Assembly (NCBI GenBank): GCA_017654855.1
Contig: CM030337.1
Coordinates: 3,348,001-3,412,000 of the forward strand
DNA from: Podospora anserina
Taxonomy: Eukaryota
Direction of reading: 5' to 3'
Length of the DNA stretch: 64,000 nucleotides
In this document: one piece after another, positions 1 through 64,000 of the stretch
How positions within the stretch are numbered: the first letter of the stretch is position 1
Layout: every line of letters begins with the position of its first letter
The notes under the pieces: generated by a model
Told to the model about the DNA's origin: nothing
Database searches by the model: none
The model's input: only the letters and a program-made list of their open reading frames with translations
Position numbers and translations under genes: made by a program

Positions 1-786
1 CTGGTCGTGCCTTTGTGATCGGCGGAAGTGACAGAGGCTCCGTTGCCCCTGCAACAGGCCTATTGGATTCTGGACTCGACACTAGCGAAGTCGACTTGAC
101 CAGTTTGAGGAAGATGTCGTGTGCTCTTCCAGAGCTGATGGTTGAAGGTATCTTCATCACTTTCGGCCTCCGCACGACCGACGAGGATGAGGTTTCATTG
201 AATCCGAAAGGTGTGTGCCGAATTGGACCCGGTGAAACCATCATGTCTGTTTTAGGAGGACAAGTCGCTGCTGAGTGTAATTTTCTGAGCTGATCTCGGA
301 ACTATTTGCAATTGCTCGTAGTCTGATACGACCTTGGTGGGAGTGAGAGGTTTGTCTGAATCAAAGAGATGTTGTCTGGACTCGACACTAGTGAGATCAG
401 TCCCTATATTTTACGGGCGGTTAACCCGCATGGTCACCGACGCAGGTACTAGTTCGGTGACATGCAGTGGTCACGGGTAGGCACTTTGGGGGATGCAAGC
501 CTTCCCGAGCGGGATGTGGGAGGGTTTCATTGGATCCTCAATATTGGACGGCCATATTGGGTCCAGACCCCCGTTCGCGTTTGAGCTGATCCTGCACGTC
601 ATGCCCTGCCGACATGGAGCAGGTCTCAGCCAGCCCAACGTCTTTCAGCCGCCCTGCTACGCTTCTTTCGGTTTGATTGTCACATCCAAGCTAACCCACA
701 GCTAATGTATATGAGAAGCACGAGCATATCAATATGTTCACAGGACAATTAACATTACTATCTTCATCGGATATTGAGCAGCCATC

Positions 787-1795
787 ATGTCGAGCCTGAA
801 CTCACACACCATGTACGAAGAGATCAACGCAACCAGTCTTGAGACGTCCACCACGTCTGAGATCATCTACCCTGTCGCCGTACAGCGAAACAAGTCCACA
901 ATGGCGTTGGGTCCCAAGGCCGCAGTGCCAGTGAGCAAACCAGACCGTTTGCTTTTCAGGTTGGAGAAGTGAGTTCTTGCCAAACAAAGACGGGTCCAGA
1001 CGGTGCTTTTTTGCTCATACCACTGGTACCTCCAGATTGTTCAGACCAACCAAGGACCTGGGCTCTGTCCTCACCACCTTCAACTACTTCCTCTATCTCT
1101 TGGCCTACTTTGACGCCAAAGCCCACAACTTCAAGTCCCAAGCCCTGTCCCTCGCCACGAAACATGCCTCTGTTGACGGCGCCCTTTCCGGTGCCACCGC
1201 CCACCCCGAGGGTTCGCCCTTTGCCAAACTGGGGGCAGTGGTCTACAACGCACGCACGACCCTGCGCCTCTTCGGCCTTCTCCCCCTCTACGTGAGGGCG
1301 AGAAAGCTGATGACTGACTCGAAGGACATGGACAAGGTGCTTTGGGCCGTTTCCGCAGTCCAATGCTCCCTGTTTGCCATTTTCCAGTTCCTCGAAAACG
1401 TGGCATTCCTCACCGAAAACGGCGTCCTGACGTCCCGTGCCAGGGCTGGTCAGTTGGGCGGACGCGTGGCAGCCATGTACAAAATAGCACATCGTGCCTG
1501 GTTCCTGGGCCATGTGTGCGACTTTGCCCGTTTGATGCGCGAGGCGCAAATTTTCTTCCGCAGGAAGCACATCGACAAGGAGGATATCACTGAGGAGGAG
1601 GCCGAGAGGGCATCCCAGTGGTACTACGACTGGATTCGCCCGCTGGCCTGGCTGCCGATCGGTTGGCAGCTCTCGGCGTGGACGGAGGACGGCATGTCGG
1701 GCAAGTTCAACAATTTGGGACTTCGGGGCGTTGCTGGTGTCTTGGCTGATTTGAAGAGGACGGCTACGCTTTGGGATGCCACCAAGGATGCTTGA
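787..1795 (+). CDS. Peroxin-11 family peroxisomal membrane protein (2 exons: 787-968, 1036-1795)
   Basis: GTGAGT donor at 969 and CAG acceptor at 1035 join ORF 787 (..LFRLEK) in frame to ORF 977-1795. 'ARTTLRLFGLLP', 'FQFLENVAFL' and 'RAWFLG' resemble PEX11 family motifs. Confidence 0.75.
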
Positions 1796-4700
1796 CTCAA
1801 GTTACCTACATGGGTGGTTTGGGCATTCCCATCAGAAATGCCCCTAGGGATGGCTCTTTGCCGGTTCCAGTTGTGAGGCTCTCGAGATGGCTTGTCTTGT
1901 CAAAATTCCTTTCATTTCATGTCTTTTATCTTTCTTTTCTGTCTCCTCCATGTAGTTCGTACACACGTAGCTTAGTCTTATTGCTCTTCATTCCCTCTCT
2001 TCTCCTGTCAATCCACTCAGATGTTCATCATTGCAACTAGTTGTATCAATCACATAGCTTCTCCTCCCTCATCCAGCAGTTAAGCGATGACATCAGCAAG
2101 TAGGAGTTCCATGCTCAACACAAAGTTATGAAGGCATCTTAGCATGATACAGTGAAATGCAATTCCCCAACATTTGCATGATACAGAAGAGATTTGTTTG
2201 GATCATCTCGTTGCCAATCTCCAAAAATGATTTATTGAGGCTTCTGTGAATTACGGAAGAGCAGTTGGAGCCGAGATTCCAATACCTCAAACCGACTTGA
2301 AGCGCCGACGGCGAGACCTAAGATATCAATAATCAATCCAGAGAGGCTAGAACTTTGGCTACATCCGGAGAGTTGCCGCTGCTAGAGCGGTACGCCGTCG
2401 CCGTCAGCTGAGCCGCAGAAGCGCTTATGCAGGTGTATCCCGTGGTCATTAGATGTGATGTGACCTCGCTACCCTCGGTATCAGAGGCTACTCTTGCCTA
2501 GACCCGACGTTATCGAACTCCGGGCTCACCACTTCTAGCATGATCGGCTTCTTGGCCTACTCTCGCTGCGCTATTGGTCAATAGTCAAGGTTGCGTGATT
2601 CCTTTACGCCCGCACCAGAAAGAGGAGTGAAGTCGTGTGGCGCTGGGTGGCACTATTGAACGAGCTGAGCAGATATTTCCCGTTCTTCAACGATTCCTGC
2701 CGATTAGGCAGGTTACGTTCACATGTGAAGTCTACAAGGTACGCTGGCACTTTGGTACTAGTGCATCACGATTGGTACCTGGGTTGGCTTTCTCTCAGGC
2801 CGAGCTGACTTGCCGACATCCGTACCTTGGACAGAATGGGTGTGTATGGTCGTGTTGGATGAACATCCAGTCAATCAATTCAAGGGAAATGTGATGCCGA
2901 TTCTGGAAGAATTCTCTGCCAAATTCTGAGGTGAATTTCCTTATAGTATCTCTACATCTACCCCCTCGATCTTCCAACACTTTAGGCTTGGCCGCTAAGC
3001 GCTAACAGAAAATAAATATTGAAACTTAGAAATAAAACCCGGCGGCGATCCCAGTTTACGCATTATTACGATCATCTATTTCCAGCTCTACAAAAATAAT
3101 CTATCTAAGTACCATATCGCTGTTGTCTATCGACTGTAAGTTTTAACCGATCGCTCTCATCATCCTCGTGGTCGTTACATCCACATCTTGCCAAGGCTGG
3201 GTGAGAGAGCGGTGATCTGATCATTCCTTTGCATTGCGTCAGGCAGCCTGGCCTGCGGCACAGCAGAAGCTATATCACCCACACCGCGCATTGGAGAAAT
3301 ATAAGATTGTAGCCCTAAACGTCCGCCAAAAAAAACAGCACCGCTACCACCGCCTCCGCGATCACCACCCGGACTCCCAACCCCAGCCCCAAATCGCCAG
3401 AGCGAGCCAAAAAAACGCCAGCCAGCCCAAAACGTCTTGCCGAAAAAGCGCCCACCTCGTCCAGCGCCGCCGGCGGTCTGCCCCCACCGTATCCTTCCCC
3501 CCCAATATCATTCCTTGCTCTTGCCTAAGCTTCAGTCAGTAAGCCAAATTTGGATAAATCACGGTACAAGGTCAATTGGGGGTTTGGGACACCGATGGAG
3601 ATCACCGCACGCGCAGCGCCCAAGGACGAGGTGGGCGCTCTCAGGCGCGGCAGCAAGCTCGGCGATGGTGGCCTTGTTGTTGTTGTTGTTGTGTTCCGTA
3701 GCGGGAGCCTGTGAATCCAAACAGTCGTACATTTCTGGCGTGCCGATCTTGGGCCCTGATGTCAATCTTGATCGGCCTCCAAAGCTTAGTTGGGCCAAGA
3801 CTCCCACAGGCCACATATTAACCGCAAAATGGAAAAAACTAATATTATCGCAACTTCCATAGTAAATAGCCTATTTAAAAGATCGCCAAGGTTCCTACAC
3901 TGGAAAGTGGAATACCAAGTGCAAACGCCCGAGTTCGATTCCCAAGTTCACCAAAACAACTGTCTTTCACTTACATCTCCCACTAGCTCTCACACGTATA
4001 AGAGCCAGTGGGAGGACCCCCCTTTTAATCTTTCTCACAGGCCCACCGGCCAATCACAAGCCAGTATTTTACTGGCCTTACTGTGGGCCGGTTGCCACAT
4101 GTGTTGAAAGAGTCGTACATTTCTGGGGTGTCAATCTTGGGCCCTGATGCCAATCCTCAGATCCGTAGGCTCCCGCTTTGGTTGGCGGGCGCGGGGGAGT
4201 TCTGGGAGGCCATTATTATTTCGAAAAAAAATCGAAATTCTTTTTTTTTCAATAACAGAAGTTGTTCGAGAGGCTGGGCGGTTGATGGGGGAGTTGGTGG
4301 AGTTTCCAGAGACCAGAATTCAAGATTTAATGTGAGGCTGGAGGAAGAAAAGTTGAAGATTGAGCCTTGAAACTTGAAATATTTACAATATCCAACCATG
4401 CATCAACTTCCCTCTTGCCGCCGCTGCCATGCCGGACAGCAGGATGCCGTGATGTGACATGAGTTGGGAAATTCTAACCGGTCACTTACCTTCAACTGAG
4501 ATATTCCAAGCAGACAAGTGTAATATGCGTATATGCTAGCTGAAGCGGAAGGGGTAATCCCCCTGATTCTTTTGTGGCAGCATCGTGACAACTGGTGTCT
4601 TTTCTTAAACCCCGTCAAGGGCGTTGCAATTACTTCCATTTATGAGCGGCTGGTTGATCATGTCGGCCCATCGCGGTCCCGTCTCTCAGCTCTCAATGGA

Positions 4701-5458
4701 AGCAGTGGCCCTACCGTTCATGACATGGTCATTGCATGCAGGCTTGCAGCTAGAAGTGCAGCTTCCCGCCCGGACACCGGATACCCACTCGAGGGAAGTC
4801 CTGGAGCTGAGTGCAGGTTGAGCAAGCGGGTTGTAGGTCCGTAGCTGCCTGCTCGTGCAAGTGGACTGACGCTCACGAAGGTTCGGTTAAGCAGATCAAC
4901 AGGGCTGTGATTAATAACTCCATGAAATCACAATAGGGGCAGGGTTTAACGAGCATTCAACGAGGTGGTTTTAAATAGGAGAGTTTAAAAAGCGCCATCG
5001 TAAGTGTCGCATCTAATCATCAATGTTACTAGGTACTCAAAATTGGAATTTAATCTTTAAATACCATGAGAGAGTGATATTGGATGCAGACAGCAAGCCA
5101 CACCTGCCTTACACAATGCCGAATGGTTCTAATAGACGCACAAATGGAATTTAATAATGCACATAGAGCAAGTACCTATAAAAATGCATTATCTGCGTTA
5201 AAAAGAGAAAGTTACCCCAGTTAAAATGGGCTTGATCAAGTGGGTTAAGGTTGAGCAAATATCGGCGTATCTGTGGTGGGGTTTGAGTGTGTCCCAGAAC
5301 TGTATTTGCGCCACGGGAAAGAATGGTAAAGTTTGCTGTTCATCTGAATAAACGCTGATTATAATTATCCATTTAACTGTCATTCTTCTTTTCTTCCCAC
5401 CTTCTCTGTCCTCTCTCATCCTTTGACACTCCAATAATTCAGCCGTCCCTGAGTTAAC

Positions 5459-6570
5459 ATGCTGGAAAAAAGCATAAATGACCTCTTCGAGGACCACCTC
5501 GATAGCACGAATCCTCCTCCGCCCTATGTACATGATAACGGACCCGTCGTGGATGATTCTGAGAAGCCAAAATCTTCATCATTGCAATCGTCGCACCCCA
5601 CAGAGACAAAATCGGAAGACACGACATCCCAGAAGGGCGGCATTGGTATCTGGAGGCGGGCCCTATCCCGAATCAGCCCAAGTAATTCTCATGCAACAGG
5701 AAATACCAAGTGGTGGGGCAAACGACTTCAAGAAAAGCTCACCGCAGCGTATCACGGCCCCCCTACATCGCGTCGACATAACGACATATCGTGCATGTCT
5801 ACCAAACTTCCACGACCCTTTCCACCTGCTACACATATCCACCGCTACTCGATCGATGTCCTCTGCTGCCCCCCACCGCAGCCGTTCGCATCTGAAACTG
5901 CCCGTTGGCAGCAAGCCCGCCTATATGTCTCGGCAAACGACCTCTCCCAACTCCAGAAACCAATCCCCTGGCGAGCCAATATCGAGGACCGCTGCTGTCT
6001 TGACAATGTCCAACTTATCAATTACGCTTACCCTGTCCCGTTCCTCGTAGATAGGCCTTCTGGGAAAGTCAAGGCGTATGACAGCATACCTACAGGGACC
6101 GGTCTGTCAGTTGGAGGGCCCATTTATGAGCGTACTATCCAACTAATCCGAGAACACGGGAGGAGACCAGGGTGGCCAAAATGGGGGTTCTCGTTCACGA
6201 TGACAAGTCGAGACGGCGCCTGGCTCTGCAGTTTGTCCCGAACTGATGTCGCCAGACTTATTGACCTCGATTCGGTGATCCGGTGAGTGCTTATCCTATG
6301 TTTCATCCAAGCACCTGCGCAACGGTATCAGCTGCTAATAGGTGCGATGCTGAGCCAGAATCGTTGGTTGGATTCATCCAGACCCAAAACTTCTCGGAAC
6401 CTCCGTTTTGTTCTATAGAAAGACTATTAGCAAACCGTGGCTCGAGGTTGTCAATCTTGACGAAACAGATCATATACCCAGCTCGTTCATGGGCGAAGTG
6501 CATGACAGGGAGATGCGACAATTGGTGGATGATAACATTCATGGTTTCATTCAAGATAGTTAGTGCCTGA
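5459..6570 (+). CDS. Hypothetical protein (probable exons 5459-6282, 6342-6570)
   Basis: 275-aa ORF with a PPPY-type N-terminus. A GTGAGT...CTAATAG intron joins it in frame to ORF 6283-6570. No recognisable domain. Confidence 0.55.
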
Positions 6571-6663
6571 GGGTGGCCGTTGCACACATAATAGACCGGT
6601 ATCCAATCAGAATACCAAAGATGCACATTTCACCATGAAATAAAGTGAAACTGAATCCCAGTA

Positions 6664-9547
6664 CGGGGGAGAGATAACACTATTATAATGATAATAAGAA
6701 TATCGCCCCGTACCTAAGATATTGATGTTCGTGATAAGAATAGAGCTCCCTATTTAAGCCTCACAAGATAATAACAATAAGAATAGCATTCTCAGATCCA
6801 AAATAAGGATTATAAGAATATTTATCCCAAAAAAAACTTCCCCAACTAAGAGCAAACCCTATAACCCCCAAACGCCCAAGCCCAGCGCCAGCACCCAAAG
6901 CTAGCCCTTGGCCCCTTGCCGGATAAACTCGGAGGAAGGAAGGGTAAGTACTGGACTGTTCAAGAAAGAGAACGTCTCGTGGCTACCCCCTTGATCAATC
7001 TAAATGCGCATCGTTGGGTCCCAACAGGTGTTCCTGCTTTTAGACACAGGCATGCGCGCAAAAGCGTGTCAGGTTTGCGGTTTCCGGCACGGCTTACTCG
7101 AAAAGCCGGAAGACCGCTTTGACTTCGTTGAGATGTCCGTTGTTCATTCGAGCAGGGCGTTGGGCTTGCTAGCTGCTTGCACGCGTCTTGGAGTTAGAGT
7201 GGGATGAGAACCTCGACTCTTATCGGCAGGGCGAACTTGACGGGCGTTGTCGGCTCCTCTGCGGGAAGTCACCCGTGTGCTATGCAATGCCAGCCGAGTC
7301 ATTGGCACTACTGTCATACGTGACCCAACTTCAACGTGACTTCCGCCCAACCCCAGGACAACTGGGGACTAGCTCGTCTGGTGACCAGCCCAGCGAACAT
7401 GAGGGCCAGGGCGATGAGGGTCAACGGGAGGATGATTATGAGGTCGCCGTTGCCATCACCATGATGGCGATACTGCAACGGATGAAAGTGACATGAGCTG
7501 CCAAGTAACACCCAACTGGTTATCCACCCTCGACTGAAATCCCGTCTTCCAGCCGGTGGACAGATGCAACATGTGGATAGCCCTGCCCCCTTCAACTGAG
7601 CCCAGCCCACGGCCAACTCTTTTTGCAAAGCAGACTGCCATTTTCCATGTAAATCCGTCCATATATAAAAACACCTAAGGGACAGGACTAGGCCACAATG
7701 GCTGTCATTAATCCTGTCGCAGCGTTTGCTGTTGCCTCCACCATTTGTGGGTAGCTGATCATGTCAGCCCATCACGGCCCAATCCCGTCAATGGACATGG
7801 TCCACAAGTGACAGTTGCTCGAATGGGCAACTACAAAACGCTCTCCTGCTCAAACGGCACTTACCTAGGTACCTTACCCTTCCTGGGGTGAATTTTCCCA
7901 AGTGAGAAACCGCACCTTCCCCAGCCGAGATGCAAGCTTGCAGTTACCATGATGGATGACGCAAGACGACGAGAATGTTCCCTTTGGGCCCAACCCAGGT
8001 CCACATCATGTTGCTGTGCTAGTGCCCAGCGCGGGTTCAAATATCCCAGATTTGAAAGTTCGTCAGAATTTCCATTGGGACTTTATCGGGACGCACCACC
8101 CCTAAATTAGCCACGCACCACCCTCATCTCACACTCGCACCACCCCCTAACCCTGGCTTCCTGGCCATATATAACCCTGGGAATTGGGCTTCAAAGACAT
8201 GGCGTCATACGTATCAACAACACAACGGTCACCACCTCACTTTCTGGACACCCGCAGCACAATCGTCACTTAATTCCCATACAAATAGCCATACAAATAA
8301 GATACAGTTATAAAAATCCAGTCCATTAAAGCTATTTTGAATCTTACAAACCCTGCGCGTCGTGTATTAACTGTTAATTAGGCCACAGTGTTGAGCGTGG
8401 GTGTGGTGTTGAGTGTGGGTGGCCTGTGAGGATGGGTGGCCTGTGAGGGTGGGTAGGGTGTTGAGCCTCGTGGTGATAGCTTCAATCACTGCCTCAGCTC
8501 AAAGTGTTGATTGTGGGGATCTTCGAGAGCCAAAAAAGTCTATTTTTACCATATACAACCCTCACCCAGTGATATGGTGCGCGAATAAGATGAGGGTGGT
8601 GCGTGGTTAATATGGGGGGTGGTGCGCAAATAAGATGTGGGTGGTGCGCCCCGATAAAGTCCCTTTCCATTTCCTTTCCTCAAGCATCACCACCCACAAT
8701 TTTGGATTTCTTGGCCAACACAATTACCAACATAAATCCTCTGTTTTTTTTTTTGGAAAATTCTTTTTTTTTTTTTCAAAAAAAAAAAAATCAAAAAGAA
8801 ATGTCGGCCCCAAGCCCCAATACCGCCGGCGCCGCCGCAGCCGCCAACGCCGCCGCCGCAGCCGCCAACGCCGCCGCCACAGCCGGCGACGTCGAGCTCG
8901 GCCTGCTGGGCCCCAACCTCCTCACCCACCGGTGCACGTGCGGGGATCTCCACCTGCGTCTCCCACTCCCTGCTGACCCTGCCAGCCAGTGAGTTCACCA
9001 AACCTGTCCTACTTCCTTGTCAGGCTTTCAAAGGCCTGACAAGTCCATTTGCTGATGATGAGTGCTGACTGAATATCCGTATTAGGCAGGGGGTAATGCA
9101 GGGGGCCGGGGACCAGGTGGGGGTCGGACGCACCCCGGCGGTGAGAGATTGGTTGCGGGCCCGGCAGGCGGCAGCTGGGTGGGTGACGTTTTTGGCGGGG
9201 CCCCTTGCAATTCTTGGTACGTCTCAAAATCTCTCAGTTCACTGTGACATGCATAACTGACATGGAATGATTAGGCTGGAGTTAGAATCTCCCGTGGTTC
9301 GGTGCGGCGGCGGGGTTGGCGGGTGGTTTGGTCTTCGCTGACCTAATTTAGTGGGGGTTTACGGGGGCGACGGGGGGGGAGTATTTTTATTAATGGTCTG
9401 TATAGACGGGGAGGAACATTCTTATTATCATTATTTTGGACATGGACACTATTCTTATTATTATTATCATGAGACTTAAGCAGGGAGCTCTATTCTTATC
9501 ACCAACATTAATATTTTGAGTATGGGGCGATATTCTTATTATTATTA
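6664..9547. mobile_element. Putative degenerate TIR element: ~130-bp inverted repeats (approx. 6685-6820 and 9417-9547) with internal ATAAGAAT subrepeats
   Basis: 'gataataagaatatcgcccc..gatattgatgtt.gtgataagaatagagctccct' at ~6690 matches the reverse complement of 9417-9547. The right repeat is cut at a TA by a pogo-like end. No transposase seen inside. Confidence 0.45.
8801..8992 (+). CDS. Small Ala-rich ORF with an RCxCGDLH motif (uncertain)
   Basis: ATG after an A-rich leader, GC-rich codons. The motif is shared with the small ORF at 3559-3732 (minus). Confidence 0.3.
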   Translation: MSAPSPNTAGAAAAANAAAAAANAAATAGDVELGLLGPNLLTHRCTCGDLHLRLPLPADPASQ

Positions 9548-9720
9548 ACATATTTGATAAGCGAGCGGATCGGACAAGCGAGTGGATCGATTTCCACTAC
9601 CCTATTACAACTATCCTCAATTGCAAAACAATAACACTATTAACCTACTACAATTACATCAGAAACAGCTAAATCAAACTCTTTTGTAACCTCCTAGCAC
9701 GTACGGATATTATGGCTAGG
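9548..9720 (+). mobile_element. Left end of a pogo/Fot1-like DNA transposon (TIR fragment), truncated by an LTR insertion
   Basis: TA|ACATATTTGATAAGCGAGCGGATCGGACAAGCGAGTGG: TA target, AC(G)T-type start and doubled AAGCGAG subrepeats. Confidence 0.6.
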
Positions 9721-11230
9721 TGTGACGAACCCCTATCCAGAACTTTTGAAAGAGATACTGGTTAAAGGTACTTCTAAATAATCCTAGTTCGGTGCAGCTA
9801 AACAGTGCACAATAAGATATCTTAATGTAAACACAAGATGCCGTGAATATAACTTAAATTGCATACTGCGGAACTATCTATCTATACTAGCTAGTTCCTC
9901 CGTATATATAGATTAGGGGACCGTGGACCGTTGACTTATAGGCGGTCCTCGGTCCTCTCTGGATTGGCCGATACTAGACCGTGGACCGTGAGACCTACTA
10001 CGGTCCCCGGTCCCCACCTTATTGGTCCGTTCCGTCCTACTAGACCGTGAGCCCCGCTTGATCGTTCGGTCTAGCCCTGATTGGTCCGGCGCGCCCCACT
10101 GTCTTCCAGAACTGTAATATGATGCTCCCCCTTCTAGGCCGAAGCCCCTGCGGCCTAGTCTTCTTCCACTGCTAACGATACCGTAAATCTTTTCCTCCTT
10201 ACCTCTCCTTTATTTTTACTATATTTAACCGCATACAAAAACATTATTATAAAACTAATTAGTTTTCCGCCCTAGCCTTATAAATCCTCCGTTATAGTTT
10301 TACCGTAATACTGTATTTTACTTACTTCGCCTCCGAAAACCTATATATTATAGCCCCTAGATCCTTACGATGCGCCGAGTACGTACGCCGTAAGATTCTA
10401 TACAACGGGTTTAACGTAAGCTCCGCTCGTAAGTATATCTTCCTTTTCTTTTGGTACTATGTCTGACCGTTCGTAGTGACCCGAGCGATAGAAGAGTAAG
10501 ATAGACTTAAGCGTAAGGAGTAAGAGCTTAAAGAATAATTCTCGTAATTAACTGCTAAGCTTATCCGGGTAAAATAAATACGTCGCTTTTTCCGTAATCG
10601 CGAGGGGCGTCTTTTCGCGCGGGGTATTTAGAAGGAGGATACCCTAGTGTTACGGTCCGTCGTACCGCCCTCTAGTTCTTCGGGTGCTTCTGCGTAGCCT
10701 ACCGCCGCGTAGGATGCCGCCCTATAGACTCCTTAAGCCCTGGATCCCTCCGTAGGTCTTAACTGGCCTTTTAATTTTTCTTTCGACCCTAGTGCGGCTA
10801 GTCCTTTTTTTTTAACCGCCTAAAATACTGCCGCTAGCGCGCCTTCCCTTTCCTAAGGTGGTTAAAGCGCGTAGTAGTCTTTATATTTAGGTCCCTTTAT
10901 ACCTTCCAATTTCGTAATATAGTATATAGTACGTCAATTACTTTGTCGAAGGCGTAGGTTCGATTCCTGCTAAGGTTCTTTTAGCTTTATATTATAGTTA
11001 TTTAGCTATAACCTAAGGCCTAGTCTTTTTACTTACTTAAGTTTTGGCCGGTCCGGGTATCGCTAGTAGAATTTCTTTTATTTATTTAGGTAGTTAAAGT
11101 ATGCCTATAGTTCTTACGAGTTATCTATAGCTAAATATTTTAACTAATTAACTAAATACTTTAATTTACTTCTATTGAACCGTAAATCTAGTATCTCTTT
11201 TACATCGTACTCTTTTTCTTCGTCCTCCGC
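9721..11230 (-). mobile_element. 3' part of a RIPed Ty3/Gypsy element (crapaud-like): 3' LTR 9721-~10119, PPT ~10125-10133, 3' internal region
   Basis: Conserved LTR half TGTGACGAACCCC...TATATATAG shared with three other LTRs in the window. Purine tract AAGGGGGAG on the minus strand next to the LTR. Confidence 0.75.
10280..10860 (+). pseudogene. RIPed antisense accessory ORF of the gypsy element, Zn2Cys6-like
   Basis: Reverting RIP changes in 'cgatgcgccgagtacgtacgccgtaagattctatacaacggg' gives RCAECVRRKxPCDG, preceded by further Cys positions and followed by a charged coiled-coil-like stretch. Confidence 0.5.
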
Positions 11231-11560
11231 TGTGACGAACCCCTGTACAGAACCTCTGAAAGGGATACGGGTTAAAGGTAACTTCTGACAATTAGTTCGG
11301 TGTAGCTAAACAGTGCACAATAAAATGTCTCGATGTAAACACAAGATGCCGTGAATACAAACTTAAATTGCATACTGCGGAACTGTCTATCTACACCGGC
11401 CAGTTCCTCCGTATATATAGACCTCAATCCTCTAGGTACCTCCGTACCTAGATCACGTCGATCACCAAGCGCTCCTGGTGATCCATCCTGGCTCACCTCG
11501 CTCACCCAGCGCTCCTGGCGAGCCGGCTCACCTCTGCCAAGAGGTGAGCGCCCCACTGTC
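11231..11560 (-). mobile_element. Crapaud-like LTR (different U3 type), interrupted near its 5' end by the LTR at 11561
   Basis: Same conserved half as the 9721 LTR. Ends in GCGCCCCACTGTC like that LTR but lacks the last ~18 nt. Confidence 0.8.
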
Positions 11561-11647
11561 TGTCACAACCCTGGTACAGGACGGTTGTGGGGCCACGGGA
11601 ATAAGGGGGCCAATCGGGAGAACGTATAGGGGAGCCAATCACAGTGA

Positions 11648-11822
11648 AGGCAGAGTGATCAGTGTGATCAGGGCACTGAGCAGACTGAGCAGAGTGATCA
11701 GTGTGATCAAGGCACTGAGCAGACTGAGCAGAGGTGATCAGTGTGATCAGGGCACTGAGCAGACTGAGCAGAGGTGATCAGTGTGATCAGGGCACTGAGC
11801 AGACTGAGCCGAGGTGATCAGT
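11648..11822 (+). repeat. Tandem array of ~39-40 bp (4+ units, GAGCAGAG(G)TGATCAGTGTGATCAGGGCACTGAGCAGACT) in the LTR U3
   Basis: Directly visible near-perfect tandem units. Confidence 0.9.
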
Positions 11823-13020
11823 GGCCTTAGGAGACTGATCACGGCTTAGCATAAGGACTATATATACGGAGGAACTGGCTGGTGTAGATAGACAGTTCCG
11901 CAGTATGCAATTCAAGCTTATATTCACGGCATCTTGTATTTACATCGAGACATCTTATTATACACTGTTTAGTTACACCGAACCAAAATTATTCTGAAGT
12001 TACCTTCAACCAGTATCCCTTTTAAAGGTTCTGGATAGGGGTTCGTCACACGTTATATACTTACTTTAACTCTATTATGGATAAGTTAAAGGTATTAAAA
12101 TAACGTTATAGCCGGAAACGTTAGTACTTAGGGGGGCTCGACCTAACCCACTATTAACTAGCTTTTTACTCGTATTTAAAAGCTTAAAGATAAGTTACGC
12201 CTTTCCTACAATACCCTTACGTAAGAGAACGCTATACTTTACTAGAAAATTAGTATCTTACGTAAGGAGGAAAAGCGTATTAAACTCGAGGTACTAGACC
12301 GGTACGGAAGTATAAAAGGAAAGTTAGGGGGATTTTTAATTTAATTTAAAGTTTACTTTCGGTATTACCCTTCTTATTTTCCGGATAAGGAATCTAAAGT
12401 TATATACGCTACGTTTAGGCTTAAAAATATAATACTTATATAGTTCGAACCGATTTTAGGAAATTATTTCGATAATATATATAATTAAAGGGAGGATATT
12501 ATTAAAGTATATTTTAAGTTATATAAAGGTTTTAAAAAAAGATTAAAGAGGTATTTAAAGAGTATAACGAAAGTAAGTATATTTAAAAGCGATTAACTAA
12601 CTTTAAATAAACTCGATTTACTACCGATTACATTATAGTATTTAGGACGGATACGCTCCGTAATACGATTAATAATAAAGGATTAATATAAGTATTTTAT
12701 AATAGGCTTAAAAAAAAATTAAAAATAAACTATATCGGATAAAACGATCGGAGACTATCGACGAATATATCGTAATAATAGTTTATATTAATAATTAATA
12801 ATATTAATATTATAAAAAGCGTAAAGGTATATATATATAAAAACCTTATTACTTTAACGATAAAAGGAAGAAATAACCGTACGGGACTTACGTTTTGGGG
12901 ATTATATATATAAAGCTTATAGAAATTAATATTATTTAATAATAAAAATTATAAAATTAAAATAAAAATAATTTTAAATATTTTAATTATAATAAAATAA
13001 AATATTTTAAAAGGGACTAT

Positions 13021-13382
13021 TGAAATGGTGAGAAAACACACAAAACAACCACAACACCACAAATATACCCTCAACAGGTCTCAGAATGAACACACCTGCG
13101 TGACAGTGACTCGCTCGCAGGCCGCACTTCACGTAGGACAAAGAAAAGACACTATGGGCTCGCAGGCCACATAATAAGCACCGGATTGGCCTGATCAGAG
13201 GGCCAGAATTGCCTGCACGCGTGCAAGGCACAAAATACGAAGCAAAGAATAAAAGTCGATGTCCTGTCTAAAATAGAATGTCCGAAGCAGACCGCTTATA
13301 TACATGACCCTGAACCCCTGAGTCCTCTGAGAGCCCCGCTTCCTTACTCATACTCTCAGGCCTGTGGCCGCACCCCAAACCA
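13021..13382 (-). repeat. 3' LTR (362 bp)
   Basis: Direct repeat of 24522-24884, 32348-32710 and 43855-44217. Confidence 0.97.
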
Positions 13383-13559
13383 AACCTCCCTTCGCATTTG
13401 ACCACTACAAACCAGTGGGCAAATGCGTACACAAGAAAAAAATCCCTTACAAACCAAAAAAAAAAAAAAAAGAAAATATCGTTCAGCAGAAAGAAGGGAA
13501 AACGATGTAATCCTGCTATCCCTTTATCCATTCTCCCTTGATCAGAGAGAAGAGCACCC

Positions 13560-15083
13560 TCACTTCTCGGATCTCAGAGCATACCTCCGTCCCTGTCGAG
13601 CCATCACAACTGGTGACCTAACGACCTCCTCCCTTCGTCTCTGAGGAACTCCAGGAGCCCACTCCCATCCCATGAAACCAGGTGTGTGATCAGGCGAAAG
13701 GTGTGTTGTTGGCGATCCTGAGTGGTCATAAGTAGGGGGACGGGCAATTACAGGCCCAGAGAGGAGCGGCGAGTCCATTGTCACAGGAGTGCGGAACCCA
13801 AAGGGGGTTGCTACCCTGCTTGGTCGTTGAGAGTTGCTCGACACGCTACTTGGTCCAAACCCTTCATGATCAGAGGGAAGACCCACGACGCACTCATCTC
13901 CCTCAACAGTAGTAACCAAAGCTAACGGAGAACCAGGGAGGGAAGCAAACCGGGGAATTGGTGGAGACTTGAAAGGAGACGAGAGGGTGCTTGGCAGGTT
14001 GAATCCTTCCGCGTCCATCAAGTCCTCCAGGCCCCTCCTCCTCCATTTCTTATCACGCACCCTCTGATCAGGCTCACAACCCAAAGACCTTTTCACATAA
14101 GCCATCCACAACCTCATCATCTTCTTCCCCGCAACGCCCACGGTCTTGCAGTCTCTGTAGCAACGATCTCCTCTCCAAGCCTTTACTACCGTTAAATCCT
14201 CCTCTTCACCGTACGAAACACCTCCCTGAAAGTAGGTACGGCAGTGCTCCAAGACCCAAAGACCACATTCCCACGCCCCGCCCTGTTCACCGCAAGCTGG
14301 CCTCCTCACTTTCACGTCAAGGCTGCAGTGGAAAGCGTGACGGATGTAAGATACCAGGCAAGAAATAGCATTAGCTTGATACCCCTTCCAATCCTTCGAC
14401 GAGTCCATATAAACCAAAATGCCAGTAGCAACGTCGTAGATGCCCACTGCCCAGTGGCTTCCGTTGTTGACATGAATGGGGAGGACCCAGTATCGTCGGT
14501 CAAAGGCGTTGTGGTTGTCGTTAGGCAGGAAAAAGCGCATCGACGACTTCATCATAACAGGGTTCAGAGGCTCTCCAGGGATCCATATACAACGCTCGAG
14601 GATTCCCTGAAGAGAGTACCGAAGAGCGCAGGTAAGGACCGAGCTAGTGAGCCACTGCTTGGCCTCTAGTTGACCTTGAAGGTCATACATAGCGCAAGTG
14701 AGGGAAGCTACATGGATACCGTAGATGTGAGTCCGATCAGGGGGGGTCGTTATTCTCAAGCCAGGAAAAAGATATTTGATAGTGTCAATCGAAAACTGCT
14801 CCACGAAAGTGGTGTTGATCCAGTCGGGCCGCCTTCCCACAACATGATCTCCTGGGTCGGCAACCAGGTTAAGGCCAAAACGAACAGGCCAGAGAGTGTC
14901 ATCGCCTTGGGGAAGGAAGATGCCGCGCGGGGGACCAGAGCCATAGACCCTGTCGATACCTTGAAGGCGCGCTTTCCGAATAATCTCTTTAACGAGATCA
15001 TTGGGAGGGCCGAATTTCTTGGTGGCGGTGAATTCTTCCCATGACATGTCGTGAATGGACTTTGTAAAAAGCGTTGATGACAT
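13560..15083 (-). CDS. Retrotransposon cargo: Ulp1/SENP-like (peptidase C48) cysteine protease with a Ser/Pro-rich tail
   Basis: WLTSSVL, YWVLPIHVNNGSHWAVGIYD (catalytic His), VYMDS (Asp), QGGAWECGLWVL (oxyanion Gln and catalytic Cys). Likely start MSSTLF at 15083, though the frame is open to 15248. Confidence 0.85.
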   Translation of the reverse strand: MSSTLFTKSIHDMSWEEFTATKKFGPPNDLVKEIIRKARLQGIDRVYGSGPPRGIFLPQGDDTLWPVRFGLNLVADPGDHVVGRRPDWINTTFVEQFSIDTIKYLFPGLRITTPPDRTHIYGIHVASLTCAMYDLQGQLEAKQWLTSSVLTCALRYSLQGILERCIWIPGEPLNPVMMKSSMRFFLPNDNHNAFDRRYWVLPIHVNNGSHWAVGIYDVATGILVYMDSSKDWKGYQANAISCLVSYIRHAFHCSLDVKVRRPACGEQGGAWECGLWVLEHCRTYFQGGVSYGEEEDLTVVKAWRGDRCYRDCKTVGVAGKKMMRLWMAYVKRSLGCEPDQRVRDKKWRRRGLEDLMDAEGFNLPSTLSSPFKSPPIPRFASLPGSPLALVTTVEGDECVVGLPSDHEGFGPSSVSSNSQRPSRVATPFGFRTPVTMDSPLLSGPVIARPPTYDHSGSPTTHLSPDHTPGFMGWEWAPGVPQRRREEVVRSPVVMARQGRRYALRSEK

Positions 15084-15423
15084 CGTTCTGTGAGAATTGA
15101 GAGGGAGTAGTGTGTGGTGTGATCTGTGATCAGAGGGTTGTCGAGAGGGAAGTGAGGAATTTTTTTGGAATGGAGAGTTAAAGAGGGAAGAAGGTCTTCG
15201 GTGAGTCTTTGTTCTCTGTTGTCTGCCTGGCTTGTAAGGCAAGATCATCAGATAGTTGCGTAAGCCGTTTGAGGAGGAAAGAGCGCTCTGATGAGTCTCC
15301 CTCCTGTAGAGGTCTGTAGGACCAGTCGCACCGTCCTATCCTCTGGTTATAAATACCCATGCCAGTTCTCCTCATTCCCGCTCACTCCTCATCTTTTCAG
15401 TACTTATTAACCGCTTCCTCCCA
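15084..15423. promoter_or_regulatory. Putative bidirectional promoter between the two cargo genes
   Basis: 340-bp gap between divergent ATGs. TTATAAATA at ~15347 followed by a pyrimidine-rich leader before ATG 15424. Confidence 0.45.
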
Positions 15424-16493
15424 ATGGCCTCTTCTTTGAGGAAACCTGCTGCTTCGTCCGATCAGGCGGTCGACGACCTTACTACCCAGGTATCCACGAC
15501 CTCTTTCGCCAAAAACTTCCCAGTCAGGTCGAGGGAGTCCTTGACCTTGCTGCGTACGACTGGTCCGAGGTCGCCATAGACCCTACTCAAGAGCCTTTGC
15601 TTGCTACCCTCACTCATCGTCCCACCGACCTCACCCGTGCTCCCAACAATCAAGGCGTTGCTTACAAGAGGCACGTCTGGGTTCGGCGTCCTACTTGCGT
15701 TCACGACTCCACCATGCCCAAAGGTGCTAATGCTTATCACGACATTTCTCTCCCCCATCAGGCTGCTCTTTGGTACCTCAAGATTTCCCCTCTAGATCCC
15801 AAACACGTGGCTGCTCCCCTCTACCTTGAGTGGTTCCTCCCTGATCCGACGAAGAAGGGGGGTAAGAAAGAGTGGCAGCTACTTTTCAAGGACATTGGTG
15901 CGGACAAGACTGTCACTGATTACATCTCCAAGGCGTTGTCGACCGGTTCCGTTAGGCGGATTTTCGTCGAACGGTCCAATGGGTGGTTCTTCGGGCGCTG
16001 GCTCTTCGAAATCGTCAAGCGGGCTCATCGCTCTAAAGGCTTATTTGTCCAGGCCACCGGGTTACTGTAAGTGCCGCCCCCCTGATCAGACTTAGCCTGA
16101 CACTAACATGTTGGATTCAGTCATGCCAATCCATGTGATGAGTGCGATCAGAGCTATCGCCGGTCTTTCGTGACGTTCCCCGATGGGACCAAAACTAAGG
16201 TGATGTGGCCATACTTCGGTTGTGTGGGAAGAGAGGACCTCGATTGGAAATGCGGGAACTGCTGGCATAAGGGTATCCATTGCTCATGGTCCAGTGTTGA
16301 TGAGGACAGCCCTTACTTCAAGGATCTTGGTAGTGGTGGGTTATCGAAGTTGGATCGTGGTGCCGTGAGCTTGATTCCTGGTGGTGAGGAAGTCGATTGG
16401 GACCAGGAGTGGGAAGAACAGCGGGCTGAGTACAAAGAGCTTAGGAAACAGCAGATGGATAAGAAGAAGGAGAAGAAGAAAGAAAAAGAATAG
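15424..16493 (+). CDS. Retrotransposon cargo (antisense): ~338-aa DUF3716-like Cys6 zinc-binding protein, exons 15424-16066 and 16121-16493
   Basis: Intron GTAAGT...CTAAC...CAG (54 nt) gives VQATGLLHANPCDEC...WPYFGCV...KCGNCWHKGIHCSW and a Lys-rich tail. One apparent frameshift (A5 at ~15511) reads A6 in the sister copy. Confidence 0.75.
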
Positions 16494-16729
16494 TCTTCCA
16501 CTTCCTCAGATCAGAGGAAGGGGCATAAAGAGAGGAGTGAATCGGAAAAAGAAATGACAGGAAAAGAAAAAGAAAAAATTAAAAATTCAATGCGATGATC
16601 TTCACCCCAATCAATCACCTCCCTTAGTGTCTTTCCTCCCTTTGAGAACAGACAGCTCCCACAGCTCTGTTCTCACAACACAAGCTTCAGTACCCTCTTA
16701 AAGAAAAAAAAACAACTACAACGCCTTCG

Positions 16730-19700
16730 TCATCGTCTCCCCTGATCACCCAAGAAGTCCTCTGGTCTACCCTTCTTCAGGACCACCTCTATACTTTTGC
16801 CCTTCTCAAATCTCTTCTGCACCTCAGCATTCTTCCGTTCCATCCAAGTCTTCCCCCTGGTCATCATTCTCCCTGGTGTTTCTTCCACTATCTCTTCTTC
16901 TTCATCCTCATCTTCCACCATATCCACGCCTTCCTTCACTCCATTCCCAGGCACCTGCTCAACTCTCCCTAGTCCTGGCTGCATGTCCGTATCCTCTTCA
17001 TCTACATACACGTCTTCCAACCTAAAAAACTTCTTTACCCTGTTTGGCGTGTAAGAAGCTCGCAATGGCACCCCATCCAGTGTCTCCAGGAAGTAGCAAG
17101 TGTTGCCTGGTTCGACCTTCCTCACTCTGAAAGGGCCGTCCCAGCGGTACTGTAGCTTCCTTACCACACTCATATCCAACTTTCTATCCATTTTATACAC
17201 CAACACCAAGTCCCCCCTTCTGATCATGCTATTCTCAGGCCTAATGCTGCGAATCCCTTTTCTGTTCTTTTCTTGCCGCGGCTTTCTGTCTTGCCATGCC
17301 AACCCTCTCAGCCACCAGAGTCAGATTCATCTCCTGGGATTTCAATAGTCTCGCCCTTGCCTCTATTAAATCCATAGTCGCTCTCTCCTTCCAGTGTCTC
17401 CCTGATCTGTCGAAGCCAATCTTTTCCCACTGGACGACTCTCCATGACGGTACGTCCTTTTCGATCGGCGTAATGGGGTTAAACCCATGTGCCAGATAGA
17501 AAGCACTGTACCCATGAATACCTCGTGTCGTGGTCCTATCAGCAAACAACACATAAGGGAGCCACTGCTTCCACTTCTTCCCCGTCCCATCCGTCATTTT
17601 TGCCAGCATCGATGCAATTGGGATGTGACCAGACTCCGTCACTCCATTTGCTCTTGCGTTGTAAGGTGAGACCACCACCCGAAGAACTCCTAGCCTCTCT
17701 AAAATCTCAGCAGCTTCCTTCCTAAATTCTGATCCGCCGTCCACCACCACGATCAGAGGGTGACCCCATCTGAGGATGATATCGTGCAGGATAAAGTTCT
17801 CAACCCCAGAAGCCTTGCCTGAGCTCAAGACCTTCGCTTCTGGATACCCAGTCAAGTCATCCCTCGCTTCCAGAAGGTAGGCTTTTTCTCCCGAAGCCGT
17901 TGGTAAGAACTGAACGTCTAAATGCCACTTCGCAAATGGGGTAGCTAAAGGCTCAGTATATAAGTGCCAGTCCTCCCAACGCTTCGGGCTCCATTGTTGA
18001 CATTGCCTACATGTCTTGATCCAAGCCTCGACGTCAGCGTACATACCCTTCCAGTAGTAGTTTTCTACTACTCGGGCATAGGTAGCTTCCGTCCTTTGTG
18101 GCCCATCTCGTTGTGACACGCATTGAAGACTCTTTCCCGCTCGATCAGAGGGTCAACAATTCTCCTGGGGGGAAAGCCTCCTTTGTTTGGCTTAAGAAAC
18201 AAAACTCCGTCTTCGAGAATCATTTTCAGGGCGTCATTCTTGATGGTCTGAACGTCAAACCTCGTCTTAGCCCTTGGCTCCGCACCAGTCGCGAGGAACT
18301 CGGCGATAGCATGGGAGTGAGGAGACCACAGTCCATTCAAGTAGGGGCCTTGCCCAATAACTTCCTTTTTCTTCTTCCTGATATTCACCCGCCAGACACT
18401 TACTTCCTGGATATCGTTCTTCCAGATCCTTGCGTCAACCTCATCATCAATGTCTGGCTCTAACTCCTTCTCCCTCAGATCAGAGGGGCCAGGTGGCTTT
18501 CTCGATAGTGCGTCTGCCACAAGGTTCTTACTCCCAGGGATGTGAACAATTGTGAAGTCGAAAAGTCTAATCCATCCCAGCCATCTCATCATCAAGGCGC
18601 CGGGAACGTCACTAGCCGCCCCCTGGACTTGGTGGACTACCACTTGAGCGTCCGTTTCCACCGTAAAGTGTACCCCGAAAAGATACCTTCTAAATCTCCT
18701 CAAAGTATACAACAGTCCTCTCAACTCCCTCTTGGTGGCATCATACCTCTGTTCAGCCGGGCTCCAAATACCACTCTCAAACCGACAAGGGTGCCGTTTT
18801 CCATCAGGTCCTACTTGTTCAATCACCGCTCCCCACCCCGTCAAGCTTGCATCAAAAATAACAAAGATTCTACCGAAACGGTCGTCATCAAACGTCAGAG
18901 AAGCCAGACACGGTGCCTCTGTGATCAGAAAGGCAAGCCACTCCATCGCACCCTGTTGAGCTTCCGTCCATTCCCATCTCGTGTCCTTCCTCATCAAGAA
19001 ATACAGCGGAACTGCGATCAGATTGAAGAGAGGTACCCATAGCCGATAGTAGCCGGTGATCCCCAGGAAGGCGCGAACATCCTTAAGACTGTGGCAAGTT
19101 CGCCATTCCCTTATCTTCACTATCTTTGTCTGATCAGGGAGGCGCCCGTCCGGTGTACAGGAATAGCCAAGGATAACAGCTTCCCGTCTGCACCAAAGGG
19201 ATTTCACGGCTGCAATTGTGGCTCCTGCAAGCTCACAGTTGAGCAAGACTGCGTCGATATTCTTCAAGTGCTCCAGGACCCACTTCCTAACTCCTGGCCT
19301 TTCTTCTTCACCATTGTAGTCCCACCTTGGCCCTTTCACTGCGATATCGTCCAGGTATGGCCGACACACCTGTGGGATGAGATCTTGAAAGACTCTGGTC
19401 ACGGCTCTTTGGAACTGGGCCACTGAGTTGGTAGCTCCTTGAGGTAGGGTACACATCCTGAATAGGCCGATAGGTGTCGCGAAGGTAGTGAGGTCTCGGC
19501 TCGTCAGGGCTAATTTGACTTGGTCGTATCCGGAGAAGAAGTCAAGCAAGGAGGTAATAAGGCACCCTGCAAAGTCCTCGCTGAACTCCTCAGTGCTTGG
19601 TGGGATAAAGGCATCTCGTTGCGTAACCTTATTGTATCTCTGGGCATCGTTGATCAGACGGAGGCCACCATCCTTTTTCTTTACTAGGAACCAGTTGTTG

Positions 19701-20668
19701 CGGTAGGGACCATGCGCTTCCTCAATAATATTTCTCTTGATTCGTTCCCTAAGGAGATCGATGACTTTCCCCACGAGTGGCTTCGGGATCGGAATAGACT
19801 TGCTTTGCCACGCTTTGTGAGGGATAGTCCTGATGTGTTGAGCAGGGAAGACTTCTTCAAGGATCTGTCCACACTCGGTGAAGTCCCATGCCAGTGCAGC
19901 CTCCCTTGCGAATAAGATTGCCGTAAACACTTTAACCTCCTGATCTGTCAAAATGTCGGTGGTTTGTCTGATCAGATCGGCTAAGCGTTCTGGAGTGAGG
20001 CGTGACCCTCTGATCATTTCAGAAAACTTAGGGACCACAATATCGTCGAATTCTGAGCCGTATTGTAGGGATTCCTTGACTGCCGCCCATCTCCTTACTT
20101 TCCAGTTCGGATCTCCTTCAGGAGTGCTACCATCTGACCCAGCATTATCAACCGGCTTCACCTTCTTATCTACCCTCTTGTACATCGTAGCAGTAGTAAC
20201 AATATCCGCAGGCGTTGGCCAGGCCTGTTCAAAAGTGGTGATCAGGCTGGTCTTCATGTTGTTTTTCTTCTCAGAAGGGGGCGGAGGTGGATGACGTCTA
20301 TGTGGTTGTGTAGTGAAGAGGCTGCGCTGACCTGGTTGAGTGAGGGACCAGTTAAATATCCCCAAGCATAAGGATGCCATATCGGGCTTAAATGGGGTTA
20401 TCCTGCTAGTCCTCTGATCAGACGGCGGCGATGTCTTTGGCAGTGGTGGCGACGGTACTAAATGCAGACCTGTTATGAAGGTCGGTGGTGGCGGTCGTTC
20501 TTTCCCTGAGATTTCGTCCGAAGTTAGAGTTCTTGTCGTAATTTCCACTCTTCCAGGCTGAAACAAAGACTTCTCTTTCTGGCAGTCCCTTATACCTCCC
20601 TTCTTTCCTTCCCTCTGATCACTAATATTCTTTCCTCCCTTGCTCCTAACATCCCCCTTTTCTTTGTT
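16730..20668 (-). CDS. pol: pol: reverse transcriptase, RNase H, integrase (two 1-bp frame breaks at ~18090 and ~17270)
   Basis: LDFFSGYDQ, LPQGATNS, YLDD; FDASLTGWGAV, ETDAQ, VADALSR; HHCC (CHNEMGH..CRQCQ), DDE (HLDVQ, VDGGSEF, TESGH), GPF motif. No chromodomain. True start unknown. Confidence 0.93.
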
Positions 20669-20863
20669 TTATAAGAAATAATATCAGACGCCAGGCAATA
20701 ATTTAATAACGGCAAACTTGACTCCCCAAAATAAAATTAAGCAAAGAACGCCCAGCTCCTTCATTCAGTCCCCAATCACTTCATCCCCTTCCTCCAGCTC
20801 CTCCGTTACCCACTCAGGGACAGGTACTCCTTCATTAACCAATCCCTTAAACACCTGTAAGGG

Positions 20864-23800
20864 TCAGCTGGCAGGAGAGGCATTACCTCGATCCCTGCCG
20901 TTATATTCCGCCTTCATCTTATCAATCACCTCCTTTTTTACCACGTGGGCCTTAATCAGCTTTCCCCCATACAACATATTCGCGCTAATCATACAGCCCT
21001 TCATAAAATCAAGGGTGAGGCTCGTATCCGTGAAGAACGGGATGCCCAATAGCAGGTCATGGAAACCCAGAGCCTCAGTGTTATCAATAACGAAGAAATG
21101 ACACAAAATTGGAACCCCAGCCAGCACTACTGGAGCCTGAGTCTCACCTATAAACGCAACCGGATCTCCATGAAGGCCTTTAGACTGTAGGTTCGTCGAC
21201 ACCATCGGTAGACAGAACCTCTCAGCTACAGCCCTACTGATCAGGTTGCACTCCGAGCCTGTGTCCAACATTGCCAGCACCTTCTCTGAAGTTGGTGAGA
21301 CGAAGTTACAATATAGCGATGGGACGTTGTGGGTTCGAGTGACGGCTCCCAGGAGAGTTCGCTCACTACCGGAAAGCCGGCCAATGGGCGTAGACAGCAG
21401 AGTCCGCAATCGCTCTTCTGGGCTGTCACCCGGTTGGACCTTGCCTTCGATGATCTTCTCCCAGATGCCTCCCTCGACCACACCATACTCACCATCCGCC
21501 GTGATCCCGTACAAAGCAGGGACAGTCTTCCTCTGATCAGACGGAGGAGTCTTGCTGTGTCCAGCCGTCTGAAAATTCGTCCGAACCGTTGACGGCAAGG
21601 CCTCCCCCTTCTGTGGGACTTCTCTCTTTCCATCCGGGGTACTCTTGGAAGATCCACGCCACTCGATCACCTCAGCATCCTCGGCCACACTCTTCACGTA
21701 ATCCATCAACCGGTAAGCAAATGTGGGTGAAACCCTACAATGCTCTTCCAGTGTGAACTTAGTCTGACCACAGGCGTACTTTTTGGCTTTCTCGGCAATG
21801 TAATCCCCAGAGTCCTCTGCCTCACCATCAGGCAACCTTGAGCCACTCCGACTCCATCCCCTGATCGGACGAGACTCCTCCTCAACTACCTTTGGCTTCT
21901 CTTGCGCGGGGGTGAGTACCACTTTCGGATTTTCGGCTGAGGCTGGGTCATCCATATCCTCTTTCGGCAGATCCTCGATCCTTACTCTCTTCGCTCCTTG
22001 CGCGCCTACCCCCACTTCCACCTCTTGGTTGCAGACGACCACTGGGGCATCATCAGAGCGCTTCAGAATGCTCCTAGGCGACCACTTCTCTGCTGAGCAG
22101 CGTTGCAAGGCATTCCTAGTAATGTAGTCACTGGCTGAGTTCTCGTTAAACGGTACGTAGGGTTTGGAGTACCCATGAAGCCTGTTTAACCTGACATCCA
22201 TAGCCCTGGCCATCTGAGTAGCTGTCTGCTCCCTCCCTCTGATCAGAGAGACCTCGGGCCTGTATCCCTTGCCCTCACGAGCTTCCCAGTGCTCAGCCCA
22301 TTTCGTGTAAGCTTCATAGGCCCTATTCAGTTCTGGTTTCAACGAAATTGCAGCACGAACCAGGTCGCCAACCTTCCCTTCACGCTGCGCCTTCCTCACA
22401 TCCTCTTGATCAAGCCACGCTTTTTCACTCTCCGGCCACTCCTTCTTACCGATACACACTCTGCCTCCTTCAGTATGGCACAGTCCCCACGCCTCATCAT
22501 ACTCCTTCTTCGGACACTCCGTCGACTTAGCGTAATGGCCAGTCTTGCCGCACCAGAAGCACCTTCTTGGTGGGGGAGGGCTATCGCGGTACTGCCCCCC
22601 TGATCTTCCGAACTGGGTTTTAGTATCAACAATGGGGAAGGTATTGAAAGACGAATCCATTTCCCCATTAGGGCCAATGCCAAAATCCAGGAGTAAGGTG
22701 CCTGGTCTTCTAGGTGTTGAACGCGGGTCCTCATTATCCCAGATTTGCCGTTTCCCGGTGCAGAGAAACCACCGTAGATATTCGCCCTCAAATGCTGCAG
22801 TGCCATCTCTCTGTCTACCATAGCGTTAACCGCCATGTACTGGTCGAGCACCTCGGCCGCCTGATCAGAGGCAGCAGGGGAGGGTGCAATGGTTGATTTG
22901 TCCTCCTTGTAGATTCTTCCTCCCACGTCATACCCATCTTCGATCACATCATTAATCCAATCGCTCCAGGTAATAAAATTCATGGATCTTAAACGACGTT
23001 CGGATCCTCCTCGGTTGATAAGGGTCATCCTCATTGACTCGGAGAATTTCATCCAAAAGCGGCTGGCAACCCTGGCTCTTACTGCCTCTTTCTCCCCGGT
23101 CGGCACTCGAGAGAGCAGTTTGGAGTGGTCAAAACAACCTTCCTTAACTCGCCCACACCTTCAGGGATAACCTTGGCGTAGAAGTCATCCAACTCCCTGT
23201 GGATATCTTCGTCTTGTCGGGGGTCATAGATCTTAAAGAGGCGTTTAAGGCGGACAACCAGGACAGGCCAAGTATCGGTGGGTGTAGGTAGGTCTACACA
23301 TTCGTCAATCTGTTTTCCCACATCGAAGTCACACCAGGATTTGAACTTGCGAACGCGAGAGGTAAATTCCACGACATGGTACTCTTCACAGGCATTCTCG
23401 AAACGCTCCAGATATTCCGTAAAGTGCTTCCCTTTGAAGTTGCTCTTAAAACCGACTTTCTTCGGATCAGGGAATTCACGCTGAGGAAAATACATAGGCA
23501 CCATGGGATAGGGGGTTGGATGATCAGACGTAGGGGACCCCTGGAAGTGGCGATAGTCGGGGTAAGCTCCTATGGGATATGGGTATCCGGGTTGCTGGAA
23601 TTGATGCGCGAACCCAGGAAGAGGAGCGGGATATCCGGCATGCCGAGTGGGAGGCGCAGTATGATTCCAAGCAGCAGGATTTGGGTGGGTACGAGGTCCA
23701 CCTGGCACGTCAGGAGCGTTGGGCCTTGCAGTCGGGCCACCTTGATCAGAAAGGGGCGAGGGGTCTCAGCATCTTCAGGGTGAGCGCGGTTCGCAGCCGG

Positions 23801-23941
23801 GGAGAGGACGAATGGTGATGATTCCGGGGACCTGGCCGCCGGAATGGCCACTTCTACCACGGAACGAGCCGTAGGAGCTTGATACCCCTGGTTGTCGCCG
23901 GGAAGGCTAGCCGAAGCGATGGGTGGGACATTGTCGGACAT
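20864..23941 (-). CDS. gag: gag-protease polyprotein, ~1026 aa after correcting three 1-bp deletions (~23755, ~23132, ~22691)
   Basis: Four overlapping ORFs joined by +1 corrections that the sister copy supports. FKGKHFTEYLERFE capsid-like start, zinc knuckle CFWCGKTGHYAKSTEC, aspartic protease LDTGSECNLIS. Confidence 0.88.
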
Positions 23942-24502
23942 GTCGATACTCGATGATTGCTGTTGCGTTTGCGTTGGTGGTATGGCTTTTTCCTTGTGTA
24001 TGTTGTTGGAAATATGAAGACGGTTGTCCCTTGCAACTCCAGTATGTGGGCATGAGTTACATCTACCCAGATCAGAGGGAAAGTGTCCTCGTCTCCTTGC
24101 TTTTGGGTTCCCGATGTCCTGAGTCAAACTGACCCGGAAATCCCCACGATTGTCCACCATCGCTAAACAACACACCAGGAGGATTCCTCCTAACCAAAGA
24201 TAGGAGAGGACTTTGATAGTTGACGCGGAGATAAGGTCCACTAACGAGCTAGTCTCAACCAATGCTCTTAGTTCACTTCCCGGTCCCATCCGGACCACAC
24301 ACTTGACTCTCCACTCGCGGGCAGAAAGTTTAGAGTTTGGTCGATGATGAAAGAGCTTTATCCGATCAGACGGAGAAGAATCGTTTCCGTTGAACCTCGC
24401 GGGGTTCAGTGAAGTTGTCGGTGCTTGTTGTCGTTCGTGGCTTCGCACTTCCTCCAGTACCCAGGGCTTGTGAGTCCAGTTTGGACCCTGAGCTTTGCTC
24501 AA

Positions 24503-24519
24503 CCCGGGCACGACCTCCA
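24503..24519 (-). promoter_or_regulatory. Primer-binding site TGGAGGTCGTGCCCGGG, probably tRNA-Gln
   Basis: Starts with TGG 2 nt inside the 5' LTR boundary. The complement ...CCCGGGCACGACCT-CCA resembles fungal tRNA-Gln 3' ends (from recall, not searched). Conserved in the sister copy. Confidence 0.7.
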
Positions 24520-24521
24520 TT

Positions 24522-24884
24522 TGAAATGGTGAGAAAACACACAAAACAACCACAACACCACAAATATACCCTCAACAGGTCTCAGAATGAACACACCTGC
24601 GTGACAGTGACTCGCTCGCAGGCCGCACTTCACGTAGGACAAAGAAAAGACACTATGGGCTCGCAGGCCACATAATAAGCACCGGATTGGCCTGATCAGA
24701 GGGCCAGAATTGCCTGCACGCGTGCAAGGCACAAAATACGAAGCAAAGAATAAAAGTCGATGTCCTGTCTAAAATAGAATGTCCGAAGCAGACCGCTTAT
24801 ATACATGACCCCTGAACCCCTGAGTCCTCTGAGAGCCCCGCTTCCTTACTCATACTCTCAGGCCTGTGGCCGCACCCCAAACCA
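24522..24884 (-). repeat. 5' LTR (363 bp) with TATATAAG box at ~24797-24804 (minus)
   Basis: Direct repeat of 13021-13382, adjacent to the PBS. Confidence 0.97.
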
Positions 24885-27800
24885 CTATAAAGTATTTAAA
24901 TAACTCGAATAAAAAAAGGAAATTATAATAATTATTATATTAAAAGAATTAAAAGTTATAAAGGTTATAATTATTAAATATTAATAAAGTAAAGTAAAAA
25001 ATTATTATTAAATATATATATAAAAAAATATTAAGTATATAAAAGACGGAAAATAAGAGGAAGTTAAACGAATATAATTAAAAAATTTTATATTATTAGA
25101 TAATCCGGAGTAGGAGGATATTTTTAAACGATATAATTATTTAAAAAACGATTTACGGCTTTTCGCGGGAATTAATAACCTTTAATAAATTATAAATAGT
25201 ATTATTAAAAATATTAATATAAAACGAAGGTATAGAATAATAACCCGGTATTTATTAATAAAGTTATTATTATATAGGGAGGAAATAAGAGAGATAAATA
25301 TTTTTAAATTATAGTATATTAAAAAAATATTTAAGTAGTAATATTAATAAATAAAGGTATAAAAACGAATTTAATTTCGTTATAATTTATATATTAAGTT
25401 AGGATATTATAGAAAAAAAAAAGAATAGATCGTTATATAAAGATTATTTCCGATATAAAAAACTTATAAAAAAATATTATTTTTAAATATTATAATCGAA
25501 AGAAAAATAATTTTAATTATATTTAATATTATAAATATAGGACCTTTAAAAAATATAATCCTAAAATAATTATAATATAAAGATTATAATTTAAATATTA
25601 ATTAAAAAGATAGTAATTATTTACGATTAAAAGAATTTTAAAAGTATTTAATTAACGATAGGAGATTAGACGTACGTATAAAGTAAGGTATAGGATAAGT
25701 ACCCTCTACGGTATTACCGTAAGGAACTTAAAAAGTAATAATATACTTTATTAATATAAATAGTAAAATCGAAAAAGTAGGGTTAATAACATTAATAAAA
25801 ATATCGAAGGTTAATAAATATATTTATTATAATAACGTAAAGAAGAGCGAGAAAAAAGTAATATTAATAAAAGATCGAAAATATTTAACTTTTACGGTTA
25901 AATATTTAAAAGGATTTTTAAAGCGAGGACCGTACGATTATAAAATTAAATTAAAAAAAAATTAAATTACGGTTATTTAAGGTTTATTATATTAATAATA
26001 AGTAAAGTAAAGAATTACGGAAATATTTAAATAAAAATTTAAAAAAAAAATATATTAAGGAGTTTATATTATTAATAAAATATCCTATATTTTTTATATT
26101 AAAAAAGGATAGTAATTTACGATTATATATAAATTATTATTAATTAAATAACGAAATGGTAAAAAATAATTATTTATTATTATTAATATTTAAATTATAA
26201 AGTTAATTAGTAGAGGCGCGATACTTTATATATTTAAATATATTTATCGGGTATATTTATATACGGATTAAGGAAAAAAATAAATAAAAAATAATATTTT
26301 ATATATTTTATAATTATTTCGAATATTTTATAATACTATTCGGATTAATTAATACGCCCGTAATATTTTAATTTTTTATTAATTATATAATCCGGAAATA
26401 CTTTAATAAAATAATAATATATTATTTTAATAATATTTTTATTTATTTATATACGTTAGAGAAATATAAATAATACGTACGAAAGATATTTAACGTATTA
26501 TATAGAGCCGGATTTTTAATTAATAAAAAAAAATAAGTTTTATATATAAAAAATAATATATTTAAAATATTTAATATCGTTAAGTAAGGTTTATATAGAA
26601 TTTAAGAAAATTATAATAATTAAGGACTAGCCTATACTATAATTATAAATATATATTAAAGAATTTTTAAAATTTATAAATTTCTATCGGATATTTATTT
26701 AAAGGTATATAAGTATTACGCGGTTATTTAATTATTTAATTAAGAAAGATATAGAGTTCCGGTGGGGGTAGAAAAAAAAATAAGTTTTTTAGAAGTTAAA
26801 AAAGGTTATTTTAAAGGATTTAATATTTAAATTATTAAATTTTAATTAATTATTTAAAATCGAAATAAATATATTAAACTATATAATCGGTAAATAATTA
26901 AAGTAACGAAACGACGACGGTAAGCTATACCCGGTAACCTTTTTTTAAAGAAACTCGAAAGGGTATATTAAAATTATTTAATTTATAATAAAAAATTATT
27001 CGTTATTATCGAAGCGTTCGAGGAATAAAAATTATATTTTAATAATATTAAATATAAAGTATAGGTTTATATAGATTATAAAAGTTTACGGTACTTTATT
27101 ATTACAAAAGTCTTTAACGTATAATAAATATAATAATTAAAATTTCTTTCGGAATTTAATTTTTAAATTAATTATAAAAAAAGTTCGGAAAATACTAGAG
27201 TAAACGTATTTAGCCGGTAAACCGATTACTATAAAGATATATTTAGGGAATTACTATTATTATTTAAAGAGGCGTTAAATAGTATTTTTAAATATTTATT
27301 ATAGCCGTAAATAAAGTATTATATAATATATTATAAAAAAGTTATTTTTAATAAATATTAAAGGAAGTTAAATAATAATATTATAGAATAATATTAATAG
27401 GAAAAACTAAAGTTATAAGGTATTTAAAAAGATAATTAGGGAAGATTATAGTATAGGAATTAAATATATATAATACTAAATAATAGGACGGTATTAATAA
27501 TAGAGATTTATAGATCGAAATTCGGAGGATATATAAATATTGTAAAGATTATAAAAGAAATTAAATAATACTTTAATTAATTAAGGATTAAAAACGATAT
27601 TAAGGAAGTTATTTAATTATACTATACGTACGAGAAAATAAAGGTTATAAAATATAAATTTTATAGATTTTTAAAGTTATTATTAATAATAAAATAATTA
27701 TAAAGTTTAATTATAATAAACTTTATTATTAAATGATTAAAGTTTAAAAATATAATAACCGGCGTTAAATATAATAGTATATTAATAGTAATCGATAAAT

Positions 27801-28002
27801 TTATTAAATAAATATATTTTTTATTTTATAAAAAAATTTAAGTAGTAAAGTAATTAATAAATATAATATTATAATATATTGAATTAATATATATATAATT
27901 AAAAAAGTTTATTACGGACCGTAATACTAAATTCGTATCAAAGTTTAAAGAGTATTAATAACGAGGCTAAAAGTAGTAAGTAAAATATTTTCGGTTTATT
28001 AC

Positions 28003-28635
28003 TGTTAATGTGTGGGTACTACTAAGTGCCCTACTTACTGCCCTACAGATTGATATTACAGTGGGCAGTACTGCTATAAGCAGTAATGGAATTTCCCGGC
28101 TTGGATCCCTTTAGAATGTTCTTTACAAGGGACCCTTGAAGGCTTACAGGGCTACTGTGGCCTAAGGCTTAGTCAACAGGATACTGGAACCTTCTAAAGT
28201 GGCTACAGGCTTACGTAGTAAGTCGCCGCAATAGCATGATTTACAGGGCACCTCTGCTGCCGAAGGTTCTATGGATTTCCGTGAGTCTACACTAGACCCA
28301 CCTAAGCCCACCAAATACCCTAAAGTGGTATAGGGGCTTCCAGGGCCTACAGGACCCACAGTAGGCTTACGAAGGCCTATATATAGACCTCTCCTCTCTC
28401 CTGTAAAATAGTTTTCTTTCTTTCCTTAAGGGCAAAAGCTTAAGGCTAAGGCCAAAGGCCAAGGCCAAAGGTAATAAAGGCAATTCTTATTCTTTATACC
28501 TCACTGTATTACAGTGCTTTACTTTCCTTCGGCACTGCCGTCGTATCCTCCCGCTTCCGCTTGCGCACTGCTGTATTTTACAGCAACCCTGTATAGGTTC
28601 TATATTATAAGCCTATCAGGGCTTACCAGCTAACA
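28003..28635 (+). mobile_element. Solo LTR of a Ty1/Copia family inserted in the gypsy integrase relic
   Basis: TGTT...AACA ends, 5-bp TSD ATTAC, homologous to the Copia LTR at 47710-48323. Confidence 0.92.
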
Positions 28636-29579
28636 ATTACTTTTAAATAAACGGTTAAACGGAACGGTTTAATTAAATTATAAAATAATATTTACGGAAT
28701 TATATTAATTTCGAGTAGGACGATTAAGTTAAATTATTATTTATAATATAATTAATATATAATATATTATTAATTAAAACGATTAAAGTTATAATATTTT
28801 TTATAAACTTTAAATATAAAATAAATCTATAGTAAGAATTTATAATTAAAGTATTTAAAGTTAAAGTTAAAGTAAATAAAATATATATATTTTATAATAA
28901 ACTTAAGTAAAAACTAAAGTTTATAAAGGAAAGGATACGGAAATATTATAATATTAAAGGCTCGAGGGACTTCGCTTTAAGGGAGGAGATATACTATTCT
29001 TTTCTATACGTAATTTATATATTAAAAAACCTAATAAGAAGCTAAACTATAGGAGAGTAGGCCCCTTTAAAGTTAAAAGGAAGATATTAGAAACGATATT
29101 CGAACTAAAGTTACCTAATATAAGATATTTATAATTATATACCTTTTATATTTTACTTTTAAAATCCGTATTACTAGTAAATAAAATTAATATATAAGTA
29201 ATAACGGAAAACGAAAAAGAAAAGTATATTATAAAAAAGATATTAGATTTATAGTTTAATAAAGGTTAATTAAAATATTTAATTAATTAATTAAGATATT
29301 TAATTATAAATAATTTATAGGAATTAAAAATATATTTTAATTATTTAAATAAATAAAAAGTATTTTACTAATAATACCTAGACCGATTAAAATTTAAATA
29401 ATAAAAAGATTTATACTTGAATTATAGAAAAATATTTATAAATTTAAATATAAAAGAATTTTAATAAAAATTAAATTTACGTTTTTAATATAATAATTAA
29501 TGTATTATATATTATACTATAAAATTAAAAAGTATAAAAGAGTTTAAATATAAATAATATTACGTATTTTAATTACCTT

Positions 29580-30120
29580 AGGAAGTAGAAAGTATACTTT
29601 CGGCGGTACTTTGCGGGGTTAGGAAGGAAAGACCGGCTATACCCGGGTCTAGAGAAAGGTTAGGCGGCTAATCGAAGCCTAAGGAAGGATCTAAAAAGAA
29701 AAGATCGGAAGGAATAGCGGAAGCGTCCGCCGCCGGCGGACTATATAGGGTACTAGGCTATACGGAAGACTCTCTTTCTTCTTCCTTAAAGAGCTGAGAT
29801 TTACGACGAAAAATAGTAAGGGCTCGAGCCTTAAAAGTACGTAATTACGCTTCGAAACGAAAAAATTTATTTAAAGTAATTTACTTTTCGGTATTTAAAC
29901 GTTTTTTTTTTTTAATTAAAAAACGGATTATAGGGATAATTAAAAAAAGGAAGGGAAAGTTAAAAAAAGAATTTACGATTTACGTTATAAACGTTATAAT
30001 AAGAACGACTCGAATTAATATATAGAAAGTACCGGTCGTATTAAAGGGAAATTATATTTTAAAGGTTATTTTCTTTATAATAAATATATTTAAATATAAT
30101 AAAATTAAACTTCTTAAGAA
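29580..30120 (-). pseudogene. RIPed antisense accessory ORF relic in the 3' region of the gypsy element (possibly Cys-cluster)
   Basis: Same position and orientation relative to its element as 10280-10860. Residual CG-rich codon structure, but very degraded. Confidence 0.3.
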
Positions 30121-32347
30121 AATATATTTAATTATAATAACGATTGGTATTTATATAAATTAATTTTTTTATATAATTAAATATAATAGTTAGGATAAAA
30201 AAGAAAAGGAATTTATAATAGAAATATAGAAGAAAGGGGGATCGGTAATTATTTTAGGAATACGGTTACCGGAATATTAACCTAAAAAAAAAGGTATTAT
30301 AGTATAATTAATTTAACGGTAAGTCGCGCTATATATAGGGCGTAAATCGCTTTTAACTAATTATTTAGGAAATTAAAGAATAAGCCGATTAGGGCTAAAT
30401 AAAAGTACTATAGTACTAAAGCTTACGAGTAGTCTATAGGATATAAGATATTAGGGATAATTAAAAATATAGTACGACGAGTATAATATAGATATAATAT
30501 ACTAGGAGTGATTAAAGGTATAGCACGACGAGTATAATGTAGGATATAATATACTAGGAGTAATCGGGGCTATAATAGGGCGAGCACCTTACGGCCCTAA
30601 GGTCTATATATACGGAGGAACTAGCTAGTATAGATAGATAGTTCCGCAGTATATAATTTAAGCTTGGATTTACGGTATTTTGTGTTTATATCGAGATATT
30701 TTATTGTGTACTATTTAGCTGTACCGAACTAATTGTTAGAAGTTACCTTTAACCCGTATTTCTTTTAGAGGTTCTGTATAGGGGTTCGTCACATCTAGGC
30801 CAATTAACAGCACTGTACTATAGGCTGTACGGCTTCTTATTAAAAAACTTCTTTAGTGGAATTAGTGTTGTACTACAGACTTTCTACTATTGTAACTATA
30901 ATCCTAGGCCAATACCTTTAGGCTAATCGTCGACTTACAGCACTATACTATAGGCAGTACGGCTTTCGAGAAACTTAATTATTAACCTATACGGTTATTT
31001 CTACTAAGTCCTCGCCTTTACTATAGCTAACTAGCCTATAGATTAAGATCAGTTAGGTGTCACAGAGGCTACTAGCCCTATAGTACAGGCCTTACAGGCC
31101 CGTATCGATACTATTAAGGACAGGCTTCGGCAGATTATATCACTGCTTAAAGCTTAGGCTACTAAACAGCTAGTAGCTATACCGGCCACCCACACTACCG
31201 AGCCTCCCGTGGCTCTAGCTACTTCAGTACTTTCAGCACCTATTACAGAGCCTTTTACAGCGACCTTTAGCATACTTACTATAAAAGAGCTCGCTAAACA
31301 GTCCCTGAACCTCGCTGAATAACAGCGCCTTTCAGGACCCGATAACTACTAACAGTGGCACTAAGCTATTTCTATATAATTTAGGGCCCTTGAAATACCT
31401 AAATTTCTAGAAAATCCTAATTCGGTAGACGCCCGGCTTTCTGACCCATAGAAGGTAGCCCTGCTATTAACCTTTAGAAATATGCTAAAGGAAGGCCCGT
31501 TATTTACTATAGCCTTCGAAACCGACCCCGTTATGGCCTATAAGCGCCTTCGCTTATAGTACGCTCCGGCGCAGCTTACTTTCCGAGACGAGCTGTATAA
31601 GGCCTACTACTATTTGTAGTTCGATAGGTCTATACCTATCGTGGATTTCAACGCCCAATTTAATACCTACGTAAGTAGGCTCGGGGCTTTAGGCGTTAAA
31701 ATAGCCTAAATTGATTAACTAAATTACTATTTTAACGTACTAGAAAACTATTTTCCACAGTGGGCCGAGCGCTGTAAAGGCCTACTTCGGCAGGAGCAAT
31801 AGCTTTACTATACAGAAGGTAAGCTTACTAAGCTAAGCCTTTTATATTTCCAGGAAAACCTTTTAGCCGAAACCCGTAATTCGGTTACTTCCACTGCCTA
31901 CCAACTACAGGCCCTATAGGCTACCTATAAGCCTGTTAGTAGCGAAAAGAAGCTTAACTTTTAGGCTTCTCAAGCTTACCGGTCCTTACTAAATAAGGAC
32001 CAAAAGCCCTATAAAAAACAGAGCAATAAGTAGTAGAAAAAAGGCCTAAAAAAGAACGACCACTGTAATGACCGCTGTAACAACCGTTATAACGACTACT
32101 ATAACGGCCGTAAAGATAGCCGTAAGGATAGTCGCAAAGACGACCGCAAGGACCAAAAGGACCTACCCGCTACCGAGGCCTTTACTATAGGCTACGACCT
32201 TAACTTAGGCACTATATTTGGAAGTAATATAATTAAAGAATATAGTGACTTAGGGCCTGATCCTCCCGAAGAACTGCTTAAATTTAGCTACTTAACCGCT
32301 ACACTACGTACCTAGTGGCTCTTCGATACAGGCTCTATAGTGCACAT

Positions 32348-35300
32348 TGAAATGGTGAGAAAACACACAAAACAACCACAACACCACAAATATACCCTCA
32401 ACAGGTCTCAGAATAAACACACCTGCGTGACAGTGACTCGCTCGCAGGCCGCACTTCACGTAGGACAAAGAAAAGACACTATGGGCTCGCAGGCCACATA
32501 ATAAGTACCGGATTGGCCTGATTAGAGGGCCAGAATTGCCTGCACGCGTATAAGGCACAAAATACGAAGAAAAGAATAAAAGTCGATGTCCTGTCTAAAA
32601 TAGAACGTCCGAAGCAGACCGCTTATATACATGACCCCTAAACCCCTAAGTCCTCTGAGAGCCCCGCTTCCTTACTTATACTCTTAGGCCTATAGCCGCA
32701 CCCCAAACCAAACCTCCCTTTACATTTAACTACTATAAACCAGTAAGCAAATACGTATATAAGAAAAAAATCCTTTATAAATTAAAAAAAAAAAAAAATA
32801 TTATTTAATAGAAAGAAAGGAAAATAATATAATTCTATTATCCCTTTATTTATTTTCCTTTAATTAAAGAAAAAAGTATCCTTACTTTTCGGATTTTAAA
32901 GTATATTTCTATCCTTATCGAATTATTATAATTAATAATTTAATAACTTTTTCCCTTTATCTTTAAGGAACTTTAGGAGCCCACTTTTATCTTATAAAAC
33001 TAAGTATATAATTAAGCGAAAAGTATATTATTAACGATCCTAAATAGTTATAAGTAAGGGAATGAATAATTATAAATTTAAAGAAAAGTAACAAGTTTAT
33101 TATTATAGGAGTACGGAATTTAAAAAGGGTTATTACTTTATTTAATTATTAAAAGTTATTCGATACGCTATTTAGTTTAAACCCTTTATAATTAAAGGGA
33201 AGACCTACGATATATTTATTTCTTTTAATAATAATAATTAAAGTTAACGGAAAATTAAAGAGAAAAGTAAATTAGGGAATTAATAGAAATTTAAAAAGAA
33301 ACGAAAGGATATTTAATAAGTTAAATCCTTCCGCGTCTATTAAGTTTTTTAGGCCCCTCCTCCTCTATTTCTTATTACATACCCTTTAATTAAATTTATA
33401 ATTTAAAAACCTTTTTATATAAATTATTTATAATTTTATTATTTTTTTCCCCGTAACGCTTATAATTTTATAATCTCTATAATAATAATCTCCTCTTTAA
33501 ACCTTTATTACCGTTAAATCTTTTTCTTTACCGTATAAAATATTTCCCTAAAAATAAATATAATAATATTTTAAAACCTAAAAACTATATTCCTACGCTC
33601 CGCCCTATTTACCGTAAATTAATTTCCTTACTTTTACGTTAAAACTATAGTGGAAAGCGTAATAGATATAAAATATTAAATAAGAAATAATATTAATTTA
33701 ATACCCCTTTTAATCCTTTAACGAGTTTATATAAATTAAAATATTAATAATAATATTATAAATATTTATTATTTAATAACTTCCGTTATTAATATAAATA
33801 AAAAAAATTTAATATTATCGGTTAAAAACGTTATAATTATTATTAAATAAAAAAAAGTATATCGACGATTTTATTATAATAAAGTTTAAAGGCTTTCTAA
33901 AGATCTATATATAATATTCGAGGATTCCTTAAAAAAAATATTGAAAAACGTAAGTAAAGACCGAACTAATAAACTATTATTTAGCTTTTAATTAACTTTA
34001 AAAATTATATATAATATAAATAAGGGAAGCTATATAAATACTATAAATATAAATCCGATTAAAGGAAGTTATTATTTTTAAATTAAAAAAAAAATATTTA
34101 ATAATATTAATCGAAAATTATTTTATAAAAGTAATATTAATTTAATCGGGCCGCCTTTTTATAATATAATCTCTTAAATCGGTAATTAAATTAAAATTAA
34201 AATAAATAAATTAAAAAATATTATTACTTTAAAAAAGGAAAATACCGCGCGAGGGACTAAAACTATAAACCTTATCGATACTTTAAAAGCGTGTTTTCCG
34301 AATAATTTCTTTAACGAAATTATTAAGAGGGCCGAATTTCTTAATAGTAATAAATTTTTCCTATAATATATTATAAATAAACTTTATAAAAAGTATTAAT
34401 AATATTATTTTATAAAAATTAAAAGAGAGTAATATATAATATAATTTATAATTAAAAGGTTATTAAAAAAAAAATAAAGATTTTTTTTTAAAATAAAGAA
34501 TTAAAAAAGGAAAAAAGTTTTTAATAAATTTTTATTTTTTATTATTTACTTAATTTATAAAGTAAAATTATTAAATAGTTACGTAAGCCGTTTAAAAAGG
34601 AAAAAACGTTTTAATAAATCTCCCTTCTATAGAGGTCTATAAAACTAATTATACCGTCCTATCCTTTAATTATAAATACTTATATTAATTCTCTTTATTT
34701 CTACTTACTCTTTATTTTTTTTAATATTTATTAATTATTTCCTTTTAATAATTTTTTTTTTAAAAAAATTTATTACTTCGTTCGATTAAACGGTTAATAA
34801 CTTTATTATTTAAATATTTATAACTTCTTTCGTTAAAAAACTTTTTAATTAAGTTAAAGGAATCCTTAACCTTATTATATATAATTAGTCCGAAATTACT
34901 ATAGACCTTACTTAAAAGCCTTTACTTATTACTTTTACTTATCGTTTTACCGACCTTACCCGTACTTTTAATAATTAAAATATTATTTATAAAAAATATA
35001 TTTAAGTTTAGCGTCCTATTTATATTTATAACTCTACTATACCTAAAAGTATTAATATTTATTATAATATTTTTTTCTTTTATTAAATTACTCTTTAATA
35101 CTTTAAAATTTCCCCTTTAAATCCTAAATACGTAACTACTCCCCTCTACTTTAAGTAATTCTTTCCTAATTTAACGAAAAAGGGAAGTAAAAAAGAATAA
35201 TAATTATTTTTTAAAAATATTAATACGAATAAAACTATTATTAATTATATCTTTAAAGCGTTATTAATTAGTTCCGTTAAACGGATTTTCGTTAAACGGT

Positions 35301-38300
35301 TTAATAAATAATTTTTTAAATATTAATTTTTCGAAATTATTAAATAGGTTTATTGCTTTAAAAATTTATTTATCTAAACTACCGGGTTACTATAAATATC
35401 GCCCCCTTAATTAAATTTAATTTAATATTAATATATTAAATTTAATTATATTAATCTATATAATAAATATAATTAAAACTATTACCGGTCTTTTATAATA
35501 TTCCCCGATAAAATTAAAATTAAAGTAATATAATTATACTTTAATTATATAGGAAAAAAGGACCTCGATTAGAAATATAGGAATTATTAATATAAAAATA
35601 TTTATTATTTATAATTTAATATTAATAAAAATAGTTTTTACTTTAAAGATTTTAATAATAATAAATTATTAAAGTTAAATTATAATACCGTAAATTTAAT
35701 TCCTAATAGTAAAAAAGTCGATTAAGATTAGGAGTAAAAAAAATAGCGGGCTAAGTATAAAGAACTTAAAAAATAATAAATAAATAAAAAAAAAAAAAAA
35801 AAAAAAAGAAAAAAAATAGTTTTCTATTTCCTTAAATTAAAGGAAGGAATATAAAAAAAGAAGTAAATTAAAAAAAAAAATAATAAAAAAAAAAAAAAAA
35901 AAATTAAAAATTTAATATAATAATTTTTACTTTAATTAATTACTTCCTTTAATATTTTTTTTCTTTTTAAAAATAAATAGTTTTTACAGTTTTATTTTTA
36001 TAATATAAACTTTAATACCCTTTTAAAAAAAAATAATAATTATAATACTTTTATTATTGTCTCCCTTTAATTATTTAAAAAGTCTTTTAATTTACCTTTC
36101 TTTAAAACTACTTTTATACTTTTACCCTTCTTAAATCTCTTTTATATTTTAATATTTTTCCGTTCTATTTAAATCTTCCCCCTAATTATTATTTTCCCTA
36201 ATATTTCTTCCACTATTTCTTCTTCTTTATCCTTATTTTTTACTATATTTATACCTTCCTTTACTTTATTCCTAAATACTTACTTAACTCTCCTTAATCC
36301 TAACTATATATCCGTATCCTTTTTATTTATATATACGTTTTTTAATTTAAAAAACTTTTTTACTTTATTTAATATATAAAAAACTTATAATAGTACCCTA
36401 TTTAATATCTTTAAAAAATAATAAATATTATTTAGTTCGACCTTCTTTACTTTAAAAGGGCTATCCTAACGGTACTATACTTTCCTTACTATATTTATAT
36501 TTAACTTTTTATTTATTTTATATACTAATATTAAATCCCCCTTTCTAATTATACTATTTTTAAACCTAATATTATAAATCCCTTTTCTATTCTTTCTTAC
36601 CGCGGCTTTCTATTTTACTATACTAACCCTTTTAGCTATTAAAATTAGATTTATCTCCTAGGATTTTAATAGTCTCGCCCTTACCTTTATTAAATCTATA
36701 ATCGCTCTCTCCTTTTAGTATCTCCTTAATCTATTAAAATTAATCTTTTTTTATTAAATAATTTTCTATAATAGTACGTCTTTTTCGATCGGCATAATAA
36801 GGTTAAACTTATATATTAAATAAAAAGTATTATACTTATAAATACCTTATATTATAATTTTATTAATAAATAATATATAAAGGAGTTATTATTTCTATTT
36901 TTTCTCCGTTTTATTTATTATTTTTATTAATATTAATATAATTAAAATATAATTAAACTCTATTACTCTATTTACTTTTATATTATAAAATAAAATTATT
37001 ACCCGAAAAACTCCTAGTTTCTTTAAAATCTTAGTAATTTCCTTTTTAAATTTTAATCCGCTATTTACTATTACGATTAAAGGGTAATTTTATTTAAAAA
37101 TAATATTATATAAAATAAAGTTTTTAACTTTAAAAGCTTTATTTAAGTTTAAAACCTTTACTTTTAAATATTTAATTAAATTATTCTTTGCTTTTAAAAA
37201 ATAAATTTTTTTTCCCGAAATTATTAGTAAAAATTAAACGTTTAAATATTATTTTGTAAATAAAGTAGTTAAAGGTTTAATATATAAATATTAGTTTTCC
37301 TAACGCTTTGGGCTTTATTATTAATATTATTTATATATTTTAATTTAAATTTCGATATTAATATATATACTTTTTTAATAATAATTTTTTATTATTCGGG
37401 TATAAGTAGTTTCCTGTCCTTTATAGCCTATCTCGTTATAATACGTATTAAAGATTTTTTCCCGTTTAATTAGAAAGTTAATAATTTTTTTAAGGGGAAA
37501 ACTTTTTTTATTTAATTTAAAAAATAAAATTTTATTTTTAAAAATTATTTTTAGGGTATCGTTTTTAATAGTTTAAACGTTAAACCTTGTTTTAGCCTTT
37601 AACTCTATACTAATCGTAAGGAACTCGGCGATAGTATAGGAGTAAGGAGACTATAGTTTATTTAAGTAAGGGCTTTACTTAATAATTTCCTTTTTTTTTT
37701 TTTTAATATTTACCTATTAAATATTTATTTTTTAAATATTATTTTTTTAGATCTTTACATTAACTTTATTATTAATATCTAGCTTTAACTCCTTTTCCCT
37801 TAAATTAAAAAGGCTAAATAGTTTTCTCGATAATATATTTATTATAAAGTTTTTACTTTTAAAAATATAAATAATTATAAAATTAAAAAATTTAATTTAT
37901 TTTAATTATTTTATTATTAAAGCGCCGGGAATATTATTAATTATTTTTTAGATTTAATAGATTATTACTTAAACGTCCGTTTCTACCGTAAAATATATCC
38001 CGAAAAAATACTTTTTAAATCTCTTTAAAGTATATAATAATCCTTTTAACTCCCTCTTAATAATATTATACTTTTATTTAACCGGGCTCTAAATACTACT
38101 TTTAAACTAATAAGGGTACCGTTTTCTATTAGGTCCTACTTATTTAATTACCGCTCCCTACCTTATTAAATTTATATTAAAAATAATAAAGATTTTACCG
38201 AAACGGTTATTATTAAACATTAAAGAAACTAAATACAGTACCTCTATAATTAAAAAAGTAAATTACTTTATTATATTTTATTAAACTTCCGTTTATTCCT

Positions 38301-52768: not shown

Positions 52769-55104
52769 CTAGATCAAAATGGAAACCGCCGTGTTATCCG
52801 GGTCCATGACCATGTAAGGGATACTCCCCTCGCTCATGTTATTGCTCGTCTGAGTAAACTCGACATCTAGCGCACGGAGGTCGTCATGGAACCTCTCGCT
52901 GATGTCACGCACCGCCTTCTCCTTAGTGGTCTGGGCGTATTTGCGTGACCACCACTGCGACTGCGCAAAGGAGATGAGACTGCGCTCCGTGGAAACCTGT
53001 CGCGATGGGTTAGTGTCATGTTTTCGAAGAGACAAAGAAAAGTACATACCTTGTAAGACAACAACCAAGGAATCTGCGCAGCCAACAACCACTGCCTCTG
53101 ACGGCCAATAGGCAGCGCCTTGACAAGATCGGCCTCCTTGTACCCCTTCAACTGGTCGAGGGTAGTTGGTGGAGGGGAGCAAAGACAGGGCGGCTTGGCA
53201 ATTACAAACACCTGGTAAAAGTTCTGGAGGTAGTTGACAGCCGAGTGGAAAGGCGCAGCGATATGAATGCTCATCGTCACAGCATCGATCAGCTGGTCAA
53301 GTGTGGTGATGGTAGGGAAAGTCTTGATGTGGGCTGCCGTCTGCACCTCGGTGTACCACGCCTTGATGATCTCGCACTTGCTAATAACGGCGTCGGCCGT
53401 GGTTTCAGTGTAGTACGTGAGGAGCATGCTCTTCACATACCGGCGGATGCAGTACCACATGGACAACATGTTCTTGGCATAGGCATAGTTGCGGTATTGT
53501 GGCTCCGCCAGACCCTCGGCGGTGTTGGGAAAGCCACGGCTCGCGAGGTCGTTGGGAACGTAACGCCCAACGTAGTCAAAGCTCTCAAACTCGGACCGGA
53601 CATACTGGTAAAGGTTATCGGGCTTGACTCCGACGATGTCTTTGATGATCTGAGGAACCAGTGTGGCGCGCGCGGCCGCGTTGAGCGACAGTGTCTTGAA
53701 CCAGTGGGGCGAGAGCAAGCGGTAAATGATGTGCTCCATGGGCACAGTGCGGTGGGTGGCCACAATCAGGGCTTCCTCGACGAGATGTGCCTGCGTGAGA
53801 TGGACGCTCACCTCGTGCCGGAGAAAGTCGGTGACCTGCGCGCACGTCTTCGCATAGCGCCATGGCCAGTCATGCTCCTCACCCTCCGAGGAGTCCGTTG
53901 GCAGCATGCGCTTGTTGAAGATGGTAACAGATGTCGCCAGACTGTCACCCTTGTAGTCGGTGCAGATGGCGATGGGGTGCAGCTCGCCGGTGGGGTGCAG
54001 TTGGAAGAGAGTGACGGCGGCGCAACCCCAGCTGTCATCCGACTTGGGCTCCTTGTTGAACAGGATCTCATTCTCGTCGACTCCCAAACTACGGCGGATG
54101 TTACGCGCATCCTGGACATACAATGTCGCGGGATCAATGGTCGGCAGGATGGTGGCCCATTTGTCGTAACCACCTTGCTTTGCAGCGGCTATGAACTCGT
54201 TGAGGAGGGCCTCTGGCACGACGGTAATACTGGTTGGGTTGGTGCCGGTGAAGGACTGGTCGGCGAAGCGGCGATCGGTGAACCAGTCGGGCAACAAGCC
54301 AATATTCTTCCCCTCCTCGATGTCTGTAGGAGACTTGCGGTGCGATCTGTTGTACTCCTCGATCTGCTTGATAGTGCCGTCCATGGGGCTGCCGTTGAAG
54401 GCGCGCTGAAGAATGCTGATTCCCCAGTCGGCCGTCTTGCCGTACCAAGTATCAGGCACGAGCTTGGCAATCATGAGCAAAGTGTTTGCCAGGCCGAGCC
54501 TGTTGAAAAGATCGGTCTGTGAGACTTGGTCCGCGCGCGGGATAGTCTGGAGATGAGGAGGATACTGGGCTGGCGTGCCATCCCTGTTGGTTGGGTAGTC
54601 GGACCACTGGTACAACTCCTTCTTCAAGTCCTTCTCAATGTAACGAGGGAGGGTTGGCTCAATCTGCAGAGCATCAAAGTATGTCTCGTAACTACAATTT
54701 GTCAGTACGCCTCAGTCGCGTTCGGAAACGCAAGTTTAAGAAAAAAGTGTGAAACCAAGAACTCTAACCTTCGTTCGATACGGGCGTACGCGTGGGTCAG
54801 CGCCGCCTGGGTTCCCGTGTAGGTGCCCTTTGTGACATCGCCGTCTGCGAGCTTGACCATCTCATTGTCGAAGACACCTGGGTCAATATCCAGAAACTTC
54901 TCTTCGCCGATACTGAGATTCCGTTTCTCTGTCAAGTCTCCGTTAGAACAGGGCTTCACAAACAGTCGATAGGCCTTGAAATAGAGACAACATACCATTC
55001 TTCTCATCAATATCCGGCTGCGCAAGAATGTCTTCGGGCTTCGCAACAGCCTCCACCACGCTTGGAGGGGGAATGGGAAGGGGGGCGTCAATAATGGTGC
55101 TCAT
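52769..55104 (-). CDS. Lipoxygenase (multi-exon)
   Basis: WFTDRRFADQSFTGTNP, WRYAKTCAQ, HEVSVHLTQAHL and HSAVNY metal ligands, C-terminal ...AVSILI. Confidence 0.93.
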
Positions 55105-56264
55105 GATGACGGTTGCAGATTGTTTGTAGGGCAAATGTGAGGATTTGAAGAGGTCAAGTTGTTGTGTTGCGAGTGTTTTAAGAAGAGCGAGACCATCTTA
55201 TACACTTTTTCCTGTCGTCTTATCCATCTCGCTGGACTTTACTCGCACCACGACGAGCCGGCCCCAGACGCTCACGACTGCGTCTTCCGCGGTCTGGGCC
55301 TCAGAAACGCCCCCAATGCTGCAAGGGAGAGTCCAGACCATCCGTTCAGCTGTGTATTTGCTCCGTGGCGTGCACTTGGCTTTGTTGACAACACTATGAG
55401 TATCCTGGATTCCTGCTCGACGAGAATTCTAGTCCTATGAACTAGGAACAGAAACGGGACTCTGCATCTGATAGCTGCGGAGGAGTCCCGACGCGGCTTC
55501 TCAGCTTGCCATTGGGGTCGCGGCTATGCGATATTGAGACAGCCCCACCGCTCAGCTCGCAGTTTGAAGCGTTGACTTTTCCTCTTGGAGGAGGCATGCG
55601 TTGATATAGGCGAATCGGGTGTGAGTAGATTGTGGGGTTGTGTCGAGCTAGAAACGATCTTGCATACGTTAAGCTTTTTTCTATCGACCCGCACCGAGTT
55701 CTAGATTCCGCCACGCCATTAGCTTGTCGATAAGACCCTGTAACAGAACCACCTGTGACCTCTCGGACATATTATCCCGGCGTGCCCGGCTGAGTGGCTC
55801 ATCGACACGGTTGAGTCTCATGATGAAACGACGACAGCGAATTATTTTGCTTCTGTTTATAAGCCAGAGGACAGCAATGATGGGGAGTGAAGTGGCAGCG
55901 AAGATAAGAGCGTGGGTGGGACACTGATGCCGGGGACAAGAGAAGAGGCAAACCAAATTGGAGGCAGACGCTTGGGCTGAGGACATGCACTTTCCACCTT
56001 AGGACGGACCGAGTGTTCTTTCCCTTTTCACAACCTGCAAAACTATTTCGTTCCCGCCAAATATTGACCCGTCTGTTCTTGCCATGTTTTTTGCCCAAGC
56101 CCTAACCCTGTGTTTAGCACACCTCGGCATGTTAAAGTGGGTCGCTCTCACCTGGGCTGACCGCGTCAAACCCAATTCCGGTCGATGGCGGGGTTCGTGA
56201 AGATCATGAATGACGTCCGGTTCAACCTCCAATTGCCATCGACACCCATCATAAGCAAGCGAAA

Positions 56265-57312
56265 ATGGGACCTCAGCCTGGACAAAAGACGGTGCTCATC
56301 ACCGGGTACGTGTCCCTACTGCATCACAACAAAACCCAACCCCAGTGGAAAGCTCATAAAAGCTCATTGCTGACATCCAATCCCCTCCAAAAGATGCACC
56401 CCGGGAGGTATCGGCCATGCGCTATGCCTAGAATTCCACTCCAAGGGTTAGTCACTCCAACATCATGACCTCTCTCAACCATTGCTAACCCTCCCCCCAG
56501 GCCTGCACGTCATAGCCACAGCCCGCAACCCATCCGTCCTCGCCGACCTCAGCGCCCTGGGCATGACCACCCTCCCCCTCGACGTCACAAGCCCCTCCAG
56601 CATCAAGACCTGCCACGACCAAGTCTCCGCCCTCACCAACAACAAGCTCGACATCCTTGTCAACAACGCCGGCCGCACCCACACCCACCCCGCCACCGAC
56701 ATCGACATCGACGACGTCCGCGAGACCTTTGAGACAAACGTCTTTGGCGTCATGGCCATGTGCGCCGCCTTTTCCGATCTGCTCATCAACTCCAAGGGTT
56801 TAATCATCAATATCGCCTCCCTCGCCGCCATCACCCCCTACGTCTTTGGCTCCGTCTACTGCGCCTCCAAGGGTGCCGTTGTGTCGTACTCAAGGACCCT
56901 GCGGTTGGAGCTCAAGCCTTTTGGTGTGAGGGTCATGGTTGCCATGACTGGTACTGTGAGGAGCCAGATCGCGAGCAAGACCCACCGGACGCTGCCTGAG
57001 GGAAGTATCTATCAGCGGGTCAAGGAGATCTTTGAGAAGAGGTTGACGTTCAGCCAGAACAATGCAACTGTCAAGACGGAGGATTATGCGAAGAAGCTGG
57101 TGGCTAATGCGCTCAAGCCTGAGTGGCCGCTTATCTTGCGGTCTTGGTTTGGCAGAGCGGATTGGTTTTGGGCTGGTGGCTGGAGCAAGGGTGTTTGGGC
57201 CAGTACATTCTTTGGGGAGTGGATCTTGGACTTTGTGCTATATCGGTTGATTGGCTTGAAGAAGATGGAACAGGTGTTGAGGGAGGAGGAGAGGAAGAAG
57301 AAGTTGACTTGA
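56265..57312 (+). CDS. AYR1: Short-chain dehydrogenase, AYR1-like (1-acyl-DHAP reductase), 2 introns
   Basis: KTVLITG-CTPGGIGHAL, LVNNAG, YCASK, LRLELKPFGVRV. Confidence 0.85.
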
Positions 57313-57592
57313 AAAGCCGTCAGTTGCATAGGCACTCGTAATAATTGTCCTCTTCTATTACCGACCACATCATCCGTCTAAAAGCTCCCCTTCTCTCCTC
57401 TCATCCGTTTGCACGCGATTAAACACACACTTCAACATAAATAACTATCTCACCAAGAAAGTATCTCCACAAAATCATGTACAGAGTAGCCCAAGTATCA
57501 CACAAGACAACATCCATTCCCAGAAAGCCATCAACTCAACGATTGTTCAACCCCCCGGCTCTCCAACCCCCAACCGCTTCAAAATACCACCC

Positions 57593-60500
57593 TCAGCAAG
57601 GATAAAAGTCTCCCTTCGGACCCGGGTGCCCCCACCTCAAATTAGCTTGATCAAGCGTGCAAACAGGAAACTGAATCAGTCCCATGTCGATGATCTTGTT
57701 CCTCATCGGATCCACCGGATCATAGTAGTCCTTCATAACGAGATTGTCGGGATCAAACTCGTATCCGTTCTGCCCACCGTTCCTCCTCCAAGTTCTCAAT
57801 GCTCTGTGCGTCAAGGAAAAAGAGGTTCTGCAGTTAGCTTATGGTTCACCAGTCGATAAAGTCATCAAAACAAAAACTTACCCCTCCGTAATATCCGTGG
57901 CACTGATATTATTAAATTCACCCAATTTGTCAAACCCGGGAGGCAGGCTCCAAAACGCATGGTCGCAGGACTGCCCACCGCCAGTCCCAAATGGGTAACA
58001 ATTCTGGTAGGGCCCCATAGCTGCCAGTAGCAGGTACTGTTTGTTTTCAAAACAGAACTCAGCCTTCTTGGCATCTTCTTCCCGGACATAGCGCTGCCAG
58101 AGATTGCCATAGGTCCTACAGGCATTTCCCGTCTCCAAAACAGCCACGTTCGCATCGTCATTGTTGTTCCACGCCACAGGAATCATGAAGGTGAAAAGTG
58201 CCCTCCTGATCATGTCCTTCATGTCGGCTACCCGAAGGATGTCGGGTCGAGGCTGTTCCTTCGGGACACCACCACCTATCAGCTTGCCCTCGGCCATGAA
58301 GTTGGCGAGAAGTGGGGTCAAGTGGCCATCCTTATCTGGACCAGCAAACAGCTTGGCTGAGAACCCGGTAACCGACCTCTCCCAGTGAGTCATGGTAGCG
58401 TTCAAGGCCATTGCCAACGTGGATGCCTTGCTAAGATCGTCCTCGATATCTCTGCGGTATCGAGTCATTATGTGTACTCACTGATAGAAAAGGAAGAGAG
58501 CACGTCTGAACTTACCCAGTGTTCTTGTCCTTGAAAGTCATTACCGTTGCCAAAACCGCCTGATCTACTACCTCCGTTGCAGCGGAGTTCCTCAGCACTA
58601 ATACAGGGGCACATGTTAGCTATCTGGTAGCTTTGTTGGAGCTAGAACAGGACAAGGGCGGAACCATAATGGAGAGCATCATCCAAGCAGTGTGTGATGC
58701 CAAAGGGGACATACCGTGCCCAACCAATGGACCTGTCACAAGACTGGTAATCTGTGCAAGAAACATCAGCTGACAAATCACCAAGCAGATATAGGTTGCA
58801 GTCATACCGCAGCAAGGATGTTATAGCCCATCTGTTTCGCAAAGGTATCGTCAAATTCCTTCATGAAATAATCTTCCATCACCGGGATGAATAGGTCGAC
58901 ATCTTGTTGCGCTTCTCTAAGGGCGTCGTAGTAGTTCACAAAAAGCTTCGCAGATCAACCAGTGTTAGACGAAGTCAAGGCAGTGAGACGGAGAGAAACA
59001 TACCTGTTCCAGAGTAACAAATGAGTTCATGATGAACTTTCCTGCTGGACCAGTCCTTTCGGGAGGGTCATTCGTCAGTATAGGCGGTTTGTTGTCCTTG
59101 TCGTAGCAGTTTTCCTGTGGGCTCAGACAGTTGCTTGCCGGCAACAACGTCCCACAGTGAACATCTTGGCGTCCACGGAAGAACTTGCCAACAATCCACG
59201 ACGAAAAGCTTCCGACGTCCATCGTGCGTGCCAGATAGGCCTTTATAGCGTCAGCCCACGCCTCATCCGCCATCAACCCTTCCCATCGCTGCTTTCTGTC
59301 CATGTCTGCCGTGTCCACTGCAGGGATACTGCATGACAGATCATACCAGCGCGTAGAGCCCCCGGTAGCGCCTTTTCTGGTGAACCTGCTGGTAAGGACC
59401 GACCCGCTGACCTTGCGCTCGAGCTCAGTAAAGGTGTCGAGGTCGATGGCCCAATCACTTGTCCCACCAAAGTTCCAGCCCCTGTACATGTTGGACCGAG
59501 CATTCTTCTCTGCCGTGTCCATGTAGGCTATCCAAGTCCCATTGATGATGGCGATGTTGGAACGTGTGGCTTGGTCGTAGTGTGTTGCCACGTTGATATC
59601 ATTCACGTTTTTGTACTCCTGGATCTCGGCATTGGAAATATAGCCCTGGACTCCAGTACAAGGGCCTGCCGTGGCGTGGGAAACACTTGCTGTGCCGGTA
59701 TACTCGCACATGGGCCCTCGGCAGTTCGGGTCTTTCATCTTGAAAGAGCGGCCATAACTGCTGACGCCGACGATGATCTTGTTGGCAGGCACCCCGGCCT
59801 TGGTGACCATGACCAGGGCATTGTATGTTTCTGTCATGTTGACATGGGACCGAAGGCACATGCCGCTTGGACAGCCATCCTGAGACCACCTAGACCCAGC
59901 GTCCCACTGGCCGTGAAGATCGTACGTCATGTAAACAATGTAGTCGAGAACGCTGCCCATTTCCCTGATTGGGAAGCCCTTGAGATACCAGTAGCTGGCC
60001 GGCGCTGCAATGGCGAGGGACTTCCCGGTGGGAAGTCCAGCCCTCAGCAGCCGTAAGAAGGCGAGGTAGTTGGGGCCGTCGATGGGGTCCGCAGGAGGAA
60101 TGTCGGGAAGATCCGGGGCAGCAGGATACTCCCAATCAATGTCGGCGCCGTCGAGTCCATGTTCTCTGACGAAGTTGGCAATGTTGTTGGCAAGAGTGGC
60201 GCGATTGGCGGAGTTCACTAGGTAGAACCGAGTCAGTTATGTGTGTCGGATGGGATACAAGCAAGGCGTCAGGATGCTACTCACCACCAGCACGGAAGAT
60301 CTGGAATGTGGTGGGGCTCGTCGACGCAGCCCAACCACCAAACGCGATAATCCTCTTGGACCTCTTGAGTGCCTTGAACTTGTTGAACTGAGCCTGGACC
60401 TTGCTGACATCAACTCGAAAGTCAGGTGTGACGTCGGCAAAGGCAAAATGGATGTGTGTGAACTGAGTCTCGTCAATAGAGGTAGCGTCCATCCACAAGC

Positions 60501-61897
60501 AGTCGCGGTCGGTGCTCCAGGCCTCGAAGTAGCCAATCTTCTTGTACTCTGCCGGCGGCGCATTGTTGTTGACAATGGTCATGCCACAGTTGCTGATGCA
60601 TGTTCCCGTTCCCGGAGTCCCATCGCCCGTCACTTCGCAGAAGTCCTTGGTGGTGCCACACTGACCCCAGATGTTGCAGCACGTGTTGAGCGGACACGGA
60701 TTGAGGGTGCTGATGTTGGTGCCTGCGGGAGGAGCGACTGTCCCAGGTTTCTGTGGCCCACATACCGCATTGGCGATGGGAAGGGGCATTGGCGGGGTCC
60801 CTGAGCTGAGGCAGATCTTGGAGTCGGGCCAAAGCTTGCTGCACCCAGCCCACCCCCAAGTCTTCCTCTTGTTGAACGTGTCTAGATCGCCATCAACTAG
60901 CCCATTGGCAGCCTCGATCACGCTGCATGAGTCGCCTGCTTTGACTGTGTACGTGGCACACGACCCATCAGCATTCGGCTTGGGCCGCCTGTCCTTGAGA
61001 GTGCCAGATGAGCAGCAAATCCACTGGTTGACTTTGAGATTGGAACAGAAGTTGGTTGCTGGGTTATACTGGGTCAGAAGCGAAGGGGTGATGTTGCACT
61101 TTTGATAGAGCGTTGAACAGGAGTCGCCCGCTGACCGTCTTATTAGCAATGGCTAACAACACACAAAGAACATTTTCACTCACCCACAACCTGCCTGTCT
61201 TGACAAGTGCCATCGGCGTTGGGGGAGGGGCCTTGAGGGAGCTTCCCCTCCATGCAGCAGACCTTTTCGCCCACCTCAAGCCTCGAGCAGTCGATATGCT
61301 GATCACACACAGGTCAGTTTCTGCTACACGAGACTGTACATGAAGGGAAAAGTAACTCACAGGGTTGTAGTTCACAAAGTTTCCAAGGCTGATCGTACAG
61401 CGACGATCAGCAATAATGGCACAAGTATTGCCCTCGACAACCGTCTTGACATTGGTGCAGTCAGGCAACGGCAAGGAACCCTCGCTGCAACAAAAGCCGG
61501 TTCCGACCTGCAGGTTGGAACAGTCGAGGTGCGGATTCAGTTGACGGAACCTGGACTCCGATATGGTACAGCGTTTGTCGGCGATGCTGGCGCAAGTGTT
61601 TCCGGCGACGACGGTCTTGTAGTTGGTGCATTCCGGGTCTCTCCTAACTGCGCCCTCGTTGCAGCAGAAATGCTGGCCGACGCGCAGGTTGGAGCAGTCG
61701 AGTTGTGGATTTAGTTGCTGGAGCCTTGCAACACTGATGGTGCAACGACGGTCCGCAATGATCTCACAGGTGTTTCCCTCAACCACTTGCTTGCCGTTGG
61801 TGCAGTAGGCCCTGGGAACCATTACACCTCGAGCAGACACAGTGCATCCGGAAATAATAACGGCGATGGCTGTCGCCAGAAAAGAGGCTTGGACCAT
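57593..61897 (-). CDS. Secreted subgroup-C (killer-toxin-alpha-like) GH18 chitinase with 5 LysM domains, CBM18 and a C-terminal extension; multi-exon
   Basis: Signal peptide, five LysM-type repeats, CPLNTCCNIWGQCG hevein motif, THIHFAFA, DGADIDWEYP catalytic motif, MTYDLHGQWD, GGTSDWAIDL. Confidence 0.9.
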
Positions 61898-62498
61898 GGT
61901 GTACTAGATAGCAGCACCCAGGCCGAACGAGACGCCGAATAAAGGTGAGGAAGGGGGATGAGTGCAGGTGAGGGAGAATCATTGTAAACGACTGAGGATC
62001 CCGTTGTATTTATGAAGAATTGATAAACTGACTCCCGTTCCTATTTTTCCTGGGGCACCATGCTCCAGACATCGTCGTCGTCAACATCGAATTCTAGGCC
62101 TTTGGCTGTCACTATTCATCACACATTGATACTTTGAGCATTGTCTACATGGGGAAAGGCTTGGCCACTTGGTGGTGTACACCCCTGAGCATTGAGCGGC
62201 ACGGTGCTCTACGGGCCGTCCCCAGGGTTTACACTAGCCTCGGCTACAACGAGCATTGGCTGGTTTGGGAAAGGCGTATCCTACCACCGGAAGTCTTCCA
62301 ATACCAAGGTATTGGGTTACACCGCCGTGGTTCGCGAGCTGCCAACTTCTGTGTATGACAAATCCAAAGATGAGGTCCATGAAAGAAGGGCAAAGTCCAG
62401 ATTTAGAAGATGATGAAAAGCCTCGATTTGCAGTAAGGGGAAAAGCATTAGTTTGCCCCAGCTGGATCCGCTCCATGGTGCACCACCAACACACCATA

Positions 62499-64000
62499 TC
62501 ACTGTCTACCCCCACTAGCTGAATAATACCTCCCCAACCCATCATCATCCACTCTACCTCTAGCTCGCTCCTCATCCCGCATCCAACTAGTCCCCATCGC
62601 ATTCCCACCTCCTCTCCCATCCGCAACCGGTGGTGGCCCCCCAGACACACCCGCAACCTCCGCCCTCGCCAAAAACGGCGTCAACACAACCGGATCACTC
62701 ACCGATCTCCCCCCACCCATATCCATCGGTCTCGACATTTGCTGCACCATCGAGGGCCCAGGTGCAACTCCCCTTGCAGCTTGAGATCTCAGCGCCGCCG
62801 GTCGTGGCATAGCAGCCGCTCTATACCCTTGAGAGGCAGCCGCAAGCGGTATACCAGGTACGTTCGCAGCAGGAAACTGACCTGGAACCACAGGAACAGG
62901 CGGGATCGCGTCCTGAGACATGGAATGTACAGGGTTGTAAGCATCATATCCTGCTCCATGACTCCACAACTCCGGCGAGGTAAAGCCCGGTGGTGGGATA
63001 GGATCAAGTCTGCCCATTGATGCTGCTCGCACCAGGGGACGTTGCTGAGCTTGTGCCGGCATAGGCGGGGATGTGTAATACGGTGTTGTCTCGGCGGGAA
63101 CCATATCGATTTGGGAGGATTGGTGGGAGAGAGGCTGGTTGGGTACCTCTAGCTCTTGTACCGAATATGACGAGGGAGCAGGATGGTAGCGGGGTCGTTG
63201 TGTTTCCGGGGGTGTCCTGATTGATGCCTCTGCCCAGAGAGAGGAACCATGAACAGACACCTCGTCGTCATGTCCACGAACGGATCCGAGTCCGCCGGCG
63301 CCGGGAGTCAAGGTGGCGGAGCTCGGACCAAGACTCGGTAGCTGTGGGTTATACGCGAGATGGTAACCGGGAGGGTCTTCGGTTCCGTAACGGGGCTTGG
63401 CACCCTCATACTTGTCTCGTAGCTCTTGTATGCAAGCAAGGGCCGCTTGTCGTTTGTACTGTGGGCTAACCGTGGCCAAAGACCTTGCCAGCGGGCCGGA
63501 CTCCAGAGACTTGTCGAGGTCTTCTTCGATCTCATCCATGATCTCCCGAAATGGTGGGGATTTCTTTCTTCTCTGGTTTGTCCGCTCTTGAAGCTTTTGC
63601 AAGACGGCAGATCTAATGTCTGACATTACCAATTGCTGCTGATTCCCCTCTTGGTCATAGCCACCAGTTGTCTCCCGCGCAGCGAGCCACATCGCGACGA
63701 GAAACAAAATGCTGAACAGGCCGTATGGAATGTCAATGGCGGCCATGTTGCTCTCTGCAGTCGAGGGTGGGATGTATTGCGGAGTACCAAAAGAAGGAAC
63801 GCAGACAGTGTCCCCTGAGCCAATGTGATTCTCGAGACACAGCTGGGGTGGTTTCTCGGTCTGTGCTTTCAGCACCACTGCCACCTCAGCCAGGGACCGG
63901 GCAAAGAACATGGCGAGTGCCCCCCACAAATACCACCTTTCCTGTAGGATAATGTTAGCAAATGCCTTCAATTGGAATTGGGATGACATACAGCAGAGTG
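62499..64000 (-). CDS. Hypothetical membrane protein with a long Pro-rich tail (5' end probably outside the window)
   Basis: 496-aa ORF with two hydrophobic segments followed by a low-complexity region. Confidence 0.6.
   Translation of the reverse strand, partial: LCCMSSQFQLKAFANIILQERWYLWGALAMFFARSLAEVAVVLKAQTEKPPQLCLENHIGSGDTVCVPSFGTPQYIPPSTAESNMAAIDIPYGLFSILFLVAMWLAARETTGGYDQEGNQQQLVMSDIRSAVLQKLQERTNQRRKKSPPFREIMDEIEEDLDKSLESGPLARSLATVSPQYKRQAALACIQELRDKYEGAKPRYGTEDPPGYHLAYNPQLPSLGPSSATLTPGAGGLGSVRGHDDEVSVHGSSLWAEASIRTPPETQRPRYHPAPSSYSVQELEVPNQPLSHQSSQIDMVPAETTPYYTSPPMPAQAQQRPLVRAASMGRLDPIPPPGFTSPELWSHGAGYDAYNPVHSMSQDAIPPVPVVPGQFPAANVPGIPLAAASQGYRAAAMPRPAALRSQAARGVAPGPSMVQQMSRPMDMGGGRSVSDPVVLTPFLARAEVAGVSGGPPPVADGRGGGNAMGTSWMRDEERARGRVDDDGLGRYYSASGGRQ

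What the first reader, a model, noticed from the sequence alone, without database searches (positions are those of the whole stretch)
13021..24884. Candidate retrotransposon-encoded anti-silencing system: SUMO-protease-like enzyme, zinc protein and an element-wide cis motif
Seen: an intact Ty3 element has a 3.3 kb extra region with two divergent genes (Ulp1-like protease, DUF3716-like Cys6 protein) and a strongly over-represented GATCAG-core motif along its whole length. The RIPed sister copy has the same architecture, so this is a family trait and not a one-off capture. Known: Arabidopsis VANDAL DNA transposons encode VANC proteins that bind motifs accumulated in the element and remove silencing; Ulp1-like domains occur in some DNA transposons (Kaonashi MULEs, Zisupton); SUMO contributes to TE silencing in several eukaryotes. 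Inference: the zinc protein marks element copies through the motif, and the protease locally removes SUMO or another UBL, countering heterochromatin or RIP-linked silencing. I do not know this combination from a fungal LTR element.
Basis: partly seen in the sequence, partly recalled or inferred. Interest (0 to 1): 0.92.

Follow-up and report, generated by a model that had tools for sequence, protein, structure and literature searches.

The report
Retrotransposon with protease, zinc protein, motif
A fungal jumping gene carries two extra genes, a SUMO-protease-like enzyme and a cysteine-rich probable DNA-binding protein, and is studded along its whole length with one evenly spaced short DNA word; the same three things turn up together in an unrelated mobile-looking unit elsewhere, which suggests a portable self-marking system.

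Summary
Window 13021-24884 (minus strand) is a Ty3-type LTR retrotransposon with 362/363-nt LTRs, PBS, PPT and a 4-bp TSD. Between pol and the PPT it carries a sense, intronless clan-CE (Ulp1/C48) peptidase gene and an antisense, intron-bearing DUF3716-type Cys-rich gene. GATCAG occurs 52 times against 8.8±3.1 in shuffles, in LTR, gag-pol and cargo alike, in all reading frames, and more evenly spaced than chance.

Corrections: this copy's gag-pol is broken by 13 one-base indels that contigs of four other runs lack. The RIPed sister was near-identical before RIP, so it is not independent evidence.

New evidence: a metagenome contig (L001) has a 31%-identical peptidase homologue, two DUF3716 genes and no RT found. 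It holds 79 sites of the same word (40 as CTGATCAG) against 8.9±3.0, again evenly spaced. Motif positions are kept between its two old DUF3716 paralogues although synonymous sites are saturated.

So word, reader candidate and enzyme travel together on different backbones. Anti-silencing is plausible but untested, SUMO specificity is unresolved, and one copy was fully RIPed. This is a new variant of TE-encoded, motif-directed systems.

The parts
13017..13020 (.). Target-site duplication CTAT (left); its partner is at 24885-24888
   Evidence: Flanks printed. The joint 13015->24884 (skip 11,868 = element + TSD) in a contig of run X2 marks the empty site.
13021..13382 (-). 3' LTR in element orientation, TG..CA, 362 nt, with one CTGATCAG at 13191-13198
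13385..13393 (-). Polypurine tract (GAAGGGAGG on the minus strand), two bases from the LTR
   Evidence: Read
13560..15083 (-). Clan-CE / C48 (Ulp1-like) peptidase gene, sense to the element, no intron. 507 codons from the second ATG (P0001) plus stop; an upstream ATG at 15248 gives 562 aa. Catalytic H210, D227, Q267, C273.
   Evidence: 4 of 4 inter-strain SNPs are synonymous.
15084..15423 (.). Divergent intergenic region between the two cargo genes, with TATAAATA at 15348-15355 about 70 nt before the ATG of the Cys-rich gene
   Evidence: Read
15424..16493 (+). DUF3716-type Cys-rich gene, antisense to the element. ATG at 15424. In this copy the frame shifts at the A-run 15511-15515, where copy B has one more A. 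Exon 1 runs to 16066, the intron is 16067-16120 (GTAAGT..CTAAC..CAG, 54 nt, in phase), exon 2 is 16121-16490, stop 16491-16493.
   Evidence: Both exons align collinearly with L001 protein P0058 (E 4e-7 and 9e-7), which passes Pfam DUF3716.
16709..20857 (-). pol part: RT, RNase H, integrase (H2C2 finger plus core) and a C-terminal SH3-like tail. Broken into three frames in the window (16730-17320, 17241-18152, 18068-20668).
   Evidence: One 1383-codon frame results once the one-base differences seen in other runs are read through with N.
20861..24571 (-). gag (CCHC knuckle) plus aspartic protease. Broken into four frames in the window. Followed by an in-frame TGA (20864-20866) before pol.
   Evidence: One 1237-codon frame, in the same frame as pol, after read-through.
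24503..24519 (-). Primer-binding site (TGGAGGTCGTGCCCGGG on the minus strand), two bases from the 5' LTR
   Evidence: Read
24522..24884 (-). 5' LTR, 363 nt, with one CTGATCAG at 24692-24699
13021..24884 (.). 41 motif sites: 11 palindromic CTGATCAG, 20 GATCAG-only and 10 CTGATC-only on the plus strand. Extended consensus ctGATCAGRGGG. Mean spacing 288 nt, largest gap 669 nt. Density is about 3 per kb in LTR, cargo and gag-pol alike.
32348..44217 (-). RIP-mutated sister copy with the same architecture, TSD ACAT. LTRs are 96% and 93% identical to those of copy A, the whole copy 69%.
11231..12050 (.). Small foldback/TIR unit outside the element. Its 430-nt centre holds 40-nt tandem repeats with 9 copies of the same GATCAG word (11657-11840).

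Best explanation
The element carries a portable three-part accessory module.

(1) A cis word, core TGATCAG and often the palindrome CTGATCAG, is written at regular intervals of about 200-300 bp through the whole element, coding sequence included.
(2) A DUF3716 Cys-rich protein is the most likely reader of that word on double-stranded DNA.
(3) A clan-CE (Ulp1/SENP-type) isopeptidase completes the module.

The isopeptidase then acts on that chromatin, removing SUMO or a related modifier such as NEDD8 from silencing factors or histones. This would keep copies transcribable.

Shown here: the anatomy; enrichment and even spacing of the word; an active-site-complete C48 fold; constraint on both genes and on motif positions; co-occurrence of all three parts on two unrelated backbones.

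Inferred: that DUF3716 reads the word, that the two proteins cooperate, what the substrate is, and that the outcome is relief from silencing.
For: Enrichment and spacing
- Window element: 52 hexamer hits against 8.84±3.09 in shuffles, giving 41 sites. Spacing CV is 0.55 against 0.97 for random placement; 0 of 2000 random placements are as regular. The largest gap is 669 nt.
- Sites lie in the LTR, cargo, an intron and gag-pol, in all codon phases and both orientations. The constraint is therefore on nucleic acid, not on peptide.

Independent locus L001
- It carries a peptidase homologue (31% identity), two proteins passing Pfam DUF3716 (31.2 and 26.2 bits, cut-off 22) and a 1552-aa protein of no known family.
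- No match to any of six window gag-pol pieces by tblastn.
- 79 sites (40 CTGATCAG) in 2100-17400 against 8.9±3.0. There are 0 sites in the 4.5 kb of flanks. Spacing CV is 0.50 (0 of 2000 as regular).
- A third contig, L002, carries another homologue: 5 sites in 1682 nt against 1.2±1.1.
- The two cargo families were the only protein similarity found between the window element and L001 (tblastn both ways), so an element-encoded reader would have to be one of them.

Selection on the word
- L001's two DUF3716 paralogues have pS 0.78 and pN 0.31. They keep the word at 3 shared codon columns. At column 71 the neighbouring amino acids differ while CTGATC is kept.

Enzyme
- H 24/24, D or N 23/24, Q 23/24 and C 21/24 in the family, all four present in the window protein.
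- The family profile hits yeast Ulp1 at E 3e-13.
- The AF2 core has pLDDT about 85-95, and 54 PDB matches reach E<=0.001. Those listed are clan-CE peptidases, led by Ulp1.
- 4 of 4 SNPs in the ORF are synonymous.

Mobility with cargo
- Two TSDs, an empty site in run X2, and 20 holder runs of 9 studies.

Gene layout
- The sense gene has no intron and the antisense gene keeps its intron. This is what passage through an RNA copy predicts.

Precedent
- A DUF3716 orthologue pair is linked to direct dsDNA repeat binding (passages of PMC10776026 and PMC4650311).
Against: - No test of binding, of a protein-protein contact, of substrate or of chromatin effect was possible.
- Copy B was RIPed to 69% identity, and RIP erased the word: 22 of 31 GATCAG sites now read AATTAA. 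The module therefore does not block RIP.
- The window proteins themselves fail Pfam cut-offs.
- The Cys-rich gene is frameshifted in this copy, and its only inter-strain SNP is non-synonymous.
- Motif positions do not coincide between the window and L001 peptidase genes.
- A peptide proxy for the palindrome ([SPTA]DQ or LI[SR]) is enriched at nominal p<0.05 in only 6 of 31 peptidase relatives and 1 of 19 relatives of L001's large protein. Either the word is not universal or other members use other words. The proxy also misses the window protein, so it is insensitive.
- Nearest solved structures include SUMO, NEDD8 and ubiquitin enzymes, so SUMO is not singled out.
Confidence: 0.35

Rival explanations
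1. The word is read by the element's DUF3716 protein, but for a transposition-related purpose rather than anti-silencing. Candidates are self-recognition (target immunity against insertion into itself), transcriptional activation of its own copies, tethering of cDNA or DNA to a nuclear site, or copy-number control. The protease would serve integration, repair or nuclear-pore steps.
For: This uses the same linkage evidence as the best explanation. Ulp1 and OTU domains recur in transposases of several classes, and the authors of PMC2836005 (passages read) suggest roles in transposition or repair. Even spacing with a small largest gap suits coating or protection of the whole length.
Against: The module sits on an LTR retrotransposon and on a unit with no RT detected. 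These move by different chemistry, so a step specific to one transposition mechanism is unlikely. No data discriminate further.
Confidence: 0.25
2. The word is a host-factor site, for a host transcription factor, insulator or silencing-machinery component. The two cargo genes are unrelated to it, and the co-occurrence reflects shared host lineage or shared ancestry of the DNA.
For: The palindrome suits many dimeric host factors. The peptide proxy finds no enrichment in most relatives of either protein family. A small foldback unit without either gene also carries the word in tandem.
Against: Host DNA beside both loci lacks the word: 15 hits in 26.6 kb and 0 in 4.5 kb. The two loci share no detectable sequence except the two gene families, yet both carry the word at about 5- and 9-fold excess with the same regular spacing. 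The flanking preference differs (RGGG in the window; C-rich in L001), as expected if each element tunes its own reader.
Confidence: 0.15
3. The word acts in RNA. CUGAUCAG is self-complementary, so many copies could pair within or between transcripts (dimerisation, packaging, condensation) or bind an RNA-binding protein.
For: 11 of 41 sites in the window and 40 of 79 in L001 are perfect palindromes, and palindromes start dimerisation of retroviral RNAs (recalled).
Against: 30 of 41 window sites are non-palindromic and lie in both orientations, 20 against 10. L001 has no RT detected and has genes on both strands. The word also fills the LTR and the foldback unit's tandem repeats.
Confidence: 0.1
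4. The cargo is a neutral passenger captured from the host, and the word is a compositional accident of this family.
For: Extra genes of unknown use are known in fungal LTR elements, for example the antisense brtn gene of Boty (seen only as a reference and a methods passage in PMC8365987).
Against: 4 of 4 SNPs are synonymous. The catalytic residues are kept across relatives of 19-29% identity. The paralogues have pN 0.31 against pS 0.78. The same trio occurs on a second backbone. Spacing is regular with 0 of 2000 random placements matching. The k-mer ranks first at k = 6, 7 and 8.
Confidence: 0.05

Closest known systems
VANDAL (Mutator-like) transposons of Arabidopsis with VANC anti-silencing proteins (PMC5735166, abstract and passages read)
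   Same: A TE-encoded protein recognises a short DNA word that has accumulated at high density only in its own family. Density rather than single sites gives specificity. Tandem-repeat formation multiplies the word: here the 129-nt repeats in L001's peptidase gene and the 40-nt repeats of the window's foldback unit.
   Different: No sequence relation to VANC was looked for or seen. VANC21 sites (YAGTATTAY) lie in non-coding regions, arrayed in one orientation. Here the word is a palindrome-based core spread evenly through coding and non-coding DNA in both orientations. A separate isopeptidase gene is part of the set. The host is a fungus with RIP, and one carrier is an LTR retrotransposon.
REP9, an IS3EU-like DNA transposon of Zymoseptoria tritici with four genes, two of them DUF3716 (PMC8232023, sections 2.4 and 3.1 read; supplements not seen)
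   Same: DUF3716 genes are carried as accessory genes of an active fungal transposon. There are two DUF3716 paralogues side by side, as in L001.
   Different: REP9 has TIRs, 6-bp TSDs and an integrase-like transposase. No Ulp1-like gene and no element-wide word are reported in the parts read (REP9-3 had no hits). The window carrier is a Ty3-type retroelement.
Ulp1/C48 domains in transposons: Ginger1 and Mutator-type transposases, and NeSL/Utopia non-LTR elements (passages of PMC2836005 and PMC4640811). Kaonashi MULEs and Zisupton are recalled, not checked.
   Same: A clan-CE isopeptidase is carried by mobile elements of several classes, with function unknown and a role in transposition proposed.
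   Different: There the domain is usually fused to the transposase or RT protein. Here it is a stand-alone gene with its own conserved N- and C-terminal regions, paired with a DUF3716 gene and a cis word. My four searches on this topic listed no paper that describes one in an LTR retrotransposon.
Boty-like Ty3 elements of Botrytis cinerea with the additional antisense gene brtn (Zhao et al. 2011, seen only as a citation and a methods passage in PMC8365987)
   Same: A fungal Ty3-type element with an extra antisense gene between pol and the 3' LTR.
   Different: I could not read that paper. No relation of brtn to DUF3716 was tested, and I know of no protease gene or element-wide word there.

Membership tests
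Peptidase C48 (Ulp1/SENP), clan CE | Match to Pfam PF02902 at or above the gathering score | tested here: not met
   The window protein scores 17.8 bits against a cut-off of 20.7, E 0.003. 6 of 10 remote relatives scanned pass, at 21.0-36 bits.
Peptidase C48 (Ulp1/SENP), clan CE | Catalytic His-Asp-Cys with the oxyanion Gln. I recall the yeast Ulp1 spacing as His to Asp 17 and Gln to Cys 6; no call checked it. | tested here: met
   H210, D227, Q267 and C273 in P0001. Family counts are H 24/24, D 16 plus N 7 of 24, Q 23/24, C 21/24.
Peptidase C48 (Ulp1/SENP), clan CE | Clan-CE fold | tested here: met
   The family profile hits 1euv_A (Ulp1) at E 3.2e-13, Ulp2 at 2.7e-10 and SENP8 at 1.3e-7. The AF2 model's core pLDDT is about 85-95. 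Foldseek gives 54 PDB matches at E<=0.001, and those listed are clan-CE enzymes, with Ulp1 at E 1e-6 and TM 0.55 by target.
Peptidase C48 (Ulp1/SENP), clan CE | Isopeptidase activity on SUMO rather than NEDD8 or ubiquitin | not testable with these tools
   SUMO, NEDD8 and ubiquitin enzymes all appear among the best matches.
DUF3716 (Pfam PF12511) | Match to the Pfam model | tested here: not met
   Neither exon of the window gene gives a hit, even at E<=10. The L001 proteins P0059 and P0058 pass at 31.2 and 26.2 bits against a cut-off of 22. The Atlas places P0058 among DUF3716 clusters of Ascomycota at score 0.92.
DUF3716 (Pfam PF12511) | Homology to proteins that pass the model, including the Cys pattern NPC-x2-C ... 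WP[FY]F-x-C ... CGNC ... C | tested here: met
   Exon 1 residues 137-217 align with P0058 residues 73-144 (E 4e-7). Exon 2 residues 1-49 align with residues 147-200 (E 9e-7). The two alignments are collinear and the Cys columns are shared.
Ty3/gypsy (Metaviridae) LTR retrotransposon | LTRs with TG..CA, TSD, PBS, PPT, and domain order PR-RT-RH-IN | tested here: met
Ty3/gypsy (Metaviridae) LTR retrotransposon | Open gag-pol (an intact, autonomous copy) | tested here: not met
   The window copy is split into at least six frames. When the 12 differences seen in four other runs plus one from copy B are read through with N, two frames of 1237 and 1383 codons appear in the same phase, separated by one TGA.
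VANC-type sequence-specific anti-silencing system | A short word accumulated at high density in the element family only | tested here: met
   Here, however, it also lies in coding DNA and in both orientations.
VANC-type sequence-specific anti-silencing system | The element-encoded protein binds the word, and its expression removes silencing marks | not testable with these tools
   No binding or chromatin data are available. Homology to VANC was not tested.

The most novel reading that the evidence does not exclude
A self-marking system of mobile DNA that moves between transposon classes. An element 'barcodes' its entire length, open reading frames included, with an evenly spaced 7-8-bp word. 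Its own DUF3716 protein reads the word. When the two-gene module lands in a new backbone (here a Ty3 retroelement and a unit without detectable RT), selection rewrites that backbone's sequence to carry the word. Small non-autonomous units with tandem copies of the word ride on the same reader.
Probability: 0.3. Interest if true: 0.9.

Novelty: new variant of a known kind. Interest (0 to 1): 0.78.

Why it matters
How transposons fight back against genome defence is known in molecular detail for very few cases; VANC in plants is the model. This finding offers a fungal candidate built from non-homologous parts and gives three concrete, cloneable components to test.

It would also give a function to two orphan observations. 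Ulp1-type proteases recur in transposons of many classes, and DUF3716 genes ride on fungal transposons.

The word is imposed on coding sequence at regular spacing and is kept between paralogues whose synonymous sites are saturated. That is an unusual and easily scanned signature. It could be used to find further reader/word pairs and to ask whether reader and word co-evolve.

Tried and rejected
Searches that found nothing
- No whole genome is held for the window, so copy number, cargo-less relatives and genome-wide word density could not be measured.
- Word-index homologue searches found only the window's own peptidase cluster and nothing for exon 2 of the Cys-rich gene.
- The first metagenome scan with alignment A3 found no relative. 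Two viral-contig scans found none.
- Earlier-findings look-ups returned nothing.
- Literature searches for the word itself returned only primers and unrelated text.

Runs and reads
- No RNA holder was listed. Three runs guessed as 'RNA?' gave contigs that cover the whole element unspliced and look like DNA or full-length element cycles. Nothing can be said on expression or on splicing of the 16067-16120 intron.

Complex prediction
- Complex prediction of L001's peptidase domain (P0036 residues 95-470) with P0058 gave no verdict, score 0.00.

L001's large protein (P0038)
- It has no Pfam, PDB-sequence or Atlas match.
- It has 19 relatives, none with a Pfam domain on record.
- Its AF2 model (pLDDT 71) has no Foldseek match at E<=0.001, so its kind is unknown.
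- I found no LTRs or terminal inverted repeats bounding L001's motif-rich 15 kb, so its mobility type is open.

Cargo boundaries
- No inverted repeats bound the cargo inside the Ty3 element. A nested DNA transposon was considered and dropped.

Ideas dropped
- Peptide proxy for the word in proteins without DNA: insensitive.
- RIP turning TCAGGG sites into telomere-like TTAGGG: TTAGGG rises only from 3 to 9 in copy B, and most sites become AATTAA.
- A 32-nt intron across the gag-pol TGA: rejected as too short.

Full report
ANATOMY OF THE WINDOW ELEMENT

The feature lies on the minus strand. Two direct repeats, 13021-13382 and 24522-24884, are identical except for one base of length. They begin TG and end CA and are flanked by CTAT on both sides. 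Two bases inside the 5' LTR lies a tRNA-type primer-binding site, TGGAGGTCGTGCCCGGG. Two bases before the 3' LTR lies a purine tract, GAAGGGAGG.

Pfam finds a zinc knuckle and aspartic protease, then RT, RNase H and the integrase H2C2 finger, in Ty3 order. The region between the end of pol (about 16709) and the purine tract is 3.3 kb of extra sequence. It therefore lies inside the transcribed retroelement.

IS IT INTACT?

Not as written in the window. gag-pol is cut into at least six frames.

Aligning copy A with the sister copy gives 20 indel events, 18 of them of one base, all printed in or beside short runs of one base, and they sit at the frame breaks. Contigs of four other public runs carry the same element. 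All four show the same differences at the 12 of 16 indel rows that were printed.

I read those 12 places, plus one taken from copy B, through with N. The result is two frames of 1237 and 1383 codons in the same phase, separated by a single TGA. The family is therefore coding-competent. Copy A is either mis-assembled at short homopolymers or a freshly decayed copy.

ACTIVITY

- The sister copy 32348-44217 has its own TSD, ACAT.
- It differs from A by 3607 substitutions, of which 3592 are C>T or G>A. That is RIP.
- Only 15 other substitutions separate the copies. The sister copy therefore proves one more transposition of the cargo-bearing element, not an independent lineage.
- Run X2 has a contig joining 13015 to 24884, which skips exactly element plus TSD. 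This is an empty site in another strain, supported by one short contig with a 35-nt side.
- 20 runs from 9 studies hold at least 90% of the sampled words of the cargo region.

THE PEPTIDASE GENE (13560-15083, minus, sense, no intron)

- The window protein alone scores below Pfam's C48 cut-off, 17.8 against 20.7 bits.
- An exhaustive HMMER search found 31 relatives at E<=0.001, with 22-56% identity. 6 of 10 that I scanned pass the C48 cut-off.
- Named sources include Staphylotrichum longicolle and Cercophora sp..
- In a 24-sequence alignment the catalytic His is 24/24, Asp or Asn 23/24, the oxyanion Gln 23/24 and Cys 21/24. The window protein has all four: H210, D227, Q267 and C273.
- The family profile hits yeast Ulp1 at E 3e-13, then Ulp2, SENP8, SENP1 and chlamydial Dub1.
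- An AF2 model has a confident core. Its PDB matches at E<=0.001 number 54, and those listed are clan-CE peptidases.
- The substrate (SUMO, NEDD8 or ubiquitin) is not resolved.
- The four SNPs that separate the window copy from three other runs inside this ORF are all third-position and synonymous.

THE CYS-RICH GENE (15424-16493, plus, antisense)

It starts about 70 nt after a TATAAATA box and shares a 340-bp divergent intergenic region with the peptidase gene. It contains a textbook 54-nt fungal intron (GTAAGT...CTAAC...CAG) that keeps the phase.

In copy A the frame slips at an A-run where copy B has one more A. Pfam gives no hit for the window protein. Both exons nevertheless align collinearly with an L001 protein that passes Pfam DUF3716, at E 4e-7 and 9e-7. 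This supports both the family assignment and the intron model.

The layout fits passage through RNA. The sense gene is intronless. The antisense gene keeps its intron in both copies.

THE WORD

- GATCAG or its complement occurs 81 times in the window: 52 in the element, 9 in a tandem repeat at 11657-11840, and 20 elsewhere.
- Dinucleotide shuffles of the element give 8.84±3.09, largest 17. CTGATCAG occurs 11 times against 0.33. The word tops the k-mer ranking at k = 6, 7 and 8.
- The extended consensus is ctGATCAGRGGG.
- Merged, there are 41 sites at about 3 per kb in LTR, cargo and gag-pol alike. They occur in every codon phase and both orientations, giving peptides such as SDQ, PDQ, LIR and LIN.
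- Spacing is regular. The CV is 0.55 against 0.97 for random placement, with 0 of 2000 as low. The largest gap is 669 nt against a random mean of 1220.

AN INDEPENDENT LOCUS

A metagenome scan with four peptidase relatives returned L001 (19.8 kb) and L002 (1.7 kb).

L001 carries:
- a peptidase homologue (P0009/P0036);
- two DUF3716 genes (P0058, P0059);
- a 1552-aa protein with no Pfam, PDB or fold match and 19 unannotated relatives.

I found no RT, integrase, LTR or TIR there. Yet positions 2100-17400 hold 79 sites of the same word, 40 of them CTGATCAG, against 8.9±3.0 in shuffles. Spacing CV is 0.50 and the largest gap is 469 nt. The 4.5 kb of flanks hold none. L002 has 5 sites against 1.2±1.1. 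The flank preference differs between the loci: C-rich in L001 and RGGG in the window.

The two DUF3716 paralogues of L001 are old, with pS 0.78 (saturated) and pN 0.31. They keep the word at three shared codon columns. At one of these the neighbouring amino acids differ while CTGATC is retained. This points to selection on the DNA word itself.

WHAT SPEAKS AGAINST A SIMPLE STORY

- Motif positions are not shared between the window and L001 peptidase genes.
- A peptide proxy for the palindrome is enriched in only 6 of 31 peptidase relatives and 1 of 19 relatives of the large protein. It also misses the window protein, so it is insensitive.
- Copy B was fully RIPed and lost the word.
- Nothing could be learned about expression.

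MECHANISM

Apart from the word, the only similarity I found between the two carriers is the two gene families (tblastn both ways). The Cys-rich DUF3716 protein is the obvious candidate. PMC10776026 (passage) calls a DUF3716 protein the orthologue of N. crassa NCU05718. PMC4650311 (passages) shows recombinant NCU05718 binding double-stranded TTAGGG repeats with no annotated DNA-binding domain.

The most likely working is a reader that coats each copy at about one site per one or two nucleosomes, together with an isopeptidase that acts on that chromatin. From recalled knowledge, SUMO supports heterochromatin in fission yeast, flies and mammals. Also recalled: neddylated CUL4 is needed for H3K9 and DNA methylation in Neurospora. 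Either modifier would be a sensible target. I give this reading 0.35.

The rivals are a transposition-related use of the same reader (0.25), a host-factor site (0.15), an RNA-level role of the self-complementary word (0.10), and neutral cargo (0.05).

COMPARISON WITH WHAT IS KNOWN

- VANC/VANDAL is the nearest working analogue (PMC5735166, passages). There, however, the sites are non-coding, tandem and in one orientation, and the set includes no enzyme gene.
- REP9 of Zymoseptoria carries two DUF3716 genes on an IS3EU-like DNA transposon (PMC8232023, two sections read).
- Ulp1 domains are known in Ginger1, Mutator and NeSL/Utopia proteins (PMC2836005 and PMC4640811, passages).
- Boty elements carry an antisense extra gene (citation seen in PMC8365987).
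- My searches listed no paper that describes this word, this gene pair, or a C48 gene in a fungal LTR element. The library lacks most subscription journals.

VERDICT

The anti-silencing function remains an inference.

Noticed in passing
window 11231-12050; arms also at 9721-9912 and 30600-30793: A small foldback unit. Two 194-nt inverted arms, each ending in CCAGTTCCTCCGTATATATAG, enclose a 430-nt core made of 40-nt tandem repeats that carry 9 copies of the same GATCAG word. A second pair of the same arms, inverted and 20.7 kb apart, encloses copy A and RIPed DNA. This is possibly a large TIR element, or non-autonomous riders on the same reader.
   Followed up: partly
window 20864-20866 (minus strand): A single in-frame TGA separates the gag-protease frame from the RT frame once the one-base differences are read through. 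This is a candidate stop-codon read-through site.
   Followed up: partly
window 13021-24884: Copy A differs from copy B by 20 indel events, 18 of them of one base. At the 12 of 16 indel rows printed, it differs in the same way from contigs of four other runs. The flanks printed show short runs of one base at these places. This looks like long-read assembly error confined to this repeat copy, or very recent decay.
   Followed up: partly
window 32348-32710 and 43855-44217: The LTRs of the RIPed copy are 96% and 93% identical to those of copy A, while the whole copy is 69%. This fits a length threshold for RIP (recalled).
   Followed up: no
window 32348-44217: RIP erases the word. Of 31 GATCAG sites in copy A, 22 read AATTAA in copy B and only 1 is unchanged.
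   Followed up: yes
L001 9022-9408 and 3847-4329: Three 129-nt tandem repeats lie inside the disordered C-terminal part of the peptidase gene, each with one CTGATCAG (peptide RQSDQ.KPDRS). A separate 23-nt tandem array lies between the two DUF3716 genes.
   Followed up: no
P0001 residues about 452-477 (window about 13650-13730); L001 P0036 residues about 780-805: The peptidase family shares a conserved C-terminal peptide, Y.H..SP..HLSP.H.PGW.GWE, after a long disordered linker. It may be a docking motif.
   Followed up: no
L001 10866-15572 (minus): A 1552-aa protein family (20 members found, one from Monosporascus sp.) has no Pfam domain, no PDB sequence match and no Foldseek match for a pLDDT-71 model. 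It has many invariant D/E/K/W columns and an N-terminal C..H..H..C pattern. It may be an undescribed transposase.
   Followed up: partly
L001 18134-18766 and window 57881-58405: The ORF beside L001's motif-rich unit has a 28%-identical relative in the window's host DNA (tblastn E 3e-11). It is probably a common fungal gene family.
   Followed up: no

What the first reader, a model, noticed from the sequence alone, without database searches (positions are those of the whole stretch)
13560..15083. Catalytically complete Ulp1/C48 protease in the env-like position of an LTR retrotransposon
His-Asp-Cys triad and oxyanion Gln motifs are all present (SHW, MDS, QxxxxECG). The ORF is intronless and in the sense of the genomic RNA, directly upstream of the PPT. 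The element already has its own aspartic protease, so this enzyme probably acts on host SUMO/NEDD8/ubiquitin conjugates (inference).
Basis: partly seen in the sequence, partly recalled or inferred. Interest (0 to 1): 0.75.

Follow-up and report, generated by a model that had tools for sequence, protein, structure and literature searches.

The report
Retrotransposon carrying a Ulp1-like protease gene
A young fungal LTR retrotransposon carries, after its usual genes, an intact gene for a SUMO-protease-like enzyme and a second, oppositely oriented gene with its own intron, a cargo combination I could not find described for this kind of mobile element.

Summary
The ORF 15083->13563 (stop 13560-13562), on the minus strand, encodes 507 aa with His210, Asp227, Gln267 and Cys273 in Ulp1 order. 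Pfam alone is below threshold (17.8 vs 20.7 bits). A profile built with 26 homologues hits yeast Ulp1 at 8.9e-13. An AlphaFold model (pLDDT 85.8) matches Ulp1, SENP, Ulp2 and NEDP1 structures best.

The ORF lies inside an 11,864-bp Ty3/gypsy-type element (13021-24884, minus strand). The element has near-identical 362/363-bp LTRs, a 4-bp target duplication, a PBS, a PPT and PR-RT-RH-IN order. A second, fully colinear copy ruined by RIP (32348-44217) has a different target duplication. The protease gene therefore moved with the element at least twice.

- Between pol and the protease gene lies an antisense gene (15424-16493, plus strand) with a canonical 54-nt intron. It diverges from the protease ORF around a shared TATA-like box.
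- Gag-pol of the young copy is split over several frames. The breaks sit at homopolymer length differences and are probably assembly errors.

The substrate (host SUMO or another ubiquitin-like conjugate) is plausible but untested. Verdict: real, a new variant of a known kind. Ulp1 domains are known in MULE, Ginger1 and NeSL/Utopia elements.

The parts
13021..24884 (-). Copy 1 of the LTR retrotransposon (11,864 bp), not affected by RIP, GC 0.51
   Evidence: LTR pair; boundaries read; full-length colinear alignment to copy 2; GC
24522..24884 (-). 5' LTR, 363 bp, TG...CA
   Evidence: 99.7% identical to the 3' LTR over 364 columns, the only difference a 1-nt C/G-run length
13021..13382 (-). 3' LTR, 362 bp, TG...CA
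24885..24888 (-). Target-site duplication ATAG (other copy at 13017-13020)
   Evidence: read directly
24501..24519 (-). Primer-binding site starting TGG, 2 nt after the 5' LTR
   Evidence: exact second occurrence at 43834-43852 in copy 2, 0 expected by chance
13385..13395 (-). Polypurine tract, 2 nt before the 3' LTR
   Evidence: read directly
16730..23941 (-). gag-pol. ATG at 23941, CCHC knuckle 22496-22564, aspartic protease (DTGS) 21035-21283, RT 19163-19684, RNase H 18575-18970, integrase zinc domain 17985-18092, integrase core and SH3-like tail to 16730. Split over six frame segments in this assembly.
   Evidence: ORFs; Pfam; ATG; frame breaks coincide with 1-nt homopolymer gaps versus copy 2
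15424..16493 (+). Antisense accessory gene. Exon 1 is 15424-16066, intron 16067-16120 (GTAAGT...CTAAC...CAG, 54 nt), exon 2 is 16121-16493 (stop TAG). About 338 aa, no known family.
   Evidence: sequence read; ORFs; independent 215-aa protein P0034, 99% identical, starting at this ATG; no Pfam family
15350..15357 (.). TATAAATA / TATTTATA box between the two divergent accessory ORFs; candidate internal bidirectional promoter
   Evidence: read; function inferred only
13560..15083 (-). Ulp1-like (C48) protease ORF, 507 aa plus stop
   Evidence: a public gene model of 562 aa starts at the upstream ATG 15248
14049..14861 (-). C48 catalytic domain (residues ~75-345). Codons: Trp144 14652-14654, His210 14454-14456, Asp227 14403-14405, Gln267 14283-14285, Cys273 14265-14267.
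   Evidence: homologue match ranges; profile alignment to Ulp1; model and fold search; column counts
13563..14048 (-). C-terminal tail (162 aa) rich in Pro, Ser, Arg and Gly. Basic cluster KKWRRR at residues 345-350; two SIM-like hydrophobic patterns at 387 and 399.
   Evidence: only patterns, no test of function
32348..44217 (-). Copy 2 of the same element, heavily RIP-mutated (GC 0.21), TSD ATGT. Its protease region 32885-34405 carries 33 stops.

Best explanation
A Ty3/gypsy-type LTR retrotransposon of a filamentous fungus carries a two-gene accessory cassette between pol and its 3' LTR: a sense-strand, intronless gene for a divergent but catalytically complete Ulp1/SENP-like (C48, clan CE) cysteine protease, and an antisense gene with its own intron.

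Shown:
- The fold and the catalytic residues.
- The cassette is an integral part of the unit that transposes.

Inferred:
- The protease mRNA starts at an internal promoter in the 340-bp gap shared with the antisense gene, or is a spliced subgenomic RNA, and ends in the 3' LTR.
- The protein is a soluble, probably nuclear isopeptidase. It removes SUMO (less likely NEDD8 or ubiquitin) from host or element proteins.
- This helps the element's transcription, nuclear steps or escape from SUMO-dependent repression.
- Polyprotein processing is left to the element's own aspartic protease.
For: Fold and chemistry:
- The 27-sequence profile hits yeast Ulp1 at 8.9e-13, Ulp2 at 1.7e-10 and SENP8 at 1.4e-8, with His, Asp-Ser, Gln and Cys-Gly aligned.
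- The AF2 model built with the alignment has pLDDT 85.8 and pTM 0.88.
- Foldseek against PDB gave 62 hits at E<=0.001. The top ones are Ulp1 (7.3e-7, TM 0.58 by target), SENP5, Ulp2, SENP2/1, NopD and NEDP1.
- His 27/27, Gln 25/27 and Cys 24/27 are conserved. A Trp in a WL motif (17/27) and the Trp after His (27/27) are kept.

Part of the element:
- It lies between IN and the 3' LTR on the element's strand.
- The two copies align end to end over 11,881 columns. Each has its own 4-bp TSD, ATAG versus ATGT.
- 3592 of 3607 substitutions between the copies are C>T or G>A.
- There is no indel between the copies within 13563-15083.

Not a fresh host copy:
- Only 32 representatives reach E<=0.001, and the best is 32% identical.
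- GC3 is 0.59, like pol (0.54-0.57), while 3 of 4 neighbouring host genes have 0.66-0.77.

Expression:
- The divergent arrangement with a TATA-like box.
- The ORF starts about 8.8 kb into the genomic RNA, behind a closed pol.

Plausibility of a SUMO link: in yeast, loss of nuclear-pore tethering of Ulp1 de-represses Ty1 transcription and boosts retrotransposition (abstract of PMC8585004). Ulp1 domains recur in Ginger1, MULE and NeSL/Utopia elements (passages of PMC2836005 and PMC4640811).
Against: - There is no activity, expression or substrate data.
- The protein's own Pfam score is below the gathering cut-off, and the single-sequence fold failed (pLDDT 33).
- Foldseek TM-scores are moderate (0.42-0.46 by query).
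- Processing proteases of the same clan (poxvirus I7, ASFV S273R) and ubiquitin- or NEDD8-active enzymes also match. The fold does not fix the substrate.
- Only two copies were seen, one of them dead, so selection on the ORF cannot be measured.
- Gag-pol of the live-looking copy is frame-broken as assembled. If those breaks are real, the copy is not autonomous.
- The genomic context of the 31 homologues is unknown, so I cannot say whether the family is generally transposon-borne.
Confidence: 0.55

Rival explanations
1. Passenger gene. The element picked up a divergent host gene pair (protease plus neighbour with their shared promoter). It carries them without benefit, and the ORF is intact only because the insertion is young.
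For: The cassette looks like a compact fungal divergent gene pair with its own TATA-like box and an intron in the antisense member. Only two copies are seen in the window. Homologues appear as stand-alone proteins of 260-1396 aa, with no RT or integrase domain in the Pfam rows shown. Extra Ulp1 genes on fungal accessory chromosomes are reported as ordinary genes (passages of PMC10779208 and PMC8146201).
Against: The closest representative is only 32% identical. Third-position GC matches the element rather than most neighbouring host genes. Both point to long residence or an origin outside housekeeping genes. All 507 codons and all catalytic residues are intact. The cassette survived at least two rounds of reverse transcription.
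Confidence: 0.28
2. Processing protease. Like adenain, poxvirus I7 or ASFV S273R, the enzyme cleaves the element's own proteins (for instance the unusually long Gag) rather than ubiquitin-like modifiers.
For: Same clan. Poxvirus I7L and ASFV S273R appear among the fold matches (PDB rank 21, 5.9e-5; BFVD ranks 5, 6 and 20). Gag-pol is long, about 7.2 kb.
Against: The element has its own aspartic protease with DTGS. Cellular SUMO proteases match better than the viral processing enzymes. Gly-Gly dipeptides in gag-pol are not enriched: 15 observed versus 14.4 expected. This is a weak test.
Confidence: 0.1
3. Not really part of the retrotransposon: a chance ORF, or a separate element nested in this one copy.
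For: The Pfam hit alone is sub-threshold.
Against: Profile, fold and homologue evidence. Copy 2 carries the same region colinearly and has a different TSD. No terminal inverted repeats bracket the cassette: the best pairs are 15-32 nt at 72-94% complementarity and do not sit at its borders.
Confidence: 0.02

Closest known systems
Cellular SUMO proteases Ulp1/SENP and Ulp2 (MEROPS C48, clan CE); NEDP1/SENP8
   Same: Same predicted fold and the same order of His, Asp, Gln and Cys. The sequence block around His-Trp, Asp-Ser and Gln...Cys-Gly aligns with yeast Ulp1.
   Different: Very divergent: sub-threshold on Pfam, and only 32 representatives within phmmer reach. It is carried by a retrotransposon and has its own N-terminal part and a Pro/Ser-rich tail. 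Substrate unknown.
Ulp1 domains of other transposons: KI-MULE/Mutator and Ginger1 DNA transposons, NeSL and Utopia non-LTR retrotransposons
   Same: A mobile element encoding a C48 protease in addition to its transposition enzymes (passages of PMC2836005, and PMC4640811).
   Different: In Ginger1 and NeSL/Utopia the domain is part of the transposase or RT protein. Here it is a separate ORF in an LTR retrotransposon, paired with an antisense gene. Relatedness to those domains was not tested, because no sequences of them were at hand.
LTR retrotransposons with additional ORFs, e.g. Boty-like elements of Botrytis with the antisense gene brtn; plant and rotifer elements with extra ORFs
   Same: Extra gene(s) between pol and the 3' LTR, including antisense ones. 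The brtn reference title was seen in PMC8365987. The others were seen only as titles and abstracts in the search listing (PMC7264820, PMC5408684).
   Different: None of those seen carries a C48 protease. PMC7264820 contains none of the words Ulp1, protease, SUMO or C48. Homology of the antisense gene to brtn was not tested.
Clan CE proteases of viruses and bacterial effectors (adenain-like, poxvirus I7, ASFV S273R, XopD, ChlaDub)
   Same: Parasites' own CE-clan enzymes that either process their proteins or strip host ubiquitin-like marks. They appear among the fold matches.
   Different: They match more weakly than Ulp1/SENP. This is an intracellular retroelement, not a virus or a secreted effector.

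Membership tests
Peptidase C48 (Ulp1/SENP), clan CE | Pfam PF02902 match at or above the gathering score | tested here: not met
   17.8 bits versus cut-off 20.7, E 0.0031. Of 31 homologues, 19 show the family at E<=0.01 and 15 reach the cut-off.
Peptidase C48 (Ulp1/SENP), clan CE | Catalytic His, Asp and Cys plus oxyanion Gln, in that order, alignable to Ulp1 | tested here: met
   His210, Asp227, Gln267 and Cys273; the family profile aligns these blocks to 1euv at E 8.9e-13.
Peptidase C48 (Ulp1/SENP), clan CE | Clan CE protease fold | tested here: met
   AF2 with alignment: pLDDT 85.8, pTM 0.88. Foldseek top hits are Ulp1, SENP5, Ulp2 and NEDP1, probability 1.00, E down to 7.3e-7, TM 0.46 by query and 0.58 by target. 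This is a prediction, not a solved structure.
Peptidase C48 (Ulp1/SENP), clan CE | Cleaves after the Gly-Gly end of SUMO or another ubiquitin-like protein | not testable with these tools
   Needs an enzyme assay.
Ty3/gypsy (Metaviridae) LTR retrotransposon | Direct LTRs with TG...CA ends, target-site duplication, PBS and PPT | tested here: met
   4-bp TSDs ATAG (copy 1) and ATGT (copy 2).
Ty3/gypsy (Metaviridae) LTR retrotransposon | Domain order PR-RT-RNase H-IN | tested here: met
   Pfam positions on the minus-strand ORFs: Asp protease (weak, with DTGS), RVT_1, RT_RNaseH, Integrase_H2C2. No chromodomain was found.
Ty3/gypsy (Metaviridae) LTR retrotransposon | Uninterrupted gag-pol (autonomy) | tested here: inconclusive
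   Six frame segments in copy 1. Every break coincides with a 1-nt homopolymer gap versus copy 2. At one such site, 15510, an independent protein record shows the longer run.
env-carrying retroelements (errantiviruses, retroviruses) | Third ORF encodes a membrane fusion glycoprotein (signal peptide, transmembrane anchor) | tested here: not met
   The ORF folds as a C48 protease. No hydrophobic segment: maximum 19-aa Kyte-Doolittle mean 0.96.
Transposon-borne Ulp1 (Ginger1, NeSL/Utopia type) | Protease domain fused to the transposase or RT protein | tested here: not met
   Pol ends at 16730, or a few codons later. The protease ORF opens 1.4 kb downstream, with an antisense gene between. A search for longer, fused relatives found none, which is weak evidence.

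The most novel reading that the evidence does not exclude
The protease and its antisense neighbour form a self-contained, internally promoted counter-defence module. The element makes its own untethered deSUMOylase to erase SUMO marks that the host needs to repress LTR elements. This mimics the Ty1 de-repression seen in yeast when Ulp1 leaves the nuclear pore. The antisense intron-bearing gene acts as regulator or partner. If so, SUMO erasure would be a strategy reached independently by MULE, Ginger1, NeSL and now LTR retroelements.
Probability: 0.2. Interest if true: 0.8.

Novelty: new variant of a known kind. Interest (0 to 1): 0.6.

Why it matters
Ulp1-type proteases have been recruited repeatedly by DNA transposons and non-LTR retrotransposons, yet their role in transposition remains unknown. 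Here is an intact one in a very young LTR retrotransposon of a fungus, separate from pol and apparently with its own promoter. That makes a clean system for asking what such enzymes do for a mobile element.

- The protease can be mutated without touching Gag-Pol.
- Yeast work already links Ulp1 localisation to Ty1 transcription (abstract of PMC8585004).
- Some 'extra Ulp1 genes' annotated on fungal accessory or mini-chromosomes may be transposon cargo. This is only a lead (passages) and was not tested.

Tried and rejected
- Single-sequence AlphaFold of the 507-aa protein gave pLDDT 33 and was unusable. It was replaced by the alignment-based model.
- The word-index protein search found only the window's own protein. 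The search for longer, fused forms found nothing (weak evidence).
Names, sources and copy numbers of the homologues therefore stayed unknown.
- The Atlas search for the antisense gene gave only weak leads: TPR-like at 0.91 with few shared features for exon 1, and fungal hypothetical proteins or DUF3716 at 0.80-0.83 for exon 2. Pfam at E<=10 gave nothing credible.
- No tRNA gene in the window matches the PBS.
- No terminal inverted repeats lie around the cassette, so I rejected a nested DNA transposon.
- A tandem segmental duplication as the origin of copy 2 was rejected. The only other shared flank (28005-28651 versus 47712-48341) is at a different offset, and the TSDs differ.
- The test for Gly-Gly enrichment in gag-pol showed none.
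- Literature: 10 searches found no paper describing a Ulp1/C48 gene in an LTR retrotransposon. Subscription journals and Repbase reports are not covered. I did not open supplements; Figure S1 of PMC3248453, on 'complex transposons' with additional domains, could bear on this.
No search of eukaryotic genomes for related loci was therefore possible.
Full report
**1. The observation**

The coordinates are correct, but the gene is on the minus strand. The plus-strand reading of 13560-15083 is full of stops. The minus strand is open from 15335 to 13563, and a Met at 15083 starts a 507-aa protein, P0001. A public gene model of 562 aa starts at an upstream ATG (15248) in the same frame.

**2. Is it a C48 protease?**

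Pfam alone does not settle this: Peptidase_C48 scores E 0.0031 and 17.8 bits, below the 20.7-bit gathering score. Further evidence does.

- *Homologues.* An exhaustive phmmer search of 1.84 billion representatives found 32 proteins at E<=0.001, 12 at <=1e-10, with the best foreign hit 32% identical.
- *Family membership of the homologues.* Of the 31 foreign ones, 19 show a Peptidase_C48 row at E<=0.01 and 15 reach the gathering score. For P0005 only 5 of 7 rows were shown, all ankyrin.
- *Profile search.* A profile of the query region (residues 60-350) plus 26 of these homologues (A1) hits yeast Ulp1 (1euv) at 8.9e-13, Ulp2 at 1.7e-10 and SENP8/NEDP1 at 1.4e-8. The printed alignment puts the His-Trp, Asp-Ser, Gln and Cys-Gly blocks on those of Ulp1.
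- *Conservation.* In A1, His is 27/27; the following Trp 27/27; Gln 25/27; Cys 24/27 (3 Ser); Asp 17/27 with 9 Asn and 1 Cys; and a Trp in a WL motif N-terminal of the core 17/27. From memory of the Ulp1-Smt3 structure, not from any call, two tryptophans clamp the Gly-Gly tail. The two conserved Trp here may correspond to them.
- *Fold.* The single-sequence AlphaFold model failed (pLDDT 33). With A1 the model reached pLDDT 85.8 and pTM 0.88.
- *Fold search, PDB.* Foldseek gave 62 matches at E<=0.001, led by Ulp1 (2hkp, 7.3e-7; TM 0.46 by query, 0.58 by target), SENP5, Ulp2, SENP2/1, NopD and NEDP1.
- *Fold search, viral models.* Giant-virus Ulp1-like proteases lead, with poxvirus core protease and ASFV S273R lower down.

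The fold and catalytic equipment are supported. The substrate is not determined.

**3. The element**

The ORF lies in an LTR retrotransposon on the minus strand, 13021-24884 (11,864 bp).

- The LTRs are 363 and 362 bp, begin TG and end CA, and differ only by the length of one C/G run.
- A 4-bp duplication, ATAG, flanks the element.
- A PBS beginning TGG lies 2 nt after the 5' LTR (24519-24501). A purine tract (13395-13385) lies 2 nt before the 3' LTR.
- The minus-strand ORFs carry a CCHC knuckle, an aspartic protease (weak Pfam hits, but a DTGS motif), RVT_1, RNase H and the integrase zinc domain, in gypsy order. No chromodomain was found.
- Pol ends at 16730. The protease stop codon is about 164 nt upstream of the purine tract.

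**4. A second copy shows the protease gene is cargo that transposes**

Region 32348-44217 aligns with copy 1 end to end: 11,881 columns at 69.4% identity.

- Of 3607 substitutions, 3592 are C>T or G>A in the direction copy 1 to copy 2. GC falls from 0.51 to 0.21. This is the signature of fungal repeat-induced point mutation (RIP).
- Copy 2 has its own 4-bp duplication, ATGT, so it is an independent integration.
- Its protease region is colinear, without indels, but carries 33 stops.
- The only other repeat shared near both copies lies at a different offset, which argues against a segmental duplication.

**5.

Between pol and the protease ORF the plus strand carries a second gene.

- It has a TATAAATA box at 15350-15357, an ATG at 15424, and an open frame to 16066.
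- A 54-nt intron follows, with GTAAGT, CTAAC and CAG (16067-16120). The same frame then continues to a TAG at 16491-16493.
- In the window, the frame of the first 29 codons is offset by one base at an A-run near 15510. Copy 2 has one more A there.
- An independent database protein, P0034 (215 aa, 99% identical, 7 member sequences), starts with exactly this Met and reads straight through that site, ending at the stop inside the unspliced intron.
- An intron in the antisense direction survives passage through the element's RNA, so it is compatible with retrotransposition.
- The gene has no Pfam family and only weak Atlas leads.
- The protease ORF and this gene diverge from a 340-bp gap. The TATA-like box there reads similarly on both strands.

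**6. State of gag-pol**

In copy 1, gag-pol (ATG 23941 to 16730) is split into six frame segments.

- Each frame switch (near 23752, 23130, 22690, 18090 and 17268) and the stop-laden stretch 20666-20864 coincides with 1-nt gaps between the copies.
- These gaps fall in homopolymer runs, mostly shorter in copy 1.
- My arithmetic shows that copy 2 keeps one frame from gag to about 20267 and one frame from there to the end of pol.
- Non-RIP substitutions are only 15, against 21 indels. The LTRs have no substitution but one run-length difference.
- With P0034 as well, this pattern fits consensus errors of the assembly better than real decay, but I cannot prove it.
- Within the protease ORF there are no indels between the copies.

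**7. Mechanism**

*Shown:* an intact C48-fold ORF with a full catalytic set, carried by the transposing unit.

*Inferred:*
- It cannot be translated from the 11.9-kb genomic RNA by scanning. It therefore needs its own mRNA, from the internal TATA-like promoter or by splicing, ending in the 3' LTR.
- The protein is soluble: there is no hydrophobic segment (maximum hydropathy 0.96). It has a basic cluster at 345-350 and a Pro/Ser-rich tail with two SIM-like patterns. These are patterns only.
- The most likely activity is removal of SUMO, or less likely NEDD8 or ubiquitin, from host or element proteins.
- The benefit would be de-repression or help with nuclear steps. In yeast, releasing Ulp1 from the nuclear pore raises Ty1 transcription and retrotransposition (abstract of PMC8585004).

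*Rivals:*
- A functionless passenger gene pair. Against it: 32% identity to the nearest representative, and GC3 like pol rather than like 3 of 4 host genes.
- A processing protease. Against it: the element's own aspartic protease, better matches to cellular enzymes, and no Gly-Gly enrichment, 15 observed versus 14.4 expected.

**8. Comparison and novelty**

- Ulp1 domains are documented in Ginger1 and Mutator DNA transposons (passages of PMC2836005) and in NeSL/Utopia non-LTR retrotransposons (passages of PMC4640811).
- Extra and antisense ORFs are documented in LTR elements. The Boty antisense gene brtn is cited in PMC8365987. The plant review PMC7264820 contains none of the words Ulp1, protease, SUMO or C48.
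- Ten full-text searches found no LTR retrotransposon with a C48 gene. Repbase reports, subscription journals and supplements were not covered.
- I therefore rate it a new variant of a known kind.

**9. Limits**

The host species, the copy number elsewhere and the genomic context of the homologues are therefore unknown.
- Neighbouring genes indicate a filamentous fungus: PEX11, lipoxygenase, a short-chain dehydrogenase, and a GH18 chitinase with LysM and chitin-binding modules.

Noticed in passing
window 15424-16493 (+): Antisense accessory gene inside the retrotransposon, with a canonical 54-nt fungal intron (16067-16120) and a Cys-rich C-terminal exon. No known family. An independent 215-aa database protein (P0034) matches exon 1.
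   Followed up: partly
window 13307, 15158, 15391, 15510, 16741, 18090, 20666, 20726, 20771, 21878, 22690, 23130, 23752: 1-nt length differences between the two copies, in homopolymer runs, shorter in copy 1. Several break gag-pol frames. At 15510 an outside protein record supports the longer run. Probably assembly errors in the window sequence.
   Followed up: partly
window 32348-44217 (-): RIP-ruined second copy. The internal region is 69% identical to copy 1, but its LTRs are 92-96% identical and its PBS is unmutated, so RIP spared the short terminal repeats relatively.
   Followed up: partly
window 24885-32347 and 34000-44000: Very AT-rich blocks (GC 0.16-0.30). The young copy 1 sits in AT-rich sequence on both sides, so this looks like a transposon graveyard that is still being hit.
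   Followed up: no
window 28005-28651 and 47712-48341: Another repeat family, 90% identical over about 649 nt, not part of the element.
   Followed up: no
window 9716-9918, 11231-11424, 11852-12050, 30595-30798: A repeat of about 190-200 nt in direct and inverted orientation (82-88% identity), and beside it a 40-nt tandem repeat at 11655-11841. Possibly ends of another mobile element.
   Followed up: no
window 44166-44858 (+): ORF with a Pol polyprotein beta-barrel domain (Pfam Pol_BBD, 9.2e-7), a remnant of another retroelement abutting copy 2.
   Followed up: no
window 58968-61903 (-): Host gene pieces encoding LysM, chitin-binding and GH18 modules (a large fungal chitinase). Also lipoxygenase at 52870-54711 (-), a short-chain dehydrogenase at 56452-57312 (+) and PEX11 at 935-1795 (+).
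   Followed up: no

Follow-up and report, generated by a model that had tools for sequence, protein, structure and literature searches.

Antisense extra genes in LTR retrotransposons, such as brtn of Boty and those of the plant elements Grande, RIRE2 and Retand, are already known. Among fungi, Botrytis cinerea and Sclerotinia have Ty3/gypsy elements of the Boty-like type that carry the antisense extra gene brtn (cited in PMC8365987, PMC7264820, and PMC4227169). In plants, antisense ORFs lie between pol and the 3′ LTR in maize Grande (gene23), rice RIRE2, Silene Retand (TRP28), and PvRetro13; according to PMC7264820 and PMC11963269, Grande has its own promoter for this gene and a nuclear product, and a DNA-binding role is suspected. 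Outside the retrotransposons of plants and fungi, the HBZ gene of HTLV-1 is encoded on the minus strand, and its nuclear product regulates the element (PMC11963269). Antisense extra genes of LTR elements have thus been described for decades, and reviews call their origin and function unknown; for the plant ORFs, PMC7264820 describes their origin in this way. The word "intron" was not found in a search of PMC7264820 and PMC11963269, and no intron in an antisense extra gene was reported in the literature we searched, which took in few subscription journals.

Here we describe an antisense gene in a 64,000-nt stretch of DNA (the window) that lies on the plus strand, between the integrase region and the 3′ LTR, antisense to the gag-pol genes of its carrier. 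Position and orientation are like those of the plant antisense ORFs, which are present in most copies of their families (PMC7264820, PMC11963269). A first-pass annotation, made from the window sequence, had proposed a hidden antisense gene with a spliceosomal intron and a DUF3716-like zinc domain. Every item that it listed is present in the sequence, and its interpretation is supported by homologues, by comparison of introns, and by L006, a related element recovered from a metagenome.

The carrier element and its two extra genes

The carrier is a minus-strand LTR element of 11.9 kb that spans positions 13021-24884 of the window. It has the features of a Ty3/gypsy-type retrotransposon, including TG...CA LTRs, a target-site duplication, a primer-binding-site-like TGG... 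after the 5′ LTR, a purine tract (AAGGGAGG) that precedes the 3′ LTR on the element strand, and the order protease, reverse transcriptase (RT), RNase H, integrase (Table 1). The same pol order is found in L006, in two long ORFs. Matches of the protease ORF to Asp_protease_2 (E = 0.0018) and zf-CCHC_6 (E = 0.005) are both under the Pfam cutoffs, and the L006 counterpart of this ORF clears the Pfam cutoff. The two LTRs of the window element are identical save for one 1-nt indel. A second full-length copy in the window is degraded by RIP, with 3587 of its 3604 substitutions being C>T or G>A. The near-identical LTRs, and the presence of a RIP-free copy beside a sister with 3587 RIP-type changes, point to recent activity, and the window element is apparently a young, active Ty3/gypsy-type retrotransposon of an ascomycete-like fungal host.

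A further extra ORF, uninterrupted and on the sense strand of the element, lies head-to-head with the antisense gene and resembles the Ulp1 cysteine protease. Its match to Peptidase_C48 (E = 0.0031, 17.8 bits) is under the cutoff of 20.7 bits; alignment with yeast Ulp1 (1EUV) spans the SHWA, DS, Q, and CG core, and the L006 counterpart, 27% identical to the window ORF, is over the Peptidase_C48 cutoff at 26.5 bits. The two divergent extra genes are separated by a spacer of ~90 nt in which a TATA box (TATAAATA) sits as a candidate internal promoter. The Ulp1-like partner, the RIP-degraded copy, and the published antisense genes of LTR elements are additions to what the first-pass annotation covered.

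Table 1. Features of the carrier element, its two extra genes, and the second copy, in window positions.
Feature	Position	Strand	Basis
Target-site duplication CTAT	13017-13020 (left), 24885-24888 (right)		Direct reading
3′ LTR, TG...CA	13021..13382	-	LTR comparison
Extra ORF with Ulp1-like cysteine protease core, 591 aa stop-to-stop	13560..15335	-	Pfam, 1EUV alignment
TATAAATA box, candidate internal promoter	15348..15355	+	69-76 nt upstream of ATG
Antisense gene, exon 1: N-terminal region of ~215 aa	15424..16066	+	ORFs, P0001 and P0004 alignments
Frame-slip site, A5 run	15511..15515	+	P0001, short-read contigs
Spliceosomal intron, 54 nt, phase 2, GTAAGT...CTAAC...CAG	16067..16120	+	Sequence, comparison
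Antisense gene, exon 2: Cys-rich DUF3716-type domain, variable stretch, lysine-rich tail	16121..16493	+	Homologue alignments
Integrase region, two ORF pieces	16730..18152	-	Pfam Integrase_H2C2, E = 1.6e-11
Reverse transcriptase and RNase H	18068..20668	-	Pfam RVT_1, RT_RNaseH, RT_RNaseH_2
Aspartic protease ORF, weak CCHC knuckle near start	20864..22825	-	Sub-cutoff Pfam matches
Gag region, three overlapping ORF pieces	22396..24521	-	No Pfam match
5′ LTR	24522..24884	-	LTR comparison
Second full-length copy, RIP-degraded	32347..44217	-	69.4% nucleotide identity over 11.9 kb
Ulp1-like ORF remnant, second copy	32885-34658	-	
Antisense exon remnants, second copy	34829-35389, 35486-35758	+	

As the first-pass annotation had noted, the ORF track splits the antisense gene, here into two plus-strand pieces that are both in frame 0 (15411-16070, 219 aa; 16107-16493, 128 aa). 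The start codon, ATG at 15424, belongs to frame 1, from which frame 0 is reached only if the A5 run consists of six A; the stop codon is TAG at 16491-16493. One added A and removal of the intron give a coding sequence of 1017 nt and a protein of 338 aa, in agreement with what had been claimed. The motifs named earlier are likewise in place: exon 1 ends with LFVQATG, which corresponds to the start of the DUF3716 profile, NPCDEC, WPYFGCV, KCGNC, and HCSW lie in exon 2, and a lysine-rich stretch closes this exon as the basic C-terminal tail. The choice of start codon is backed by similar N-termini in the L006 gene and in the homologue P0017.

The proposed canonical intron of 54 nt was borne out by comparison. 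Its CTAAC motif lies at 16103-16107, 17 nt ahead of the acceptor CAG, and the intron contains in-frame stops. One phase-2 site is common to four independent lineages, namely the window, L006 (intron of 57 nt), L001/L002 (50 nt), and L005 (53 nt), with the donors GTAAGT, GTAAGT, GTAAGG, and GTAATG, respectively. Comparison therefore supports an antisense intron, which is presumably spliced in vivo. None of the listed sequencing runs is recorded as RNA, and the contigs of four short-read runs (one to 43 per run) represent the whole element unspliced and without joints, which is consistent with DNA and uninformative on expression. By the standard logic of retroelements, an intron that is antisense to the genomic RNA escapes its splicing: the intron is present in the genomic RNA solely as its reverse complement, which the spliceosome cannot remove, and so the intron survives and marks the strand that is copied through RNA. 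The earlier argument from intron survival follows this logic, and the sense-strand Ulp1-like ORF, which is one uninterrupted frame, agrees with it.

Homologues and membership in DUF3716

Exon 1 aligns to residues 31-217 of P0004, a protein of 341 aa (BLASTP, E = 3e-12), and exon 2 aligns to residues 221-331 of the same protein (E = 1.5e-9 against 1.84 billion proteins). Both exons are thus collinear with this single protein, over 300 residues, and the antisense gene is real. A word-indexed homologue search with exon 1 returned only the cluster of the gene itself, and repeating the alignment search at E values up to 10 yielded no further homologues. The homologue set comprises 14 proteins (P0004-06 and P0008-18). 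Two candidates (P0003 and P0007) were excluded as low-complexity repeat proteins, P0002 was taken for a mutated version of the gene in the window, and one stretch (L003:7329-7730) was removed from the alignments as out-of-frame noise.

The assignment to DUF3716 (PF12511) stands through the homologues; in a direct search, run with the separate exons, no match to PF12511 was obtained. This family is the top Pfam family in all 14 database homologues, of which seven (P0009, P0010, and P0014-18) pass the curated cutoff of 22 bits and the other seven have PF12511 as their best match below it; a precomputed PF12511 assignment exists for five of seven alignment-search matches. Exon 2 alone showed no match to PF12511 at E values up to 10; this exon lacks the beginning of the domain, since the profile starts ~12 positions ahead of the first pair of Cys residues, that is, within exon 1. 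We built a profile from the seven homologues that pass the PF12511 cutoff. It matches the spliced product in a single stretch with 112 bits (E = 4.8e-34 among 316 targets), compared with 68 bits for exon 2 and 31 bits for exon 1 taken singly, and among the 312 window ORFs of at least 60 aa it matches only the two that belong to this gene, with E values above 0.8 for all others. In an alignment of 11 rows, the invariant columns are W29, P30, C34, C44, G45, and N46, and conservation reaches at least 90% at C5, C8, C47, and C54; a 19-row alignment is similar. The protein thus carries the DUF3716 pattern of a Cys pair, WPF(F/Y)xC, G-x-CGNC, and a final Cys. Protein Atlas searches gave leads only, weak ones for exon 2 (a DUF3716 cluster at rank 4, score 0.80) and DUF3716 clusters on top for P0004 (0.88-0.89). 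Judged from its homologues, the membership of the window protein in the DUF3716 family holds.

The six conserved cysteines suggest that the domain may bind zinc. Matches to zinc-related Pfam families were weak (Zn_ribbon_recom at E = 0.28 for the window protein, Zn_clus at E = 0.31 for P0010), and AlphaFold2 models of full-length P0004 (22 rows, pLDDT 46.7) and of the window exon 2 domain (19 rows, pLDDT 56.8) were too poor to interpret. Foldseek comparison of these poor models with the PDB returned nothing at E values up to 0.001 (best E = 2.6), and when PDB sequences were searched with a profile of the family, Diablo alone was returned (E = 0.95), which we took as a chance match. These results lend structural support neither to a zinc fold nor to any other.

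Retention in the element lineage and alternative explanations

We found the antisense gene in both of the window copies, as remnants in the second, and in L006, the sole related element examined elsewhere. In L006 the gene is intact, and gene order, orientation, and Ulp1 partner are as in the window element, at identities of 58% for RT, 46-47% for integrase, and 28-36% for the antisense protein. An intact gene at an equal place and in equal orientation in an element with an RT only 58% identical argues for the retention by selection that the first-pass annotation had proposed. A different reading of the same locus is that a cellular gene was acquired by chance and travels as a passenger, useless to the element, much as transduced gene fragments do in other retroelements. 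Consistent with this, relatives occupy ordinary gene neighborhoods, for example the homologues in L003/L004 and L007, which have LysM, chitin-binding, GH32, and TPMT genes as neighbors and lack an RT in the vicinity. The phylogeny would also fit repeated pick-up. A domain-only tree places the window and L006 proteins across a 97/95 split from each other, and in a full-length tree both fall on one side of it without being sisters; their grouping was not rejected by the AU test (p = 0.076, for a group named after the first tree was seen), and a single capture by the window/L006 lineage is not demonstrated by these trees. However, position, orientation, intron, Ulp1 partner, and intact frames are all common to elements with 58% RT identity, and a useless gene should have decayed across that divergence. 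We therefore consider a passenger gene unlikely.

The window sequence as given has five A in the run and meets a stop 52 codons past the ATG; if the A5 run is real, the window copy is a pseudogene of a gene that functions elsewhere. Against such a dead copy, the protein P0001 (215 aa, 99% identical, from short-read assemblies) stays in frame through the A run. At least 15 single-base indels, always of the same kind, separate the window from the short-read contigs of four runs; two of the indels in these contigs lie within 13484-16450, and 12 are listed elsewhere in the element. Breaks in the gag-pol frame match the short-read indels at 17268 (integrase) and at 22689, 23130, and 23752 (gag ORF overlaps), and run X15 differs from the window over 14964-16450 by two indels and zero substitutions. 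Since P0001 reads through the run and the short-read contigs carry at least 15 such indels, the A5 frameshift is probably an assembly error of the long-read homopolymer pattern, and a truly dead window copy seems rather improbable.

It could also be that the antisense RNA rather than a protein matters, through double-stranded RNA silencing or some other tuning of the element. The protein is known here from sequence alone, and antisense transcripts of LTR elements are discussed as possible regulators in a plant review (PMC7264820). This explanation, which can coexist with an accessory protein, does not account for both exons staying open in diverged elements, for the invariant Cys, WP, and CGNC columns, or for the clear protein homology to cellular genes. 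Moreover, the antisense gene and the pol coding region do not overlap, as 236 nt separate the stop of the former at 16493 from that of the latter at 16730. We regard an RNA-only role as very unlikely. Finally, chance open frames in a retrotransposon spacer, a reading prompted by the lack of a Pfam match to the separate window exons, have next to no probability and are refuted by the homology results, with E values as low as 1.5e-9 for proteins other than copies of the gene itself, 300-residue collinearity, a conserved intron site, and a 112-bit profile match compared with E values above 0.8 for every other window ORF.

These data demonstrate how the gene is built, that it has homologues, and that it is conserved in the lineage of the element. 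The explanation that we favor as likely is that the locus is a genuine accessory gene with two exons, carried by an active Ty3/gypsy-type element, with a probable origin by capture and a putative nuclear role.

Proposed role and comparison with known systems

The most likely history of the accessory gene is that a cellular gene was captured at the DNA level together with its intron, as relatives in cellular neighborhoods carry the same intron; the intron would then be copied in each round of retrotransposition. An internal promoter in the TATA-box spacer may drive an antisense transcript, which would be spliced and translated into the 338-aa protein. With its six cysteines binding zinc and its basic tail directing it to the nucleus, such a protein could bind DNA or chromatin and act on the expression, integration, or silencing of the element, and the Ulp1-like protease perhaps acts jointly with it. 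A broader and more speculative proposal, which we hold to be possible but doubtful, is that an ascomycete Ty3/gypsy lineage depends on a divergent two-gene module, in which a zinc-dependent DNA-binding DUF3716 protein, taken from the host along with its intron, and an Ulp1-type SUMO protease steer integration or undo chromatin silencing, and that DUF3716 itself is mobile. If true, this would make DUF3716 a DNA-binding domain with repeated transfers between fungal hosts and mobile elements, an idea suggested by its carriage in REP9 and by one member with stated orthology to a telomere-repeat binder.

The REP9 case comes from Zymoseptoria tritici, where the DUF3716 genes REP9-1 and REP9-2 lie in a DNA transposon of the IS3EU type and changed expression of REP9-1 altered pycnidia formation (PMC8232023). 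REP9 and the window element both carry DUF3716 genes, a likeness by domain name; REP9 is a class II cut-and-paste element in which orientation and introns have no special meaning, whereas the carrier in the window is a retrotransposon. The telomere-repeat binder is NCU05718 of Neurospora, of which the DUF3716 protein PSC58 of Fusarium is a stated orthologue (PMC10776026); NCU05718 is a direct binder of double-stranded TTAGGG repeats and lacks an annotated DNA-binding domain (PMC4650311). This link hints at a DNA-binding role for the DUF3716 family, although PSC58 and NCU05718 are single-copy host genes that are likened to the window protein by domain name only. As for the partner gene, Ulp1 (C48) proteases, of SUMO or ubiquitin-like type, have been recruited by Ginger1 and Mutator-like DNA transposons (PMC2836005). 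There the Ulp1 domain or gene belongs to DNA transposons, whereas in the window it is a separate sense ORF of a retrotransposon, paired with a DUF3716 gene. In the literature that our search covered, in which subscription journals were mostly outside coverage, we found no report of a DUF3716 gene or an Ulp1 gene in an LTR element from fungi.

The gene escaped simple ORF calling through a one-base assembly error combined with a short intron, and similar genes in fungal repeats are therefore likely to be under-reported. For DUF3716, an uncharacterized fungal domain, the locus provides a testable setting as a possible accessory factor of an apparently active element that also carries a SUMO-type protease. 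It also illustrates how a mobile element may keep a borrowed cellular gene together with its intron.

Among the antisense genes of LTR elements, brtn of Boty, reportedly described by Zhao et al. (2011, Virology 417:248), belongs to an element of roughly 6 kb. By description, the window element differs from Boty in its length of 11.9 kb and in having a second extra gene, the Ulp1-like one. HBZ, which has a spliced form, starts in the 3′ LTR of an animal retrovirus, whereas the window gene has an internal promoter candidate and no sequence relation to HBZ. The plant antisense proteins (TRP28, SMC-like) are unrelated to DUF3716; the window gene, in contrast to them, has a cellular family that shares its intron, so that its origin appears traceable, as a gene captured in the form of DNA.

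Carrier element and its surroundings

A direct-repeat search of the window recovered two 363-nt direct repeats, 11.5 kb apart, which end in TG...CA and when aligned differ only by a single 1-nt indel. This LTR pair, with CTAT at both outer ends, therefore delimits the element (see table), which is a Ty3/gypsy-type LTR retrotransposon. A tblastn search with the element's proteins identified a second full-length copy with the genes in the same order, the two antisense exons and the adjoining ORF among them. Nucleotide identity with the intact element is 69.4%, and 3,587 of the 3,604 substitutions are RIP-type changes (C>T or G>A). The short LTRs of this copy, at 96% and 93% identity to the intact LTR versus 69% overall, were largely spared by RIP.

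The window as a whole resembles DNA of an ascomycete. Blocks of 16 to 36% G+C (about 24.9-44 kb) interleave with blocks near 50%; AT-rich DNA lies on either side of the intact copy's insertion, and one such block separates it from the degraded copy. Ordinary fungal genes (PEX11, lipoxygenase, short-chain dehydrogenase, GH18 with LysM) occupy the window's two ends. Directly beyond the degraded copy, an ORF with a Pol_BBD match (E = 9.2e-07, above cutoff) probably represents part of another retroelement. At lower coordinates than the intact copy lie a tandem array and a pair of ~190-nt repeats, perhaps LTRs flanking a small non-autonomous element, perhaps a local duplication.

Features of the element, its extra genes and the surrounding window
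Feature	Position	Strand	Remarks
~190-nt direct repeats	9721-9912; 11231-11421		88-92% identical, 1.5 kb apart, TG start
Tandem array	11655-11841		about four ~40-nt repeats, with words of the GTGATCAG... and CTGAGCAG type
Target duplication CTAT	13017-13020; 24885-24888		beyond both outer LTR ends
Intact element	13021-24884		
Partner ORF	13560-15335	minus	element's own strand; 591 aa, uninterrupted
TATAAATA	15348-15355		in spacer between the two divergent extra genes
Open pieces	15411-16070; 16107-16493	plus	
Exon 1	15424-16066	plus	ATG at 15424
A5 run	15511-15515		
Intron	16067-16120	plus	GTAAGT at 16067, CTAAC at 16103, CAG ending 16120
Exon 2	16121-16493	plus	123 aa
Aspartic protease		minus	Pfam, weak match
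RVT_1 and two RNase H models		minus	Pfam
Integrase H2C2 finger		minus	Pfam
Purine tract			before element's 3' LTR
Primer-binding-site-like stretch			TGG-led, after element's 5' LTR
AT-rich block	24885-32346		16-36% G+C
Degraded copy	32347-44217		LTRs 32347-32710, 43854-44217
Pol_BBD ORF	44166-44858	plus	

Antisense gene model and reading frame

The two plus-strand open pieces fall in the interval separating the pol stop (near 16730) from the 3' LTR; the first of them closes at a TAA inside the intron donor. No sense-strand ORF longer than 109 aa crosses this stretch. The first-pass annotation had described a split antisense gene with a 54-nt intron (here phase 2) and a product of ~338 aa; we confirmed this model in the sequence, with a predicted length of 338 aa.

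The ATG is out of frame with the first piece, and the two are joined only if the A5 run is six A. A word-indexed search with exon 1 returned one cluster, P0001 (215 aa, 99% identical, from short-read assemblies), which starts at the same ATG and crosses the A run without a frame break. Contigs of four short-read runs differ from window positions 13400-24500 by at least 15 single-base indels, 12 of them placed, that are identical in all four runs; those at 17268, 18088, 20723/20769, 22689, 23130 and 23752 coincide exactly with the window's gag-pol frame breaks. Each run also has two indels within 13484-16450, at positions outside those twelve, and run X15 shows two indels and zero substitutions across 14964-16450. 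Homopolymer error in the window's assembly explains these differences most simply, and the real element copy is therefore probably intact throughout; a genuine frame slip at the A5 run, as the assembled sequence has it, is unlikely. Because the assembly seems to carry such errors, other genes in the window may also appear frameshifted. Three of the four runs carry T for C at 16122, which turns the first complete exon 2 codon from His to Tyr; the site is one base past the acceptor-side codon split, and the splice signals are unaltered in the runs.

Homologues, the shared intron and putative DUF3716 membership

Exon 2, used as the query of an exhaustive HMMER search (1.84 billion representatives, E up to 0.001), gave 13 matches; the repeat proteins P0003 and P0007 were set aside, and P0002 is a mutated copy of the same gene (84% identical). 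In P0004 (341 aa), residues 221-331 match exon 2 and residues 31-217 match exon 1 (BLASTP, E = 3e-12), three residues apart, so the exons are collinear with one protein. A scan of metagenome contigs added seven loci, of which L003 and L004 are one locus (99.7% identity) and L001 and L002 hold a nearly identical gene. Every locus with both halves has a homology gap of 41 to 57 nt at the intron's place. Enumerating frame-keeping GT/GC...AG pairs by script gave phase 2 introns in L006 (57 nt, GTAAGT), L001/L002 (50 nt, GTAAGG) and L005 (53 nt, GTAATG), all at the window's site and, as in the window, with a branch-like CTRAY 13 to 19 nt upstream of the acceptor. The best L003/L004 candidate (41 nt, phase 1, GTGACC) is offset from the common site by a few codons. 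On this comparative evidence, the intron appears to be real and old.

Searched singly, the window exons had no Pfam match. DUF3716 (PF12511) is the top family in all 14 real database homologues, exceeds its 22-bit cutoff in seven (P0009, P0010, P0014-18), and is the precomputed assignment of five of the seven alignment-search matches. Its profile starts within LFVQ..G, the closing stretch of exon 1, and thus extends across the intron. We built a local profile from the seven homologues passing the cutoff; it scored 112 bits in one stretch against the window protein spliced in our script, 68 bits against exon 2 alone and 31 against exon 1 alone; 310 of 312 background ORFs had E above 0.8, the other two being the gene's own exon ORFs. 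On the homologues' matches and these scores, we file the gene as a putative divergent DUF3716 member. Conserved columns comprise a Cys pair, WP, a single Cys, G-x-CGNC and a last Cys, and most members have a basic C-terminal tail.

Conservation, origin and possible function

The antisense gene is divergent from the partner ORF across a spacer of ~90 nt, measured from the ORF end to the ATG; the partner's first Met lies further inside. The partner matches Peptidase_C48 weakly (17.8 bits, Pfam cutoff 20.7) and aligns with yeast Ulp1 (1EUV) over the histidine, aspartate, glutamine and cysteine core. This sense-strand gene is intronless and the antisense gene carries an intron, as predicted by passage through a minus-strand RNA copy. 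L006, a 12-kb metagenome contig, holds a related element (RT 58% and INT 46 to 47% identical to the window's) with long gag-PR and RT-RNase H-INT ORFs (1,261 and 1,301 aa). Its antisense gene is placed and oriented as in the window's element, with open frames in both exons and an ATG at 2691, and the protein begins like the window's; the head-to-head partner ORF is also present, scoring above the Peptidase_C48 cutoff (26.5 bits) and sharing 27% identity with the window's partner across the core. That the frames stay intact at such a distance speaks for selection within the element lineage. Together with the homologues and the shared intron site, this conservation supports the main reading of the first-pass annotation, whose suggested DUF3716 link is borne out by the homologues above cutoff and the local profile.

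No RT, integrase or protease was found near the homologue in L001-L005 or L007; the L003/L004 homologue adjoins LysM and chitin-binding genes, and that of L007 adjoins GH32 and a TPMT-like gene. The family therefore includes ordinary chromosomal genes that share the intron, and this suggests that a cellular gene was captured as DNA. In a domain-only tree a 97/95 split separates the window's protein from that of L006; in a full-length tree the two are on the same side, not as sisters. Constraining them to group lowers the log-likelihood by 5.2 units (AU p = 0.076), and these trees are compatible with both single and repeated capture. Convergent to the cellular homologue, the overlapping contigs L004 (967-6894, minus strand) and L003 (8589-9533) carry a 1,976-aa open frame with no Pfam match even at E up to 1.

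Structure models of full-length P0004 and of the window's exon 2 domain are poor (pLDDT 46.7 and 56.8, respectively), and PDB structure and sequence searches gave no match. Zinc binding by the domain is fairly likely because six conserved cysteines occur in a short domain and the protein lacks a secretion signal. The Fusarium DUF3716 protein PSC58 is stated to be orthologous to Neurospora NCU05718 (PMC10776026), which binds double-stranded TTAGGG repeats directly although it lacks an annotated DNA-binding domain (PMC4650311). As a working model, the protein would be a zinc-dependent accessory factor that binds DNA or chromatin in the nucleus and may, jointly with the protease, influence expression, integration or silencing of the element; we hold nuclear DNA binding only tentatively, and any specific role is more doubtful still.

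Fungal Boty-like elements reportedly carry brtn, as Zhao et al. are said to have described in 2011. Our literature search of main texts, mostly outside subscription journals, found no report of a DUF3716 gene or, in fungi, a Ulp1 gene in an LTR element, nor of a spliceosomal intron conserved in an antisense gene of this kind. The gene is of moderate to good relevance to mobile-element research and fungal genome annotation. Among DNA transposons, Zymoseptoria REP9 contains two DUF3716 genes (PMC8232023), and Ulp1 domains recur in Ginger1 and Mutator-like elements (PMC2836005). In plants, antisense extra ORFs lie between pol and the 3' LTR in Grande (gene23), RIRE2, Retand and PvRetro13 (PMC7264820, PMC11963269).
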